Assembly (NCBI GenBank): GCA_900763875.1
Contig: CAAFLX010000037.1
Location: forward strand, 20,607 to 84,606
DNA: 64,000 bases
Source: Clostridia bacterium
GTDB taxonomy: Bacteria; Bacillota; Clostridia; Christensenellales; CAG-917
Reading direction: 5' to 3'
Below, piece after piece: positions 1 through 64,000 of this stretch. The notes beneath the pieces were generated by a model. That model was not told the DNA's origin and ran no database searches. It saw only the letters and a list, made by a program, of their open reading frames with translations. Every line of letters starts with the position of its first letter. Positions within the stretch are counted from its first letter, which is position 1. Made by a program: the position numbers and the translations under genes.

Positions 1-236
1 ATCCGACCTGCAAGACGGTGCGAGGAGCGTCGATTTTCACAAAATATCCGCTCACTCTCGCCGTGGTCGTTGACGGAAAAAGATTTGCGTTTAGGGTGCA
101 GGGGCGCGATTGCCAACAGTACGTGCCCATCGAAAAGTGCGGCGTGAGAATCAAATTTGAATTGACGTCGGAGTGCGAAAAAGCATACGTCGCGCCCATC
201 GTGGTTGACCTCGACGTCGAAAGGAGCAGATTGTGA
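1..236 (+). CDS. hypothetical protein, 5' end outside window
   Basis: Frame 3 is open from the window edge to TGA 234-236; track ORF 18..236 merely starts at the first in-frame GTG. The stop overlaps the GTG of the next ORF (GTGA). No family recognised. Confidence 0.35.
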   Translation, partial: PTCKTVRGASIFTKYPLTLAVVVDGKRFAFRVQGRDCQQYVPIEKCGVRIKFELTSECEKAYVAPIVVDLDVERSRL

Positions 237-373
237 ATATAAACGAAATCATAGCGTCAATAGAGGAGCTGACAGTCAAGGTCGCATACCTCGAAAAAGT
301 TGCCGCAAACCTCAAATCCACCGTCGAGAGCCTCTCGAAAAGAGTTAGCGCGCTCGAAAATCAATCAGCATAG
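233..373 (+). CDS. small coiled-coil protein, 46 aa (below ORF-track cut-off)
   Basis: AAGGAG 221-226, GTG 233, TAG 371-373. Product VNINEIIASIEELTVKVAYLEKVAANLKSTVESLSKRVSALENQSA has a heptad-like pattern. It is packed without gaps between the flanking ORFs. Confidence 0.5.
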   Translation: MNINEIIASIEELTVKVAYLEKVAANLKSTVESLSKRVSALENQSA

Positions 374-382
374 GAGGTGCTT

Positions 383-1408
383 ATGTCATCAGTGTGGGAT
401 GAAATAAAAGACCTGTTCAAGACCGAACAACAGCTTGAACGGGAAAGACAACAAAAAATCAACGACGCCATAAAAAAAGAGGCGGACGTGTCAAAAAAAC
501 TTGCCGAACTCGATAAGCAGTATAAGGATTCGCTCCCGAAAGAGGAGAAAATCGACGTCGATAAAATCTTCCCGAAAGAGTCGGGACTCAAAGAAATCGA
601 ATATACGCCCGAAAGCGACGAGGATATCGTCAAAAGAGCGCAAAGCGCAACCGATAGCACCAAATTTGCGGCGCAAACCAAGATTAAAGATAGGTTCGAG
701 CAGGCGGTGGACGCTTTGAAAGAGGATAAATCTTCCGCAAGAGAAAGCCTTGCCGACAGCTATTCAAACCTCGAAAAACTCTATGACGAGCTGAAAGAAA
801 GGGCGAATAACGACTCCATTAGGCGCGGACTTGCAAGAAGCAGCGTTGCAACAAATCGTATCGACGCACTCGACAGACAGCACGCAAATTCCGCAACCGA
901 GGCGGAAAAGGCATATATCGGCGAGGTCGCAAAAATCGACGGGGAAATATCAAGGCTCGAAAGAGAAAAGGATAGCGCGCTCGAACAGCTGGATATTAAG
1001 TCCGCTGCCGACCTTGACGCGTCTATTGCAAAGCTCAAGGGCGAAAGAGATGAGAAAGTCGAGGAATATGAGAAGTATAACAACGATATCCGCAAAAAAG
1101 AAGCGGCGTTCCAAGATGATAGGCAAAAGAAAATCGACAACTACCTCAAAGCCGAGGAAGCGCGCAAAAAACAAAAAGAAGAGGAACAGGCAGAGTTTGA
1201 AAAACACTTTGGGTATAGCGGCGCAAAGTCCGAAAACTATTCGGAAAGATACCGCATCGCCTATGAGTTTTACAGCTCGCTTTCTCCCGATATCGCCGTG
1301 GACGCTCTCAAAGCATCGCCGAATATGAAATACTATTTGGGCAATCTTTATGACACTCTTATGGCATCGCTAAAAAGCAAGCGAAAAATGCAAAAGTTTT
1401 ATTTTTGA
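383..1408 (+). CDS. Lys/Glu-rich coiled-coil protein, function unknown
   Basis: AGGAGG 372-377 then ATG 383; the track start GTG 377 lies inside the SD. 341 aa of charged helical sequence, followed by a terminator. Confidence 0.65.
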   Translation: MSSVWDEIKDLFKTEQQLERERQQKINDAIKKEADVSKKLAELDKQYKDSLPKEEKIDVDKIFPKESGLKEIEYTPESDEDIVKRAQSATDSTKFAAQTKIKDRFEQAVDALKEDKSSARESLADSYSNLEKLYDELKERANNDSIRRGLARSSVATNRIDALDRQHANSATEAEKAYIGEVAKIDGEISRLEREKDSALEQLDIKSAADLDASIAKLKGERDEKVEEYEKYNNDIRKKEAAFQDDRQKKIDNYLKAEEARKKQKEEEQAEFEKHFGYSGAKSENYSERYRIAYEFYSSLSPDIAVDALKASPNMKYYLGNLYDTLMASLKSKRKMQKFYF

Positions 1409-1409
1409 A

Positions 1410-1442
1410 AAACGCGAGAGCAATTCTGCTCTCGCGTTTTTG
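1410..1442 (+). terminator. rho-independent terminator
   Basis: ACGCGAGAGCA 1412-1422 / TGCTCTCGCGT 1427-1437, loop ATTC, then a T-run. Confidence 0.8.
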
Positions 1443-1465
1443 CGTTGATTGTCAAATTTTTTGAA

Positions 1466-2851
1466 TCACTTGAAACTGACTTTCGAGATGAGATCGGCGT
1501 AGGCTTTGACGTAGATTGCAAAGATTGCTTCCATTGCTTTTAAGGTCAACCTTTCGTTGGGTTGATGAATTATCATCTCGCCGAATCCCTGCATTTCAGG
1601 GCCGAACGCAACGCAGTTTTGAAACTCTCTTGCATACGTGCCGCCGGGGGTGCAAATGGGTTTGGCACTCTTGTCGCCCGTCACGTCCTTGTAGGCGTTT
1701 GTCAACACTTGTATCATGTCGGAATCGGGGTCGATTTTGAATCCGACAGATTCGCTCAAAAGTGTGACTTTTGCGCAAATCTCGTTTTTAAGCGTCGATT
1801 TTACACCGTTTAACATAGTGTTTGTATCGGTTGAGAAGGGAAGGCGAGAGTTTATTTTGATTGAGAACTTGCCGTCTTCAAAGTGGCACAAACCGACGTT
1901 GACGGCAATCTTGCCGTACTCGTCTTCGGCAAAACAACCGAGCTTTTCGCCGTGTACGCAGGTGGAAATATACTCGTTGTAGATACGCACGAAGTCGCAA
2001 TTCACAACGCCGTTTAATGCGTCGATTGCATAGGAGATTGCGTTGACTCCGCATTGAGGTATCGAGCCGTGTGCCGCTTTGCCGTGCACTGTGAAAGTGA
2101 GGGTTTGTCCGCTTATCGTATGCTCGTTTGCAATGGCGTTTTTCTCAAGTGCCGCGCAAATTTTTGCCGCAACTTCCTGCGCGTTTTCGCCGTTTGTATC
2201 AAGAGTGAGGGTGCATACGTCGGGCACTGCGTTTATCACGATTCCTCCGTCAAGGCGCACAAGTTTTACGCCGTCGCCGAGAGAGGATTCGCCTTTGATT
2301 TCGATGCTGTTGATTGTCTTTTCCGCAAAAATGACGGGGAACTCCGAGTCGGGCGATACGCCGTAGGATATAGGCTCGTCAACTTTGAGATAGTGCTCCA
2401 TGCACAGCGAGCCGGTCTCCTCGTTGCAACCGAATATCACGCGCACGCGCTTGTCGAATTTGAATCCGTCGTCCATAAGAGCTTTGATTGCATACAGCGA
2501 GATTATCGCAGGGCCTTTGTCGTCAAGCGTGCCTCTGCCCCATATCGCGTCCTCGGCAAGTGCGCCCGAATAGGGCGGATATTTCCACCCGTCGCCCTCC
2601 GGCACGACGTCGAGATGCCCCACGATGCCAACAAGCTCGTCGCCCTCGCCGACCTCGGCATAGCCGCAGTAACCGTCAAGATTCACCGTGCGAAAGCCAA
2701 GCTCCTTGGCAACGGATAGCACGTATTCAAGACAATCCTTGTTGCCCTGTCCAAACGGCCCGCCAAGCACGGGCTTGTCAAGCACCGTCTTGATTTTCAC
2801 CGCGTTTTGAATGGTTTGTATCATTTGAGGATAATACTTTTTGAGATCCAT
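1466..2851 (-). CDS. pepV: M20-family dipeptidase (PepV/Sapep-like)
   Basis: 461 aa. GHLDVVPEGDGW...PP, WGRGTLDDKGP and C-terminal HQPNE motifs are typical of M20 dipeptidases. GGAGG precedes the ATG. Confidence 0.85.
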   Translation of the reverse strand: MDLKKYYPQMIQTIQNAVKIKTVLDKPVLGGPFGQGNKDCLEYVLSVAKELGFRTVNLDGYCGYAEVGEGDELVGIVGHLDVVPEGDGWKYPPYSGALAEDAIWGRGTLDDKGPAIISLYAIKALMDDGFKFDKRVRVIFGCNEETGSLCMEHYLKVDEPISYGVSPDSEFPVIFAEKTINSIEIKGESSLGDGVKLVRLDGGIVINAVPDVCTLTLDTNGENAQEVAAKICAALEKNAIANEHTISGQTLTFTVHGKAAHGSIPQCGVNAISYAIDALNGVVNCDFVRIYNEYISTCVHGEKLGCFAEDEYGKIAVNVGLCHFEDGKFSIKINSRLPFSTDTNTMLNGVKSTLKNEICAKVTLLSESVGFKIDPDSDMIQVLTNAYKDVTGDKSAKPICTPGGTYAREFQNCVAFGPEMQGFGEMIIHQPNERLTLKAMEAIFAIYVKAYADLISKVSFK

Positions 2852-2877
2852 ATTCGCCTCCGAATTTCGATGAACAA

Positions 2878-2906
2878 ATTATAGCACGCAACGATGTCGC
2901 GCGCAA
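2878..2906 (-). promoter_or_regulatory. putative pepV promoter
   Basis: Minus strand reads TTGCGC-17 nt-TGcTATAAT (-10 at 2878-2883), about 20 nt upstream of the SD/ATG. Confidence 0.45.
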
Positions 2907-2924
2907 GAAGAATCGAACAAGACG

Positions 2925-3236
2925 CTCAACGCAAACACACTGCGTGTCATGTTTCTTTTATATTTGGCGCACGCTTGTATGCAAGCATACGGTTTTGCTA
3001 TAGTAATGTGCATTTTGAGATGCACTTCCGTGCCGCTCCATTGACACTCAACGCAAACACACTGCGTGTCATATTTCTTTTATATTTGGCGCACGCTTGT
3101 ATGCAAGCATACGGTTTTGCTATAGTAATGTGCATTTTGAGATGCACTTCCGTGCCGCTCCATTGACACTCAACGCAAACGCACTGCGTGTGCTATTTCT
3201 TTTATATTTGGCGCGCGTTGTATGCAAGCATACAGT
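2925..3236. repeat. 122-bp tandem repeat, 2 near-identical copies plus a diverged partial third
   Basis: Copies 2925-3046 and 3047-3168 differ at one position (CATGTTTC vs CATATTTC). The third copy starts at 3169 and diverges. Each unit carries hairpin GTGCAT-N6-ATGCAC and inverted repeat GTATGC-AA-GCATAC. Confidence 0.95.
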
Positions 3237-3255
3237 GCGCCAAATATAAAAGAAA
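3196..3255. other. 19-bp perfect-stem hairpin/palindrome
   Basis: TTTCTTTTATATTTGGCGC 3196-3214 pairs perfectly with GCGCCAAATATAAAAGAAA 3237-3255. The 22-nt loop contains inverted repeat TGTATGC-AA-GCATACA (3219-3234). Confidence 0.9.
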
Positions 3256-3275
3256 CACCCTCACAAGTGAGGGTG
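3241..3275 (-). terminator. terminator of tRNA-Gln
   Basis: CACCCTCA 3256-3263 / TGAGGGTG 3268-3275, followed on the minus strand by TTTCTTTTAT. Confidence 0.65.
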
Positions 3276-3282
3276 TTTGCGT

Positions 3283-3356
3283 TGGCAGGAGCTATAGGAA
3301 TCGAACCTACACAGTGGGAGTCAGAGGCCCAAGTGCTACCACTACACCAAGCTCCA
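3283..3356 (-). tRNA. tRNA-Gln (anticodon CUG)
   Basis: The reverse complement folds as a cloverleaf. D stem GTGT/GCAC, anticodon loop CTCTGAC, T arm GTAGG-TTCGATT-CCTAT, 3' GCCA encoded, U1-U72 mismatch at the acceptor end. Confidence 0.85.
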
Positions 3357-3466
3357 TCGCGTGTGTTATTATATATCACCGCTCAAAGTTTGGCAATCAA
3401 TTTGGAATATCCAAAACAAAAAATAATGTCAAAAAGATAATTTTTGAGATAATTGACTTGTTTTTG

Positions 3467-3495
3467 TTGCAAAAATGCGCGATTTGATGTATATT
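3467..3495 (+). promoter_or_regulatory. putative promoter of tRNA-Pro
   Basis: TTGCAA 3467-3472, 17-nt spacer, TATATT 3490-3495. Confidence 0.45.
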
Positions 3496-3540
3496 GCAAT
3501 GGCAGTCAAATTGATTGAAGAATAATACAAGTTTATTTTT

Positions 3541-3617
3541 CGGGGTGTAGCGCAGTTTGGTAGCGCGTACGGTTCGGGACCGTAAGGCCGCGAGTTCAAG
3601 TCTCGCCACTCCGACCA
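3541..3617 (+). tRNA. tRNA-Pro (anticodon CGG)
   Basis: CGGGGTG acceptor, GCGC/GCGC D stem, anticodon stem TACGG/CCGTA with loop TTCGGGA, T arm GCGAG-TTCAAGT-CTCGC, CCA encoded. Confidence 0.95.
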
Positions 3618-3621
3618 AATT

Positions 3622-3649
3622 AAAAGCACGGGCAAACGTCCGTGCTTTT
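3622..3649 (+). terminator. terminator after tRNA-Pro
   Basis: AAAAGCACGG / CCGTGCTTTT hairpin with flanking A and T runs. Confidence 0.75.
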
Positions 3650-3710
3650 AATTTGGTCGAAATTGTCGGCAAATTGTTCGGAATGGACTCGGAATAGACA
3701 AGGCTTGCGC

Positions 3711-3746
3711 AAAAACAGAACACGCTTGCGAGCGTGTTCTGTTTTT
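3711..3746. terminator. bidirectional terminator
   Basis: AAAAACAGAACACGC 3711-3725 / GCGTGTTCTGTTTTT 3732-3746. Serves the minus-strand gene ending at 3805. Confidence 0.8.
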
Positions 3747-3804
3747 ATGGCGGTTTAATTTTATTCTTCAAATTTTAGTGTGCAAATTTTGGGCTCGCCT
3801 ATGA

Positions 3805-4647
3805 TTATTTTTCGTCGGCATCGCAAACGGCATCGGATTCTGCGTCAAGTTTGCAATCAGGTTCGTCGTGCGATTTTACGGATTGCTTCTTTTCGCCCCA
3901 GTTGCGCATAACAAGATATTTGTTGCCGAGAAAACTTGTTATCAGCGCCGCTATGCCCGCAACCGCTTGCCCTGCCATGTTGAAGAGGAATGCCAAGAAT
4001 CCGCTCGCATCGGGGCGCGCTCGCCAGCAAGCAGAGGTGATTGCGCCGCCCAAAAGCGTTTGCATAAAGATGATAAACACTGCAAGTATGGTGTACATTA
4101 TGCCGGAAACCACGACGTTGTTGGTGCAGTTGAACGTCTTTTTGCGGTTGAGTATGAACGTCAGCACTTGTCCTACAATCGAGCCAACCAAAAAGCCGAT
4201 AAACTCCGCCGTCGTATCGTAACCGAATATCGCGAATTTGCCGACGGGAATACCAACAAACGGAGAAGCGAGCGTTCCGCCTGCAAGTCGCATAAGGGAC
4301 AGCAAATAGGTGATGAGCATTTGTGAGCCGCCGCATATAAAACTGAACAGCGTGAACACAACCATTTGCCTCACGTCCTCGTTGGCGTTGATTTTGTCAA
4401 CGAGTTTTTGAAGTTTGGGCGGCAGCTTACGCTTTTTTGCAGGTGCGCTTTGCGCCGCGCTATCGAGGTTTTGCGCGTTGTCGGCTGTTTTGTCCTCGTC
4501 ACAAGTCGGGATTTGATCGTCCGCGCTTTTTGGCGTGAGAGAGTCCGATTGTTTCAAATCGTCAGGTTTTTCATCGTCCTTTTGGGTGGGAGGATTTTTG
4601 ATTTCAAATTCGTCGGCGCGAGCCGCGTCGCTTTTGTTTTCGTCCAT
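3805..4647 (-). CDS. GtrA-like polytopic membrane protein with disordered acidic N-terminal extension
   Basis: 280 aa. About 95 aa are low-complexity D/E/K/Q-rich, followed by four hydrophobic helices. FILNRKKTF and FLGNKYLVMRNW resemble GtrA-family signatures. Family call is tentative. Confidence 0.5.
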   Translation of the reverse strand: MDENKSDAARADEFEIKNPPTQKDDEKPDDLKQSDSLTPKSADDQIPTCDEDKTADNAQNLDSAAQSAPAKKRKLPPKLQKLVDKINANEDVRQMVVFTLFSFICGGSQMLITYLLSLMRLAGGTLASPFVGIPVGKFAIFGYDTTAEFIGFLVGSIVGQVLTFILNRKKTFNCTNNVVVSGIMYTILAVFIIFMQTLLGGAITSACWRARPDASGFLAFLFNMAGQAVAGIAALITSFLGNKYLVMRNWGEKKQSVKSHDEPDCKLDAESDAVCDADEK

Positions 4648-4711
4648 ATTTTTCCGTCCTTATATAAGGAATATATCCTGATACAAATTTTAGTATTCGA
4701 TATGGCGGTTG

Positions 4712-5521
4712 TCAATAATTTATTTTTTCAAGCACGCAAAGTCGGAAATCTGCGGTGAGAGATAGCTCGGTTTTGCGCTTGACGTCGTCAACGGACGACT
4801 TCGGCGCGCGGTAGACATAGGGCGTCATCGTGAGTAGGTCGGCTATCTGCTTGGACGAGGTCAGCTTGAAAGTGTAGGTCAGCTCCTTTTGGTCGGCAAG
4901 ATAGAGGTTGCTCTTTGGTAGGTCGGTTGCCACATCACGCACGTTGGCGTAGAGGGCGCGGCGAAGTTCGAGAAGATGATTTTCACACGGATACGCCAAA
5001 ATAAGCATTCCGCCTTGTTTCAAAATGCGAGTGTATTCGTCCATTGCAAAGGGCGAGAATACGCAAATCACCACGTCGGCAAAATTGTCGGGCAGGGGAA
5101 TATCGTACACGCTCGCCACGGCGCACTCGGCGGCTTTGTTGCGTTTGGAACATATTTTCACCGCGCTTTTGGATACGTCAAGAGCAACGTAGACGTCCTT
5201 TGGGTTGTTGCGTTCACCTATTATCGAGGAAAGATAAAAGCCCGTGCCGCAACCTGCGTCCACTATCGTCACGGGACGGTTGAACCTGAAATGAATCTCG
5301 TTTGCAATCTCCTCTGCAAGAGGCAGATAAAATCCGCAATCGAGAAAATCGCGGCGCGCTCGCACCATGTCGGGATTGTCCCCCGGCGCATTGGATTTGG
5401 GCGGAAGAAGATAAAAATAACCCTCTTTTGCACGGTCAAAAAGATGCCCGTTTTGGCATACGGCATCGCGACCTTGCTCGAAAAGAGGCGTTTTGCATTT
5501 GGGACATAACAGGTGTAGCAT
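4712..5521 (-). CDS. rlmA: 23S rRNA (guanine-N1)-methyltransferase RlmA
   Basis: N-terminal Zn ribbon CPKC...C..GH, AKEGYFYLLP, SAM motif VDAGCGTGFY. Collinear with RlmA/RrmA. Confidence 0.8.
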   Translation of the reverse strand: MLHLLCPKCKTPLFEQGRDAVCQNGHLFDRAKEGYFYLLPPKSNAPGDNPDMVRARRDFLDCGFYLPLAEEIANEIHFRFNRPVTIVDAGCGTGFYLSSIIGERNNPKDVYVALDVSKSAVKICSKRNKAAECAVASVYDIPLPDNFADVVICVFSPFAMDEYTRILKQGGMLILAYPCENHLLELRRALYANVRDVATDLPKSNLYLADQKELTYTFKLTSSKQIADLLTMTPYVYRAPKSSVDDVKRKTELSLTADFRLCVLEKINY

Positions 5522-5527
5522 GCAAAA

Positions 5528-5556
5528 ATTATAGCATTTTTTTCAAATTGCGCAAA
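5528..5556 (-). promoter_or_regulatory. putative rlmA promoter placed for a leaderless mRNA
   Basis: Minus strand reads TTTGCG-17 nt-TGcTATAAT-TTTTGC-ATG. The last base of the -10 (5528) is 7 nt from the A of the ATG (5521). No SD. Confidence 0.5.
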
Positions 5557-5573
5557 CGATTTGCATAGGGTGA

Positions 5574-5602
5574 TTGCAAGCAATCTTGTCGTGTGCTATA
5601 CT
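5574..5602 (+). promoter_or_regulatory. putative U32 peptidase promoter placed for a leaderless mRNA
   Basis: TTGCAA 5574-5579, 17-nt spacer, TGcTATACT (-10 at 5597-5602), then GAAAAT and ATG 5609. No SD. Confidence 0.55.
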
Positions 5603-5608
5603 GAAAAT

Positions 5609-7777
5609 ATGTTGGAACTATTAGCACCCGCAGGAGATAGAGAGGCTTTTGACGTTGCAATCGCAAGCGGAGCGGACGCCGTGTATCTCGGGCTTGACAA
5701 CTTCAACGCGCGTATGAAAGCGCAAAACTTTGACTGCGACAACATCGCGGAGGTTGTCGCATACGCGCATTTTTACGGCGTGAAAGTGTACGTCACAATC
5801 AACACCATTTTGCAAAATCAAGAGTTTAGCGAACTGATTTCGCTTGTTAAAGTGGCGGTTGATGCAAAAGTTGACGCATTCTTGGTGCAGGATTTGGGCG
5901 TTTGCAAAGTGCTCAAAGAAACCTTTGACGGCATTGTTTTGCACGCAAGCACGCAGCTTGGCGTGCACAATCTGCTCGGCGCGCAAATGGCACAAAAGGC
6001 AGGATTTTCTAGAGTGGTGCTGTCAAGAGAAACTAAACTCGAAGATATAAAAGCCATAAAGCAAAACACCGATTTGGAAATCGAATACTTTGTGCAAGGC
6101 GCGCTGTGCGTGGCGTTTTCGGGCAATTGCTATCTGTCTGCAAAAGAGCAAAACGCAAGCGGAAACAGGGGGCTTTGCAAGCAACTTTGCCGTTTGCCCT
6201 ATCGCGCCGCTGTCGGGGGCAAAACCTATGACGGATATTTGTTGAGCGCAAGGGATTTGTGTTTGTACTCGTCCATAAAGGAGCTTGCTGACGCCGGTGT
6301 GTGCTCGTTCAAAATCGAGGGTAGGCTCAGAAGAAAAGGCTATGTCGCGTGTGCGGTGCAGACGTATCGCAAAGCTATCGACGAGGCAGAAAAAGGGAAT
6401 AGTGTAAGGCTCGACGACAAGAGCAAAAGCATGCTGAAAACCGCTTTTTCAAGAGGTGAGTACCTTGAGCGCGCCTACCTCGACGAGGGGACTCCAAAGG
6501 CGATTGAAAAGAGATTCAACAACCACGTCGGCGTGAAAATCGGCGCGGTGCGGAGCGTAAAAGAGTTTAAGGACGGGCTTTTTGAGATTGTCGTTGCCAC
6601 AAAATATCCGCTCGCAAAAGGTGACGGACTCAAATTTTTTGACGGCGATAAGGAAAAAGCAAGCCTCGGAATCGGCGAGCCGAAAGCGTGCGGAATCGGC
6701 GCGTACTCGTTTGTCACAAAAACCAAGGTGAAAGTCGGTTGGCAGGTCAATCTCATATTGGACGCAAGGCTAGATGAGGAGATTTTGAGGGTGCAACGGA
6801 GCGTGCCGATAAGGCTCGAAGTCGTGGCGAAAGTCGGGTTGCCGCTTGCAATCAAAGCGATTTTCGACAAGGACGGAAAGCAAATCGAAGTTGAAAAACA
6901 CACCGAACAATGCCTTGAAAAGGCACTCAACGCGCCTATGAGCGCAAACGACGTTGCGGCGGCTTGCTCCAAGGTGGGAGATAGCGGTTTCGAGGTTGAA
7001 AGATGCGACGTTTCCACCGACGGCGTTTTTGTTGCAAAGTCGGTTGTAAACGCTTTGCGCCGTGACGTGCTGAAAGAGTTGAAAGAGAAAATCGTGCTTT
7101 CAAACGCGCCCCAAAAGGTTGTGTTCAGCAAGGAAAAAGCGGACGAGTTTGCCACCTTGCTTGCAGGCGTAAAGGACGTTGACAAATGCAACGTTCACGT
7201 TGTGAAAAGCGAAAATCTGTCAAGCAAACTCGTTAGGCACGGCGAGAAGTTTTTGCTTAAACCCGACGTTTATAGTGCGCAAAACATACGAAAAACCCTT
7301 GATTTGTTTGGAATCGGCATAGACGACGTAATTTTGGATTTGCCGATTTACGCAAGCGGAAAGGACTTGAAAGTGCTTGAAGCGGCTATTGCCGAGAGCG
7401 GTGTAAAACGCCTTGCAAGCGAGAATATATACGGGCTTTATTTTTCAAAGAAGGGCTTTGAGGTTGTGTGCGGACAAGGGCACAATATCGCCAACGTTTT
7501 TGCCGTGCATATGACAAAAGATTTGGGCGCAAGCGCATACGTTCCTTCGTGCGAATACAAGGATTTTTTTGCGGACGAGTGCCTTTTGAGGCTCGCAACA
7601 GACGAGGATGTTCCGCTTATGGCCTTTGCGCATTGCCCGTACAAGACAATATTCGACTGCGAGTGCGCTAGCTGCGCCTACAAGCCCAATCTCGTCATAT
7701 CGCGCGAAAACCGTAAGTACGCCGTGCGCCGAGTGCGCCTTGCAACTTGCCGTTTCGAGCTGTATCCGCTTGACTAA
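5609..7777 (+). CDS. U32-family peptidase (long form with C-terminal extension)
   Basis: Starts MLELLAPAGD...; AVYLG..NFNAR, the E..VQGA.C.A.SG.C region and FKIEGR are typical of U32 (PrtC/YhbU-like). The track start TTG 5561 lies upstream of the predicted promoter. Confidence 0.8.
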   Translation: MLELLAPAGDREAFDVAIASGADAVYLGLDNFNARMKAQNFDCDNIAEVVAYAHFYGVKVYVTINTILQNQEFSELISLVKVAVDAKVDAFLVQDLGVCKVLKETFDGIVLHASTQLGVHNLLGAQMAQKAGFSRVVLSRETKLEDIKAIKQNTDLEIEYFVQGALCVAFSGNCYLSAKEQNASGNRGLCKQLCRLPYRAAVGGKTYDGYLLSARDLCLYSSIKELADAGVCSFKIEGRLRRKGYVACAVQTYRKAIDEAEKGNSVRLDDKSKSMLKTAFSRGEYLERAYLDEGTPKAIEKRFNNHVGVKIGAVRSVKEFKDGLFEIVVATKYPLAKGDGLKFFDGDKEKASLGIGEPKACGIGAYSFVTKTKVKVGWQVNLILDARLDEEILRVQRSVPIRLEVVAKVGLPLAIKAIFDKDGKQIEVEKHTEQCLEKALNAPMSANDVAAACSKVGDSGFEVERCDVSTDGVFVAKSVVNALRRDVLKELKEKIVLSNAPQKVVFSKEKADEFATLLAGVKDVDKCNVHVVKSENLSSKLVRHGEKFLLKPDVYSAQNIRKTLDLFGIGIDDVILDLPIYASGKDLKVLEAAIAESGVKRLASENIYGLYFSKKGFEVVCGQGHNIANVFAVHMTKDLGASAYVPSCEYKDFFADECLLRLATDEDVPLMAFAHCPYKTIFDCECASCAYKPNLVISRENRKYAVRRVRLATCRFELYPLD

Positions 7778-7873
7778 TTTATCCGCAAAATCTATTTTAG
7801 GCTTGTCAAAAGCAATGCGGTGTGATAATATAGGGACAAGCGAAAGCGAATATTTTTGTAAGGAGATAAAACT

Positions 7874-8044
7874 ATGCCCAGAGTTATCAGCGATGAGTGC
7901 ATCCAATGCGGTGCGTGCGCAGATACTTGCCCTGTCGGAGCAATCGCAGAAGGCGACAGCAAATACGTTGTCGATCCCGAGCAATGCATCGATTGCGGAG
8001 CTTGTGAGGACGGCTGCCCCGTCGGCGCAATCAAGGAAGCGTAA
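7874..8044 (+). CDS. 2x[4Fe-4S] clostridial-type ferredoxin, 56 aa (below ORF-track cut-off)
   Basis: AAGGAG upstream. Product MPRVISDECIQCGACADTCPVGAI...CIDCGACEDGCPVGAIKEA carries two CxxCxxCxxxCP motifs. A terminator follows. Confidence 0.9.
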   Translation: MPRVISDECIQCGACADTCPVGAIAEGDSKYVVDPEQCIDCGACEDGCPVGAIKEA

Positions 8045-8061
8045 TTGCAACAAAAGTAAAT

Positions 8062-8092
8062 AAAAAACGGTGCGTTTCCCGCACCGTTTTTT
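8062..8092 (+). terminator. rho-independent terminator
   Basis: AAAAAACGGTGCG / CGCACCGTTTTTT hairpin. Confidence 0.85.
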
Positions 8093-8299
8093 ATATGTAG
8101 GGAATAGTATTGTTTGTTTTTGATATTCGAATATAAGATTAAGTATTTGTATTAATAAGAAAACAAATTGTGTTTAGATATTTTGATTTCAAAAAAAATG
8201 TTTGGGACAGATGAATCATCACAAAATTCCGATAAAAATGAAGTAAAAAATCACAAAAATTCCCAAAATAAGTGTCGGAGAGCAGAAAAATTGAACTTT

Positions 8300-8328
8300 T
8301 TGCACAGCGTTTGTCGTTGTGATAAAAT
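8300..8328 (+). promoter_or_regulatory. putative promoter of the large surface-protein gene
   Basis: TTGCAC 8300-8305, 17-nt spacer, TAAAAT 8323-8328. Preceded by phased A-tracts. Confidence 0.4.
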
Positions 8329-8543
8329 ATATGTACCCATATGTCCAAAAATATCGAACAAATGTTGCGAATGTCGAGATTCTGGGAGAAAATTGGAAAA
8401 AAATGGGAAAATTTGTAAAAAAATATTGTGAAATCGGTTGATTATATGGTGGGGCTATGCTAATTTTTTTATAATACAAATGCAAGAAAAACACCGCTTT
8501 TTGTGCGGTTTTTGCAGGGTTGCCTATGGCAAAAGAGGGAATT

Positions 8544-11500
8544 ATGGGAAAACTTAAAAACAGAGATTTTGCCGTTTGGATACGGCTCTTTTTTTGTGTG
8601 GCATTGATTGCCCTTTGTATTCTTACGCTTTGCTGCTGTGACAAAGAAGACGTTGACAGTTTGTTTCAGCCGAGCAATTTTTGCGTGACTTTCGTTTTGA
8701 ACAACGGTGAAGAAAACGTCGTTTGGCACAAGGGCGACGCCGTGCCGACTCCCCATAAGAAAGATTGCGAATTTGTGTGTTGGTGCTCCGACGAGGCTTT
8801 GATGGCGAAAACCGACCTCGATTTTGCCAAGTTGAATCTTGTAAACAGCATCACGCTCTATGCAAAGTGGCGCGAATTTGACGATATGTCGAGCGTGGTT
8901 TTTGAGGACGCCGAGTTTGTATATGACAAAATGCCGCACGCTTTGAAAGTCAAAAATATCCCGGACGGCGCAAGCGTGACATATGACAAGAAAAACGAGC
9001 AGATTGCCGCAGGTAAGTATGAAATCACCGCAACGGTAAAAGCCGACGGCTTTAAGGATTTTGTCAAGATGGCGACGCTCACAATCAAGAAAGCAAAAGT
9101 TGAAAACTTGACGTTCGAGGACGAGCAATTCATTTGGGACAACGACAAGAAATTCGGGTTGTACGTTGGCGGCGATATCCCCGACGAGGACAAAGTCAGC
9201 TATGAGGGCAACGGACAAAGCGAGGTGGGCGAGCATAGCGTAATCGCCAAATTCGAGGTGAGCGACAACTTCGAGCCGATTGCGGATATGACGGCAACGC
9301 TCGTGATAAAAGAGAAATATTTTGAAGTGACTTTTGACGACGGAATATCGCCTGCAACCGTTGTCAGCGTTGGGCACGGCAAGGCGGTTGAGGATATGCC
9401 CACTCCCACGCAAAAGGTGGGATATGCGGCAAAATGGGATAGGGACAGCGTTGAAAACGTGCTTGAAAATATCACCGTAAATGCCGAATATATCCCGATA
9501 GAATACACAATATCCTTTATGTCGGACGGCGAGGAAGTGAAAAAGACGACCTACAATATCGAAAGTGCGGTTGAGTTTGAAAACGCAACGCGCGAGCACT
9601 ATACTTTTGAAGGTTGGTTTGAAAAGCAAGCTCCCGTTGAGCGTGTGCTCGGACTTGATATAGGCAATTACGGCGACAAAGTGTTTTATGCAAGGTGGAT
9701 TGCAAACGACTATTTTGTCACCTATCACTTGGACGGCGGACTCAACAGCGAGGTAAACGTAAACTTTGAGGACAAATACAAGTTTACAATCGAGAGCGAC
9801 GCGCTCAAACTTGCCGACGCCGAAAAAGAGTTTTATATTTTCGAGGGCTGGTTTACGAGCGAAAACTTCGAGGGCGAAAGGGTGGTTGCGCTCAACAAGG
9901 GCGCGTGCAGCAACCTCGATTTGTACGCCAAGTGGTCGGCGCAAAAATTTGAAATACACTATGAGTTGGCAGGCGGAAATAACAATGAAAACAATCCGCT
10001 TTTCACCACTATTGAGAGTGATGAAATCGTATTGCTTGCCCCAAGCAAGGCGCACTACGATTTTGTGTGCTGGACGGATAGGGCAAACGGCAAAGTTGAC
10101 AAAATTGCTGCGCACAACGTCAAGCAAATCTATCTGATTGCAGTGTGGAGCGCAACAAAATATGAGATAACCTATCATCTTTTTGGCGGCGAAAACAGCG
10201 AGAATAAGCCGTATTTCACAATCGAGGATGAGGATATTTTGCTTTTAGAGCCGTCAAAGCGCGGATATAAGTTTGTCGGTTGGTTTGAAAATGCCGATTT
10301 TTCGGGCGAAAAGATAGAGAAAATCGAGTGTTCGCAGGCAAGAAATATCGAGCTGTTTGCAAAGTGGGAGATTGAAACGTATCAAATCGTTTTGGACGCA
10401 AACGGCGGTGAAAACGTGCAAAATCCGTCATTCTACACGGTTGAATCTGAAAATATCGTGCTGAACAATCCGACAAGAAAAGGATATAAATTCGAGGGCT
10501 GGTTTGACAAAGCCGGGCGCAAAATCGAAAATATAGACAAGGGGAGCGTCGGCGGCGTTTCGCTGGCGGCAAAATGGAGCGTCATAGAATATACGATAGT
10601 GTTCGATTCAAACGGCGGTTTGACATTTGAGCCGATTAGATATACGGTTGAGAGTGAAACTGTGGAATTAAAACCGTCAGTAAAAGCCCACTACGTTTTC
10701 GGCGGTTGGTTTGATGAGGGCGGCAACAAGGTTGAAAGAGTGGAAAAAGGCTCTGTCGGCAACTTGAATCTCAAAGCGAATTGGGTTGCGAAAGAGTATG
10801 AAATCACCTTTGATTCAAAGGGCGGAAACGAGGTGAAATCAATGTTCTACACCATTGAAACGCCAAGTTTCGACTTGCCGAGCTGCTCTCGTAATAACTA
10901 TAATTTTGTGGGTTGGTTCGGCTCGGACGGCGGCGAGGTGAAAAGAATCGAGCGCGGCAGTTTCGGAGATATGCTCCTCGTTGCAAAATGGAGCGCAAAA
11001 AGCTATACGGTCACGTTTGAATCAAACGGCGGAAGCAAAGTTGAGAATATGACTTATTGTGGGGATTCCTCCTGTTTTGTATTGCCGACTCCCACAAGAG
11101 ATTACTACAAATTTGACGGCTGGTTTGAAAGCGCGGATTTGAGCGGCGGCGCAATCTCCTCGTTCTCAACAAACAAAGACACAACTTTGTATGCAAAATG
11201 GACTCCGCTCGAATACATTGTGACTTTTGATTCAAATGGCGGCAACGAGGTGAAAGCGTGTATCTATACGGTCGAATCGGATGATATCGTGCTTGTCGAG
11301 CCGCAGAAAGACGGATTTGTTTTCGATGGGTGGTATGCAGGCGATACAAAGGTTGAAAAGATTGCCAAAGGATCGCACGGCGATTTGGTTTTGACGGCGC
11401 GTTGGAGCGAAGTTGTCGCACCATCGGATTTTACCGTTGAAAACGGTGTTCTAACCGCATACAACGGCACTGATACAACAATAATCATTCACGCAATCGA

Positions 11501-12251
11501 GGGCGGTGAAAGTGTGCGCTCCGTTGCAAAATCAACTTTCGACAGCGTGCGTGCAAGCGTAACGGAAATTGTCATAGACGAGGGCGTTGAGAGCGTCGAA
11601 AGGGGCACTTTTGACGGTATGAGCGCACTTGAAACGCTCGTTTTGCCCTCCACAATCAAGACGATGTATAGAGGTATGCTCAAAGATTGCGCGTCTCTTG
11701 CCAATTTGACCGTTCCGTTTGCATCGTTTGCCGTGACTGACGAGAATGCTACCGAGGGCACGAAGTATGTTGCAAACAACGGAGAAAACGTATTTAGTTT
11801 CGGGTTCTTGTTTGTTGCCCAAAAGGGTGATTCTCTTATTATTGATAGCAATAAATCAGATGTTTTTAATTTATATTTTGAGCATGCGGCTACTCAAAAA
11901 ATCAAAACTATAACAACATTAAAAGCGTATATACCGCAATCTTTGACTAGCGTAAAAATCCTTGGAGGCGATATTTGCAAGAAAGCGTTTCTTGAAATGG
12001 GAATACGTGATATCGTTTTAGGCAAAGACATTTGCGTTGTGGAAGATATGGCTTTTGCAAAAATGCCGAATTTGACAAGCGTTGAAATTGAAAATGCACA
12101 AGTCAAGTTTTGCACGTCGGTTTTCTCCGCCAGCGACAACGCGGTCGTATATCTTGCAAACGCCGAACAAAAGGAGTTGTTTGTCAAAAACAATCAAAAC
12201 TATTCGGATAGAGTGCAAATCAAACAGGTTGCCTCAAACGGGCAGGTGTGA
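8544..12251 (+). CDS. cell-surface protein: lipobox-like signal, MBG-like Ig modules, about 11 Listeria-Bacteroides-type repeats, C-terminal BspA-type LRRs
   Basis: ATG 8544 follows GAGGGA; alternative starts are 8520 and 8526. The signal ends LTLCCC. An approximately 70-aa unit (Y.I.F..NGG...Y......L..P.R.GY.F.GWF........AKW) recurs about 11 times. The tail has LRR_5-like IP..V..I...AF repeats. Confidence 0.8.
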   Translation: MGKLKNRDFAVWIRLFFCVALIALCILTLCCCDKEDVDSLFQPSNFCVTFVLNNGEENVVWHKGDAVPTPHKKDCEFVCWCSDEALMAKTDLDFAKLNLVNSITLYAKWREFDDMSSVVFEDAEFVYDKMPHALKVKNIPDGASVTYDKKNEQIAAGKYEITATVKADGFKDFVKMATLTIKKAKVENLTFEDEQFIWDNDKKFGLYVGGDIPDEDKVSYEGNGQSEVGEHSVIAKFEVSDNFEPIADMTATLVIKEKYFEVTFDDGISPATVVSVGHGKAVEDMPTPTQKVGYAAKWDRDSVENVLENITVNAEYIPIEYTISFMSDGEEVKKTTYNIESAVEFENATREHYTFEGWFEKQAPVERVLGLDIGNYGDKVFYARWIANDYFVTYHLDGGLNSEVNVNFEDKYKFTIESDALKLADAEKEFYIFEGWFTSENFEGERVVALNKGACSNLDLYAKWSAQKFEIHYELAGGNNNENNPLFTTIESDEIVLLAPSKAHYDFVCWTDRANGKVDKIAAHNVKQIYLIAVWSATKYEITYHLFGGENSENKPYFTIEDEDILLLEPSKRGYKFVGWFENADFSGEKIEKIECSQARNIELFAKWEIETYQIVLDANGGENVQNPSFYTVESENIVLNNPTRKGYKFEGWFDKAGRKIENIDKGSVGGVSLAAKWSVIEYTIVFDSNGGLTFEPIRYTVESETVELKPSVKAHYVFGGWFDEGGNKVERVEKGSVGNLNLKANWVAKEYEITFDSKGGNEVKSMFYTIETPSFDLPSCSRNNYNFVGWFGSDGGEVKRIERGSFGDMLLVAKWSAKSYTVTFESNGGSKVENMTYCGDSSCFVLPTPTRDYYKFDGWFESADLSGGAISSFSTNKDTTLYAKWTPLEYIVTFDSNGGNEVKACIYTVESDDIVLVEPQKDGFVFDGWYAGDTKVEKIAKGSHGDLVLTARWSEVVAPSDFTVENGVLTAYNGTDTTIIIHAIEGGESVRSVAKSTFDSVRASVTEIVIDEGVESVERGTFDGMSALETLVLPSTIKTMYRGMLKDCASLANLTVPFASFAVTDENATEGTKYVANNGENVFSFGFLFVAQKGDSLIIDSNKSDVFNLYFEHAATQKIKTITTLKAYIPQSLTSVKILGGDICKKAFLEMGIRDIVLGKDICVVEDMAFAKMPNLTSVEIENAQVKFCTSVFSASDNAVVYLANAEQKELFVKNNQNYSDRVQIKQVASNGQV

Positions 12252-12272
12252 TATTATGCATACGAGGTGAAT

Positions 12273-12821
12273 ATGAACGCATTGACACTTGTACATAATG
12301 CCATAAAAGCATACGTCGGCGAGGGCGGAGTTTGCATTGACGCAACGGCAGGGCGCGGCTACGACACGGCTTTTTTGTGCGAAATCGTGGGCAAAAACGG
12401 CTCGGTGACGGCATTCGACGTGCAACAAGAGGCGGTGGACAGCACGCAAAAGTTGCTTGACGACAAAGGACTTAACGCAAGAGTGCTGCTCGATTCGCAC
12501 GCAAATATGGCAAACTATTTTGAGGAAGAGAGCGTTGACTGCATCGTCTTTAATCTCGGCTATTTACCAAAGGGCGACCACAGCGTATATACGCATTTCG
12601 AGTCCACAAAAGCGGCAATCGAATCGGGGTTGAAACTGCTCAAAAAGGGCGGACTTATGACGGTGAGCGTCTACTATGGCGGCGACAGCGGTTATGAGGA
12701 AAAGGACGCTTTGCTCCCGTGGCTCAAAAGCCTTGACGACGAAAAATATCAAGTGCTTGCCACTTTCTTCTACAATTGGAAAAAAGATCCGCCCATACCT
12801 ATTTTCATAATAAAAAACTGA
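12273..12821 (+). CDS. mnmM: tRNA (mnm5s2U34)-methyltransferase MnmM (YtqB family)
   Basis: IDATAGRGYDT, FNLGYLP.GD and DPP.P.FI motifs are collinear with B. subtilis YtqB. GAGGTG precedes ATG 12273. Confidence 0.75.
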   Translation: MNALTLVHNAIKAYVGEGGVCIDATAGRGYDTAFLCEIVGKNGSVTAFDVQQEAVDSTQKLLDDKGLNARVLLDSHANMANYFEEESVDCIVFNLGYLPKGDHSVYTHFESTKAAIESGLKLLKKGGLMTVSVYYGGDSGYEEKDALLPWLKSLDDEKYQVLATFFYNWKKDPPIPIFIIKN

Positions 12822-12892
12822 AAAGAGGCGGATAGAATGTCAAAAATCGCACCGCAACGGTGAGCGGTTTGAAAAACAAAATCGAGGTTGTT

Positions 12893-13381
12893 ATGCAAAA
12901 GGACAAATACAAGGTGCTGTTTGTTTGCTCGTCAAACGTGTGCAGAAGCCCCTATTGCGAGTTTATGCTCAAAAGAATGATTGAGGGCGACGAGGAGTTG
13001 AAAGGCAAAGTCGAGGTATGCTCGTCGGCAGTGTTCAATCGCAGCAAAAAAATCTTTCCCAAGGCGGTGGACGTTCTAAAACGCGAGGGCTTTGACGAGA
13101 AAGAAATACTTGCCCACAAACCCTCGTTCAAGACAGACAAGGCGAGGTTCGAGGGCGCGGATATCATCATCGGAATGTCCAAAATGCACAGGCTGTTGAC
13201 GCCAAGCAAGTACCGCGCAAAATATGTCACGCTGTCCGAGGCGGCAGAGGGCAAGTACGCTCCCGTTCCCGACCCGTTTTTGGCAACGTCGCAGAAGGAA
13301 TACGACAAAACCATGCAAGTGTTAAAAGACTATATTTGCAAATATTTCGTGAAACTAAAGGCGCAAATTTTGGGTAAATGA
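12893..13381 (+). CDS. low-molecular-weight protein tyrosine/arginine phosphatase
   Basis: VLFVCSSNVCRS is the CX5R(S/T) P-loop; DPF general-acid motif near the C-terminus. GAGG sits 5 nt before ATG 12893. Confidence 0.8.
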   Translation: MQKDKYKVLFVCSSNVCRSPYCEFMLKRMIEGDEELKGKVEVCSSAVFNRSKKIFPKAVDVLKREGFDEKEILAHKPSFKTDKARFEGADIIIGMSKMHRLLTPSKYRAKYVTLSEAAEGKYAPVPDPFLATSQKEYDKTMQVLKDYICKYFVKLKAQILGK

Positions 13382-13749
13382 CCGATTTAGGCGACAAAAA
13401 TCGCAACGTACAAGCAAGAAAAAAAGAAAACAAGAAAACAAGAAATAGTTATTTGCTTGTATAAAAAATCAACATTGAGGGCGTAAGGCTTTGTGGACTT
13501 TGCGCCTCCTTTTTTGCGATTTTAACATAAAAAGAGGTGTAAAAACGTGAATCGCACGGCTGTATGCTTTAATAAAGAAAATTGACATGTTGCAGGTTGA
13601 AACCGCTTTTTGAGTTGGGATATTCTAAGAATGGCGTAATGCAAAAACTAACGTTGTTTTGGCAATGCCGTTGCGCTCAAAAGCACAAAACGTGCGGTTA
13701 GATTGCGTATTTGGGCGGAGTGCCGTAGGAAAGGGCATACTTTTTCGTC

Positions 13750-13778
13750 TTGACAATGGAAAATGCACAAGGTAAAAT
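13750..13778 (+). promoter_or_regulatory. putative promoter
   Basis: TTGACA 13750-13755, 17-nt spacer, TAAAAT 13773-13778. Confidence 0.55.
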
Positions 13779-13835
13779 GTATAAAGAACCTTTCGAGTAA
13801 GCTCGATTTGCAATTTCACAAGAGAAGGGTAGATT

Positions 13836-15203
13836 ATGAAAAAACGTATCATTGCAAGTGTGCTGTTGATAGCGGTGATTGCAACTTGTTGCTTTGCGCT
13901 TGTTGCGTGCAACAATGGCGGTGACGCGCCGACGTCGTTTGAAATGCCAATCGGTGCGCGTCCCGACTACGACAGCTTGATTGCGCCTAGCGACAAGGAG
14001 GTCATTGACAAAGGCCTTGCCGAAAGCGCAAAAGCGGACGACGACCCGAGCAAAAACCAAGACGCAATCAAAGCCGCCGTAATGGCACTTTACACCGTGT
14101 CCAACAAGAGCCGCATCGAAACGCCGCTTTCCCTCGTGGTGCAAGAGAGCGACGCAGGCATCGACCTTGCAACGGTGTTGATGCACTCTTTCAATTTGCG
14201 CAACGGCGATAAGTGGTATTATCAGCTTGCAACAAGCGTGACGCCCGCCTCCGACAATCCGCTTGCGGAGTTGCTTGCCCAAGTCGCGGCGGCGTTTGCG
14301 GGATATTTGAAAGTTGCCTACACGCGCGGCGACGGCGAATATTGGTTTTTTGCCGGCAAAGGCACTGCATATTCTTGCGACTGCTCCGTGCCGACTTTTC
14401 CCTATGCGAAATTCGAGATTCAAGAAAAGGACGCCCCTTTTGAAAAGCCCCTTACGCTTGAGGAGTTCAACAACAAAATCCACGTTTTGAGCAACTCTAT
14501 TCACGAGATAAACAATATGGATTTTTGCAAGGAAATCATTGCGGACAATGCCAAAATCAAGTTTGAAAACAATCTCTATACGGTTGATTTTTCAATAGAT
14601 ATGAGCGCGGACAAGGCTCTAATTGAAAAGTGGTATGCAAAGCCACAAGAGGATATGCGCGAGGGCAACGAGAATATCAAAAAGTATAACTCGTACGTTG
14701 CCACGCTCCAAACTTGGGACAACGGCTATGCAAAGTATTTCGAGTCCCACGCCGACCGTGACGCAGGCAAGGCAAGCGGCAAGCCCGTTGACAAGTACAG
14801 CTACGTTTGGACGGAAGCCGAAATCTTGAAACTCCTCGCTCAGGACGTCGAAATCAAAGAAAAGGACAAATTTTCCAAAGTCGAAACAATCGACCAATAT
14901 CTCGAGGCGTACAGCGATCCCGACTACGTCAACAAAATCGTCCTCGGAATGTTCGAGGTGCTGGGCATCGCGGTTGCGTGCATAGCGGTGGTGATCGTTC
15001 TTGTTGTTGTGACGGTTGAAGTGCTTGTCAAAAAAGGCAAACTTCCAAAACTTGCCGCCAAGCGCAATGCGAAAAAGCAAAAACGCCTAGCAAAAAAAGA
15101 GGCAAAACAAGAAAAGAAAATAATGCTTATCGACGAGGAATTTTCCGCCGATTCGAACGTTGAGGAATTTGCCTCCGATTCGGACGATACCGACAATCGA
15201 TAA
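13836..15203 (+). CDS. lipoprotein with additional C-terminal transmembrane anchor and Lys-rich tail, function unknown
   Basis: Lipobox LVAC at the N-terminus. A hydrophobic helix GIAVACIAVVIVLVVVTV near the C-terminus is followed by KKGKLPKLAAKRNAKKQKRLAKKEAKQEKK and an acidic end. Confidence 0.7.
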   Translation: MKKRIIASVLLIAVIATCCFALVACNNGGDAPTSFEMPIGARPDYDSLIAPSDKEVIDKGLAESAKADDDPSKNQDAIKAAVMALYTVSNKSRIETPLSLVVQESDAGIDLATVLMHSFNLRNGDKWYYQLATSVTPASDNPLAELLAQVAAAFAGYLKVAYTRGDGEYWFFAGKGTAYSCDCSVPTFPYAKFEIQEKDAPFEKPLTLEEFNNKIHVLSNSIHEINNMDFCKEIIADNAKIKFENNLYTVDFSIDMSADKALIEKWYAKPQEDMREGNENIKKYNSYVATLQTWDNGYAKYFESHADRDAGKASGKPVDKYSYVWTEAEILKLLAQDVEIKEKDKFSKVETIDQYLEAYSDPDYVNKIVLGMFEVLGIAVACIAVVIVLVVVTVEVLVKKGKLPKLAAKRNAKKQKRLAKKEAKQEKKIMLIDEEFSADSNVEEFASDSDDTDNR

Positions 15204-15285
15204 TCGCTTTGCAAAAATCGAATTTGTTGCCAATGCACAAGGCAAAAATAAAAGATAATCAACACTTCAAAATCGAATAACAAAC

Positions 15286-15313
15286 AAAAACGAGCGGTGA
15301 TTCGCTCGTTTTT
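15286..15313. terminator. bidirectional terminator between convergent genes
   Basis: AAAAACGAGCG / CGCTCGTTTTT with a 6-nt loop. Confidence 0.8.
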
Positions 15314-15470
15314 GTTTGCAAGGTATTTTGATGTTTGCTTGTTTGCAAGGCGGTTCGTCGTTGCTCGCTTTGCAATTTGCGCTTTTTGCTTGCCGATTGA
15401 CAGGCGGCGCAATTATGCAATGTATAAGGTATTTGTTTTTTTACTACTCGAAACTATTAGTTATTTAACC

Positions 15471-16133
15471 TTATTTGTTGCCCGACACAAGCACTTCGAG
15501 GGGGTTGACGGGGACGTTGTCTTTGAGGATTTCAAAGTGCAGGTGGTCGCCGTCCAAACTTTCGCTGCCTTGCGAGGTTGACATTTTGCCGAGGAGCTGA
15601 CCTTGTTTTATCGTTGCGCCCTGTTTGAGGGTGCTTGCCTTGTCCAAGGAGAGGTATTTTGTGATATAGCCGTCCTTGTGGGCGAGCACGACGTAGTTGC
15701 CGTCGAGGGCGTTGTAGCCTACCTCTTTAACAGTGCCGTCGCAGGATGCGTACACGTTTTTGTCATCGGACGTAAAGTCCAGCGCGAGGTGGGTTGAGTA
15801 CTGCTTGAGAGTGGGACTCCAAACAAGGGTTGTATCCGTGAAATTGCGGCTGACTTTTGCGTCGTTTGCAGGGGCGTAGAACTTGATTTTTTCGACGGTC
15901 GGCTCTGGTTTTACGGGGTCGGGCTTGTCGATGGGGTTGTCGGGTTTGACCACGGGCGTATCGTTCGGATTGTCCGTGATAGACGAGTCGGGATTGTGCG
16001 GAGCGGAGTTGCGAGTGACCGCAAGGGCGATGACCGTGGCAACCGAGGCTATGCACAAAACGATAAGAAAATAGACTGCGTTGCGCTTACAAAAACCGCC
16101 AAAACGCTTCATTGCAACTTGAAATTTGCTCAT
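15471..16133 (-). CDS. M23 (LytM-type) peptidase, membrane anchored
   Basis: N-terminal TM helix. HLALDF (HxxxD) and GDHLHFEI (HxH) zinc motifs. GGAGG lies upstream. Confidence 0.85.
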   Translation of the reverse strand: MSKFQVAMKRFGGFCKRNAVYFLIVLCIASVATVIALAVTRNSAPHNPDSSITDNPNDTPVVKPDNPIDKPDPVKPEPTVEKIKFYAPANDAKVSRNFTDTTLVWSPTLKQYSTHLALDFTSDDKNVYASCDGTVKEVGYNALDGNYVVLAHKDGYITKYLSLDKASTLKQGATIKQGQLLGKMSTSQGSESLDGDHLHFEILKDNVPVNPLEVLVSGNK

Positions 16134-16267
16134 TGTATTACCTCCGATTTGCCGTGATTATGCCCTCAATCGATAAGGTTTATACATATATCGATAAAGA
16201 TTTTTCGATGTGGCGCAACTTTTTGCAAAAAGCGTGCCAAAAGTGCGATTTTTGAAAAAATTCGCTA

Positions 16268-16296
16268 TTGACTACAAGTGTTCGATAAGGTATAAT
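16268..16296 (+). promoter_or_regulatory. consensus promoter placed for a leaderless operon transcript
   Basis: TTGACT 16268-16273, 17-nt spacer, TATAAT 16291-16296. ATG 16304 is 8 nt past the -10. No SD. Confidence 0.6.
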
Positions 16297-16303
16297 CTTA
16301 ACT

Positions 16304-17842
16304 ATGGTTGACGTACACAAAAGCATATACGATTTCATGCGCTCCTACCGCGAAAAGCACGACGATGACATTGCCGTCGTTCACGGTGCACGCAAAATGA
16401 ATTACGCAACCTTATTCAAACAAGTGGACAGAGTTGCAGGCGGATTGGTGCGCCTCGGCGTGACAAAAGGCGACGTCGTTATGATTGCTCTTCCCAACAT
16501 TCTTCAAGCCGTCGTGGCGGTGTATGCCTGCTCTCGTATCGGCGCGATTGCGTCGATGATTCATCCCAAACTTTCCGCAAACGAATTTTCGGTCGCTTTC
16601 AAAAAACTTCAACCCAAAGTGGTGTTTTTGAGCGATATAAACCAATGCGAATATTATCCCAAGGCCAAGGGGGCAAGACGCATCATCTGCCACTTCGGGC
16701 TTTACGATTTTTTGGGACTGCCCCTCAAAGCCGATTTCGAGCCTTTCCACGGCGACGGTGAAGAGATTGCGTTTTATATGCAGTCGGGAGGCACGACGGG
16801 CGAGCCGAAGACGGTGGCGATTTCCTCTCGCGCGGCAAACGCAATGGTTGCCAATCTTTTGCAGTATCTAGGCGACAAATTTTCACAAAAGAACGCGTTG
16901 CTTGCGTCGCTTCCGATGTTTCACGGCTTTGGGCTGTGCGTTGGCGTGCACCTTTCGCTCTCAACCAATATGCGCTCGGTGCTATTGCCCGTATTCAAGG
17001 CGAAAAAGACCGTCAAGGTCATTGCAAAAAACCACGTTACGACCATGATTGCCGTGCCGAGAATGGTGCAAAAGCTGCTTGCTCTCGATGAGTTTTCGGG
17101 GGATAACATCTCTTGCATAGAGGACATTTACGTCGGCGGCGACCTCGTTGGCGAGGATTTGGTGAAAAAGTTTCACGCGCGTATGGAAGAGTGCGGCGGC
17201 AAGGGCATACTTTCCCCCGGCTACGGACTTACCGAAACGGCGAGCGTATGCACGGTGTCCAATGCGGATTTTGTGTCCGGCTCGGTGGGCAAGCCGTTGC
17301 TCAACGTCGAGGTTAGGGTTGTGGACGAGGATTTGAAAGAGGTCAAGCGCGGCACTGTCGGTGAATTGCTTGTTTCTGGCGAGCAGATTATGAGCGGATA
17401 CGTCGGCGACGAGGAAGGCACGAAAAAGGCTCTTATCCGCCTCGACGGCAAAACGTGGGTGCGCACTGGCGACTATTTCAAACAAGACGAGGAGGGCAGA
17501 CTCCTCTTTATGGGCAGAAAAAAGAGGCTCATCAAGATTTCGGGCATCAACGTGTTTCCAAGCGAGATCGAGAGGGTGGCAAGCGAGTTGCCGTTTGTGG
17601 GAGATTGCGCGTGCATAGAATACCGCATCGATGGCAAACCCTACATCAAATTGCTTGTCGAGGGCAGCCTCACCGACGCTCAAAAGCAGGCGGTTGTCAA
17701 CCATATTTCCAAAAATATGTCGCACTGGAACAAGCCTAGGGAAGTGCAATGCGTGGACAAATTTCCGCGTACAAATATAGGAAAAATAAATATAGAGGGA
17801 TTAAATTATGAATTTGGCAAAGATACGCAGGGCGGTCAATAA
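16304..17842 (+). CDS. AMP-forming acyl-CoA ligase (adenylate-forming superfamily)
   Basis: YMQSGGTTGEPK, GYGLTET and TGDYF...GRKKRLIKISGINVFPSEIE core motifs. Confidence 0.8.
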   Translation: MVDVHKSIYDFMRSYREKHDDDIAVVHGARKMNYATLFKQVDRVAGGLVRLGVTKGDVVMIALPNILQAVVAVYACSRIGAIASMIHPKLSANEFSVAFKKLQPKVVFLSDINQCEYYPKAKGARRIICHFGLYDFLGLPLKADFEPFHGDGEEIAFYMQSGGTTGEPKTVAISSRAANAMVANLLQYLGDKFSQKNALLASLPMFHGFGLCVGVHLSLSTNMRSVLLPVFKAKKTVKVIAKNHVTTMIAVPRMVQKLLALDEFSGDNISCIEDIYVGGDLVGEDLVKKFHARMEECGGKGILSPGYGLTETASVCTVSNADFVSGSVGKPLLNVEVRVVDEDLKEVKRGTVGELLVSGEQIMSGYVGDEEGTKKALIRLDGKTWVRTGDYFKQDEEGRLLFMGRKKRLIKISGINVFPSEIERVASELPFVGDCACIEYRIDGKPYIKLLVEGSLTDAQKQAVVNHISKNMSHWNKPREVQCVDKFPRTNIGKINIEGLNYEFGKDTQGGQ

Positions 17843-19544
17843 AATTGCCCCGTCCGTCAAAGTCGAAAACTACCGTGGTTGCGTAAGGCTCACGGGCGAG
17901 CTTGACAACTGGGCGGATATCTACAAATGCGGCACTGCTGCCGTGAGCAAAGGCTCTCTTGGTGTGCTCAACGACATCAAGTTGAAAGGTTTCCACGAAG
18001 AACCCAAAAAGCCCACGCTCAAAGACAGCGCGCTTGCGGGGCAAAAACCCGACGTGCTTATCGTCGGCGGCGGCATCGTCGGATGCGCGGTGGCAAGAGA
18101 GCTTTCTCGTTTGAAGCTCGACGTTTTGCTCGTCGAAAAGGCAAACGACGTGGCGGCTGCGGCGTCTTCACGCAACGACGGTTGTATCCACCCCGGCATA
18201 GACTTGCACAAGGGGCAACAAAAACTCAAGTACGTGCTCGAGGGCAACAGAATGTACACAAACCTTGCAAAAGAGCTTGGTTTGTCCTTCAAGCGTTGGG
18301 CGCAAATGTTCATATTCTCCACCGCTTGGGAGAACGCAATCGTTTCGCCGCTCTTCCTTTTGAAGGCGAAAATCCTCGGCGTCGAGGGCGTAAGGCACGT
18401 CACCAAAGAGGAAATCAAGAGAATCGAACCCAATCCGCCTGCATGGGCAAAGGGCGGTATGTATATGGCAAGCGCAGGTATGGTTTCGCCCTACAAGACG
18501 ACGATTGCGCTTTGCGACAACGCAATTCAAAACGGCGCAAGAGTGTCGCTCAACACCTACGTCGAGGGTATGGACGTCAAGGACGGCAAGGTTGTTTGCG
18601 TGCATACAAACCGCGGCGATATCTATCCTCGCGCGGTTGTCAACTGCGCGGGCGTTTACAGCGACGTCATTGCGGATATGGCAGGTGACAGAACTTTCAC
18701 CATTCACCCAAGAAAAGGCACGGACATCATTCTCGACAAAAAGAAAGTCGGCTATGCGCTCTCGTCCTATGCAAGAAGTTATTTCGCACCCCTGCCCAAG
18801 GAGGCTCGCCCCGACAAAAACGAGGAGGTCGGACACACCAAGGGCGGCGGCGTTATGCGCACGATAGACGGCAATATTTTGGTCGGGCCGGACGCACACG
18901 AAGTGCCCTCGAGAGAGGACTATTCCACAAGCATCAGGGACATCGACAACATCATCAAAAAGCAAAAACTCGCCCAACCTATGCTCAACAAGGGCGATAT
19001 CATAACCTATTTTTCGGGTACGCGCGCTGCAACCTATGAAGAAGATTTCGTGGTCAGACGCGGCATTTTCACCAAGAACGTTTACGAGGCGGCAGGCATT
19101 CAATCGCCGGGCATCACCGCCGCTCCCGCCATTGCGGTTGACATAAAAAACTGGATTAAAGAGGATTTGCACGCAGAGGATAACCCCACGTTCAACCCCG
19201 TTTATAAGCATACTCCGAGGCTTGCAAACCTCAAAGACGAGGAAAGAGCGAAATACATCGCCAAAAACCCCGAATACGGCGAAATTATCTGCCGCTGTGA
19301 GGAAGTGAGCAAGGGCGAGATTATCGACGCGCTCGAAAGTCCGCTCAAAGTCGCAACCATCGACGGCATCAAGCGCAGAGTGCGCCCCGGTATGGGAAGA
19401 TGTCAAGGCGGTTTCTGCTCTCCGCTCGTTGCGAAAATCATTGCCGAGCACGAGGGTATAGCAATCGAGGACGTTCTCAAAGGCGACGAGGGCAGCGTCA
19501 TCGTCTACGGAAACACCAAGGGCAATGCCAAGGAGGAAAACTGA
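17808..19544 (+). CDS. GlpA-like FAD-dependent dehydrogenase with BFD-like [2Fe-2S] domain and about 75-aa BON-like N-terminal extension
   Basis: Dinucleotide fold VLIVGGGIVGCAVAREL. C-terminal CRCEEVSKGEI...GMGRCQGGFC. The ATG overlaps the upstream gene by 35 nt, with GAGGGA upstream. Confidence 0.75.
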   Translation: MNLAKIRRAVNKIAPSVKVENYRGCVRLTGELDNWADIYKCGTAAVSKGSLGVLNDIKLKGFHEEPKKPTLKDSALAGQKPDVLIVGGGIVGCAVARELSRLKLDVLLVEKANDVAAAASSRNDGCIHPGIDLHKGQQKLKYVLEGNRMYTNLAKELGLSFKRWAQMFIFSTAWENAIVSPLFLLKAKILGVEGVRHVTKEEIKRIEPNPPAWAKGGMYMASAGMVSPYKTTIALCDNAIQNGARVSLNTYVEGMDVKDGKVVCVHTNRGDIYPRAVVNCAGVYSDVIADMAGDRTFTIHPRKGTDIILDKKKVGYALSSYARSYFAPLPKEARPDKNEEVGHTKGGGVMRTIDGNILVGPDAHEVPSREDYSTSIRDIDNIIKKQKLAQPMLNKGDIITYFSGTRAATYEEDFVVRRGIFTKNVYEAAGIQSPGITAAPAIAVDIKNWIKEDLHAEDNPTFNPVYKHTPRLANLKDEERAKYIAKNPEYGEIICRCEEVSKGEIIDALESPLKVATIDGIKRRVRPGMGRCQGGFCSPLVAKIIAEHEGIAIEDVLKGDEGSVIVYGNTKGNAKEEN

Positions 19545-19545
19545 T

Positions 19546-20793
19546 ATGCGCAATTATGACGTAGTGGTTATAGGCGGCGGCCCTGCAGGTTTGTCTGCGG
19601 CGCAAAGCGCGTGCCAAAAGGGCGGCAAAGTCGCAATCATCGAAAGAGAGGCTCGCCTCGGCGGAATCTTGAAACAATGCGTCCACGACGGTTTCGGACT
19701 CATTCGTTTCGGCGAAAAGCTCGCAGGCCCCGAATATAGCGAAAGATACATCGATTTCGTCAAGGAACTTGACATCGACACGTTCACTTTCACTTTCGTG
19801 ACGAGAGTTGAAAAGAAGGACGGCGGTTTTGAAATCACCGCAGTGTCCAAGGACGGCATAGAAAAATTCTTCACCAAAGCAATCGTGCTTGCAACGGGTT
19901 GCAGAGAGCGCACCGCAAAGCAAGTGCTCATTCAAGGCACTCGCCCCGCAGGCGTGTTTACGGCAGGTACGGCGCAAAACTTTGTCAACTTGCAAGGCAA
20001 GCTCCCCACCAAAAAGTGCGTGATTTTGGGCAGCGGCGACATCGGACTCATTATGGCAAGACGTCTTACGCTCGAAGGCGCAGAGGTCGAGGGCGTGTAC
20101 GAAGTCAAACCCACCCCCAGCGGACTTACGAGAAACATTCATCAATGCTTGCACGATTTCAACATTCCGCTCCACCTCTCCCACACCGTGACGAGAGTGT
20201 TCGGCGCAGACAGATTGGAAGCGGTCGAAGTTGCAAAGGTCGATGACAAAATGCAACCCATTCACGGCACTGAAAGACGTATCGAGTGCGACGCGCTCAT
20301 TCTTTCGGTCGGACTTATCCCCGAAAACGAACTTGCCGAATCTCTCGGCGTAAAAATCAATCCTTTCACCAAGGGAGCGGACTGCGACCAAACGTATATG
20401 TCGTCCATTGACGGCGTGTTCTCGGCAGGCAACGCGCTCAACGTGTTCGACCTTGTGGACTATGTTTCCGAATGTGCAAAGGACGCAGGCGCAAACTCGG
20501 TCGGTTTCAAGCCGTCGGGCAAGAGCGTGCGCATAGAAAAGGGCAAGGGACTTTTGAGTTTTGTGCCTCATAGAATCGATTTGAGCAAGCCTTGCGACAA
20601 AGTTGTGTTCTTCTTCCGCGCCGCAAAGGATATGGACAAGGCAACCTTGTACGTCAGCGTGGACGGCAACGAGGCGTTCAAAAAGAACTTCGCTTTCTTG
20701 CGCCCGCCCGAAATGCAACGTATCGAACTTGATTTTGCCTCTTTCGGCATCAAAGAGGGAAGCAAAGTGGAAGTCAGAGTGGAGGAAAGATAA
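19546..20793 (+). CDS. GlpB-like pyridine nucleotide-disulfide (FAD/NAD) oxidoreductase
   Basis: VVVIGGGPAGLSAA and a second GSGDIGL fold. AAGGAGGA precedes ATG 19546, one nt after the upstream stop. Confidence 0.7.
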   Translation: MRNYDVVVIGGGPAGLSAAQSACQKGGKVAIIEREARLGGILKQCVHDGFGLIRFGEKLAGPEYSERYIDFVKELDIDTFTFTFVTRVEKKDGGFEITAVSKDGIEKFFTKAIVLATGCRERTAKQVLIQGTRPAGVFTAGTAQNFVNLQGKLPTKKCVILGSGDIGLIMARRLTLEGAEVEGVYEVKPTPSGLTRNIHQCLHDFNIPLHLSHTVTRVFGADRLEAVEVAKVDDKMQPIHGTERRIECDALILSVGLIPENELAESLGVKINPFTKGADCDQTYMSSIDGVFSAGNALNVFDLVDYVSECAKDAGANSVGFKPSGKSVRIEKGKGLLSFVPHRIDLSKPCDKVVFFFRAAKDMDKATLYVSVDGNEAFKKNFAFLRPPEMQRIELDFASFGIKEGSKVEVRVEER

Positions 20794-21128
20794 TGGAACT
20801 TGTATGTATCGTATGCCCGCGCGGGTGTAGAATCAAAATAGAAGACGGCGTTGTGAGCGGCAATAGCTGCAAAAGAGGCGAGGCGTTTGCTTTGAGCGAA
20901 ACCACTTGCCCCATGCGTTCTATCTGCTCGACAGTCGCAACCACGTTTGCCGATTATCCCGTGCTCCCAGTGAGGACGGAGGGCGAAATCCCCAAAGACA
21001 AAATCGGCGAGCTTATGAAACAAATCAACCAAGTCGTCGTCAGCGAAAAATTGCATAGAGGCGACGTTGTCATCAAGGGCGTTTGCGGCACTGACGTGAA
21101 CCTCATCGCAACCGCCAGCATTTGTTAA
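20793..21128 (+). CDS. DUF1667-domain protein (third subunit of the GlpA/GlpB-like module)
   Basis: CIVCPRGCRI...GNSCKRGEAF...E...P.R pattern. The ATG shares one nt with the upstream TAA. Confidence 0.7.
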   Translation: MELVCIVCPRGCRIKIEDGVVSGNSCKRGEAFALSETTCPMRSICSTVATTFADYPVLPVRTEGEIPKDKIGELMKQINQVVVSEKLHRGDVVIKGVCGTDVNLIATASIC

Positions 21129-21144
21129 TCTAGGACAAACAAAG

Positions 21145-21172
21145 CGCAAAGCGGACGGGAAACCGCTTTGCG
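21145..21172 (+). other. intra-operon hairpin without T-run
   Basis: CGCAAAGCGG 21145-21154 / CCGCTTTGCG 21163-21172. No U-tract, so more likely a processing or stability element than a terminator. Confidence 0.4.
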
Positions 21173-21190
21173 ACAAATAAAAGGAAAATT

Positions 21191-22765
21191 ATGAGAGAAC
21201 CACTTGTACTTACCATTGATTTCGGCACGCAGAGCGTGCGCGCAATGCTTTTCGACAAGCACGGCAAGGACTACGGCAAAGTCAAAGTCCACTTCAAACA
21301 GCCATATTTTTCAAAGGAAATAGGCTGGGCGGAACAAACCCCCGAATTTTATTGGGACAAGCTCAAAGAGGCAACAAACGGGCTTAAAGAGCAATGCTCC
21401 GACATTTGGGACGACATAGAGGGCGTGTCGGTCACCACCATTCGCGATACGGCAGTCATCGTGGACAAGGACGGCAAACCCTTGCGCGACATCATACTTT
21501 GGCTCGACCAAAGAGAGGTCAAGGACGCCGACAAAACGAGATTCGGCAAAGGATTCAAAGCCCTTTTGCGTATGCTCAACCTCTACGACCTCGCGGCGGC
21601 GCAATGCAAAGTTTCCGCCTGCAACTGGGTGCACGAATACGAGCCTGAAATTTGGGCAAAAATGCACAAATTTTTGATGTTCTCGGCGTGGATAACTTTC
21701 CGTCTTACGGGCGTTATGAAAGACTCCGTTGCCAACCAAATCGGACACATTCCGTTTGACTACAAAAACAAAACCTGGCAATCGCCAAAGGCAATCACCG
21801 CTCCGATATTCGACCTCAAAGCCAAAAATATGTGCGACCTCGTCGAGCCGGGCACGATTGTCGGCTATATCACAAAAGAGGCGAGTGCCGACCTCGGCAT
21901 AAAAGAGGGCATACCCGTGATTGCGTCCGGCTCGGACAAGGGCTGTGAAACGCTCGGCTCGGGCTGCGTCGATTCAACGGGCGCATCGCTGTCGCTTGGC
22001 ACGACCGCAACCGTGCAAATGACCACGGACAAGTATATCGAAACAGAGCCTTTCGTGCCGACCTATCCTGCCGTTTTGTCGGGCAAGTACAATCCCGAAA
22101 TCGAGATTTTCCGCGGATATTGGATGATATCTTGGTTCAAAAACGAGTTTGCGCACAAGGAAGTGAGAGAGGCGGAGATGCTGGGCGTTTCGGCAGAGGA
22201 GCTTTTGAACAGACACCTCAAAGACGTCCCGGCAGGCTGTGAAGGCTTGATTTTGCAACCATACTGGACGCCGGGCATCAAGCACCCGACTGCAAGAGGC
22301 GCAATCCTCGGATTTGCGGATTGCCACACCAGAGCGCACATATACAGAGCCATCATCGAGGGCATCGCATACGGTCTTTACGACGGACTTTTGTCCATAC
22401 AGCGCAAGACCAAAATCGACGTCAAATTTATCGCCGTTTCGGGCGGCGGAAGTATGAGCGACGAGATTTGCCAAATCACCGCCAACGTTATGGGCATACC
22501 CGTAAGGCGCGCGCAAACCTATGAAACGTCCTCTTTGGGCGCGGCAATCACCGCGTTCACGGGGCTTGGAATTTACAAGTCTTTTGAAGACGCGGCAAAG
22601 AATATGGTGCACGTATCGTCCGAGTTCAAACCCGATATGAAAGAGCACGAGCTTTACGAGAAACTCTATCGCAGAATCTATCGTAGAATTTATCCCAACA
22701 ACAAGCGTCTTTATGACGATTTGCGACACATTTTGCGCGAATCGAAAGCGGACGGCAAAAAATAA
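21191..22765 (+). CDS. FGGY-family carbohydrate/polyol kinase
   Basis: LTIDFGTQSVRAMLFD N-terminal phosphate-1 motif and C-terminal GGGS..D region. Not a canonical GlpK N-terminus. Confidence 0.75.
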   Translation: MREPLVLTIDFGTQSVRAMLFDKHGKDYGKVKVHFKQPYFSKEIGWAEQTPEFYWDKLKEATNGLKEQCSDIWDDIEGVSVTTIRDTAVIVDKDGKPLRDIILWLDQREVKDADKTRFGKGFKALLRMLNLYDLAAAQCKVSACNWVHEYEPEIWAKMHKFLMFSAWITFRLTGVMKDSVANQIGHIPFDYKNKTWQSPKAITAPIFDLKAKNMCDLVEPGTIVGYITKEASADLGIKEGIPVIASGSDKGCETLGSGCVDSTGASLSLGTTATVQMTTDKYIETEPFVPTYPAVLSGKYNPEIEIFRGYWMISWFKNEFAHKEVREAEMLGVSAEELLNRHLKDVPAGCEGLILQPYWTPGIKHPTARGAILGFADCHTRAHIYRAIIEGIAYGLYDGLLSIQRKTKIDVKFIAVSGGGSMSDEICQITANVMGIPVRRAQTYETSSLGAAITAFTGLGIYKSFEDAAKNMVHVSSEFKPDMKEHELYEKLYRRIYRRIYPNNKRLYDDLRHILRESKADGKK

Positions 22766-22843
22766 CAAAAAATATAAAAATGAATAAATCGCAACTTTAT
22801 CTTGTATGTTTTGACGGATAAAGTCGCAATTTGGAGGAAAACT

Positions 22844-24556
22844 ATGTCAAAACCCTACAAAGACTTTGAGCCAAAATGGATTACAAACGCACCCAATCCC
22901 AGATCCTTCCGCGCCATTATGAAATGGGGCGATCCCAACTTCTACAAAGCACCCAAAGAGGGACTTTTCAAGCTCATCAAAAGCCAATTCTCTCTGACCG
23001 ACGACGACTTCAAAACTATGGTCGATACGGGGGAAGAGCTTGTTGACGTGCATGTCGAGAGTGCGCTCACCAAGGAGCAAATCGACGCAATCAACGTCAT
23101 CGTCGGGCCTCAAAACGCAACCACCGACGACTTTGAAAGAGTGCGCCTTGCCTATGGCAAAACCATGATTGACATTATGCGTTTGAGAAAGGGCATCGTC
23201 GAAAACGTGCCCGACATCGTGGTTTATCCCACCGACAAAACTCAAATCGAAAACCTCGTCAAATATGCAGACGCAAACGGCATCAAGGTGTACGTGCACG
23301 CAGGCGGCTCGTCCGTTACGCGCGGTACAGAACCTATGGTCAGCCCCAATATGATGATTGACATCAGCAAAAACTTCAACAAGGTTATTGCGTTCAACGA
23401 AGTCAACCAAACAATCACCGTTCAACCGGGCATCAGCGGCCCGCAACTTGAAGATATCCTAAACCACGCTCCCGAAAACTTCGGCACTACAAAGAGATAC
23501 ACCTGCGGACACTTCCCGCAATCGTTTGAGTACTCCTGCGTTGGCGGCTGGGTTGTCACAAGAGGATCGGGACAAAACTCTACCTACTACGGCTGCGCGG
23601 CGGACATCGTCCTCAAACAAGAGTACGTCACCCCCATCGGCGTCATCAAATCGGACGGTGCGCCGAGAAAGGCAACGGGCCCGGACATCGACCAAATTAT
23701 GATGGGCAGCGAGGGCACGTTCGGCATCCTCACCGAGGTCACGCTCAAAGTGTTCAACCTCTCCAAAAAGCACAAGAAATTCTCCTTTATGTTCCCCACT
23801 TGGGAGGACGGCATGGCGGTTATGAGAGAAGTTATGCAAGGCGAATTCGGTCATCCGTCGGCATTCCGTCTTTCGGACGCAGAGGAAACGGATATGATGT
23901 CCCATATGTACGGAATCATCGGCTCTCCGCTTGAACCGTTGCTTGCGGCAAAGGGCTACAAACAACATTCGAGATGCTTGCTCCTCGGCTTCTGCGACGG
24001 CGAGAGCGGACTTCAAAAGAACATCTACCGCAACGTCCGCAAGATTGCAAGAAAGCATCACGGACTCTACCTCACGGGCTACGTCACCACGGCTTGGGAG
24101 CACGGCAGATTCAACGACCCGTACCTTCGCGACACCATTCAAGACTACGGCATCATCATCGACACCCTCGAGTGCGCCGTCAACTGGGACAATATGGCTC
24201 AAGTTCACGACGACGTGAGAAAGGTTGTCAAGGCGTGGCCGAACGCAATTTGCACTTGCCACATCTCGCACAGCTATCCGCAAGGCGCAAACCTCTACTT
24301 CATCTTCATCATCAAGACCACCGACCTCGACGCATTCAAGAAGTATCACAGCTCCATTTTGGAGGCAATTATGAAGTCGGGCGCGGCACTTTCGCACCAT
24401 CACGGCATCGGCAAACTCTTTGCGCCGTTCCTCGAAGGCTCGATCGGAAGCGAACAACTCAAAGTGTACAAGGCGCTCAAAGCATACTTTGACCCCAACT
24501 ACACGCTCAATCCGGGCGGAACGCTTGCTCTTGACGAGCATCCTGCCAACTTCTAA
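22844..24556 (+). CDS. FAD-linked oxidase of the alkyl-dihydroxyacetonephosphate synthase (AGPS) type
   Basis: GGAGG before ATG 22844. N-terminal MKWGDP region, PCMH-type FAD domain. C-terminal SHHHGIGK...YFDPNYTLNPG carries HHH where GlcD-type enzymes have GEHG. Confidence 0.65.
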   Translation: MSKPYKDFEPKWITNAPNPRSFRAIMKWGDPNFYKAPKEGLFKLIKSQFSLTDDDFKTMVDTGEELVDVHVESALTKEQIDAINVIVGPQNATTDDFERVRLAYGKTMIDIMRLRKGIVENVPDIVVYPTDKTQIENLVKYADANGIKVYVHAGGSSVTRGTEPMVSPNMMIDISKNFNKVIAFNEVNQTITVQPGISGPQLEDILNHAPENFGTTKRYTCGHFPQSFEYSCVGGWVVTRGSGQNSTYYGCAADIVLKQEYVTPIGVIKSDGAPRKATGPDIDQIMMGSEGTFGILTEVTLKVFNLSKKHKKFSFMFPTWEDGMAVMREVMQGEFGHPSAFRLSDAEETDMMSHMYGIIGSPLEPLLAAKGYKQHSRCLLLGFCDGESGLQKNIYRNVRKIARKHHGLYLTGYVTTAWEHGRFNDPYLRDTIQDYGIIIDTLECAVNWDNMAQVHDDVRKVVKAWPNAICTCHISHSYPQGANLYFIFIIKTTDLDAFKKYHSSILEAIMKSGAALSHHHGIGKLFAPFLEGSIGSEQLKVYKALKAYFDPNYTLNPGGTLALDEHPANF

Positions 24557-24565
24557 ATCTCGTTG

Positions 24566-24602
24566 CAAGGCTACGGCACGTCGTCGTAGCCTTGTCTTTT
24601 TG
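24566..24602 (+). terminator. operon terminator
   Basis: CAAGGCTACG 24566-24575 / CGTAGCCTTG 24585-24594, then TCTTTTT. Confidence 0.8.
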
Positions 24603-24797
24603 TTGGGGAGAACGACAAAAACGCAGATATATTCGGCAAATTGCGCACTTGCACAAGTTTGCATACGTTCACGCTTTGCAATCGCACACTTTGACATTCG
24701 TTCACAAAAGAGTATGAGCATATGCGCATATTTGCATATATAAACACGTTTGCGTTGCTGGCGCAATAGGCACGCCGAGTGCCGCAATGAGGAGGAT

Positions 24798-25595
24798 ATG
24801 TCCAAAAAGATTTTCGATAGCAAATGGCTTTATTGCGTTTTTATATGCCTTGCCGTTTTGAACGTCGCTTTCGTGTTGCATATTTGTTGCTCCTACGAGG
24901 CGTTGATTCGCCCGATTCTTGCACGCCTCATCGAGGAAAACAAGATAGGGAACACCATTGACGGCGCAAATTGGCTTGCTTATTTCACAGTGCAATCCAA
25001 TCTTTTTGTGTCAATTTGGTTTTTGCTTTGGTCGATTGGCAAACTATGCGGGGCGGACACTCTCGTGCGCGCGTGTCAAAACCATACGCTTGCAACTTGC
25101 GTGACGCTCTACATCTTCGCAACGGGACTTCTTTACACCTGCTCGACGCTATTTGGTATAAGGTGGTTTGACAAAACCGACGGCGGTGCAATCGTCAACA
25201 ACGTCGTCAACGTCTATCACCATTTTATCATACCGCCGCTTACGCTAATCGTCTATTTTTGCATGCCCGTCAGCGGTTATAAATCTCCAAAGGACACCGC
25301 AATGATTGCAATGCTCTATCCGCTTGCCTATCTTGCCTTTTCTCTATTCAGGGGCAAAGCCCTCGATTGGTATGCCTATCCCATATTCCGTCCCGAAACG
25401 CTATGGTCGGCGGTTTTCCCTCAAAAACCCTATGCCTACGTGCCGGCGGTATTTCTGCTTTTTTGCGAAATGATGTTGCTTGCGCTCGGCTTTTTCCTTT
25501 GCGCCTACGTTATGACGTCACTTCAAAACATACGATACACTCGCCGCTTTTCAAAATACCCCTATGTTTCGGAGCGTGCCGAAATCGTCGAATGA
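24798..25595 (+). CDS. polytopic membrane protein, Pr6Pr-like
   Basis: GAGGAGG before ATG 24798. Six or more hydrophobic helices. YFTVQSN motif resembles the Pr6Pr / FAR-17a-AIG1-like family. Tentative. Confidence 0.5.
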   Translation: MSKKIFDSKWLYCVFICLAVLNVAFVLHICCSYEALIRPILARLIEENKIGNTIDGANWLAYFTVQSNLFVSIWFLLWSIGKLCGADTLVRACQNHTLATCVTLYIFATGLLYTCSTLFGIRWFDKTDGGAIVNNVVNVYHHFIIPPLTLIVYFCMPVSGYKSPKDTAMIAMLYPLAYLAFSLFRGKALDWYAYPIFRPETLWSAVFPQKPYAYVPAVFLLFCEMMLLALGFFLCAYVMTSLQNIRYTRRFSKYPYVSERAEIVE

Positions 25596-25602
25596 AAAAG
25601 AA

Positions 25603-25630
25603 AAATCGCACCGAGGGTGCGATTTGGTTT
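25603..25630 (+). terminator. rho-independent terminator
   Basis: AAATCGCACC / GGTGCGATTT with a 3-nt loop. Confidence 0.6.
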
Positions 25631-25710
25631 GACAAAGCGTGAAAACACTTGCCGACAGTCATTGAATATTTGAGGGGGATTATCAAGGCATTTTTGCTCG
25701 ATTTGCAACG

Positions 25711-25742
25711 GAACAAAATTCCGCTTGCGGCGCAAGCGGAAT
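25711..25742 (-). terminator. spoVG terminator
   Basis: CCGCTTGC 25721-25728 / GCAAGCGG 25732-25739, followed on the minus strand by TTTTGTT. Confidence 0.7.
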
Positions 25743-25760
25743 AATTATATGCCCGCTTTT

Positions 25761-26036
25761 TTATTCGGCAGGTTGCTCCTCCACCGCCTTTTTGTATGCG
25801 TCAAGCACCTTGACTTTGAACAGCTCGCGCGTTTCGGTGTTGATGGGGTGGACGATGTCTTTATACTCTCCGTCTGGAGTTTTTCTTGAGGGCATAGCGA
25901 TAAATTCGCCGCCTTCGCCTTCGACGATTTTGATGTCGTGCACGGCAAAGCAACCGTCAATCACGAGGGACGCAACTGCTTTGAGTTTGCCGGCGTCTTG
26001 GCTGACAAGTCTAATCCTAACGTCTGAAATTTCCAT
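25761..26036 (-). CDS. spoVG: septation protein SpoVG
   Basis: MEISDVRIRLV...KLKAVASLVIDGCFAVHDIKIVEG..G.FIAMPSRK is the canonical SpoVG sequence. AAGGAG lies upstream. Confidence 0.95.
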   Translation of the reverse strand: MEISDVRIRLVSQDAGKLKAVASLVIDGCFAVHDIKIVEGEGGEFIAMPSRKTPDGEYKDIVHPINTETRELFKVKVLDAYKKAVEEQPAE

Positions 26037-26359
26037 AACTATCTCCTTGTATGGTTTTTATCATCATATCACGGATTTGGCAAATAGACAATACTTATTT
26101 GAAAAAGTGTAGGATAAAACCGAAAATTATCATCAAATGTTGCTTATTTTTCGACATTTTTTGCAAAAAAAAGAACAGTGAATCCACTCAAATTTGAACG
26201 CACATAGAGAGTTTATATAGTTAAAGCGCATATTTTACAAGAAGAATTGGTTTTCAAAAAAGCGGTGCAGAGTATGCGAAAATCTTTGTTATCGGTTCAA
26301 TTTTATCGCACGTTTTATAAAATCATAACAACAAATTCGACGAATACATATATTGAAAT

Positions 26360-27733
26360 ATGGATTTTTCGGCGGTAAAGTGCGGTTATTTTGTTGGGAT
26401 TGGCGGAGTCGGGGTGAATGCGCTTGCAAAATTCGTGCAGGCTTTCGGCATAAAAGTGTACGGCTCTGATGCAAAAGTCAACTCTCTTTGCGACGAACTG
26501 ACAAAAAACGGCGGAAAAATAAGCCGAAACCCAAACTTTTCAGCCCTTGAAAATGCGGATTTTTTGGTGTTTTCGTCGGCAATTCCAACGGATAACGCAG
26601 AGATATTGCGTGCAAAAGAACTGGGGATTCCAACCTTTGAACGGCACGAGTTTTTGGCGTTGGTTGCAAGTTTGTTCGGCAAAGTCGTTGCAATATCGGG
26701 TACGCACGGCAAAACGACGACAACGGCGATGCTCACTCATATTTTGCATGCGCAAAACGTGAAATTTGCCTCGATGATAGGCGGCGAGAGTGTAGATTTC
26801 TCAAATTTTGTCAATAATACAGGTGCAAGCACTTTTTTGGAACTTAAAGATTGCGTTTTCGTGTGCGAGGCGTGCGAGTATAAGCGCAACTTGCTCTCGC
26901 TCACGCCAAGCGTCGGCGTGGTGCTAAACGCGGAGTGCGACCATCCCGATTGCTATTGCGATTTGCAAAGCGTGGAGCAAACTTTTTCAAAGTTTCTTGA
27001 CAAGAGCGAAGTGGCAATAGTTGCGCAAAACAATTTGCCCCTTGCAAACGAGCCGTGCCAAAGCGCAAGCGACAATGGCTTTTGCGTATGCACAAAAAAG
27101 GGCAAACAAGGCAAGATAACTTGCTTTTTCAAGCACAAGGGCGCAATCGTGAGCGACGGCAAAAAGATGTTTCGATTATGCCTAAAAGACGGTGGCGAGT
27201 ACAACTATAAAAACGCAACTTTCGCACTTGCCGCCGCAACCGCTTTGGAGGTTGATTTTGCCGCTTGCGTTCAATCTCTCTCGACTTATAACGGAGTCAA
27301 ACGCCGCTTCGAGCGTGCAAAGAATATCGGCAAAACCAAAGTCTATTTTGACTTTGCCCATCATCCGAGCGAAATTGCGTCGGTGCTTGAGCGCGCCAAA
27401 ACTTTTGGCAAACTTATGGTGGTTTTTCAGCCGCACACATACTCTCGCACAAAGGCATATCTTGATGATTTTGCAAGCGTGCTTGGCGCAAAACACAGCG
27501 CAATAAAAACGCTTGCGATTATGCCGACTTACGCCGCGCGCGAAGTGCCGTCAGACGGCGTGACTAGCGACGTGTTGGCAGTGGCAATTTTCAACAAAAA
27601 TCGCAAACGAGGGGTTTATCTTGTCAAAGACAAGCAATCAACCCTTGATTTTGTCAAAACTCACGCAAAAGCGCATGATGTGGTATTGATGCTCGGTGCA
27701 GGCGATATATATGATTTGAAAGACTTGTTGTGA
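26360..27733 (+). CDS. murC: UDP-N-acetylmuramate--L-alanine ligase
   Basis: GIGGVGVNALA, ISGTHGKTTTT and Mur ligase middle/C-terminal motifs. Confidence 0.9.
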   Translation: MDFSAVKCGYFVGIGGVGVNALAKFVQAFGIKVYGSDAKVNSLCDELTKNGGKISRNPNFSALENADFLVFSSAIPTDNAEILRAKELGIPTFERHEFLALVASLFGKVVAISGTHGKTTTTAMLTHILHAQNVKFASMIGGESVDFSNFVNNTGASTFLELKDCVFVCEACEYKRNLLSLTPSVGVVLNAECDHPDCYCDLQSVEQTFSKFLDKSEVAIVAQNNLPLANEPCQSASDNGFCVCTKKGKQGKITCFFKHKGAIVSDGKKMFRLCLKDGGEYNYKNATFALAAATALEVDFAACVQSLSTYNGVKRRFERAKNIGKTKVYFDFAHHPSEIASVLERAKTFGKLMVVFQPHTYSRTKAYLDDFASVLGAKHSAIKTLAIMPTYAAREVPSDGVTSDVLAVAIFNKNRKRGVYLVKDKQSTLDFVKTHAKAHDVVLMLGAGDIYDLKDLL

Positions 27734-27851
27734 TATGATTTCAAGCACATATGCACATATGCGCATATCAAAATATAGGGTATCCCAAAATGCAAAACCC
27801 TGCATTTTAGAGGCAAAACAAATGCCCTGTCGTGCAGTTTTTTTGTGATTT

Positions 27852-28229
27852 TTAGATTATATCTTCCACGTTGAAGTCGAGCAGGCGTTTTATGTTGTCC
27901 GCCATTACTATGAGAGAGTGGCACTTTGACAGTGCGTTTTGATAGTCGCCGCACTCAATCGAGCCTTGCGTTTCGGCAAGCGCGACGGAGAATGCTCTCA
28001 CGTCCGGCGAAAAGGCAAACAATTCCATATACGTGCGTTTTTTCTCCCACCACTCGAATATTTCGCAGGATATGGCGAGGCAGTCCTCGCTCTCGTCTTT
28101 GATTGCGTTTTCAAGCGCGCCGAGTTTTTCGTTGAGAGCGGAAAACGTTTTGTGAATATACACGTCTTCCAGTATGCCTCCCGTGACGATTATGACGAGA
28201 ATGACGATTGCAAGCACCACTTTTTTCAT
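27852..28229 (-). CDS. DUF4363-family protein
   Basis: N-terminal TM helix plus helical domain. Usual partner of DUF421; ATGA overlap with the upstream gene. Confidence 0.7.
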   Translation of the reverse strand: MKKVVLAIVILVIIVTGGILEDVYIHKTFSALNEKLGALENAIKDESEDCLAISCEIFEWWEKKRTYMELFAFSPDVRAFSVALAETQGSIECGDYQNALSKCHSLIVMADNIKRLLDFNVEDII

Positions 28230-29017
28230 TGTTTTTCACCTCTGTGAGATTGCAACACCGCGCTCTTATCGTCCGACGTTTTAACTTGCGCATTTGAGAA
28301 TGACTTGTCGTCGTTGTCGCTCGGTTGCAACGACGAGATGATAAAATCGCCTTCGTAGGGTTGAATAAATACGTCTTGCCCCGCAATGAGCAACACGAGC
28401 ACGTCTTTTTGTTCTAGCTTTATGAAATTCAAATATGCAAGCACGTCCTCTTTTATAGAGCCGTCGAGGGTTGCGAGGTTTTCGGCAACAAACTCGCCTT
28501 CCATAATCACGGTGACGGGAATCTCGGCTTTTTGCGGATTTATGCCCACGTCGGAGGGCGCAAGAGGTCGATTTTGCGACTTTTGCAACACGCTCATATT
28601 GCCGTTTGTTTCCAAAATGGCGTATTCGACTTCGGCGGGATTGAAACAACCTGCGCCTCGCAACGCCTCCATAACGTCGTCGATATTGAGGTTTAGCTCT
28701 TTCATGACGTCGGGCAAAATGTTGCCGTTTTGAATGATAATTATGGGTTTTCCGTTGAGAAATTTGCGGAATTTTATGCTTTTTGTGGCAAGTTTTGTGA
28801 TGATGATATGCACCAAAAACAGCGAAAATACGGGGATTATTCCGTACAAAATCGGGATTGACGAGTCCGCCATGGGTATGCACACGAGGTCGCTTGCAAC
28901 AAGGGTTATGGCAAGCTCGAAGGGCTGCAATTCGCCAAGCTGTCGTTTGCCCATAAGCCGCATTGCGATGAGCAAAATGAAATACAAAATCAAACATCTG
29001 ATAAACAAATTGAGCAT
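28226..29017 (-). CDS. DUF421 (YetF-like) membrane protein
   Basis: LIAMRLMGKRQLGELQPFELAITL is the family signature. Confidence 0.8.
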   Translation of the reverse strand: MLNLFIRCLILYFILLIAMRLMGKRQLGELQPFELAITLVASDLVCIPMADSSIPILYGIIPVFSLFLVHIIITKLATKSIKFRKFLNGKPIIIIQNGNILPDVMKELNLNIDDVMEALRGAGCFNPAEVEYAILETNGNMSVLQKSQNRPLAPSDVGINPQKAEIPVTVIMEGEFVAENLATLDGSIKEDVLAYLNFIKLEQKDVLVLLIAGQDVFIQPYEGDFIISSLQPSDNDDKSFSNAQVKTSDDKSAVLQSHRGEKQ

Positions 29018-29062
29018 ATGCCTAGTTTGTCTAACGCATATACTTTTATGCCGAGGTTGGAC

Positions 29063-29278
29063 TTTTTAGCGGTTTTCTTATTGATTTTTCAGTTGTTTTT
29101 CATTGGCTTTTTGAGCGTTTTTTTTAGCATTTTTTACATAGTTTTCCTTGTTTTTTTTGCGAGTTTCCCATTGTTTTTTTAGCGTTTTTTCAGCGTTTTT
29201 TTAGCATTTTTTGAGCGTTTTTTGAATGGTTTTTGAGCTGTTTTGATAGGTTTTTGCAATTTTGTTTTGCGCTGTTTT
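29063..29278. repeat. about 20 helically phased T-tracts (A-tracts on the minus strand)
   Basis: T4-T8 runs start at 29063, 29073, 29085, 29096, 29108, 29118, 29130, 29142, 29151, 29164, 29174, 29185, 29196, 29207, 29218, 29230, 29242, 29251, 29265 and 29275. Spacing is 9-14 nt, mean about 11. Confidence 0.9.
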
Positions 29279-30777
29279 GCGATATGCACGGGGAGTTTGT
29301 TTGGCAAAAACATCTTTATGCAGGCGGTGACGTCAATCACGTCAAAGGCGGATATGACAAGGAAGAAAAAGAAAAGGATATACACGCCCACCACCACGAT
29401 TGCGGTGATATAGTCGGCATAGGCGCACAGTAGTTTTGCGCCGAAAAAGCCCGTGAGGGCAATGGGGATTGTAAGCAAAATCAAGGGGATATTCTTTTTG
29501 TGATTTACAAATTCGCCCACTTCCTTTTTGAGGGCGATGAGGTTGAGAATGGCAACAAGCAAAAAGCAAGTGCCGCTTGACAGTGCCATTGCGTACACGC
29601 CGATATATTTTGGCAAAAACAGCACGCAAGGTATCATTGCGATTGCGCCGATTAGAGTGTGCAAAAGCGTTTTTTGCTCCTTGCCAAGCGAGTTGAGCAT
29701 GGGGGTTGTCGTTTGCGCGGTGGCAATCGGATAGAGCATAAGAGAGCAGTAGGACACAAATTTGCCTGCCTCTTTGTCGCCAAAAAGCAACAAGCCGAGG
29801 CTCTGTCCCAGCGGCAGGTATATTGCAAAAAATAGACAGGATACCACCACCGAAAACAGCATTGCGCTTCCCATTTTGGCGCGCACGGCTTGCATATCGC
29901 CCTTTGCGCGCAGTTGGGCAACGTCGGGCACAAGCACCACGCTCAGCGCGCTTATGAACGCCACGGGCGCAAGAATGAGGGGCAGAGCCATGCCTGCAAC
30001 TCTGCCGTACTGCGCCGTTGCCTCTTGCACGGACAGCCCTGCTCTCACAAGCATTTTGGGCAATATCAGCGCGGTGAGGGACGCGCCCAAAGACGTGATG
30101 ATTCTTGTTGCGGACAGAGGTATGGTTTTGAGCGTCAAGTCCTTGAATCCGCTTGGTTTTGCAAGCCTACCGCCCGATGCAAAAAACATCACGACAAGCA
30201 CCGCAACACACGCAACGTCGGATATGGTCATTGCAAGGGCGACGCTTTTTGCGCCACCTAGTTTTGAAGTGAGCGTGCCTGCAAAGACGATTGACAACAC
30301 GATTTTCACCACCTCGTCCAACAGCTCGGTTGAGGAAAACGCCAAAAACTTTTTCCGTCCCCAAAACCAACTGCGCAATGACGCGTACAGCGTGGACGTC
30401 AACAGAGTGGGGAGCATGATGAAGAATACGGGCAAGCAATCGGGGTTTGAAAACAGGGGCGAGATTTTTGAGCCGAGCGCAAAAAACAGCGTGCAAATCG
30501 CCGCCGACACCGAAACGCCGACGATAATCGACGCGGCAAGCAGAGAGTTTTGCTTTTTGACGTTTCCGTTTGCTTCTGCAATCTTGCGAGAAAGCACGGT
30601 GGGCGCGCCTGCCGTCACGGTGAAGAGCATAAGCAACACTGACAGCGCGATTTGATACTGTCCGACGATTTCCGCTCCGAGCGAGCGTGACATCCACATC
30701 TTGAATGCGAAAGAGGCAAGCCTTGTCACGATTGAAAAACTTGTCACGATTCCAAACGATTTTGCCGTGTTGTTCAT
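29179..30777 (-). CDS. MOP-superfamily flippase (SpoVB / polysaccharide biosynthesis protein type)
   Basis: About 14 hydrophobic helices; FKMWMSRSLGAEIVGQYQ resembles SpoVB/Wzx N-termini. Start ATG 30777 is chosen over TTG 30804; neither has a clear SD. The Lys-rich tail is encoded by the A-tract array. Confidence 0.7.
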   Translation of the reverse strand: MNNTAKSFGIVTSFSIVTRLASFAFKMWMSRSLGAEIVGQYQIALSVLLMLFTVTAGAPTVLSRKIAEANGNVKKQNSLLAASIIVGVSVSAAICTLFFALGSKISPLFSNPDCLPVFFIMLPTLLTSTLYASLRSWFWGRKKFLAFSSTELLDEVVKIVLSIVFAGTLTSKLGGAKSVALAMTISDVACVAVLVVMFFASGGRLAKPSGFKDLTLKTIPLSATRIITSLGASLTALILPKMLVRAGLSVQEATAQYGRVAGMALPLILAPVAFISALSVVLVPDVAQLRAKGDMQAVRAKMGSAMLFSVVVSCLFFAIYLPLGQSLGLLLFGDKEAGKFVSYCSLMLYPIATAQTTTPMLNSLGKEQKTLLHTLIGAIAMIPCVLFLPKYIGVYAMALSSGTCFLLVAILNLIALKKEVGEFVNHKKNIPLILLTIPIALTGFFGAKLLCAYADYITAIVVVGVYILFFFFLVISAFDVIDVTACIKMFLPNKLPVHIAKQRKTKLQKPIKTAQKPFKKRSKNAKKTLKKR

Positions 30778-30833
30778 ACCAAAGCATATGTTGCGCGCGG
30801 GCAATTAATAATGATTTGCCTATTTAGGGCATG

Positions 30834-30867
30834 AAAAAAGCACGCTCGTTTTGGGAGCGTGCTTTTT
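30834..30867. terminator. bidirectional terminator after the giant lipoprotein gene
   Basis: AAAAAGCACGCTC 30835-30847 / GAGCGTGCTTTTT 30855-30867. Confidence 0.85.
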
Positions 30868-30880
30868 GGGGTTTGGTTTA

Positions 30881-33800
30881 TTATTCCTTGTTCTCGTCGT
30901 ACTTGTTGTGTTTTGCGTCGAGGGAAGGAGTTTCGACAAGAGATGCAGCCTTCTTGTCTTTCTTCTTTGCAACGGGTTTTCTGACCTTGCGCACAACGTA
31001 GACAATCAACACGACGATGATGAGCACTGCAAGCACAATGGTCGGAATCATCCACCACAAAGCCTCGGTGTTGAAGGTCTTGTCGGGTTTCTTGTTTTCG
31101 CCGTTGTTGTCGTCGCCCTTGCCTTGCGTTTCGTCGGTGACTTGACGTTTGAGAACGGTGCTGCTTTCGGTGGCGTTGTCGTACTCGGTTTGCGTGACGG
31201 TCTTGACGGTTACGTCGTCGAACATAGCGTAGCCCGACGTGATGCCCGTGACCTTGGTTTCGCCGTTGACGGTTTCAGCCTCATACTTGCCGAGGGAGAG
31301 CTTGACGGTGACGTTGGTCACGTCGTTGTCCATAGTCTTGACGTAGAAGGTGTATTTTGTCCAGTCGTTGTTGCCCTTGATTGCGGTGAAAGTGAAGGGC
31401 TTGTCCGACTCGTTTGCAGAGCCGAGGAACAACTCGACGTTGACGCCGCTGATGTCGTCGTCGCCCTTTACGCCGTAGGTCTTTGCCCAGAGGCTGATTT
31501 CATAGTAGGACGCCTCTTTGAGGGTGATTGAGGAGCTTGTGTAGGTGTACGCACTCTTTTCGGTGTTGTTGATCACAAGCATTTGCTTTCCGCTGTGAGC
31601 TTGAAGCTGACTGACGGGAATCCAGTTGTTCTTTTTCAGCTCGACAACCTTTGCTTGTTTGAGGGCGGCGATGATTTCGTCGTCGGTTTTGCCCTCGTTC
31701 TTCTCGTCCTTTCTTGCGGCGGCAATTTCCTCATCGGTGGGTTTTGCAAGGTCGCTGTCAACGGTGTAGTCCGCGCCGAGAATGCGAGCGTAGTCTATTC
31801 CGTTCACGTTTTCGATTTCATAGAAGTTGCTGTCCGCATAGACGATGCCGCTCTTGGTTGATTTTGCGGAAGCTGTGCCACTCAAGCTGCCCGTCCAGCC
31901 GTTGGGAGTTGCCAAAGACTTTCTCGATTCCACGGTGGAGGAGAGGGAGTCAAAGCTGTCGGTGAGGAAGGAGAGGGTGCGATTGGTGTCGTTATCCTTT
32001 GCCTCGTTGTTGAATCTTTCCTCGTCAATCTTGGTGTAGTGTACGTTGTCGAAGAACACTGCGCCGCTTGATTTTGCCGCGTCTTCGGACAAATCTTGCG
32101 CACTGTACTTGGAGTCTTCACCCAGCCAGAGGTTGAGTTTGAGAGAAACGCTCGATTGACCGGTGCGGATATAGAAGGTGTACTTTGTCCAATCCGCGTC
32201 CTCCTTGGTGTCGGTGAAGTGACCGTTGCCAGAGTCAACCGATGACTCGCCCGTGAGGTAGATTGAGAACTTGGTGTTGCCAACCGTTCTTGCATACACG
32301 GAGAGTGCGTAGAAGCTGTTTGCAGAGAGCGTCACGCTGTTGGAGGAGAATCCTGCCGCGTGAGATTTGGTGTTGTCGTTTGAGCCGATTGCAAGGATTT
32401 GAGGTTTGTTGCCCGGACGGTTGTTGAGATCGGTGCCTTCTGCATAGAGATCCTTGTAGAAGTTGTCAAACTTGCTTGCGTCGATGTTGGGGAAGGTCTT
32501 GTTGGTTTGATGTGTGTGTTTGAACTTGTTGCCGTCCTTTTCCAAGGAGATGACGCCTGCAACGAGGCTGGACTCGTTTGTGTTGGGCTTCAAAGTCTTG
32601 TCGCTGAACGTCCAGTTGGAGGGAGTTGCGGCAATGTCTTGGTCTTTGAGAGAGGTGTTCTCTTTGAGGTTCTCGTCCTTGGCGTCGTAGTCGTCGAAAG
32701 CACCGTTGGTGAAGGGGTAGGAGATTGACGAAGAAGCGAGGTTGGCGGTCTTGACGTAGTTGCCCGTGCTTGCGCCGTCATAGATGGTTTGGTTGATAAG
32801 CGCACCGTTGACGTTGGCAACGTACATAGAACCGCTTGCAAGAGTGCTTGACGCCCAGCGGTCGCCGCTGCCCAGAGCAAACTTCAAGGTGACGTCGATA
32901 TCTTCTTTGTCACTGCCCTTGACGAACATCGTGAGTTCGCACCAATCGTTGAGATAGGGGTCGAAACCGTTTTCGTCGGAGTTGGTGTTGATTTGAGAGA
33001 ACGTGGTCAAAACGCTGTCCTTGTCTGCCGATTCGCCTTTCTTGACGAGGGAAACGTATGCGCCGCTCGTAGACTTGACGTCTTCGGTCTTAACCCACAC
33101 CGAGAAACGATAGTATTGATCTTTCTTTATGGTGATTTTTTGTGTTTCGATTTCGTAACGGCTGTCACCGCTTGCTTTGATTTGGTATGCGCGAGCGTCT
33201 TCCAAAGCGTAGGGCATAGCGGGAGTTCCTTCTTGTCCGAGAGTGATTACGCCGTGGGAGATAAGTCCCTTGACAATCGGGTTTTTGGAATCGGTGAGGT
33301 CATAGTTTGACACCCAGCCGTTCGGAATGCCTGCGCCGAGTTGTTCGATACCCTCGGGGTAGTTTGAAGACGCGCCGACGGAAAGAATGTCTTTGAGAGT
33401 GTTTTCGGTTGAGAGGTCAACCACAAAGCCCTTGCGGTTTGCCTTGCCTGCCGCCGTCAAGTCGAGAGTTTGATTGTCGTTTTTGCCCTCGATGACGTCG
33501 TCTGCGTTCGGGAGAGCGTCAATCTCTTTGAGATTGAGTTCGTCCATAAACAGCCAGCCGTTTGCAAAAGTGCCGTTTGCCTTGTAGGTGATTTGCTTTT
33601 TGTCGGAGCTCATATTGAGATATTCCACCGCAGTGTTGCTTGCAGTGCCTTCCGTGCCGAGCCAAACGGTCATATTGTAGTTGTAATCTTTGAATTGGTT
33701 GCCCTTGATATAGAAGGTGTAGGTTGTCCAGCCGCTCGTTGTTTGACCGTTAACCGTGCCGTTGTCATAGCTTTCGCTGTCAATCTTGGTGCTGCCGATG

Positions 33801-35176
33801 AGAATGTCGTCGGAGGGGGAGGAGGAGATACCCTTGATGGTAATATCCTTGCCGTCGCTGCCCGAAAGCACCAAAGACGCGCCCGCGCCGTGTACGCCGT
33901 AGGTGTAAACGTTGAGGGAGAGAGCATAGGTCTTGTTCTTCTCGATGGTGATTGCGCGCGAGGACTTGATGCCTTGTGCGGTCATCATTTGTTGAGAGAG
34001 CATAAAGACGTTGCTGCCCACCGTTCCTTGTGGCAAAGCCATGATTTCGTCGGAGATGTCAACGAGTTTGTCTGCCGGGACGTAGGAGTTTTTGGAGTCC
34101 GCCGAGCCTTTGCTCTTGACGTAGTACGTGCCGGAATAGTTTTTGAAGTTGTCCTTGAAATTCTTCACGTCGATGACGGCGTTGTAGCCCAAGGAAGAAG
34201 GAGCGGAGTCGTTCTTGCCGCTGTTGCCCGTCACGATAGACCAGCTGTTGGGAGTGCCCGAAGACGAGAGAGTTGTCGTGCCGAAATCAAAACGTCCGTT
34301 GGGAGTTTTGAGGGTTGCCGTTCTCGTTGTGAGGGCGGAGAGGTCGGAAGAAGTCTTCTCTTGCTCGACTGCGGCAACGTATTCGGAGTCGCCTTCGAGT
34401 TTGGTGAGGGAGAGGTTGTCAAACACGGCATAGCCCGTGGTGAGCCCCGTCGTATAAGAGGTGGAGTACTTGCCGAGCGCGAGCAATACGTTGAGCGTGG
34501 ACGCAGACGAGGGTGAGCCTTCGATGTAGAAAGTGTAGGTTTTCCACTCGCCCTTTGTGTCGATTGCGTCAACTTCAGCGTAGGTGTTGGAGCTGAGGTA
34601 GATGCGCGCACCGGGGGTATCGTTTTTGTTTTTGCCCTTGATGTTGTGGGTCAAAACGTCAACGGTGAGCTTGTAGTAGCCGCCCTTTGCAATGGTGAAA
34701 GAGGAGGACGTATAACCGTAAGCCGTCGGGCCGTTGATTTTTTTGCCGTCCTTTTCGGATTCCTCGGGCATATAGACCATAAGAGCGTTTTTGATCTTGT
34801 CGTCGTCGCCGTATCTGCCGCCTGCAATGAGCTTGTTGTAAAGGACGTCGTCCTTGTCGTTCCAAGTGCTCTTGTTGGCGTCGTAATCGTCCTTTTTGAG
34901 GCTGATTGCGCCCGAGATGACGTCATCTCTGTAGTCGCCCGACGAAAAACTCTTGCTGCCCGTCCAGGAAGTGATGGAGCGAGGGTAGGTCTTTGAGGCG
35001 GTGTCGATAACCTTGAAGTCGCCGTTGGAAATGAGAAGACCTTTGGTGGCTTCGATGGTTTGAGTCTTGTCCGATGTCTTGTCGTCGTCCTTGTTGCAAG
35101 CAACGAGCATTGCCGAAGAGAGCACGACGAGCGCGATCATCAATAGTGCTAATACTGCAAATTTCTTTTTGTTCAT
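30881..35176 (-). CDS. giant lipoprotein (1431 aa): five CBM-like beta-sandwich modules, C-terminal TM anchor with basic tail
   Basis: Lipobox LVAC. Five modules each end in a W..YTFY(I/V)....(L/V).(L/W)..G motif (list in findings). C-terminal WWMIPTIVLAVLIIVVLIVYVV then RKVRKPVAKKKDKK. Confidence 0.8.
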   Translation of the reverse strand: MNKKKFAVLALLMIALVVLSSAMLVACNKDDDKTSDKTQTIEATKGLLISNGDFKVIDTASKTYPRSITSWTGSKSFSSGDYRDDVISGAISLKKDDYDANKSTWNDKDDVLYNKLIAGGRYGDDDKIKNALMVYMPEESEKDGKKINGPTAYGYTSSSFTIAKGGYYKLTVDVLTHNIKGKNKNDTPGARIYLSSNTYAEVDAIDTKGEWKTYTFYIEGSPSSASTLNVLLALGKYSTSYTTGLTTGYAVFDNLSLTKLEGDSEYVAAVEQEKTSSDLSALTTRTATLKTPNGRFDFGTTTLSSSGTPNSWSIVTGNSGKNDSAPSSLGYNAVIDVKNFKDNFKNYSGTYYVKSKGSADSKNSYVPADKLVDISDEIMALPQGTVGSNVFMLSQQMMTAQGIKSSRAITIEKNKTYALSLNVYTYGVHGAGASLVLSGSDGKDITIKGISSSPSDDILIGSTKIDSESYDNGTVNGQTTSGWTTYTFYIKGNQFKDYNYNMTVWLGTEGTASNTAVEYLNMSSDKKQITYKANGTFANGWLFMDELNLKEIDALPNADDVIEGKNDNQTLDLTAAGKANRKGFVVDLSTENTLKDILSVGASSNYPEGIEQLGAGIPNGWVSNYDLTDSKNPIVKGLISHGVITLGQEGTPAMPYALEDARAYQIKASGDSRYEIETQKITIKKDQYYRFSVWVKTEDVKSTSGAYVSLVKKGESADKDSVLTTFSQINTNSDENGFDPYLNDWCELTMFVKGSDKEDIDVTLKFALGSGDRWASSTLASGSMYVANVNGALINQTIYDGASTGNYVKTANLASSSISYPFTNGAFDDYDAKDENLKENTSLKDQDIAATPSNWTFSDKTLKPNTNESSLVAGVISLEKDGNKFKHTHQTNKTFPNIDASKFDNFYKDLYAEGTDLNNRPGNKPQILAIGSNDNTKSHAAGFSSNSVTLSANSFYALSVYARTVGNTKFSIYLTGESSVDSGNGHFTDTKEDADWTKYTFYIRTGQSSVSLKLNLWLGEDSKYSAQDLSEDAAKSSGAVFFDNVHYTKIDEERFNNEAKDNDTNRTLSFLTDSFDSLSSTVESRKSLATPNGWTGSLSGTASAKSTKSGIVYADSNFYEIENVNGIDYARILGADYTVDSDLAKPTDEEIAAARKDEKNEGKTDDEIIAALKQAKVVELKKNNWIPVSQLQAHSGKQMLVINNTEKSAYTYTSSSITLKEASYYEISLWAKTYGVKGDDDISGVNVELFLGSANESDKPFTFTAIKGNNDWTKYTFYVKTMDNDVTNVTVKLSLGKYEAETVNGETKVTGITSGYAMFDDVTVKTVTQTEYDNATESSTVLKRQVTDETQGKGDDNNGENKKPDKTFNTEALWWMIPTIVLAVLIIVVLIVYVVRKVRKPVAKKKDKKAASLVETPSLDAKHNKYDENKE

Positions 35177-35354
35177 ACCAAACCTATAAGAGATTTATTT
35201 TTGCTGGGACTTGCGTCCTTTTGTTGTTTGAAATACACATCGCACGCATATATACACGCGAAATATAAGTCAATATGCTTTATTATCCTAATACAAAAAC
35301 AATAATTTGGCAATCGAAATTCATATTTTCGCGCAAATTAATTAAACTAAATCT

Positions 35355-35789
35355 ATGCAAAATTCGACCTACCAAAGCGCGCCCGCGGCGCAAAACTTTT
35401 TTAAGTATGACCTAAAAAGCAAAAACGTATCCGCAAAGCGCAAACTTCTTGCTTGCGTGTTTTCGATATTCATAGGCGTTGCCAACGGACTTTTCGGAGC
35501 GGGTGGCGGTATGCTCGCCGTGCCCTGCCTCACCTATGTTTTAGGGCTTGAAGAAAAGAGGGCGCACGCAACCGCAATCGCCGTAATTTTGCCTCTTTGC
35601 CTTGTGGGAACGATTGTGTATGCGTTGAGCGGCACTTCTCAACAAGAGGTGATTTTGCCCGTTGCAATAGGGGTTACGCTTGGCGGAATTTTGGGAGCGA
35701 CGCTGTTGAAAAAGATGTCGAACGACGCATTGTCTTTTCTCTTTTACGCGCTTATGACGTTTGCAGGCTTCAAAATGATTTTTGACTAA
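35355..35789 (+). CDS. TauE/SafE (DUF81) family half-size membrane protein
   Basis: GLFGAGGGMLAVP motif, about 4 TM helices. Start uncertain. Confidence 0.6.
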   Translation: MQNSTYQSAPAAQNFFKYDLKSKNVSAKRKLLACVFSIFIGVANGLFGAGGGMLAVPCLTYVLGLEEKRAHATAIAVILPLCLVGTIVYALSGTSQQEVILPVAIGVTLGGILGATLLKKMSNDALSFLFYALMTFAGFKMIFD

Positions 35790-35852
35790 AACGGCAGTTT
35801 ATATGTGCGTTTCAAGCGATAAAGCGTCGTTTTTGTAAAATATGAGGTGAAT

Positions 35853-36230
35853 ATGCAGTTTCTATTTTTTGTGTTGGCAGGGCTTTTGGGCGGTGTGCTT
35901 GCAGGTATGGGAATGGGTGGCGGAACACTCACTTTGCCTTTGCTTGTCGTGCTGATGGGCGTTGAGCAAAAGAGTGCGCAATTTGCAAATCTAATCGCCT
36001 TTTTGCCATCGGGTGGCATTGCCCTTGCCTTGCACGCAAAAAACGGGTTGATTGCCAAAAACAACTTGGTGTTTATGCTCGTTCCGTCCTTGATTGCTTG
36101 TGTTGTCTGCTCGATTTTCGTTGCAAAGATTGACGGCGAGTTGCTAAAAAAATTGTTTGGCGGTTTTTTGGTGTCGATTGCGGTTTGCTCCTTTTTTGCC
36201 AAAATCAAACAAGCGGCAAAGAGCGGATAA
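35853..36230 (+). CDS. TauE/SafE (DUF81) family half-size membrane protein
   Basis: GAGGTG then ATG 35853. GMGMGGGTLTLP motif, 4 TM helices. Confidence 0.65.
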   Translation: MQFLFFVLAGLLGGVLAGMGMGGGTLTLPLLVVLMGVEQKSAQFANLIAFLPSGGIALALHAKNGLIAKNNLVFMLVPSLIACVVCSIFVAKIDGELLKKLFGGFLVSIAVCSFFAKIKQAAKSG

Positions 36231-36319
36231 AATTCGACTTGGTTCACTTTGAGAGCATCGCGTGAAACCAAACTTCGATTTAGTTGCGGAAAAATCATAA
36301 AAAAATCAAAAAAGGGGTA

Positions 36320-36348
36320 TTTACATTGTATGTTTTCTAATGTATAAT
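36320..36348 (+). promoter_or_regulatory. putative rnf operon promoter
   Basis: TTTACA 36320-36325, 17-nt spacer, TGtATAAT (-10 at 36343-36348). Confidence 0.5.
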
Positions 36349-36388
36349 TATTTCAAAGTTATAAGTTAGAAGAAAAGGATTTTTCGGT

Positions 36389-37693
36389 ATGACGATTCCG
36401 TTTAGGACTTTTCGCCGAGGCATTCATCCGCCGGCGAACAAGTTTACAAAAGACGCACCTCTTGAGCAGTTCCCAACGCCTGAGAGGGTTTTCATTTCTC
36501 TGTCGCAGCACATCGGCGCGCCTGCAAAGGCGGTTGTTTCGGTCGGCGACCACGTTGACGAAGGGCAGCTCATCGGCGAGGCGAACGGCTTTGTTTCGGC
36601 AAACGTTTTTTCGTCGGTGTCGGGGGTTGTGAAAAGCATATGCACTTTGCCCACCGCAAACGGCGGCGAGGCGACGCACGTCGAGATTGAAAACGATTAT
36701 CTTTATACCAAACGCACGCTTCCACCCCTCAAAAACCCCACCAAAGACGAGATTATCAAGCGCGTCAAGGACGCCGGCATAGTGGGTATGGGCGGCGCGA
36801 CTTTTCCCACGCATATCAAACTTATGCCCAAGGACAAGGTGGACACGCTCATCATCAACGGCGCGGAGTGCGAGCCTTATATCACTTGCGACTACCGTCT
36901 GTTTTTGGAAGAGGCGGACACCATTCTCAAAGGCATAGATTTGCTGCTCACCGCGCTCGATGTCAAGCACGCCTACGTCGGCATAGAGGCAAACAAGCCG
37001 CTTGCAATCAAGCATCTTGTGGACGTTGCGCCCAAGTACGTTGACGTGATGCGCCTCAAAGCCAAATATCCGCAAGGCGCGGAAAAACAGCTCATTTACG
37101 CAACGACGCACCGCGTCGTCCCCACGGGCGAGTTGCCTGCAAAAGTCGGTTGCGTGGTGTGCAACGCGCTCACGGTCTACGCCATTGCAAAAGCGGTGTA
37201 CGAGGGCGAGCCTTGCTACAAGCGCACAATGACGGTGACGGGCGGCGGCGTGAACAGAACGGGCAATTTTTGGGTGCGCAACGGCGTGCAATATCAATAT
37301 ATATACGACGTGTGCAGAGGCAACAAGAGCGAGGAGTTGACAAGAAAGGTTGTCAGCGGCGGGCCTATGATGGGTTTTGCGCAGTCATCTTTGTTGCCTG
37401 CTTGCACAAAAGGTTCGTCGTGCATATTGTTTTTGACGGACAAGGAGTTCAACACCGACCCGACCACGCCGTGCATAAGTTGCGGCAAGTGTATCATCAA
37501 CTGTCCGATGTCCCTCGTGCCCAGAGAACTTGAAAAGGCGGTTGAAAAGGACGATTTTTCGGCGGCGAACAAACTCGGAGTGCTCAACTGCATAGAGTGC
37601 GGCGCGTGCTCCTATTCTTGCCCTGCAAAGCGGCCTCTCGTGCAAGCGATGCGTCTTGCCAAAAAAGAAATAAAAGCAAGGGGGATAAAGTAA
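36389..37693 (+). CDS. rnfC: Rnf complex subunit C
   Basis: FRRGIHPP N-terminus, GMGGATFPTH, two CxxCxxCxxxCP clusters. Confidence 0.9.
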   Translation: MTIPFRTFRRGIHPPANKFTKDAPLEQFPTPERVFISLSQHIGAPAKAVVSVGDHVDEGQLIGEANGFVSANVFSSVSGVVKSICTLPTANGGEATHVEIENDYLYTKRTLPPLKNPTKDEIIKRVKDAGIVGMGGATFPTHIKLMPKDKVDTLIINGAECEPYITCDYRLFLEEADTILKGIDLLLTALDVKHAYVGIEANKPLAIKHLVDVAPKYVDVMRLKAKYPQGAEKQLIYATTHRVVPTGELPAKVGCVVCNALTVYAIAKAVYEGEPCYKRTMTVTGGGVNRTGNFWVRNGVQYQYIYDVCRGNKSEELTRKVVSGGPMMGFAQSSLLPACTKGSSCILFLTDKEFNTDPTTPCISCGKCIINCPMSLVPRELEKAVEKDDFSAANKLGVLNCIECGACSYSCPAKRPLVQAMRLAKKEIKARGIK

Positions 37694-37694
37694 T

Positions 37695-38771
37695 ATGCCA
37701 CAATACGTTGTATCTTCATCCCCTCATATATCAACCACGTTCACCACACGCAAGATGATGCTTGACGTCATCATCGCGCTCATACCTGCCACAATCGCAA
37801 GCGTCTTGCTCTATGGATTCTATCCGCTTTGTATGATGATATTGTGCGTTGGCACTTGTGTGTTTTCAGAGTGGCTTTTCAACGTAATCACAAAGCGTTT
37901 CCAAAGCGTAGGGGACTTGTCGGCGATTGTCACGGGCATGATACTTGCCCTCAATCTTCCTCCCGTCGTGCCGTTTTACGTGCCGATTGTGGGCGGATTC
38001 TTTGCAATCGTCATCGTCAAAATGCTCTTTGGCGGCATCGGCAAAAACTTTGCAAACCCTGCAATCACCGCGCGCATATTCCTGCTCCTTTGCTGGACGG
38101 GGGTTATGACGAGCTTTGTTTCGCCAATCACCCTCGACAAGGGCGCAAATCTGTTTTTGTTCTTCGACCGCGCGGTTGACGTGGATATAAGCGCAATCAC
38201 GAGCGCGACTCCGCTTGCAGGCTTGAAAGGCTCGATTGCGGCAGGCACAAACCCTGCGGCAGGGCTGAATGCGCTCGATATGTTCATTGGCAGAATAGGG
38301 GGCAGCGCGGGCGAGGTCAGCACCCTTGCAATTCTCATAGGCGGAATATACTTGCTTGTGCGCAGAGTGATAGACTGGCGTATTCCTGCGCTCTATCTCG
38401 GCTCGGTGGTGGTGTTCACGGCAATCTTTTTTGCCGACACCGGCTATGTCGGAGAGTATATCTGGACGTATCTGCTTGGCGGCGGTCTTATGTTCGGCGC
38501 GTTCTTTATGGCAACCGACTACGCAACCTCGCCAAAATCTTGCCTTGCCGTTGTGATATACGGCGTTGGACTCGGATTCTTGACGGTGCTGTTTAGGAAG
38601 TTCGGCACAATGAACGAGGGTGTATCTTTTGCGATATTGCTTATGAACGTTCTCACGCCATTGCTCGACAAGATTATGCCCAGAGTGTTCGGCGCGCCCA
38701 AGAAATTCAACGTTGCAAAACTTGTAAAGCGCAAAAGCAAGGAAGTTGCACAAGGAGGCGAAAATGACTGA
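37695..38771 (+). CDS. rnfD: Rnf complex subunit D
   Basis: SSPHI N-terminus, polytopic, TGATPL-like SATPLAG motif. Confidence 0.9.
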   Translation: MPQYVVSSSPHISTTFTTRKMMLDVIIALIPATIASVLLYGFYPLCMMILCVGTCVFSEWLFNVITKRFQSVGDLSAIVTGMILALNLPPVVPFYVPIVGGFFAIVIVKMLFGGIGKNFANPAITARIFLLLCWTGVMTSFVSPITLDKGANLFLFFDRAVDVDISAITSATPLAGLKGSIAAGTNPAAGLNALDMFIGRIGGSAGEVSTLAILIGGIYLLVRRVIDWRIPALYLGSVVVFTAIFFADTGYVGEYIWTYLLGGGLMFGAFFMATDYATSPKSCLAVVIYGVGLGFLTVLFRKFGTMNEGVSFAILLMNVLTPLLDKIMPRVFGAPKKFNVAKLVKRKSKEVAQGGEND

Positions 38772-39543
38772 CGACAAGTTGAACAAAGCCTCGATTCCGA
38801 CCGAGGAATCAGCCGTAACTTTGACAGAGGAAAACGGCGCAACATTGCAAGAGTGCGCAACTGACAACAAACAAAACGGCGACAATGATATTGAAGTGAC
38901 AAAAAACGACGAAAAAAACAATAAAACGACAAAAAGTAAAAAAGACGATGCAAACAAGCCCAAACGAAAACTCGGCGACGTTGCAAAATGCACCATAGTT
39001 TTGTCGGTGATTGCGCTTGTGGCAGGGTTGTTGCTCGGCATTGTCAACTGGGTGACGTACGTTGATCCCGACGGCGTTATATCCGACAAATGCACGTCGT
39101 ATTTTGCAAGCGCAACCGCTGAAAAGAACGATAAACTCGCCTCATACGACTATGACAAAAACAACTACGTCAAATCTTGTTTCGTGGCAAAAAACGGCGA
39201 GGAAGTCGTGGGATATTGCTACTATTCGGTGGGCGGCGGCGCAAAGGACGGCTCGATTGAACTTTTGGTGTTCATCGGCAGCGACGGCGTGATAAAAGAG
39301 ATTTCCGTCTACGAGCAGGGCGAAACGGCAGGCTACTTTGACAAGGTGGAAAAAGCCAACAAGTCAAAATATGTCGGCTTGAACGCAAAGACGCTCAAAC
39401 GCCTCGAACTCGTCAAAAACAAAACCGAACTCAAAGACGGCGAAATAAGCGCGGTAAGCTCTGCAACGTACACCTCAACCGGCTATCACAACGCCATTGC
39501 GGCGGCGGTGTACGCATATAGAACCTATATCGAGGAGGCGTGA
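38764..39543 (+). CDS. rnfG: Rnf complex subunit G (FMN-binding) with about 65-aa acidic N-terminal extension
   Basis: AAGGAGG before ATG 38764 (overlaps the rnfD stop). TM helix, then FMN-attachment motif SAVSSATYTS. Confidence 0.85.
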   Translation: MTDDKLNKASIPTEESAVTLTEENGATLQECATDNKQNGDNDIEVTKNDEKNNKTTKSKKDDANKPKRKLGDVAKCTIVLSVIALVAGLLLGIVNWVTYVDPDGVISDKCTSYFASATAEKNDKLASYDYDKNNYVKSCFVAKNGEEVVGYCYYSVGGGAKDGSIELLVFIGSDGVIKEISVYEQGETAGYFDKVEKANKSKYVGLNAKTLKRLELVKNKTELKDGEISAVSSATYTSTGYHNAIAAAVYAYRTYIEEA

Positions 39544-39544
39544 T

Positions 39545-40264
39545 ATGAATAAACAAAATTCAAAACTTCAAATTTTGTCCAACGGCATATTCGCGCAAAA
39601 CCCGACGTTCAGGCTTGTGTTGGGTATGTGTCCAACGCTTGCAATCACCACGAGCGCGTTCAACGGCTTGGGTATGGGGCTTGCGGCAACGCTCATTTTG
39701 ATATGCTCCAACGCATTGGTGTCGCTTCTTCGCAAAGTCATACCCGACAAAGTGCGTATCCCTGCCTACGTGCTTATCATCGCAACGTTTGTCACCTTGC
39801 TTGAAATGTTGCTCAAAAAGTTTATTCCGACGCTATACAGCGCGCTGGGCATCTACCTGCCGCTCATTGTCGTCAACTGCATCATATTGGCGCGCGCAGA
39901 GGCTTTTGCAAGCTCCAACAAAGTTGGCGACAGCATTTTGGACGGCATGGGTATGGGGCTTGGATTCACCCTTGCGCTCACTTGCCTCGGCTTTGTCAGA
40001 GAGCTTTTGGGCAGCGGCACGATATTTGCAGGCACGCTCGGCTCGCTCTCGTTCGGCATATCGCTCGGCGCGGCGCAAAAATATTCGCTTGCATTCTTCG
40101 TCCTTCCTGCCGGCGGATTCCTTACGCTGGGGCTTGCAATGGCTCTTGTAAATTGGATTGGCGACAAGCAGGCGCAAAAGAAACAGGCAGAGGCTGAAAA
40201 AGCCGCTCAAAATATCGACAAAGCCAAGTCTTTGCTCGAACAAAATACGGGGGAGGCTGAATGA
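39545..40264 (+). CDS. rnfE: Rnf complex subunit E
   Basis: NPTFRLVLGMCPTLA signature. Confidence 0.9.
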   Translation: MNKQNSKLQILSNGIFAQNPTFRLVLGMCPTLAITTSAFNGLGMGLAATLILICSNALVSLLRKVIPDKVRIPAYVLIIATFVTLLEMLLKKFIPTLYSALGIYLPLIVVNCIILARAEAFASSNKVGDSILDGMGMGLGFTLALTCLGFVRELLGSGTIFAGTLGSLSFGISLGAAQKYSLAFFVLPAGGFLTLGLAMALVNWIGDKQAQKKQAEAEKAAQNIDKAKSLLEQNTGEAE

Positions 40265-40881
40265 TGGAATACTTTTTGCTCATAATCGGAGCGATGTTTG
40301 TCAACAACTTCGTTCTCAGTCAATTCCTCGGCATATGTCCCTTCCTCGGCGTGTCCAAAAAGACGGACACCGCACTCGGTATGGGGTTTGCGGTCACGTT
40401 TGTTATGGGAGTTGCCAGCGTGATAACTTGGTGCGTACAAAAGGCACTGGTTGCGCTCGGCGTCGAATATTTGCAAACCATTGCATTTATTCTTGTCATC
40501 GCCGCGCTCGTGCAACTCATCGAAATGGTGCTGAAAAAATATATGCCCTCGCTGTACAGCGCGCTTGGCGTATATCTTCCGCTCATCACAACCAACTGCG
40601 CGGTGCTCGGCGTTGCGATTCTCAACATCGACACTTTCGGCGTTGCGAGCGGCATAAGTTTGTTGCAATCCTTCCTCAACGGCACGTTCAGCGGAGTGGG
40701 CTTTCTCATTGCGATTCTGCTCCTTGCGGGCGTGCGCGAAAAAATGGATTTGGACGCCGTTCCAAAGCCGTTTAGAGGTTTTCCCATCACGCTCATATCG
40801 GCAAGCATACTCAGCATGGCTTTCGTGGCGTTTGGCGGACTCATCTCGTCTTCGGGCGCGGTGACGTTGGTGTTTCCTTGA
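40261..40881 (+). CDS. rnfA: Rnf complex subunit A
   Basis: NNFVLSQFLGICPFLGVS signature. ATGA overlap with rnfE. Confidence 0.9.
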   Translation: MMEYFLLIIGAMFVNNFVLSQFLGICPFLGVSKKTDTALGMGFAVTFVMGVASVITWCVQKALVALGVEYLQTIAFILVIAALVQLIEMVLKKYMPSLYSALGVYLPLITTNCAVLGVAILNIDTFGVASGISLLQSFLNGTFSGVGFLIAILLLAGVREKMDLDAVPKPFRGFPITLISASILSMAFVAFGGLISSSGAVTLVFP

Positions 40882-40895
40882 GGAGGTGATGCCCT

Positions 40896-41777
40896 ATGCT
40901 TAACTTACTTTCGGGTGCAACCGTAAACCCTATGACGATACTCTATTCGACGCTGGTGCTGCTTGTTCTTGCATTGCTGTTCGGCTTTACGCTTGCGGTG
41001 CTGGGCAAAAAATTTGCAGTCCGCGAGGACGAGCGCATTAAGCTCGTGCGTGAAAAGTTGTCGGGCGCAAATTGCGGCGGTTGCGGATATGCGGGCTGTG
41101 ACGCTTTTGCAAAAGCGGTGGTCGAGGGCAAGGCGGACATAAACGCTTGCGCGGCGACTTCTGCCGACAACAAAAAAGCGATTGCCGACATTATGGGGCA
41201 AAACATCACAAGCGAGGACACCGTGATTGTCGTTGCGTGCAGCGGCGGCGACAACGCCTTGAACAAGTATGAATATATGGGCTATGGCAACTGTCGGAGT
41301 ATGGAACTGCTCGGAGGCGGCAAAAAGCAATGCAAGTGGGGTTGCCTCGGCATGGGCTCGTGCGTCGAAACCTGTCCGTTCGGAGCAATGGAAATCGGCA
41401 AGAACGGCTATGCCCAAGTCAACCGCGACAAGTGCGTGGCGTGCGGCAAGTGTATCGACGCCTGTCCCAAAAAGCTCGTCAAGCGTATTCCTGCAAGCGC
41501 AAAATACTACGTTGCCTGCTCCAACTGTTTGAGAGGTTTGAAGGACGTGCGCGCGCTGTGTTCGGCAGGCTGTATAGGCTGCGGATTGTGCGCAAAGGTG
41601 TGTCCGAACGGAGCGATAACTTTGATCGACAACCTTGCGGTCATAGACTACCAAAAGTGTACGGGCTGCGGAATATGCGCCTCAAAATGCCCCTCGAAGT
41701 GCATTTTGCAGGTCAACAAGGCAAAACAAAACGAAGAAATCCAAGACGCAACCCTCGATGCGTCATCGGCAAATTAA
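40896..41777 (+). CDS. rnfB: Rnf complex subunit B
   Basis: N-terminal TM helix, CGGCGYAGCDAFA cluster and several ferredoxin-type CxxCxxCxxxCP motifs. Confidence 0.9.
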   Translation: MLNLLSGATVNPMTILYSTLVLLVLALLFGFTLAVLGKKFAVREDERIKLVREKLSGANCGGCGYAGCDAFAKAVVEGKADINACAATSADNKKAIADIMGQNITSEDTVIVVACSGGDNALNKYEYMGYGNCRSMELLGGGKKQCKWGCLGMGSCVETCPFGAMEIGKNGYAQVNRDKCVACGKCIDACPKKLVKRIPASAKYYVACSNCLRGLKDVRALCSAGCIGCGLCAKVCPNGAITLIDNLAVIDYQKCTGCGICASKCPSKCILQVNKAKQNEEIQDATLDASSAN

Positions 41778-41875
41778 GAGTACCCAAGATCTACTAGGCG
41801 GGAAAATAGAAAAAAGAAATACGAATTGAACAATCGTCCTCAAAAGGACGCGGCAAACGCCGTTAGGAGAATTAT

Positions 41876-43396
41876 ATGGAAAAAATAGCGATTATCGACA
41901 TTGGCTCAAACTCTGCAAGACTCGTGTTGGTCAACGTGCTGGACGGAGGCTACTTCGTCGTCTTTGACGAACTCAAAGAGACCGTACGACTCGGACAAGA
42001 TATGGACTGGGACGGCTTCATCAAGCCGCAGCGCATTGCGCAGACGATAAAAACGCTTACGATGTTCCGCCGCTTGTGCGACGCGAACAAGGTGGACAAA
42101 ATCTTTGCATACGCAACTGCGGCTGTCAGACGCGCAAAAAACCAAAAGAGTTTCCTCGACGAGGTGGCAATGACTTGCGGCATCAAAATCAAGGTGCTTA
42201 CTCCAGAGGAGCAGGCGATGCTCGTCTATCAAGGCGTCATCAACTCTATGGACATTCCCAAGGGCTTGATTATGGAAATGGGCGGCGGCTCGACCAACCT
42301 CATCTACTACAATCGCCGCAACCTCATTCACTTTGAAACCCTGCCTTTCGGCGCGGTTACGCTCACCGACCTGTTCAAAAACGATATGTCAACGCCCGAA
42401 GAGCGCGCAAAGAAAATCGAGGATTTCATCGGCGAACAGCTTGAAAAGATAACTTGGCTTGACAGCATCGAGCCGGATACGGCGTTCGTGGGAGTGGGCG
42501 GCAGTTTCAGAAATTTGGGCAGAATCAGCCGTCTTATCAAGAAATATCCCTTCAATATGACGCACAACTACGAGTTGCCCGTCACCGAGTTTGAGAACAT
42601 CTACAACACCATTCGCAAGCTCGACCTCAACAGCACGATGAAGATAAAAGGGCTTTCGAGCGGACGCGCGGACATCTTCCCGAGCGCGCTTGCGGTTATG
42701 AAAGCGGTGCTTTCGCGTTTCGATTTTGCCAAAATCACAATCAGCGGTTGCGGTTTGAGAGAGGGCGCGATGTTCCGCTATGCCGTCCCCGGCGTCAATG
42801 AAAGACCGCTCTCGGACGTGCTTGGTCACTCAATCTACACGCAGATGAAGTATCACGACCTCAACGTCGCGCACGCAGAGCACGTCTACAATCTCTCCAT
42901 TCAGCTCTTCAAACAACTCAAAGTGTTGCACAAGATGCCCAGAGTGTACGTCAGAGTGCTCAAAATCGCCGCGCTTTTGCACGACAGTGGTATGCGTATC
43001 AAATTCTACAACCACCAGCTCCATTCGGCGTACATCATTCTCAACAGCAACCTTTACGGCGTGCCGCACAAGGACATCGTGGTGGCGGCGTTCGTTGCCG
43101 CAGGGCATAGAAAAGCCGAAAACGCGCGCGAGGAAATCCTCAAATACAAGGATATGCTCACCCAAGAGGACGTGGACGCAATCAGAAAACTTTCCGTCAT
43201 CTTGCGCATTGCAGAGAGCTTTGACAGAAGTCAGAGCGGCGTGGTCACGGGCATCAACTGCGACGTGCTAGGCGACAGCGTAATCGTCAAAACCGAGTGC
43301 GAAAACGGCGGCGATTGCACTCTCGAAGTCAAAGACGCAATGGGCGCGGCTTCCGAGTTTAAGGCGGCGTACGGCAAGAATCTCGAAATTCTTTGA
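41876..43396 (+). CDS. Ppx/GppA-family phosphatase
   Basis: AIIDIGSNSARLV N-terminus, actin-like fold motifs, C-terminal HD-like LLHDSG. Confidence 0.85.
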   Translation: MEKIAIIDIGSNSARLVLVNVLDGGYFVVFDELKETVRLGQDMDWDGFIKPQRIAQTIKTLTMFRRLCDANKVDKIFAYATAAVRRAKNQKSFLDEVAMTCGIKIKVLTPEEQAMLVYQGVINSMDIPKGLIMEMGGGSTNLIYYNRRNLIHFETLPFGAVTLTDLFKNDMSTPEERAKKIEDFIGEQLEKITWLDSIEPDTAFVGVGGSFRNLGRISRLIKKYPFNMTHNYELPVTEFENIYNTIRKLDLNSTMKIKGLSSGRADIFPSALAVMKAVLSRFDFAKITISGCGLREGAMFRYAVPGVNERPLSDVLGHSIYTQMKYHDLNVAHAEHVYNLSIQLFKQLKVLHKMPRVYVRVLKIAALLHDSGMRIKFYNHQLHSAYIILNSNLYGVPHKDIVVAAFVAAGHRKAENAREEILKYKDMLTQEDVDAIRKLSVILRIAESFDRSQSGVVTGINCDVLGDSVIVKTECENGGDCTLEVKDAMGAASEFKAAYGKNLEIL

Positions 43397-43437
43397 GGTT
43401 TTTGCACAACCGATTGAAACGCAATCGAACAAGCACA

Positions 43438-44031
43438 ATGAACAGATTTTCAAATCAAGTGATTCTCGCCTCGTCCTCGCCTCGTCGCAAGGAAATACTT
43501 GACGAAATGGGCGTAAAATACGAGGTTGTCCCTGCCGATATCGACGAGAGCGAGATAAAGTCCCGTTTTCCGTTTTTGCTCGTCAAAAAACTGGCGGTTG
43601 CAAAGGCGGAGCACGTTGCCATAGGACATAGGCTTTCAACCGTCATAGCGGCGGACACAATCGTCGTGTTGGACGGGAAAGTGTACGGCAAACCGCACGA
43701 CAGAGCGCGCGCTTTCGATATGATAAAGAGCCTCAACGGGCGCACACACACCGTTTATACGGGCGTTTGCGTGACGTGCGAGGGCAAAAAGAGAGTGTTT
43801 TGCTCAAAGTCGCGCGTCACTTTCAAAAGCCTCACCGACACGCAAATCTACGCCTATATCGACGAGTGCAAGCCCTTTGACAAGGCAGGCGCATACGGGA
43901 TTCAAGACAAAAGAATAGTACAAAAATACAGCGGCAGCTATTCCAATATTATGGGACTGCCCAAAGAAAAACTCGGCGACGTTCTCGCCGAAGTCGGAGT
44001 TATCAATGGCTACAATAGAACTTTCGATTGA
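43438..44031 (+). CDS. maf: Maf-like nucleoside triphosphate pyrophosphatase
   Basis: ILASSSPRR, AADTIV, KAGAYGIQ motifs. ATG 43438 is chosen because it aligns with Maf N-termini. Confidence 0.85.
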   Translation: MNRFSNQVILASSSPRRKEILDEMGVKYEVVPADIDESEIKSRFPFLLVKKLAVAKAEHVAIGHRLSTVIAADTIVVLDGKVYGKPHDRARAFDMIKSLNGRTHTVYTGVCVTCEGKKRVFCSKSRVTFKSLTDTQIYAYIDECKPFDKAGAYGIQDKRIVQKYSGSYSNIMGLPKEKLGDVLAEVGVINGYNRTFD

Positions 44032-45004
44032 TCTTGGCAGCAAGTTTATCACAATCTACCAAAAGGGCATAGGGCTTGTTTTGCGCGAGCCTGCCATCGC
44101 TATTGCCACAAAATCCCGCAATCGCCTCGAAATCCGCGACGCAGGATATAGGGCGGAAAGCGTTATGACGGGGTCGCTTGGAGGAGCAAGAGTCATCGCG
44201 CCCATAAAAGAGGGCATCATCGTTGACGAGGAGATGGCGACAATGCTCATTCATTACTTCCTCAAAAAAATCATTCCCGAAGGGCTTTTTATGCCTCGAA
44301 TCAAGGCAATCGTATCCATTTGCGAGTCCTCGTCAGGCTCTGATAGGCGCGCTGTGGAGAAGTGTTGCCTAAAAGCCGGCATCAAAGAGGTTACGCTCGT
44401 CGAGTCGGGGTTGAGTCTGCTTGCCTACACCAACAGCATCGGCGGACTTTTTGTGGATATCGGCGGCGGAAAAACCGAAATCTCGGCTGTCACCAACCAC
44501 GGCATCGCAACGGGTTGCTCGGTCAACATCGCAGGCGACGCGTTCAACAACGCAATCATTGACAGTTTGTATATGAATTACGGTGTGAAGGTGGGCGAAT
44601 TTACCATTGAAAATCTCAAAAAATCCGCTCTGTCTTTCTACATCAACGACGAGGGCAGCTATGCAGTCAGCGGCGGCAGTGCGGACGGCTCGCCACGCTC
44701 CCTTTACGTCACCGCCGAGCAAATGCGCGACGCGGTCATTCCCCTCGTTGACGATTTGATTGAAGTCATAATGTCGGTGCTCAATCAAGCTCCGCCCGAA
44801 CTCTCCGCCGAGATTTTGCGCAAAGGCATCTTTGTGTCGGGCGGCTCTTTGCATATCCCCGGTCTTATCGAGTATTTGGAGCAAGCTCTCGAACTTCCCG
44901 TCACGCCTCTCAAAGACATCGAAAACGCGATTGCAATCGGCGGCGCGAGGTTCTTTGAGGAGAGGAATTTGTTGTCGGATATGCTGGGAGTAAAACTCTA
45001 TTAA
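44006..45004 (+). CDS. divergent MreB/Mbl-family actin-like protein
   Basis: IDLGS...REPA.A, IAPIKEGII.D, FVDIGGGKTEI, GGS..IPGL are collinear with MreB, but the phosphate-1 motif is degenerate (GSKF instead of GTANT). Overlaps the maf end by 26 nt. Confidence 0.7.
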   Translation: MATIELSIDLGSKFITIYQKGIGLVLREPAIAIATKSRNRLEIRDAGYRAESVMTGSLGGARVIAPIKEGIIVDEEMATMLIHYFLKKIIPEGLFMPRIKAIVSICESSSGSDRRAVEKCCLKAGIKEVTLVESGLSLLAYTNSIGGLFVDIGGGKTEISAVTNHGIATGCSVNIAGDAFNNAIIDSLYMNYGVKVGEFTIENLKKSALSFYINDEGSYAVSGGSADGSPRSLYVTAEQMRDAVIPLVDDLIEVIMSVLNQAPPELSAEILRKGIFVSGGSLHIPGLIEYLEQALELPVTPLKDIENAIAIGGARFFEERNLLSDMLGVKLY

Positions 45005-45006
45005 GA

Positions 45007-45134
45007 AAAAACCGCGCCAAATCGCGCCTAGCTTCGTCAGAGCCACTTTCTCCGAATAGTCACGTACGTCTATGTACGCTCCTATCCGTTGACAGTGGCT
45101 CTTTCTTGTTATGCATCGATTTGGCGCAGTTTTT
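45007..45134. terminator. 128-nt compound hairpin with flanking A/T runs (likely bidirectional terminator)
   Basis: AAAAACCGCGCCAAATCG 45007-45024 pairs with CGATTTGGCGCAGTTTTT 45117-45134 (one mismatch). It encloses AGAGCCACT 45039-45047 / AGTGGCTCT 45094-45102. Confidence 0.55.
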
Positions 45135-45538
45135 CAACCGCGCTAAATCGTGTGGATAAACGAACACTTATTCGGAGCATTCTTATACACGGTATGTGCC
45201 AGTTTGGAAACGGAACACGAGCCGCAACGGCGGCGAGAAAAGCGAACGCCGAGCTTGACGGATAGTACAAGCGACTGCGCCATTCTGTTGCGAAGCCGGC
45301 GCACAAAGCGCAGTGGCATAACAAGGGAACGATACTTATCTATGCGAGTGCTGAGTGTGTCCCCACGCGGAGCGGACGCCGTGGGTTCCCTTTTAAGGGG
45401 GAACGGCGGTAGGGGAAACACGTGAGGAAGGGGGAAATTGCATTTAGAGTACGTGCCTTTTGTAGTGCTTGTGAGATTTTGACAAACAAAATGCTAAATC
45501 GACACAAGCAGACATCTATATACGGTGTCTGTTTTTTA
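45135..45538 (+). ncRNA. candidate structured non-coding RNA or relic element, unclassified
   Basis: No credible ORF. Two hand-counted 60-nt lines have 36/60 and 40/60 G+C, against 15/60 in an ordinary spacer. Many local helices. Ends in its own terminator just before minD. Strand assignment rests only on that terminator. Confidence 0.3.
45508..45538 (+). terminator. rho-independent terminator immediately upstream of minD
   Basis: CAGACATC 45509-45516 / GGTGTCTG 45524-45531 (one G-U pair), loop TATATAC, then TTTTTT. Confidence 0.7.
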
Positions 45539-45548
45539 TTATGTGAAT

Positions 45549-46298
45549 ATGAGAAAAATCGTGGTTACTTCGGGCAAGGGCGGTGTGGGCAAGACCACCG
45601 TCACGGCAACGCTTGGGCGCAAACTTGCGCTTGTAGGCTACAAGGTTGTGCTTGTTGACGGCGACGTCGGGCTTAACAATCTTGACGTTGTGACAGGCAT
45701 TGAAAGGCGAGTCGTATACGATATAAGCGATGTTTTGCAAGGACGATGTCGAGCGTTTCAGGCACTTGTCGGCGATGCGGAAAGTCCGATGAAAATTTTG
45801 CCGTCGTCAAGGGATTGTGCGCAAATCACGGCGCAGGCGTTTCGCAATATCGTGGACGGGCTTTGCGAGTTTGATTTTGTCATTGTTGATTGCCCTGCCG
45901 GCATAGAACACGGTTTTCATAGAGCGGTTTCGGCATGCGATGAGGCAATCGTTGTCACAACGCCGTCCGCATCGGCAATAAGGGACGCGGACAAGGTGAT
46001 AAGCCTGCTTGCAAGCTATCGGCTCAAAGACGTTTCGCTTGTCGTCAACAGGGTGCGCGCGGATATGATTGCAAGGGGCGAAATGCTGTCGGCAAGCGAG
46101 ATAAGCTCTCTGTTGCACCTTGTGCCGATCGGGGTGATACCCGACGACGATATGATAACGCTTTATCAGCAACTGGGCACGATACCCGAACACGCAATTT
46201 CAAACAGAGCATACGATTATCTTGCCAAAAACGTGGCGCAAAACAGCAAAATTTTTGTGGACGTAACGCCCAAAAGGCGGTTTTGGAGGTTCAGATGA
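45549..46298 (+). CDS. minD: septum site-determining ATPase MinD
   Basis: VVTSGKGGVGKTT deviant Walker A; DCPAG; collinear with MinD. Confidence 0.9.
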   Translation: MRKIVVTSGKGGVGKTTVTATLGRKLALVGYKVVLVDGDVGLNNLDVVTGIERRVVYDISDVLQGRCRAFQALVGDAESPMKILPSSRDCAQITAQAFRNIVDGLCEFDFVIVDCPAGIEHGFHRAVSACDEAIVVTTPSASAIRDADKVISLLASYRLKDVSLVVNRVRADMIARGEMLSASEISSLLHLVPIGVIPDDDMITLYQQLGTIPEHAISNRAYDYLAKNVAQNSKIFVDVTPKRRFWRFR

Positions 46299-46546
46299 AA
46301 GTGTCAAAAGACATCGCAAATCGCATGAGAGAAATGCTCACAAAAGACAAAATCGGCATAAAAGAGGGGTTTTCAACCGCGCTTGAAAACGATGTAAACA
46401 ACGTGCTTTGCGATTATTTTGCACTCGATTCAAGGGCGAAAATCACCGTCGAACAACAAGAAAACGGCGCGTATTTTTTGAGAATCGAGGCAAGCGCAAC
46501 GCGCATAAAGCAGTTTCAAACCACACTCGATATTCCGAGATTTTGA
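46295..46546 (+). CDS. minE: cell division topological specificity factor MinE
   Basis: GGAGG before ATG 46295, ATGA overlap with minD. SKDIA..R....L N-terminal motif, size 83 aa. Confidence 0.75.
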   Translation: MKVSKDIANRMREMLTKDKIGIKEGFSTALENDVNNVLCDYFALDSRAKITVEQQENGAYFLRIEASATRIKQFQTTLDIPRF

Positions 46547-46610
46547 GCTTGCAAACATTCGGGTTATATTTTGCCTCGCTCTCGAATAGAGTATATGCGA
46601 GGTGGCAAAT

Positions 46611-46850
46611 ATGGAATTTGATGAAAGCAAAAAACTTGACGTTGAAATCTCTCAAAACGACTTTGTCGAAAACCGCGTGGACAAAAAACGCAAGCTCAAA
46701 AATGGCGTTTTGGACGCTTTGGACGTTGCGATTATACCCGTTGCAATCGGCGTTTTCGTGTCGCTCGGCTTTTTGTTTGCAAACATTTTTAGGGCAACTT
46801 CAATCGTTGAAACCCTGTCCAAAATATCAAGCATAATTCCGTCAGTTTGA
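46611..46850 (+). CDS. small single-pass membrane protein (79 aa), at the position of spoIVFA
   Basis: GAGGTGG then ATG 46611. One TM helix (AIIPVAIGVFVSLGFLFANIF). No LytM domain. Confidence 0.55.
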   Translation: MEFDESKKLDVEISQNDFVENRVDKKRKLKNGVLDALDVAIIPVAIGVFVSLGFLFANIFRATSIVETLSKISSIIPSV

Positions 46851-46871
46851 CAAAAAGAGGGGTTTATCCTT

Positions 46872-47690
46872 ATGAAAATCAAGGTTAATCCTCTCTTTTT
46901 TGCGCTTGCGCTTGCTTTGGTGGCATTCGGACACGCGCTTGATTTCGTGTGGACGATGCTTGCGCTCATCTTGCACGAGAGCGCGCACGCACTCATGGCA
47001 AGAACAAGAGGATACGTCGTCAAAAAAGTGGTGCTTTTGCCGTATGGGGCAATGATGAGTGCGGGTGAAAACTTTGACAAAACCTCAAGCATACTCATAG
47101 GTCTTGCAGGCCCTTTGGCAAATCTTTTGCTTGCGCTCGTCACCCTCGGTGTTTGGTGGCTCTTTCCCTCTGTTTATCCTTTCACGCATTCGTTTTTGTA
47201 TGCGAATTTGTCACTTGCTTTTTTCAACTTGCTCCCCGTCTATCCTCTTGACGGCTCGCGGGTGGTGCTGGGCTTTTGCAAAAACAAACTTAAAGCAATC
47301 AAGGGTATGCAAATTGCGGGCGTGGTTTGTTCGTTCGCTTTTTTGGGATTGTTTATAGGCTCGATTTTTTTCGGACTTAATTTCACTTTTGGCATCATTG
47401 CAGTATTTCTTTTTTATGGCGCGACTTTTGCAAGCAAGGACGAAACCTATTCGAGCGTGCTTGACGTGTCTTGCAAAAACTATGACCTCGGCGTTGAATT
47501 AAAGCGTGTGGAAATCTCCAAAAACACGCCGATTTTGCGCCTTTTTCACCACGTCGGACGGCTGTCCAAAACTACTTTTGACATCGTTGAGGACGGCAAA
47601 GTGTTGCGCACTCTCACCGAAGACGACTTGAAATCGCTCGCCGTCAAAAACAAACTGACAAAACCTGTCGGCGACGTCCTGCAGCAATAG
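46872..47690 (+). CDS. M50 site-2 protease, SpoIVFB-like, with C-terminal CBS-like domain
   Basis: HESAH (HExxH) and NLLPVYPLDG motifs. Position downstream of minD matches the B. subtilis min-spoIVF arrangement. Confidence 0.8.
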   Translation: MKIKVNPLFFALALALVAFGHALDFVWTMLALILHESAHALMARTRGYVVKKVVLLPYGAMMSAGENFDKTSSILIGLAGPLANLLLALVTLGVWWLFPSVYPFTHSFLYANLSLAFFNLLPVYPLDGSRVVLGFCKNKLKAIKGMQIAGVVCSFAFLGLFIGSIFFGLNFTFGIIAVFLFYGATFASKDETYSSVLDVSCKNYDLGVELKRVEISKNTPILRLFHHVGRLSKTTFDIVEDGKVLRTLTEDDLKSLAVKNKLTKPVGDVLQQ

Positions 47691-47729
47691 CGGAGCAACC
47701 TTGCAAGGCAATTCGTGTGACACATATTC

Positions 47730-47758
47730 TTGACTTTTGGCGTTGCTTATAATAAAAT
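47730..47758 (+). promoter_or_regulatory. putative glcK promoter
   Basis: TTGACT 47730-47735, 17-nt spacer, TAAAAT 47753-47758. Confidence 0.5.
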
Positions 47759-47788
47759 TATATCAACAACTGTTTAGAGGGTTTTTTT

Positions 47789-48724
47789 ATGAAATACGTT
47801 GGCATAGACATCGGCGGTATGAGCATAAAAGGCGGTATCGTGGACGAAAAGGGCATCATTCTTTCAAGAAAAGTTATCGTCACTTCCCCGGGCAAAGAGG
47901 ATTTTCTCATTGTTTCGGATATTGCGGCTCTCATCGAGGATTTGGTCAAGGATTGCAAGGACGAAATCGTGGGCGTGGGCATAGGTTGCCCCGGCTCGAT
48001 TTATGACGAAAAGGGCATTGTGCGCTACTCTTGCAACATCAATTTCCGCAACACGCCCATGGCAAAAATGATTGCGGAAAAAACGCAAATTTCCAACGTG
48101 AAACTCTCAAACGACGCAAACTGCGCGGCTCTTGGCGAAACCATGTTCGGAGCAGGCAACGGCGCAAAAAACTCGGTTATGGTGACTCTCGGCACGGGAG
48201 TTGGCACGGGCATCATATGCGACGGCAGGCTTGTCACGGGCAATCGCTCGGCAGGAGCGGAGGGCGGACACATTCAAATCAACCTCGGCGGAGCAACTTG
48301 CGGCTGTGGCAAAAAGGGTTGTTATGAGGCGTATGCGTCGGCAACTGCGCTTATGAATCAAATTCAAACCGCTTGCGAAAAGCACCCCGAAAGCCTGTTG
48401 GCAAAGCGCGTCGAAGAAGACGGCAACAGCGGAAAAGTGGTGTTTGACTGTGCAAAAGAGGGGGATAAAGTGTCGATTGCGGTGGTGAAACGCTACATCA
48501 AGTATGTTGGAGTCGGGCTTGTCAACTTTGCAAATATCTTTATGCCCGAGGTCATCATCATTGGCGGAGGCATCTCGAATCAGGGCGACAACATCATCAA
48601 ACCTTTGCAAAGATACGTGTCGAGAAACAAGTACGGAGCAGACTATACGCCCAAGGTAAAGGTGGTTGCGGCAACCCTCAAAAACGACGCAGGCATCATC
48701 GGCGCGGCGGCACTTTGTATGTGA
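47789..48724 (+). CDS. glcK: ROK-family glucokinase
   Basis: GIDIGGMSIK N-terminus, LSNDANCAALGE, zinc motif CGCGKKGCYEAYAS. Confidence 0.85.
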   Translation: MKYVGIDIGGMSIKGGIVDEKGIILSRKVIVTSPGKEDFLIVSDIAALIEDLVKDCKDEIVGVGIGCPGSIYDEKGIVRYSCNINFRNTPMAKMIAEKTQISNVKLSNDANCAALGETMFGAGNGAKNSVMVTLGTGVGTGIICDGRLVTGNRSAGAEGGHIQINLGGATCGCGKKGCYEAYASATALMNQIQTACEKHPESLLAKRVEEDGNSGKVVFDCAKEGDKVSIAVVKRYIKYVGVGLVNFANIFMPEVIIIGGGISNQGDNIIKPLQRYVSRNKYGADYTPKVKVVAATLKNDAGIIGAAALCM

Positions 48725-48826
48725 AATACAACCGAAAAACCGATGGAAAACAGCCGAAAAATCAATGCGAAAACGCTGAAAAATCGGCAAAAAACAGCGA
48801 AAAACAATAGGAAAAATATAGAAAAA
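48724..48826. repeat. 10 helically phased A-tracts
   Basis: A3-A6 runs start at 48724, 48735, 48747, 48757, 48770, 48779, 48789, 48800, 48812 and 48822. Spacing is 9-13 nt, mean about 11. Confidence 0.9.
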
Positions 48827-48857
48827 CCGCAATGATTTTGCGGCGAAATCGAGAAAA

Positions 48858-50621
48858 ATGCAAGACTACAAACAACGGTATATGGCTTTGCTCGGCGAAG
48901 TCGAAAAGCCTGCAAGATATGCGGGCGGAGAGTGGAATATCCCCGATATGAACAAAGAGCGCAAAGGGGATATGGTTTTTTGTTTTCCCGAACTTTATGA
49001 AATCGGAATGAGCAACCTCGGCGTTGCAATCCTCTACGACATCGTGAACAAGACGGACGGGTACGTGGCGGAGAGGTGCTATGCTCCTGCGCCCGACTTT
49101 GCAAAAAAGCTCAAAGAAAACGACGTTCCGCTCCTTTCACTCGAAACGAAAAAGCCCCTCAAAGACTTCACCGTGGTGGGCTTTTCGGTTGGGTTTGAAT
49201 TGCTCTACACCAACGTTTTGTATATGCTCGACCTTGCAAAGATTCCGTTTAGGGCAAAGGATAGGGACGATTCCTATCCCATTTTGCTTGCAGGCGGCCC
49301 TTGCTCGGTGAATCCCGAACCTTTTGCGGACTTCTTTGACGTGGTGCTTGTAGGCGAGGGCGAGGACGCGGATATCGCAATCCTCAAAGTCGTTTCAGAG
49401 GGCAAGGCGCAAGGGCTTTCAAAAAGAGAAATACTTGAGAAAATCAAGGGTATGGAAGGGGCGTACGTGCCAAGTTTGCACAAGGAGGGGGAAGTTGTCG
49501 TCAAGGCGGTTGTGCCCGACTTTGAAAATGCGGAATATCCCACGCGTCCTCTCGTGCCCAACATAGAGGCGGTGCACGACAGAGCCACGCTCGAACTGTA
49601 TCGCGGTTGTGCGAGCGGTTGCAGATTTTGTCAGGCGGGATTTTGGTATCGTCCCATAAGAGAGCGCAGTGCAAAAAGATGCGCCGAGATTGCAAAAGAA
49701 ATGGTGGACAGCACGGGATTCAACGAAATCTCGCTTTGCTCGCTGTCTACAAGCGACTATACGGGACTTGAAGAACTCGAAGCGGAGTTGGGAGAGTACT
49801 GCAAACAAAAGCGTATAAATCTTGCTCTGCCCAGTTTGAGAATAAGCAGTTTTAAGCCCGATATGGCAAGCAATTCGAGAAGAAGCTCGCTCACGTTCGC
49901 GCCCGAGGCTGGCACGCAAAGACTGCGCAACGTCATCAACAAGAACGTCACCGAAGAAGAAATCGACAAAATCTCGGTTGCGTTCGAGGCAGGATACGAC
50001 AGCGTAAAACTGTATTTTATGATGGGACTTCCCACCGAAACGGACGAGGATATTGCGGGAATTGCAGAGATCTGCAAACGCCTCAAACAACTCTATTGGC
50101 AAAAACGCTCCAAGAGAGGACTCAATATTTCGGTGAGTTGCGCGGTGTTCATTCCAAAGCCCTGCACGCCTTTTCAATGGGAGGCGCAAATCTCTATGGA
50201 CGAGATGAAACGCAAACAAAACTACTTGCGCGGACTTTTGAAACAGATAAAGGGTGTGACTTTCTCGTGGCACGGCGCGGAAACGTCGGTGCTTGAAGCG
50301 GCTCTTGCAAGAGGAGATAGAAAGCAATCCTACGTCATTGAAAGAGCCTATGAGTTGGGTGCAAAATTCGACGGTTGGAGCGAGCATTTCAAGTGGGACG
50401 TGTGGCAAAAAGCCTTTGCCGATTGCGCTCTCAAAATGGAAGACTATTATGGGGCGATTCCGCTTGATAGAACGCTGCCGTGGGAGTTTATCGACTCGGG
50501 CGTGAGCAAAAAATATTTGCTCAAACAGCGTGAGCTTGCCTACGAGGGCGTGACAACCAAAAACTGCAGAGAGGGTTGCAACGGCTGTGGAGCGAATAGG
50601 CTTGGGAGGTGCACGATATGA
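48858..50621 (+). CDS. B12-binding-domain radical SAM protein (TIGR03960-type)
   Basis: KPARYAGGEWN N-terminus, CASGCRFCQAG radical SAM cluster. Followed by its usual DUF2344 partner. Confidence 0.8.
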   Translation: MQDYKQRYMALLGEVEKPARYAGGEWNIPDMNKERKGDMVFCFPELYEIGMSNLGVAILYDIVNKTDGYVAERCYAPAPDFAKKLKENDVPLLSLETKKPLKDFTVVGFSVGFELLYTNVLYMLDLAKIPFRAKDRDDSYPILLAGGPCSVNPEPFADFFDVVLVGEGEDADIAILKVVSEGKAQGLSKREILEKIKGMEGAYVPSLHKEGEVVVKAVVPDFENAEYPTRPLVPNIEAVHDRATLELYRGCASGCRFCQAGFWYRPIRERSAKRCAEIAKEMVDSTGFNEISLCSLSTSDYTGLEELEAELGEYCKQKRINLALPSLRISSFKPDMASNSRRSSLTFAPEAGTQRLRNVINKNVTEEEIDKISVAFEAGYDSVKLYFMMGLPTETDEDIAGIAEICKRLKQLYWQKRSKRGLNISVSCAVFIPKPCTPFQWEAQISMDEMKRKQNYLRGLLKQIKGVTFSWHGAETSVLEAALARGDRKQSYVIERAYELGAKFDGWSEHFKWDVWQKAFADCALKMEDYYGAIPLDRTLPWEFIDSGVSKKYLLKQRELAYEGVTTKNCREGCNGCGANRLGRCTI

Positions 50622-51247
50622 TTGTTTTGAAATATCAAAAAACGGATAGCGTGTGCTTTATCTCGCATATCGATTTGTTGCGACATATGGACAGAGTGGT
50701 GAGGCGAGGCAAAATCAACATCAACTACTCGCAAGGATTCAATCCGCACTCGCTGATGTACTTTTCGCCGCCGCTTTCGCTTGGCATTTCGTCCAAAGCG
50801 GAGTATTTGACTCTCGACAGTGGCGACGAGGCGCAAGACGTGTTTGAAAAATACAACTCCGCAGTGCCCGATTCGCTGAAAGCTAGCAAGGTTTTTTATT
50901 GCGAGAAAAACCCCAATTTGCAGGCGAAAGTCGTGTGTGCGGACTACGTTTTCAACCTGCCGTATTGCGATATAGAGGTTGGCGACGTCTTTGAAATAAG
51001 CTATGAAAAGAAAGGCGCAACCGTCACCGAAAACGTGGCGAGCAAGATATATGCGTTCTTTGAAAAGGACGGAAAACTTGTCGCGCGCCTTGCCTCGGGA
51101 AGCGTAAACTTGCGCCCCGACAGAATCCTTGACAAGCTCAACGCTATTCTCGGCAAGGATTTGAAACTTTGCGATATAGAAAAAATCGCTCAATACGTGG
51201 ACGTCGAGGGGCAACTCGTTGACGTTGACGACTATTTGCAAAAATAA
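50618..51247 (+). CDS. radical SAM-associated protein (TIGR03936 / DUF2344 type)
   Basis: GGGAGGTG before ATG 50618, ATGA overlap. FISHIDLLRHMDRVVRR signature. Confidence 0.75.
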   Translation: MIVLKYQKTDSVCFISHIDLLRHMDRVVRRGKININYSQGFNPHSLMYFSPPLSLGISSKAEYLTLDSGDEAQDVFEKYNSAVPDSLKASKVFYCEKNPNLQAKVVCADYVFNLPYCDIEVGDVFEISYEKKGATVTENVASKIYAFFEKDGKLVARLASGSVNLRPDRILDKLNAILGKDLKLCDIEKIAQYVDVEGQLVDVDDYLQK

Positions 51248-51332
51248 AACGGACGGCGCATTTTGGGCGTTTCGTTCGTTTTTGCGTTTTTGCGGCTAAA
51301 AAGATAATAATTTTTTTAGGAATATATCAAAA

Positions 51333-52802
51333 ATGAAACAACTCATTCTCGACTACACGCCCTATTGTACGCGCGTGGCTGTGGTCGAAGACGGAAAACT
51401 TTGCGATTTTTCCGTCGAACGCGCAAATTATAGAGGCATTGTCGGCAATATCTACAAGGGCAAGGTGGAAAACGTCCTTGGCGGTATGCAGGCGGCTTTT
51501 GTCAACATCGGCAGAGAACGCAACGGATTTTTGTACACGGGCGATTCGCTTGTGGACAGCAGAGGTCTTGAAAAGGGTATGCCCGGTGGCAAAGCGTTCA
51601 ATATCTCGGCAGGCGACGTCATTATGTGCCAAGTGGTCAAAGAGCCGTTCGGACAAAAGGGCGCGCGCCTCACAACAGACGTGACTATCCCCGGCTACTA
51701 TCTCGTGTTGCTGCCCTTGTCCACGTTTGTGGGTACGTCAAGAAAAATCGAGGACGGCAAAAGACGGGCGTATTTGGAAGAATACGTGTCGTCGATTTGC
51801 CCAGACGGTATGGGGTTTATCATTCGCACGGCGGCAGGCAAGGCAAGCGACGAGGACTTGTCAAACGAGATGCGCTCCCTCGTCGAGAGGTGGGGACAAA
51901 TCCGCAAAGATTACGCCTCGGCAAAGGAATCGTCGCTCGTGTTCGAGGAGACGAGCCTGTTTGAAAGGGCGATACGCGAAACGCTTTGCGAGGACGTTGA
52001 CGAAGTGGTTGTCAACGACCAAGAGATTGCAAAAATCCTTGCAAACAACGTCGGAAAGCCCGTGTCTTTTTTCGAGAGCGAGCGCAATATTATGAAGCAC
52101 TACGGCGTGACGGCGCAAATCAACCATTTGTGCGACAGAAAAGTGTGGATGCAAAACGGCGCGTATCTTGTCATCGACAAGACCGAGGCTTTGACCGTCA
52201 TTGACGTGAATACGGGCAAATTTGTCGGGACGAGCCACCTCGAAGACACCGTGTATAAGACCAATCTGGCGGCGGCGGAATGTATTGCCTCGCAACTTAG
52301 GCTCAGAAACATCAGCGGCATCGTCATCATCGACTTCATCGATATGGCTCTGGAAGAGCATCGCCAAAGCGTGCTTGAAACGCTCAAAGAGGCTCTGAAA
52401 AGAGATAGGCTCAAAACTTCTGCCGTCGGATTTACCGCGCTTGGACTTGTCGAACTGACTCGCAAAAAAACAAGACTTCCTCTTGACGAATTTATGCTGC
52501 AACACTGCAACGACTGCTCGGGCGGCTTTGTCATAAGCGACGCGCAACTTGCCTTTATGCTGCGCGACGACCTTGTGGATTTCATCATCGAGCATAAGTG
52601 CGACACTGTGTACGTGGGCGCGCATACGGGCGTGTTCGATATGGTGTTTGAGTCGGGCATTATGAATCGTCAGCTCGAAGGAGCGTGGAAAAATAAGCAA
52701 ATCTACTTCTATGCAGACGACTCCATACCCCGTGAAAAGTGGAATATATCCAAAGAAAAACCCACAGAATTCAGAAGTTACGTGCGCGTGCTTGCAAAAT
52801 AA
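51333..52802 (+). CDS. Rne/Rng-family ribonuclease (RNase G-like)
   Basis: S1 domain GNIYKGKVENVLGGMQAAFVNIG, VIDVNTGKF and IIIDFIDM catalytic motifs. Confidence 0.85.
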   Translation: MKQLILDYTPYCTRVAVVEDGKLCDFSVERANYRGIVGNIYKGKVENVLGGMQAAFVNIGRERNGFLYTGDSLVDSRGLEKGMPGGKAFNISAGDVIMCQVVKEPFGQKGARLTTDVTIPGYYLVLLPLSTFVGTSRKIEDGKRRAYLEEYVSSICPDGMGFIIRTAAGKASDEDLSNEMRSLVERWGQIRKDYASAKESSLVFEETSLFERAIRETLCEDVDEVVVNDQEIAKILANNVGKPVSFFESERNIMKHYGVTAQINHLCDRKVWMQNGAYLVIDKTEALTVIDVNTGKFVGTSHLEDTVYKTNLAAAECIASQLRLRNISGIVIIDFIDMALEEHRQSVLETLKEALKRDRLKTSAVGFTALGLVELTRKKTRLPLDEFMLQHCNDCSGGFVISDAQLAFMLRDDLVDFIIEHKCDTVYVGAHTGVFDMVFESGIMNRQLEGAWKNKQIYFYADDSIPREKWNISKEKPTEFRSYVRVLAK

Positions 52803-52884
52803 TCGAAGATAAGAAATATCAGGATAAGAAATATCTTCAAAATTGCGTCATCCGCGCCAAAGGAGTTATATCCCTCGCTTGCCT

Positions 52885-52912
52885 TGCAATTATTTTTGCA
52901 ACGTGCTATAAT
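52885..52912 (+). promoter_or_regulatory. putative promoter
   Basis: TTGCAA 52885-52890, 16-nt spacer, TGcTATAAT (-10 at 52907-52912). Confidence 0.55.
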
Positions 52913-52922
52913 ATGTGTAATT

Positions 52923-53900
52923 ATGAAACAATGGCGAATTAATATGGACGACGGCGCGACTCTTTTTGAGAGCGTGAGCGTCAGAGAAGATGGACAAGTC
53001 AAACTCAAATTGTCCAAAGTGGCAGTGTCCTCGCAGGATATGGCGAATTCTGCGTCCCTTGCAAAAGATAAGGCGGTGACTCCCGGCCATTCGGCGGTTG
53101 CATACGTGTCGGAGGCGGACGAGGACAGCGGTCTTAAACTCGGCGCGCGCGTTGTGGTAAGCCCCTATGTAAAGGCGCAAGATCACGGCGTCGATATCGT
53201 CAAAACAATGGGCGTTGACGTGGACGGATTGTTGCGCGATTTCGTGTGCGTTCCGCTTGAAAACGTTTTCGTTCTTCCCGACGGTATTAGCGACGAGGAG
53301 GCTTTGTTTGCAGAGTACATCGCAATGGGCGACAACGTGTTTGAGGCTCTCGAACTCGAAAAGGGCGATTATATCGTGGTGCTCGGCGCAAGTACTCTCG
53401 GTCTTACGATTGCGCAAATGGCAAACTACTATCAGTTTGTGCCGATTCTCATCGACCTCGATTCCGAAAAACTGGCTCTTGCGCAAAAGTGGGGCGTGAG
53501 TTATACGCTCAATCCCACCTACGACAATTTGGAGCGCAGAGTTGAGGAAATCACGGGCGGACGTATGAGTGAATCGGCGATTTTTGCAGGCGAAAGCGTG
53601 GATATAAACTCGGCAATTCGACTCGTCAAAAACGAGGGCGACGTGATTATCGCAGGATACGCAACTCGCGCAAAACACGCCATCGACGCATACCCCATTT
53701 TGAAAAAACAACTCAAAGTCAAGGGCGTGTCAAACGGCGACGGCTGTATGCCCTCGGCAATCAACCTGCTTGCAAACAAGGTTGTCAAAACGGACGGGAT
53801 TATCGGCGCGGCGGCAAGTTTCGAGGAAGTGCCGCAAGTTGTCGAAAACTGTGTGAAATATCCCTATCAATACGGAAAAATCGTCGTGAATATCGACTGA
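52923..53900 (+). CDS. medium-chain dehydrogenase/reductase (zinc-ADH fold) family protein
   Basis: PGHSAV, Rossmann VVLGASTLGL. Start is ambiguous: ATG 52923 lies 11 nt past the -10, and ATG 52944 is the alternative; neither has an SD. Usual catalytic-zinc Cys/His ligands are not obvious. Confidence 0.65.
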   Translation: MKQWRINMDDGATLFESVSVREDGQVKLKLSKVAVSSQDMANSASLAKDKAVTPGHSAVAYVSEADEDSGLKLGARVVVSPYVKAQDHGVDIVKTMGVDVDGLLRDFVCVPLENVFVLPDGISDEEALFAEYIAMGDNVFEALELEKGDYIVVLGASTLGLTIAQMANYYQFVPILIDLDSEKLALAQKWGVSYTLNPTYDNLERRVEEITGGRMSESAIFAGESVDINSAIRLVKNEGDVIIAGYATRAKHAIDAYPILKKQLKVKGVSNGDGCMPSAINLLANKVVKTDGIIGAAASFEEVPQVVENCVKYPYQYGKIVVNID

Positions 53901-53917
53901 TAATGAAAAAATACAAG

Positions 53918-53944
53918 GCGAAGGGCAGCACTCTTCGCTTTTTT
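53918..53944 (+). terminator. rho-independent terminator
   Basis: GCGAAG 53918-53923 / CTTCGC 53933-53938, then TTTTTT. Confidence 0.6.
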
Positions 53945-53969
53945 GCGCCTTATGGGCGTTTGAGAGATT

Positions 53970-55469
53970 ATGAGTGAAAAAATGACAAAATTCAAAAGCA
54001 CGTTTTTGTCCGTGCAAGAGGGTGTGCGTAAATTTTCGTACACCGATTGGTATATTTTGCTTGTTTTGGCAATCGGCGTAACCGGCTGGGCGTTGAAAAA
54101 TGCCGTGGTCGGATTTGTGGGTATGGTGCTTGTATCGAGCGTCGTGTTGGTGCTGTCCGACGACTTGCTCCCGCTCACCGTCAACGCTTTCGGCGCGATG
54201 TTGATGATATACACCGACAAACTCGACGAGTTTTTGAAAATGTGGCCGTCACTGATTGTGCTTGTGATTGCAATCGTCATATTCGTGGTGAGAAACGCCG
54301 TTGCCAAAGTCAAACGCAAAGATCGCTTTGTGTTTGGAAAGATGTTCTTCCCGCAAATCGCAATCAGCATTGCGCTGCTCTTGGGCGGTATCGGCACGAT
54401 TGCGGTCGATAGATACGTTGCGTCCCTGCCCAACGTCCTTGCGCTCGGCATTGGCGTGCTTGCAATCTATCTGCTCTTTGCCAACTTCATAAAGAGAAAT
54501 GATGAAATCGACTATGCAAAATACTTTGCAAAAGTGCTTATGTGGATTGGCTTTGCCGTCAGCATTCAGCTTTGCGTCGTCATTGCAAAATCGGGTATTG
54601 CGCCAAACGAGTGGGCAAAGGCGTATTGGAACGTCGGTTGGGGCAACCGCAACAATATCGCCACGTTCTTTCTGCTCACTGCGCCTATGGCTCTTTACCT
54701 CTCGACAAGGACGAGAAGGGGCTGGGCGTATATCCTTATGGCGTTTTGGCAGTACGCTTGCCTTATCATGACTTTGTCAAGGGGCGGAATCCTGTTCGGT
54801 CTTATCGCGCTCGTGTTCGGCGTGGCGTTTTCGATATATAAAGCTCCGTGCAAAAAGCATCAACTGATTTGCTTTGCCATTTGCGCCGTTGTGATTATCA
54901 TTGTCGGCATCGTGTTCAGAGACGGCGTGAAGGGCGTTATAAAGAGCCTTATGGACAGAGTCAACGGCGGACACGAAGGCGATTTGTCGTCGGGTAGACT
55001 CGACTTGTACAAGGAGGCATGGGAGCAGTTTAAGGCGCATCCCTTCCTCGGTGTGGGTATGGGCTTTATCGGCAAAGTGTGGATAACAAACGATATGGCG
55101 CAATACTGGTTTCACTCCACCTTCTTCCAAGTGCTTGCGTGTATGGGCATCGTCGGCATTGTCGCTTACACTTATTACTACGTCGTGCGCATCGGCTTTT
55201 GCATCAAAATGATGAAACAACAATTCAGATTTGCATTCTTCGTGTTTGTCGCGTGGGTGGGCTTTGAGGGCTACTCGATGATTGACACCGGCACGATGAG
55301 CCCGTTCCCGTATATGATGCTCGTTGCGGTTATGACCTGTATCTTGGAGCTTTCCTGCCAAAACAGAAACCACGAAACCGACGTCAACGGCATCAAGGAC
55401 AGATTGCTTGAAGAAAGATACGTGCGTGACGTCGGAATCGATATCGTGCGTGCAAAAAGCGTTGATTGA
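53970..55469 (+). CDS. O-antigen ligase/polymerase-like (Wzy_C domain) membrane protein
   Basis: About 12 TM helices. LSRGGILFGL and SGRLDLYKEAW..F..HPFLGVGMG motifs. Confidence 0.75.
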   Translation: MSEKMTKFKSTFLSVQEGVRKFSYTDWYILLVLAIGVTGWALKNAVVGFVGMVLVSSVVLVLSDDLLPLTVNAFGAMLMIYTDKLDEFLKMWPSLIVLVIAIVIFVVRNAVAKVKRKDRFVFGKMFFPQIAISIALLLGGIGTIAVDRYVASLPNVLALGIGVLAIYLLFANFIKRNDEIDYAKYFAKVLMWIGFAVSIQLCVVIAKSGIAPNEWAKAYWNVGWGNRNNIATFFLLTAPMALYLSTRTRRGWAYILMAFWQYACLIMTLSRGGILFGLIALVFGVAFSIYKAPCKKHQLICFAICAVVIIIVGIVFRDGVKGVIKSLMDRVNGGHEGDLSSGRLDLYKEAWEQFKAHPFLGVGMGFIGKVWITNDMAQYWFHSTFFQVLACMGIVGIVAYTYYYVVRIGFCIKMMKQQFRFAFFVFVAWVGFEGYSMIDTGTMSPFPYMMLVAVMTCILELSCQNRNHETDVNGIKDRLLEERYVRDVGIDIVRAKSVD

Positions 55470-55504
55470 TATTGACAAAAGAGGACTTTGGACTCAATAC
55501 AAAT

Positions 55505-55532
55505 AAAAAAAGACGCGGTTGCGTCTTTTTTT
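55505..55532. terminator. bidirectional terminator between convergent genes
   Basis: AAAAAAAGACGC / GCGTCTTTTTTT, loop GGTT. Confidence 0.85.
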
Positions 55533-55582
55533 GTGCAGTTTTAATTTAAGATAAGTTGCCGCCACAACGCTTTTTGATAGGC

Positions 55583-56458
55583 TTATTCGGACAATGGTTT
55601 CAAAAAGTCGAGGATATATTCGACGGTGAGGGTGCGTTGAGATTGGCGTTGCAAGGAAGTTGTTGCGTCAAAATCGGCTTGATAGTTGGGCAGCTTGAAA
55701 GGCACGTCGTTTGCGTTGTCTATGTTCGTAAAGCCTAGGTGCGTGCCAAACTCGATTGTCTTTTTTGTGCAAGCGGCAGGCATTCTTGAAAGCGAGTCGG
55801 CAATTTGAGCTTGCGTCAAAACTTTGTCCGAATCGCCGTTGAGCAAAAGGGTGGGCAAGGTTGAATTTGCAAGAGTGTCGGGCTCAAAAATATTGTTGCC
55901 GTTTTCGTCCTTTTTCGGGTTTCCGTCCTCGTCAAAGACTTGGTGGCGGTCGCCAACGGGGGCGAGAAGTATTGCGCCCGATAGGTCTTGCGTTTCGCTT
56001 GCGCGCCGCAATGCCGCAGCACCGCCTTGCAAAGAGTGTCCGCCGACGAAAAACTTGACGTTCTGATATTGCTCAAACGCTTTTTCGGTCGGGGCATAGT
56101 TGAGTAATGCGGACTTGTCCTTGCTCACGACAACGAGATAGCCTTGCTTTGCAAGAGCGTTGCCAAGATATGAATACTCGTTTGCGTCGATGTTCAAGCC
56201 CGTGTAAAAAACAATGCCGTAGCGGTAGTTCACCTTTGTATAGGTCATGCCGCTGTCGTTGTAGATCGGGTTGAGAATCGGCTCGAAAACGAGATAATCG
56301 TCGGTGTTTGAGGTTTTGATTTGAAACTCGTTGGCTAGTTGATAGTTGACGTCAACGGGTTTTTGTTCGCCTTTGTTGCACGCAAAAAGACAAAAGGACG
56401 TCAAAAGTAAGACGAGCAACACGGAGATAGTGGATATTTTTGAGCTTTTGTCTTTCAT
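55583..56458 (-). CDS. lipoprotein, alpha/beta-hydrolase fold
   Basis: Lipobox LFAC. Nucleophile elbow GGHSLQG. AAAGGTG precedes ATG 56458; the track start is GTG 56464. Confidence 0.65.
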   Translation of the reverse strand: MKDKSSKISTISVLLVLLLTSFCLFACNKGEQKPVDVNYQLANEFQIKTSNTDDYLVFEPILNPIYNDSGMTYTKVNYRYGIVFYTGLNIDANEYSYLGNALAKQGYLVVVSKDKSALLNYAPTEKAFEQYQNVKFFVGGHSLQGGAAALRRASETQDLSGAILLAPVGDRHQVFDEDGNPKKDENGNNIFEPDTLANSTLPTLLLNGDSDKVLTQAQIADSLSRMPAACTKKTIEFGTHLGFTNIDNANDVPFKLPNYQADFDATTSLQRQSQRTLTVEYILDFLKPLSE

Positions 56459-56680
56459 ATGCACCTTTCATTGTCCCATAGTATAGCCTATTTTTGTTCG
56501 ATATAGCATAGTCGATTTTTGCTCGATACTATGCGAAAACGGGACGGTTTTCGCTTGTTGTGATTGCGTGTTTTGCTTTTTTTCAAAAGTATTTTTTTGC
56601 AAAATACGCCTTGTTTTTGCCAAGCGAGCATATTATAGCACAAGCTCAAAAATATTTCCATAGCATTTTTGAATATATGA

Positions 56681-56689
56681 TGTTATAAT
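56681..56689 (+). promoter_or_regulatory. extended -10 element placed for a leaderless mRNA
   Basis: TGtTATAAT 56681-56689. ATG 56696 is 7 nt past the -10. No SD. Confidence 0.45.
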
Positions 56690-56695
56690 CAAAGT

Positions 56696-58180
56696 ATGAA
56701 GAAGAAAATCAAGAGTTTTTTTGCAGGACTTAGAAAAGGTTTTTGCGCCTCCGACGTCAAAAAACACGACGAGGCTAGCCTTGCTGCGCTCCTAATCAAG
56801 CACGACGACGACAAAATCGTGCCTTTCCATATGCCCGGGCATAAGCGCGCGGACTTCGACTATTTGTACGGCGCGCAAAAACTCGACATAACCGAAATCG
56901 ACGGCTTTGACAACCTCAACGACGCAAACGGAGTTATTCTCGAATCGGAAAAGCTCGCCGCCGAGGTCTTTTCGGTGAAGCACGCAAGATTTTTGGTCAA
57001 CGGCAGCACGAGCGGCATACTTGCAGGCATTCGCTCCGTTTGCAAAGAGGGAGATACAATCCTCGTTGCGAGAAACTGCCACAAGTCGGTGTACAACGCC
57101 GTGGAGCTTTTCGGGCTGAAACCCGTCTACGTTATGCCGACCTATTTCGAGGAGTTCGGCTTTTACGGCTCGGTGTACCCCGAAAGTGTAAAAGAGGCGT
57201 TTGCGAGCAATCCCGACATCAAGGCAGTTGTCATAACCTCTCCGACGTATGAGGGGATAATAAGCGACATAAAATCCATTGCGGATATTTGCCATAAACA
57301 CGGCGCAATACTGTTTGTTGACGAGGCGCACGGCGCGCACTTGGGGCTTTGCAAAAAGTTTCACGACAGCGCAAGAACACTCGGCGCGGATATCGTCGTA
57401 AACAGCTTGCACAAAACCATGCCCTCGCTCACGCAAACTGCACTCTTGTCGGTGTGCAGCGATAGGGTGGACATCGCAAGCGTTGACAAGAATCTGTCGG
57501 TGTTTCAAACAAGCTCGCCCTCATACGTGCTTATGGCGTCCATTGACGGGTGCGTGCGTATGCTCAAAAACGACGGCGCGCAAGTGCTTGCCGATTGGAG
57601 CAGAAATTTGGATATAAGCAAATTGTCCCTGTCAAGGCTCAAAAAACTCTCGATTTTCGACCATAAAAAGGACGGCAGAGTGTTTGCCTACGACAAGTCA
57701 AAACTCGTGATTTTGTGCACGGGCGGAGCGATAAGCGGGGTTGAGCTAAAAAAGATTTTGCGCAACGTCTACAATATCGAGCTTGAAATGGCGGGGGTGA
57801 ACTATGCAATCGCAATGAGCGGAGCAGGGGATTCGAGGGAGAATTTTTCCGCTCTTGAAGACGCGCTTTTTGCCATTGACGATACACTGTCAAACCGCAA
57901 CGGCTTGACAAAGACGATTGTGCCGATTTTGCCACAACAAGCACTTGAACCATGCAAAACGAGTGCGTTAAGTGGCGAATACGTTGATTTTGACAAATCG
58001 GCAGGGCGCATAAGTCTTGAAAACGTGTGGGCGTATCCCCCCGGCTCGCCCATCATTGTCAAGGGCGAAATCATATGCGTCGAGGACGTGAAAAACCTCA
58101 CTCTTATGTATGAGAGCGGTGTGAGCGTTTCAAGCGAAAACCGCCGTTTCCCCTCAAAAATATTCGTTGCTGAAAAATAG
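56696..58180 (+). CDS. Orn/Lys/Arg decarboxylase-family PLP enzyme
   Basis: FHMPGHK, DEAHGAH, SLHKT (PLP lysine) motifs. Confidence 0.8.
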   Translation: MKKKIKSFFAGLRKGFCASDVKKHDEASLAALLIKHDDDKIVPFHMPGHKRADFDYLYGAQKLDITEIDGFDNLNDANGVILESEKLAAEVFSVKHARFLVNGSTSGILAGIRSVCKEGDTILVARNCHKSVYNAVELFGLKPVYVMPTYFEEFGFYGSVYPESVKEAFASNPDIKAVVITSPTYEGIISDIKSIADICHKHGAILFVDEAHGAHLGLCKKFHDSARTLGADIVVNSLHKTMPSLTQTALLSVCSDRVDIASVDKNLSVFQTSSPSYVLMASIDGCVRMLKNDGAQVLADWSRNLDISKLSLSRLKKLSIFDHKKDGRVFAYDKSKLVILCTGGAISGVELKKILRNVYNIELEMAGVNYAIAMSGAGDSRENFSALEDALFAIDDTLSNRNGLTKTIVPILPQQALEPCKTSALSGEYVDFDKSAGRISLENVWAYPPGSPIIVKGEIICVEDVKNLTLMYESGVSVSSENRRFPSKIFVAEK

Positions 58181-58220
58181 AATTTTCAAAACCGCACAAT
58201 CGGCAATGAGATAAATTGCC

Positions 58221-58249
58221 TTGACAAAGAGGGTATAAGTCAATATAAT
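58221..58249 (+). promoter_or_regulatory. consensus promoter of the SCIFF locus
   Basis: TTGACA 58221-58226, 17-nt spacer, TATAAT 58244-58249. Confidence 0.65.
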
Positions 58250-58279
58250 GTGTTTATCAATAGTAAGGAGTCGTAAAAA

Positions 58280-58426
58280 ATGAAAAGAATCACAACTTTG
58301 AAAACGCGCGATCTCAACGAAAGCAAAAAGAACGGCGGCTGCGGCGAATGCCAAACCTCTTGCCAATCTGCTTGCAAAACTTCTTGCGGCGTTGCAAACC
58401 AAAAGTGCGAAAAGGCTGCAAAGTAA
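58280..58426 (+). CDS. scfA: six-cysteine ranthipeptide precursor SCIFF, 48 aa (below ORF-track cut-off)
   Basis: TAAGGAG upstream. MKRITTLKTRDLNESKKNGGCGECQTSCQSACKTSCGVANQKCEKAAK matches the SCIFF core GGCGECQTSCQSACKTSC with six Cys. Confidence 0.95.
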   Translation: MKRITTLKTRDLNESKKNGGCGECQTSCQSACKTSCGVANQKCEKAAK

Positions 58427-58457
58427 GTTATATCATCAACAATGTTTTTGCAAAGAT

Positions 58458-58483
58458 CGCCTAGTTAATCTAGGCGTTTTTTG
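58458..58483 (+). terminator. terminator/attenuator between scfA and scfB
   Basis: CGCCTAG 58458-58464 / CTAGGCG 58470-58476, then TTTTTT. Confidence 0.75.
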
Positions 58484-58572
58484 TGTGAAAACAACGCTCT
58501 GCGCCGCCGCATTTTTTGCGGTTGCAAACGTAAATAAATCTAGATTATCAAACGAAAAAGGCATAAAATCAA

Positions 58573-59952
58573 ATGATTCATTCTTTCAAACTTAACGGAT
58601 ACAACATCGTGCTTGACACGGCAAGCGGAAGCGTGCATAGCGTGGACGACGTGGCTTTCGACGTGATAAACGCCTATGAAAACACAAAAAACGAGCAAAT
58701 CGTCAAAGACGTCTCTGCAAAGTATAAAGACCAAGGCGTTTGCGAGCAAGATATAATCGAGTGTATCGAGGACGTGGAGGAGTTGAAGGCGAGCGGAAAA
58801 CTCTTTTCGACGGACAACTTCAAGCCCGACGTCGAAGTGCTTGCAAAGCGCAACACCGTGCTAAAAGCAATGTGTTTGCACGTTGCTCACACTTGCAACC
58901 TTAACTGCGAATACTGCTTTGCATCGCAAGGCAAATATCACGGCGAGCGCGCGCTGATGTCATATGAGGTGGGAAAGCGCGCCCTCGATTTCCTTGTGGA
59001 AAACAGCGGTACGCGCCGCAATCTCGAAGTGGACTTTTTCGGTGGCGAACCGCTTATGAATTGGCAGGTCGTAAAAGACCTCGTGGCGTATGCGCGCAGC
59101 ATAGAAAAAGAGCACGGCAAAAATTTCCGCTTCACTCTCACAACAAACGGTATGCTGGTTGACGACGACGTGATTGAGTTTGCCAACAAAGAAATGGACA
59201 ACGTTGTGCTGTCCCTCGACGGCAGAAAGGAGATAAACGACCACTTCCGTCATACAATCGGCGGAGTGGGAAGCTATGATGTAATCGTGCCGAAATTCCA
59301 AAAATTCGTCAAGGCGAGAGGGGGCAAAAACTACTATATGCGTGGCACGTTCACCCACAGAAACCCCGACTTTACAAAGGATATCCAAACTATGCTCGAC
59401 CTCGGTTTCGACGAGCTGAGTATGGAGCCTGTCGTGTGTCCGCCAACCGACAAATACGCACTCACCGAGGACGACAAAAAGGTGGTTTTCAAAGAGTATG
59501 AGAAACTTGCCGATATGATGATTGAAAGAAGAAAACAGGGCAAGCCTTTCACTTTCTACCACTATATGCTCGATTTGGAAGGCGGCCCGTGCATCTACAA
59601 GCGCATCTCCGGTTGCGGCAGCGGCACGGAATATCTTGCCGTCACCCCCACGGGCGAGTTGTATCCCTGCCACCAATTTGTGGGCAACAAGGACTATCTT
59701 ATGGGCGATATTTGGACGGGAGTCGTCAGAGATGACATTCAATCCAAATTCAAAAAATGCAATGCTTATTCTAGAAAGGAGTGCGACGATTGCTGGGCAA
59801 GACTGTATTGTTCGGGCGGTTGCGCGGCAAACGCATACAACGCAACGGGGGACGTAAACGGCGTGTACAAGTATGGTTGCGACCTCTTCAAAAAGCGTAT
59901 CGAATGTGCGATTATGCTCAAAGTTGACGAGCAACTTGCAGAGGAAAAGTGA
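58573..59952 (+). CDS. scfB: radical SAM/SPASM thioether-forming SCIFF maturase
   Basis: CNLNCEYC radical SAM cluster, C-terminal Cys-rich SPASM region (CGSG...C..C....C.GGC). Immediately downstream of scfA. Confidence 0.9.
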   Translation: MIHSFKLNGYNIVLDTASGSVHSVDDVAFDVINAYENTKNEQIVKDVSAKYKDQGVCEQDIIECIEDVEELKASGKLFSTDNFKPDVEVLAKRNTVLKAMCLHVAHTCNLNCEYCFASQGKYHGERALMSYEVGKRALDFLVENSGTRRNLEVDFFGGEPLMNWQVVKDLVAYARSIEKEHGKNFRFTLTTNGMLVDDDVIEFANKEMDNVVLSLDGRKEINDHFRHTIGGVGSYDVIVPKFQKFVKARGGKNYYMRGTFTHRNPDFTKDIQTMLDLGFDELSMEPVVCPPTDKYALTEDDKKVVFKEYEKLADMMIERRKQGKPFTFYHYMLDLEGGPCIYKRISGCGSGTEYLAVTPTGELYPCHQFVGNKDYLMGDIWTGVVRDDIQSKFKKCNAYSRKECDDCWARLYCSGGCAANAYNATGDVNGVYKYGCDLFKKRIECAIMLKVDEQLAEEK

Positions 59953-60186
59953 CAAAACCACTCAATCGAATATCCGAATCGCAAGACGATTTTGCGCCGA
60001 ATATGCGGCGACAATTCAAAAAGTTTTGCGCTGAAACACGGTATGCAGTCGATAAATTATCGATTGCATATTTTTTATTTTTGAAATGCGCGGGATTTAT
60101 CGATATTTGCATTTATATCGATATTTCGTTGACTTTTGTGGGTGAAAAGGAGTATATTTTTATCGAATTGTAAAAAGAGGTGACTT

Positions 60187-60837
60187 ATGACAGTAACAAA
60201 AGACAACAAAGAAATATCAAAGGCGACGCTCAACAGACTGCCGTCCTATCTCAAATATTTGTACCAACTCGACAAACTCAACGTTGCAACCGTGTCAAGC
60301 ACCACCATTGCAAACGGCTTGAATCTCAACCCCGTGCAAGTGCGCAAGGATATCGCGCTCGTATCCTCGGTGGCAGGCAAGCCGAAAATGGGCTACGTTA
60401 CAAAGGAAATCATTGCCGACCTTGAAAGTTTCTTGGGCTACAACAACACGCATGACGCGGTTTTGGTGGGCGTGGGCGGACTCGGAAAAGCGTTTCTCGG
60501 CTACGGCGGTTTTGAAAACTACGGCTTGAATATCGTGGCGGCTTTTGACAACAGCGACAGGGTTGTCAACACCAAAATCAACGGCAAACCCGTCTATGAC
60601 GTTGCCAAACTCAAAGAGATTGTTGAGAGATTCAACATTCAAATCGGCATCATAACCGTGCCCTCGTACGCGGCGCAAGAAGTTGCCGACAGAATGGTGA
60701 GCGCAGGCATAAAAGCCATTTGGAACTTTGCCTCCGTCCACCTCAACATACCCTCGAACGTTGCGCTCAAAAATGAAGACCTGGCGTCGTCGCTTGCGCT
60801 TTTGTCACTGCAAATTCAACAGACGAGAAACGACTGA
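60187..60837 (+). CDS. rex: redox-sensing transcriptional repressor Rex
   Basis: ATLNRLPSYLKYL wHTH N-terminus and Rossmann VGVGGLGKA. Confidence 0.9.
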   Translation: MTVTKDNKEISKATLNRLPSYLKYLYQLDKLNVATVSSTTIANGLNLNPVQVRKDIALVSSVAGKPKMGYVTKEIIADLESFLGYNNTHDAVLVGVGGLGKAFLGYGGFENYGLNIVAAFDNSDRVVNTKINGKPVYDVAKLKEIVERFNIQIGIITVPSYAAQEVADRMVSAGIKAIWNFASVHLNIPSNVALKNEDLASSLALLSLQIQQTRND

Positions 60838-60866
60838 TTTTTGCGCAAAAGCAAGTTTACGCACTC

Positions 60867-60893
60867 AAAAACAAGCGATAAACGCTTGTTTTT
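60867..60893 (+). terminator. rex terminator
   Basis: AAAAACAAGCG / CGCTTGTTTTT with a 5-nt loop. Confidence 0.8.
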
Positions 60894-61026
60894 GCATTTA
60901 TACGGCAAAATTAAAAAGCAAAAAAATACAAGATTCGTCTTGAAAATCTGCGTTGAAAAACTCAAAAACGAGCAAGTTTTTCGCGCCTAGAATCAAACAA
61001 GTATATCGTGAGATTTGCAAAAAATA

Positions 61027-61055
61027 TTGCTATATTTCTAATAATATGCTAAAAT
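61027..61055 (+). promoter_or_regulatory. putative promoter of the 61081-uvrB operon
   Basis: TTGCTA 61027-61032, 17-nt spacer, TGcTAAAAT (-10 at 61050-61055). Confidence 0.5.
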
Positions 61056-61080
61056 TTTAGGAAGAATAAGGAGAACGGTT

Positions 61081-61515
61081 ATGCTTTCATTGGAATGCCA
61101 AACAGTGTACGACCTCATCCGCCAACTCGCAGGCGAAGAGGAGGTGTACAAAATCATCGAAGCGGATGAAATCATCGAGAGATTGCCCGCCGGCTTGCCT
61201 CTTTCAAAGGTGCAACTGTCGGCAATCATAAGAGAGTTGAAAGACAGAGAATACATTCTCGTCAAGTATTTCACGCCCGACGAATATTGTTTGAGCGTTC
61301 TAAAGCGTATCGAGGAAGTGCCAAAGCCCGTAGCTCAACCCGTCGAGGAAGAGGAAGAGCAACCAAAAGAGCGCACTCTCTATCAAGAAAAGACGACCAA
61401 AAACAAGCCCGAAAAAACGGGCAAAGGCTTGCTGTTTGCAATGTCCTTGCTCGGCTCGCTTATCGGCAGCGCAATCGTTGCAATCGTCACGGTGCTCGTT
61501 ATCAAATTTTTGTAA
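61081..61515 (+). CDS. tail-anchored protein with putative winged-helix-like N-domain
   Basis: AAGGAG upstream. About 80-aa helical N-domain, acidic/Pro linker, C-terminal TM helix LLGSLIGSAIVAIVTVLVI. Confidence 0.6.
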   Translation: MLSLECQTVYDLIRQLAGEEEVYKIIEADEIIERLPAGLPLSKVQLSAIIRELKDREYILVKYFTPDEYCLSVLKRIEEVPKPVAQPVEEEEEQPKERTLYQEKTTKNKPEKTGKGLLFAMSLLGSLIGSAIVAIVTVLVIKFL

Positions 61516-61590
61516 GCATAAATAAGTCGATAAAAATTGAACGTTTTATCGGCCGAATATCAAAAACAATATAGGTTTCAGAGGCGCAAA

Positions 61591-61995
61591 ATGCAGGTGC
61601 AAATTGAAAGACAACACGTCTTGACAAAAAAAGAAAAAGCGGTGATGAGAGTCATCTATCAAGAGGCGGACAAACAAAACGGCTCTTGTCTTATCACGCC
61701 TATCGAGATTTTTGAGAAGATTCCGCTTGACGTGCCTATCGGCGAGGACGAGCTTGACACGACTTTGCGCAACCTCGAAATCGACGACTATTTCGACGTT
61801 ACGCGCTCGGACAAGAAGGGCGAGCTTGTTTATTGCATCAATATGCAAAAGAAGGGCTTGCAATTTGCAAGAGTGGAGCGCGCTTTCAAGAGCAACCTCA
61901 TTTTCAAGATTTTGCTCACGCTGGGGCTTAGCGTCGTGACGGCACTCATCGGCGTCGGCATACGTCAGCTTGTATACTTTTTGTTGGGACGATGA
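61591..61995 (+). CDS. tail-anchored paralogue of the preceding protein
   Basis: ATG 61591 after AGAGG. Same architecture, with C-terminal [20 protein letters not shown]. The stop overlaps the uvrB ATG (ATGA). Confidence 0.6.
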
Positions 61996-63947
61996 AATTT
62001 GAACTTGTCAGCAAATTCAAGCCTACGGGCGACCAACCCGAGGCAATCGAAAAAATCGTTGAAGGTCTGAAAGACGGATTCAACACCGAAGTTTTGCTGG
62101 GCGTCACGGGCTCGGGCAAAACTTTTACTATGGCGAACATTATCGAGCGTATGCAAAAACCCACGCTAGTTATCGCGCACAACAAGACGCTCGCCGCTCA
62201 GCTTTGCAACGAACTCCGCGAGTTTTTTCCAAAAAACAGAGTGGAGTTTTTCGTTTCGTATTATGACTACTATCAGCCCGAGGCGTACATTCCGCGCACG
62301 GACACCTACATCGAAAAGGACTTGCAAGTCAACGAGGAAATCGACAAGTTGCGCAACTCCGCCACCGCGTCCCTTTGCGAGAGAGAGGACACTATCGTGG
62401 TTGCGAGCGTGTCTTGCATTTACGGCTTGGGCGCGCCGACAGACTATTTTGAAAACTCCATATCTTTGCGAGAGGGCGACGAGATTGACCGCGACGAACT
62501 TGCAAGGCGGCTTGTGGACATTCAGTACAAGCGCGCCGACGTCGATTTCGGGCGTTCCACGTTCCGTATGAGAGGGGACGTGATTGACATCTTTCCGTCA
62601 ACAAGCTCGGAAGTGGCGATTCGCGTCGAGATGTTTGGAGATACAATCGAGCGTATTTGCGAGATTGACGGCACGACGTCAAAGGTGCTGAACGAGCTTA
62701 CACACACCCTCATTTTCCCCGCGACGCAGTATGTCATAAGCGGCGACAAAGAGGCGATTTTTCGCCGCATTATGCAGGATAAGCAGGAGCGCGTCAAGTA
62801 CTTTGAGGAGAGGGGTAAACTCATTGAGGCGCAACGTATCGACGAGCGAGTCAACTACGACGTTGAGATGATGAGGGAAGTCGGATTTTGCAGCGGCATA
62901 GAAAACTATTCGAGATACTTTGACGGCAGACAGCCGGGGCAAGCTCCCTACACTTTGCTCGACTTTTTCGGCAAGGACTTCATCACGTTCATCGACGAGA
63001 GCCATATGACCATTCCGCAAATCCGCGCGATGTACAACGGCGATAGGGCGAGAAAGGACAACCTTGTCGAGTACGGGTTCAGACTTCCTTCCGCCTACGA
63101 CAACCGCCCGTTGCGATTCGAGGAATTTGACGCACGTATACGCCAGCTCGTGTGTATGTCCGCAACGCCGGCGCAGTATGAGCTTGATAGGGCGGATTTG
63201 GTTGCCGAACAAATCATCAGACCGACGGGACTTTTAGACCCCGAAATCGAAATCAAACCTATCGACGGACAAATCGACGACCTCATCGGAGAGATAAACG
63301 CAGTCGTCAAAAACAAGGGCAGAGTGCTTGTGACGACGCTTACCAAAAAGATGGCGGAAAACCTCACCGACTACCTCAAAGAGGTGGGCATCAAGGTGCG
63401 GTATATGCACTCCGACATTGACACGCTAGAGCGCATCGACATCGTGAAGGGGCTTAGAGAAGGAGCATTTGACGTGCTTGTGGGCATCAACCTTTTGCGT
63501 GAAGGTCTTGACCTTCCCGAAGTGCAACTCGTCGCCATTTTGGACGCGGACAAGGAAGGCTTTTTGAGGAGCGAGAGCGCGCTCATTCAAACAATCGGCA
63601 GAGCCGCAAGAAACGACAAGGGAAGAGTTGTGATGTATGCAGATACGATGACAAACAGCATGCAGAGGGCGTATGACGAAACTCTGCGCCGAAGAAAGAT
63701 TCAAGACGAGTACAACAAGGCGCACGGAATCGTGCCAAAGACTGTCGTAAGTTCAATCAAAAACTCGCTTGAAATCACCAAAAAGGCAGTTCATAACGAG
63801 AAATTGAGCGTTAAAGATATGATTCGGGAGATTGAACGCCTCAAAGGTCTTATGCAAGTCGCCGCCGAAAGGTTGGATTTTGAAAAGGCAATCGCAATAC
63901 GCGACGAGATGAACGACCTCAAAAAACAAATCAAAAAATTGAGCTGA
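61992..63947 (+). CDS. uvrB: excinuclease ABC subunit B
   Basis: [19 protein letters not shown], helicase motifs and C-terminal UVR domain. Confidence 0.95.
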
Positions 63948-64000
63948 TATGCCAAGCCGTAGTGCATTTTGCGCAAGGAAAACAAGCCTATCGGCAAAAC

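Follow-up and report, generated by a model that had tools for sequence, protein, structure and literature searches.

The canonical ether-lipid operon of M. xanthus has been described (10.1101/2025.10.10.681575), and the known O2-independent routes to ether lipids in anaerobic bacteria are the plasmalogen synthase PlsA/PlsR and Ger, a glycerol ester reductase (10.1101/2022.04.21.487849). In animals, the 1-O-alkylglycerol kinase ACAD10 provides a precedent for a kinase that feeds pre-formed alkylglycerols into ether-lipid metabolism (PMC13596139), and ether cleavage by alkylglycerol monooxygenase requires O2 and tetrahydrobiopterin (PMC8147360). The role of DUF1667/MOX in the Thermococcus-type G3PDH complex is set out in bioRxiv 10.1101/2024.02.29.582781, which cites Koga 2019.

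We analysed an operon that joins an AGPS-like flavoenzyme to a G3PDH-like dehydrogenase trio and a kinase. It lies in a stretch of 64,000 nucleotides from a Clostridia bacterium, hereafter the window.

Operon organisation and expression signals

The preliminary description of the window placed six co-directional genes between one promoter and one strong terminator. Re-derivation of the ORF coordinates confirmed this arrangement and its junctions, namely a 35-nt overlap at 17808-17842, a 1-nt gap at 19544/19546, a common nucleotide at 20793, and gaps of 62 and 78 nt. The quoted Pfam domains (AMP-binding; DAO and Fer2_BFD; Pyr_redox_2; DUF1667; FGGY_N/C; FAD_binding_4 and FAD-oxidase_C) were recovered as well, and the host is an anaerobe as described, with an Rnf operon and gut Clostridia MAGs as its nearest relatives. 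The operon has the following features:

16268-16296, + strand: probable sigma-70-type promoter, TTGACT-17-TATAAT, 11 of 12 consensus positions
16304-17842, + strand: AMP-forming acyl/aryl-CoA ligase, 512 aa (Pfam AMP-binding and AMP-binding_C)
17808-19544, + strand: G3PDH-like FAD dehydrogenase catalytic subunit, 578 aa (BON-like, DAO and BFD [2Fe-2S] domains)
17808-18050, + strand: BON-like N-terminal domain of this subunit, about 80 aa
19546-20793, + strand: NOX-type pyridine-nucleotide-disulfide oxidoreductase subunit, 415 aa (Pyr_redox_2, 112 bits)
20793-21128, + strand: DUF1667 small subunit ("MOX" subunit of the Thermococcus-type G3PDH complex), 111 aa (DUF1667, 96 bits)
21145-21172, + strand: intergenic hairpin between the DUF1667 and FGGY genes, predicted fold energy -17.8 kcal/mol
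21191-22765, + strand: FGGY-family kinase, 524 aa (Pfam FGGY_N and FGGY_C)
22844-24556, + strand: AGPS-like FAD enzyme, 570 aa (N-terminal helical domain, FAD_binding_4, FAD-oxidase_C)
24565-24602, + strand: intrinsic terminator, delimited more narrowly as 24565-24595; its 13-bp stem includes 7 G-C pairs and is followed by a T-tract

Each of the five internal operon genes has a Shine-Dalgarno sequence upstream, such as GAGGGA before the dehydrogenase start at 17808 and AAGGAGG before the NOX-type subunit start at 19546. The start codons at 19546 and 22844 are favoured over longer ORFs because they have Shine-Dalgarno sequences of their own. The ligase ATG, lacking such a sequence, lies 7 nt past the end of the -10 box. 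In an 11-kb promoter scan, the TTGACT-17-TATAAT site ranked best, and its geometry (a -35 box, 17-18 nt, a -10 box, 6-8 nt and the ATG) is repeated in eight related loci (L001, L003-L008 and L010), where the hexamers and the distance to the ATG are kept while the spacer sequences have diverged. Since the geometry recurs despite this divergence, the promoter is probably real and the operon mRNA leaderless. The stem and the ACGGGAAA loop of the intergenic hairpin are conserved in L001, L002, L004 and L005. The terminator scan flagged this site solely as terminator-like on the minus strand; as the plus strand has no T-tract there, the hairpin may be a processing or stability element.

The AGPS-like flavoenzyme

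Sequence, fold, catalytic motifs and the N-terminal domain all group the last enzyme with AGPS and not with GlcD, D-LDH or VAO, as had been suspected from its SHHHGIGK and MKWGDP motifs. Both motifs are present, and the D-LDH outgroups have TGEHGIG at the HHH position. The top match in a PDB search was AGPS 2uuu (E=4.9e-64, residues 31-557), compared with E=2e-21 for glycolate oxidase; the non-AGPS relatives (glycolate oxidase, D-LDH) align N-terminally, with their best stretches ending at residues 301-344. The best 37 Foldseek matches were all AGPS chains, with TM-scores of at most 0.76. Comparison with AGPS confirmed conservation of the HHH loop (H518-H520) and the catalytic Tyr, the equivalents of AGPS Tyr578 and Arg419 being Y485 and R342. 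However, HHH, Tyr and Arg are likewise retained in E. coli YgcU, so these motifs are no proof of alkyl-DHAP synthase activity. The tree upheld the separation from GlcD and D-LDH but set the window enzyme in a deep clade of its own, apart from the clade, with 100% support, to which both validated AGPS enzymes belong; the sister relation of the Clostridial clade to the latter has 50% bootstrap.

The dehydrogenase trio, the kinase and the ligase

The three genes after the ligase are predicted to encode a Thermococcus-type G3PDH/NOX/DUF1667 complex; this copy is a separate paralog whose catalytic subunit starts with a BON-like domain. The middle protein, previously called GlpB-like, is no GlpB homolog; it is a NOX-type reductase that corresponds to the NOX of the Thermococcus-type complex, and its top NCBIfam matches are of the SoxA and thioredoxin-reductase types. 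For the catalytic subunit, the top NCBIfam match is type 2 G3P oxidase (198 bits against a cut-off of 460), and the top PDB match is Mycoplasma GlpO (E=8e-32). The BON-like domain was found in all 65 AGPS-linked dehydrogenase homologs examined; the catalytic subunit of the stand-alone trio does not have it, and the alignments of all 24 plasmid homologs leave query residues 1-65 uncovered. Pfam BON was matched by 9 of 16 diverse members, every one below the cut-off (best E=5e-4), and a profile of the domain matched OsmY best (E=0.0036; hhalign P=0.0011, probability just 21%). The dehydrogenase is about 36% identical to the stand-alone version and is a separate, dedicated paralog, not the ordinary DHAP-supplying enzyme. 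Because a sugar-fermenting anaerobe has abundant glycolytic DHAP, such an enzyme is likelier to act on a substituted G3P than to supply DHAP.

The FGGY kinase scored 166 bits with the GlpK model (cut-off 590) and 262 bits with the XylB model (cut-off 380). It aligns with YgcE-type kinases at 206-220 bits and has the motif S/N-D-K-x-x-E-x-L/I-G in common with them. We therefore rejected its identity as glycerol kinase; its closest identifiable relatives are of the YgcE type, and it is predicted to form a distinct FGGY subfamily related to E. coli YgcE. The kinase and dehydrogenase had been proposed to make DHAP from a glycerol-type substrate; conversion of glycerol itself does not fit a kinase other than GlpK and a specialised dehydrogenase paralog. 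Fatty-acid activation by the ligase is not established either, because every NCBIfam match falls far under its cut-off and the best solved relative is 4-coumarate-CoA ligase (142 bits). We consider the ligase a lineage-specific accessory gene, with a predicted acyl/aryl substrate class.

These assignments make it very improbable that the operon serves ordinary glycerol catabolism and detoxification, in which the kinase and trio would convert glycerol to DHAP and the flavoenzyme would be a D-lactate or 2-hydroxy-acid dehydrogenase clearing methylglyoxal-bypass products. The flavoenzyme does share a superfamily with D-LDH and GlcD, and the Thermococcus-type trio, where studied, is a G3P dehydrogenase. 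However, HHHG replaces the GEHG of D-LDH, D-LDH and glycolate oxidase match the N-terminal part alone, and the kinase is not GlpK. GlpK-linked trios, moreover, occur separately where no AGPS-like gene is present, and the stand-alone trio comes with neither an AGPS-like gene nor the BON-like domain.

Conservation of the gene module

Relatives of the window enzyme occur in at least 587 GTDB species. We surveyed 80 loci, which contain an AGPS-like gene by construction; 54 are complete and span AGPS-like proteins 56-95% identical to the window protein. In all 54 complete loci the AGPS-like gene is immediately preceded by the G3PDH-like trio, encoded on the same strand; in 40 it also has the FGGY kinase gene next to it. 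The ligase adjoins the module in 10, exclusively in the window's own lineage. The six-gene unit is thus real in the window, but the conserved core comprises four to five genes and the six-gene form is lineage-specific. In L039 and L074, which lack the FGGY gene, a DAGK_cat+YegS_C lipid kinase is encoded directly downstream, which suggests that the kinase step is integral yet interchangeable. TetR regulators are present in 18 loci and aldehyde:ferredoxin oxidoreductase in 5, with polyferredoxin alongside in three of these five; together with the acyl ligase, these accessory genes point to lipid metabolism. Only 13 of 260 immediate neighbours have at least six predicted TM helices; among these, an unrelated MATE pump and an O-antigen-ligase-like protein recur. 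The 80 Clostridial loci thus show no consistent transporter. Alcohol dehydrogenase shows no consistent linkage among the surveyed loci.

De novo ether-lipid synthesis, as first proposed, would use the kinase and dehydrogenase to convert glycerol to DHAP and the ligase to activate a fatty acid; unlinked enzymes would provide acyl-DHAP and fatty alcohol, from which the AGPS-like enzyme would form alkyl-DHAP, as in peroxisomes and myxobacteria. It is one possible reading, consistent with the AGPS-like sequence, fold and motifs of the last enzyme and with the translational coupling of the ligase to the dehydrogenase in the window lineage. Aldehyde:ferredoxin oxidoreductase could yield fatty aldehyde or alcohol anaerobically, and Streptomyces AGPS homologs occur in true biosynthetic sets with acyltransferase and SDR. 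Nevertheless, we regard it as unlikely and not the best reading. The ligase is missing from 44 of the 54 complete loci, and DHAP acyltransferase, fatty-acyl reductase and SDR, which canonical bacterial sets such as the M. xanthus operon have, are linked in none of the 80, so that the pathway is as incomplete as it appeared in the window. Furthermore, the kinase reaches 166 bits against the 590-bit GlpK cut-off, the dehydrogenase is a specialised paralog where DHAP already comes from glycolysis, and no kinase is required for such synthesis.

Somewhat less doubtful is catabolism of a soluble substrate. A small polyol or keto-sugar would be the substrate of the kinase, both the G3PDH-like complex and the flavoenzyme would be true dehydrogenases of phospho-intermediates, and the AGPS-likeness would reflect shared ancestry alone, in parallel to the E. 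coli ygc cluster and to erythritol catabolism, which in Brucella involves the FGGY protein EryA and the GlpD-like EryB. YgcU-type relatives with the same motifs are found in E. coli, Priestia and Enterococcus, flanked by FGGY, SDR, MFS, ETF, FixCX-like and GlpP-antiterminator genes. Because YgcE-type enzymes are the nearest relatives of the window FGGY kinase, the pairing of kinase and flavoenzyme may go back to a common ancestor. In Caloranaerobacter, one cultured member, the module stands beside a GntR/UTRA regulator, and such regulators usually sense small metabolites. In contrast to the YgcU clusters, however, the surveyed Clostridial loci have no consistent transporter and no linked ETF genes, and a DAGK-type lipid kinase substitutes for FGGY in two of them. 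The accessory genes are TetR, aldehyde:ferredoxin oxidoreductase and acyl ligase, not sugar isomerases or aldolases, and the window protein has the AGPS N-terminal domain and cap insertion, both missing in YgcU.

Proposed function of the module

The presence and linkage of the genes, their conserved domains and motifs and the arrangement of the clades are what we observed; from these we infer substrates, an order of steps and a direction. Our preferred reading, held tentatively and with a little less than even confidence, is a four-to-five-gene module of anaerobic Bacillota for AGPS-type C1 exchange on a 1-O-substituted glycerolipid. A kinase, usually YgcE-like FGGY and occasionally of the DAGK/YegS type, would phosphorylate a 1-O-substituted glycerol (monoalkyl- or monoacyl-glycerol). 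The G3PDH/NOX/DUF1667 complex, perhaps bound to the membrane through its BON-like domain, would then oxidise the sn-2 hydroxyl to give a 1-O-substituted dihydroxyacetone phosphate. The AGPS-like flavoenzyme would swap the C1 substituent, ester for ether, via a flavin-substrate adduct, relying on Tyr485, Arg342 and the conserved HHH loop. The product could then be returned to its glycerol-3-phosphate form by the same dehydrogenase, which would make the whole process redox-neutral. The outcome would be either the building of 1-O-alkyl lipids or the dismantling or salvage of pre-formed ones, free of O2. Of these, salvage or turnover seems the likelier to us, since a kinase would be superfluous in de novo synthesis. 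In the window lineage, the ligase is probably an add-on that re-activates the released or required fatty acid.

Several points count against this exchange reading. We know of no FGGY kinase that accepts a lipid substrate. Since HHH, Tyr and Arg are also present in the YgcU branch, whose clusters handle soluble substrates, what the enzymes have in common may be true dehydrogenation of a small phospho-polyol. The BON matches stay below threshold, and the Clostridial clade lies outside validated AGPS, with 50% bootstrap for its sister position. Acyltransferase, fatty-acyl reductase and alcohol dehydrogenase are not consistently linked, and the GntR/UTRA regulator of one cultured member is of a type that usually senses small metabolites. 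Classical labelling experiments in Clostridium by Goldfine and others reportedly spoke against plasmalogen formation from DHAP and fatty alcohol in anaerobes. If the exchange reading is true, gut anaerobes could form or degrade glycerol ether lipids in the absence of oxygen, through a module on which our literature search found no publication.

Comparison with known systems

AGPS (EC 2.5.1.26; Dictyostelium 2UUU, guinea-pig 4BBY, M. xanthus MXAN_1676) is what the window enzyme matches best in both sequence and fold; the two share three parts (N-terminal helical domain, FAD_binding_4 and cap) at about 28-32% identity. The window enzyme differs by an 8-residue insertion (NHAPENFG region). It is encoded alongside a G3PDH-like complex and a kinase, whereas AGPS is accompanied by an acyltransferase, a fatty-acyl reductase or an SDR; the hosts of the window type, unlike those of AGPS systems, are strict anaerobes. 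PlsA/PlsR and Ger are benzoyl-CoA-reductase/HgdC-type reductases that act on intact diacyl lipids, and the window module contains nothing similar. The animal alkylglycerol salvage kinase belongs to a different family from the window kinase, and to our knowledge this salvage has no anaerobic counterpart.

The Thermococcus-type complex (T. kodakarensis TK1393 group; T. maritima and C. perfringens homologs) agrees with the window trio in its three genes, their order and their domains but is linked to glpK, glpF and glpP instead of an AGPS-like gene, and the window trio has the additional BON-like domain. The E. coli YgcU/YgcE cluster and its Priestia and Enterococcus counterparts likewise pair an HHH/Tyr/Arg flavoenzyme of the AGPS superclade with a related FGGY kinase, and have glycerol-related regulators or partners (GlpP antiterminator, glycerol dehydrogenase). 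YgcU, however, is without the N-terminal domain and cap insertion, and its clusters contain an MFS transporter, SDR and ETF/FixCX genes but no G3PDH trio.

A Tsukamurella locus brings together GlpD, TetR, an AGPS-like gene and a DAGK-family kinase. Judging from its Tsukamurella ortholog, Rv2251 is probably AGPS-like. The Tsukamurella arrangement matches the gene order and co-regulation described for Rv2249c-Rv2252 (PMC4564863). The Mycobacteriales glpD1/TetR/Rv2251-type/Rv2252 cluster thus has the same functional set as the Clostridial module, an independent parallel that favours the exchange reading, but its dehydrogenase and kinase are non-homologous to those of the module: the dehydrogenase is a single-subunit GlpD (DAO+DAO_C) instead of a three-subunit complex, and the flavoenzyme falls in the other major clade of the tree. 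Two Clostridial-type loci nevertheless use the Mycobacteriales kinase family, DAGK/YegS.

Organization of the operon

The operon comprises six plus-strand open reading frames across 16304–24556, whose junctions agree exactly with the preliminary description. Its domain content was likewise confirmed, while the labels "GlpB-like", for the second dehydrogenase subunit, and "fatty-acid activation", for the first gene product, had to be corrected.

Features of the operon
16268–16296, promoter, TTGACT-17-TATAAT
16304–17842, + strand, ligase
17808–19544, + strand, DAO/BFD dehydrogenase (catalytic subunit)
19546–20793, + strand, NOX-type Pyr_redox_2 reductase
20793–21128, + strand, DUF1667 protein
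21145–21172, hairpin
21191–22765, + strand, FGGY kinase
22844–24556, + strand, AGPS-like flavoenzyme

When 11 kb were scanned for promoters, the proposed one scored best, and the terminator after the last gene was recovered with a 13-bp stem. The end of the −10 box lies 7 nt from the ATG of the ligase gene, with no ribosome-binding site or Shine–Dalgarno sequence between them. This layout is repeated in eight related loci in which the spacers and coding sequences have diverged, and because it is kept amid such divergence, we take the promoter to be real and the transcript to be leaderless; the promoter and start region (16268–16306) thus points to leaderless transcription in an organism of the Clostridia type. 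A Shine–Dalgarno sequence precedes each of the five internal genes, which supports the start codons at 19546 and 22844.

The hairpin between the DUF1667 and FGGY kinase genes (−17.8 kcal/mol, loop ACGGGAAA) recurs in loci L001, L002, L004, and L005. Since it has no coding-strand T-tract, it is possibly an mRNA processing or stability element, and as such it may set the three genes of the dehydrogenase complex (the trio) apart from those of the kinase and the flavoenzyme. An Rfam search near the operon gave neither a riboswitch nor any other RNA element, the sole Rfam matches of the window being two tRNA genes. The Rnf operon, which had been read as the mark of an anaerobic host, was confirmed and supports that lifestyle; two large open reading frames were also observed.

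Other features of the window
3286–3356, − strand, tRNA gene
3541–3614, + strand, tRNA gene
8520–12251, + strand, 1,243-aa protein with seven Listeria-Bacteroides repeats and BspA-type leucine-rich repeats, likely a surface protein
30881–35176, − strand, 1,431-aa open reading frame with no Pfam match at E ≤ 1e-5
36389–41777, + strand, Rnf operon with RnfC, RnfD, an Rnf-Nqr membrane subunit, and an RnfB-type Fe-S protein

An AGPS-like flavoenzyme

The last enzyme had been described as resembling alkyl-DHAP synthase (AGPS, EC 2.5.1.26), and comparisons of both sequence and structure bear this out. It contains the Pfam domains FAD_binding_4 and FAD-oxidase_C, with a PCMH/VAO-type fold. When searched against the PDB with phmmer, its best match was Dictyostelium AGPS (2uuu, E = 4.9e-64, query residues 31–557), and guinea-pig AGPS was matched at E = 4e-58; the next family, glycolate oxidase, reached 2e-21 over the N-terminal half of the query only. 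The N-terminal helical domain typical of AGPS is present, as the Dictyostelium alignment begins at query residue 31. The AlphaFold model (pTM 0.80; pLDDT under 50 for three FAD-binding-domain segments and, outside that domain, for two very short stretches) has helices at 22–115, and all of its top 37 Foldseek matches are AGPS chains (TM-score at most 0.76), followed by D-lactate dehydrogenases (D-LDHs). The alignments to AGPS cover about 547 of the 570 residues of the model.

The HHH loop and the tyrosine are kept: R342, Y485, and H518–H520 align to Arg419, Tyr578, and His615–617 in guinea-pig numbering, where Tyr578 and Arg419 are anchored by mutant structures in the PDB (4bca, Y578F; 4bc7, R419H), and His616/617 have been named as active-site residues (PMC13019191). 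In the D-LDH outgroups of our tree, the position of the HHH motif is occupied by GEHG. The superfamily relation is what speaks for a role in glycerol catabolism and D-lactate detoxification, which we regard as highly improbable.

The same His, Tyr, and Arg residues are retained by the YgcU-type flavoenzymes, so they are necessary but not sufficient for an AGPS assignment. Two regions that align with AGPS, the N-terminal domain and a cap insertion, are present in the window protein and missing from the YgcU-type proteins. Membership in the YgcU type was rejected, as the window protein has 570 aa against about 485–505 aa in the short form and belongs to a separate clade.

A rooted neighbor-joining (NJ) tree was built from 19 sequences, with the Dictyostelium and guinea-pig sequences transcribed from HMMER output and the D-LDH outgroups taken from plasmid records because no GlcD/LctD paralog was found in the window or in the loci. 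AGPS, the Clostridial clade of the window protein, and the YgcU-type flavoenzymes grouped as one superclade, monophyletic at 90% support, which divides deeply into three lineages.

Lineages of the superclade in the rooted NJ tree
Lineage 1, YgcU
Lineage 2, Clostridial clade (100% support)
Lineage 3, validated AGPS of Cavia and Dictyostelium with lipid-context actinobacterial homologs (100% support)

The protein stands apart from the D-LDH outgroups and outside the lineage of validated AGPS. As the Clostridial clade is not nested in that lineage and the sister relation between the two is only 50% supported, we call the enzyme AGPS-like and do not place it among AGPS proper. A sister grouping of the Clostridial clade with YgcU (94% in an unrooted tree) was dropped once the D-LDH outgroups were added, because this split says no more than that the other clade is monophyletic, and the position of the root is poorly resolved (50%).

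A conserved module in anaerobic Bacillota

By pattern-scanning 185,579 species genomes, relatives of the AGPS-like protein were found in at least 587, the nearest among the matches listed being that of Firmicutes bacterium CAG:475 (95% amino-acid identity to the window). The clade is very abundant in gut metagenomes. Some members have been automatically labelled "alkyldihydroxyacetonephosphate synthase" by JGI.

The trio lies directly upstream of the AGPS-like gene on the same strand in 54 of the 54 loci with sufficient flanking sequence. The FGGY kinase adjoins in 40 of these (L035 included, despite a slightly larger gap) and the ligase in just 10, all of the window's own lineage, so that the six genes, which had been treated as a unit, are not conserved as one. 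The sole other recurrent neighbor is a TetR regulator (18 loci). In two loci without the FGGY kinase, a DAGK_cat+YegS_C lipid kinase is encoded directly downstream of the AGPS-like gene; an aldehyde:ferredoxin oxidoreductase (AOR) occurs in five loci, with a polyferredoxin beside it in three. Contigs of metagenome-assembled genomes labelled Corallococcus, Hallerella, Lentisphaeria, Escherichia coli, and Treponema (L021, L027, L031, L050, and L072, respectively) also carry the Clostridial-type module with the same gene order (57–60% identity), likely through mis-binning, or else by horizontal transfer.

No transporter was found consistently among the neighbors of the module: multi-TM proteins account for 13 of 260 immediate neighbors, and those that recur, a MATE pump and an O-antigen-ligase-like protein, are unrelated. 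The operon had been read as lacking an acyltransferase and a fatty-acyl reductase, and this holds throughout, since none of the 80 loci has a linked gene for an acyltransferase, a fatty-acyl reductase, or an SDR, although AGPS would be expected to have partners of the GNPAT, FAR, and SDR types for making acyl-DHAP and fatty alcohol and for reducing alkyl-DHAP. The de novo ether-lipid route first proposed for these genes is supported by the AGPS-like nature of the enzyme but weakened by the missing acyltransferase and reductase linkage, and we consider it distinctly unlikely.

A dedicated dehydrogenase and a divergent kinase

The trio encodes, in order, a DAO+BFD catalytic subunit, a Pyr_redox_2 reductase, and a DUF1667 protein, and thereby corresponds to the soluble Thermococcus-type G3PDH-NOX-DUF1667 complex. 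This complex has been characterized in Thermococcus (bioRxiv 10.1101/2024.02.29.582781), and its clostridial versions usually lie beside glpK. An E. coli-type GlpABC enzyme was rejected, as the GlpA model gives the catalytic subunit 121 bits where the cut-off is 553 bits, and both GlpB and GlpC are absent; the subunit once called GlpB-like is a NOX-type protein and no GlpB homolog.

Every AGPS-linked homolog of the catalytic subunit has an N-terminal extension of about 80 residues, which none of 24 plasmid homologs covers. A stand-alone trio of Ruminococcus albus has the same gene order but lacks the extension and shares about 36% identity. Of 16 members, 9 gave a sub-threshold match to Pfam BON (PF04972; best E = 5.4e-4), and the window's own extension scores 16.7 bits against a cut-off of 27 bits. 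The top match of the extension profile is E. coli OsmY (E = 0.0036; hhalign P = 0.0011, 21% probability). The extension is a candidate BON-like domain; a role in phospholipid or membrane binding is generally ascribed to BON domains. The extra domain and the low identity set the AGPS-linked trio apart as a distinct subfamily, and judged from its sequence the dehydrogenase is a dedicated paralog.

The kinase has FGGY_N/C domains (Pfam) but was rejected as a glycerol kinase, with 166 bits on the GlpK model TIGR01311 against a cut-off of 590 bits and some 125 bits in comparison with glycerol kinases of solved structure. Different residues occupy the positions that presumably match GlpK Tyr135 and Phe270. 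Its nearest identifiable relatives are YgcE-type kinases (206–220 bits), which share the motif S/N-D-K-x-x-E-x-L/I-G and accompany YgcU, so the kinase–flavoenzyme pair may be old. The ligase scores far below all NCBIfam cut-offs, with 4-coumarate-CoA ligase as its best solved relative, and these scores permit no assignment to fatty-acid activation. The earlier view that the kinase and an ordinary G3P dehydrogenase supply DHAP was abandoned for three reasons: the N-terminal domain is specific to this paralog, its identity to the stand-alone trio is low, and the kinase is not GlpK.

Other genomic settings of the superclade

Wider relatives were sought by tblastn in annotated plasmids and E. coli genomes, and four kinds of setting were recognized, one of them the Clostridial type of this window.

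Selected settings of superclade genes
Streptomyces: SDR, PlsC-type acyltransferase, AGPS-like gene
Tsukamurella tyrosinosolvens (plasmid record, L085:4611-9249): GlpD, TetR, AGPS-like gene, DAGK/YegS kinase
E. coli (NZ_CP025916.1, L083:8021-18738): ygcE-yqcE-ygcW-ygcU-ygcS-ygcR-ygcQ-ygcP-ygcO-ygcN

The Streptomyces set, with its acyltransferase and SDR, looks like the canonical ether-lipid set, in contrast to the Clostridial loci. The Tsukamurella cluster is syntenic with M. tuberculosis Rv2249c–Rv2252 and, as another orphan module, follows the functional logic of its Clostridial counterpart. The E. coli cluster encodes the FGGY kinase YgcE, two MFS transporters, the SDR YgcW, YgcU, the ETF subunits YgcRQ, a GlpP-type antiterminator, and the FixCX-like YgcNO; equivalents occur in Priestia and Enterococcus, ygcU is present in 5,098 of 5,426 complete E. 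coli genomes, and our literature search found no paper on the function of the cluster. YgcU-type genes are linked to YgcE-type FGGY kinases, SDR, and MFS genes, whereas the window type has no linked MFS, SDR, or ETF genes.

A plasmid of Sphingopyxis macrogoltabida, which we take to be a polyethylene-glycol degrader, carries an AGPS-like gene near AraC, AMP-binding ligase, MFS, GST, and TonB-receptor genes (L087:2009-12615). On a Rhodococcus plasmid, the AGPS-like gene lies between genes for an SDR and a protein of the sterol-desaturase family (L091:5602-9243), a family that includes alkylglycerol monooxygenase. Both settings hint at ether metabolism.

Proposed function

In every superclade setting the flavoenzyme is accompanied by a kinase and by a dehydrogenase that turns an alcohol into a ketone, be it the G3PDH trio, GlpD, an SDR, or glycerol dehydrogenase, which fits the need for a DHAP-like keto-phosphate substrate, as in AGPS. 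We tentatively propose, at a little less than an even chance, that the kinase would act on a 1-O-substituted glycerol, that the dehydrogenase would turn the product into a substituted DHAP, and that the AGPS-like enzyme would then carry out an exchange of the C1 substituent; a return of the product to the G3P level may also be the work of the dehydrogenase. The YgcU settings would suit a soluble polyol-phosphate pathway with a redox-active flavoenzyme instead, which we judge somewhat unlikely. A glycerolipid is favored over a soluble substrate because there is no linked transporter, two loci have a lipid kinase in place of the FGGY enzyme, TetR, AOR, and acyl ligase are the accessory gene products, the dehydrogenase has the BON-like domain, and the flavoenzyme has kept the N-terminal domain of AGPS.

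For this exchange at C1 of a glycerolipid, we lean towards salvage or turnover of pre-formed lipids, since de novo synthesis would have no need for a kinase and classical labelling data reportedly argue against a DHAP route in clostridia. A more specific version, which we hold to be unlikely, is an oxygen-independent "etherase" pathway. Gut and sediment anaerobes would phosphorylate pre-formed 1-O-alkylglycerols from ether lipids of diet, host, archaea, or bacteria; the membrane-associated BON-domain dehydrogenase complex would oxidize these to alkyl-DHAP; and the AGPS-type flavoenzyme, working in reverse or with water as acceptor, would release fatty alcohol and DHAP or acyl-DHAP. If true, this would be the first anaerobic route of glyceryl-ether-bond cleavage and a counterpart of the animal alkylglycerol monooxygenase, which depends on O2 and tetrahydrobiopterin (PMC8147360).

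If the module cleaves or salvages, it would explain glyceryl-ether turnover without oxygen and the processing of dietary, host, or archaeal ether lipids by gut bacteria. Ether lipids are signalling molecules in animals. If it makes 1-O-alkyl lipids, it would constitute a second, unrecognized ether-lipid pathway in anaerobes. The question is directly testable, since the carriers include the cultured Emergencia timonensis, Extibacter muris, Brassicibacter mesophilus, and Caloranaerobacter ferrireducens.

Comparison with known ether-lipid systems

The AGPS route is regarded as aerobic, belonging to eukaryotes and myxobacteria. In strict anaerobes, PlsA/PlsR and Ger are held responsible for ether lipids, through reduction of the ester bonds of intact lipids; the same work mentions distant agps homologs in some bacteria, without follow-up (10.1101/2022.04.21.487849), and another paper reported AGPS without phylogenetic signal. 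Our literature search returned nothing on the clade or the module, on its invariant linkage, on the dehydrogenase paralog with its BON-like extension, or on the displacement of the kinase. What is new here is a deep AGPS-like clade in at least 587 species of anaerobic Bacillota, with the gene invariably in one operon with its own dehydrogenase complex (54/54 complete loci). The comparison also gives testable leads on two long-standing orphan clusters, ygcU/ygcE of E. coli and glpD1-Rv2251-Rv2252 of mycobacteria. Set beside these systems, the genes of the module suggest AGPS-type chemistry within a new pathway architecture, in strict anaerobes.
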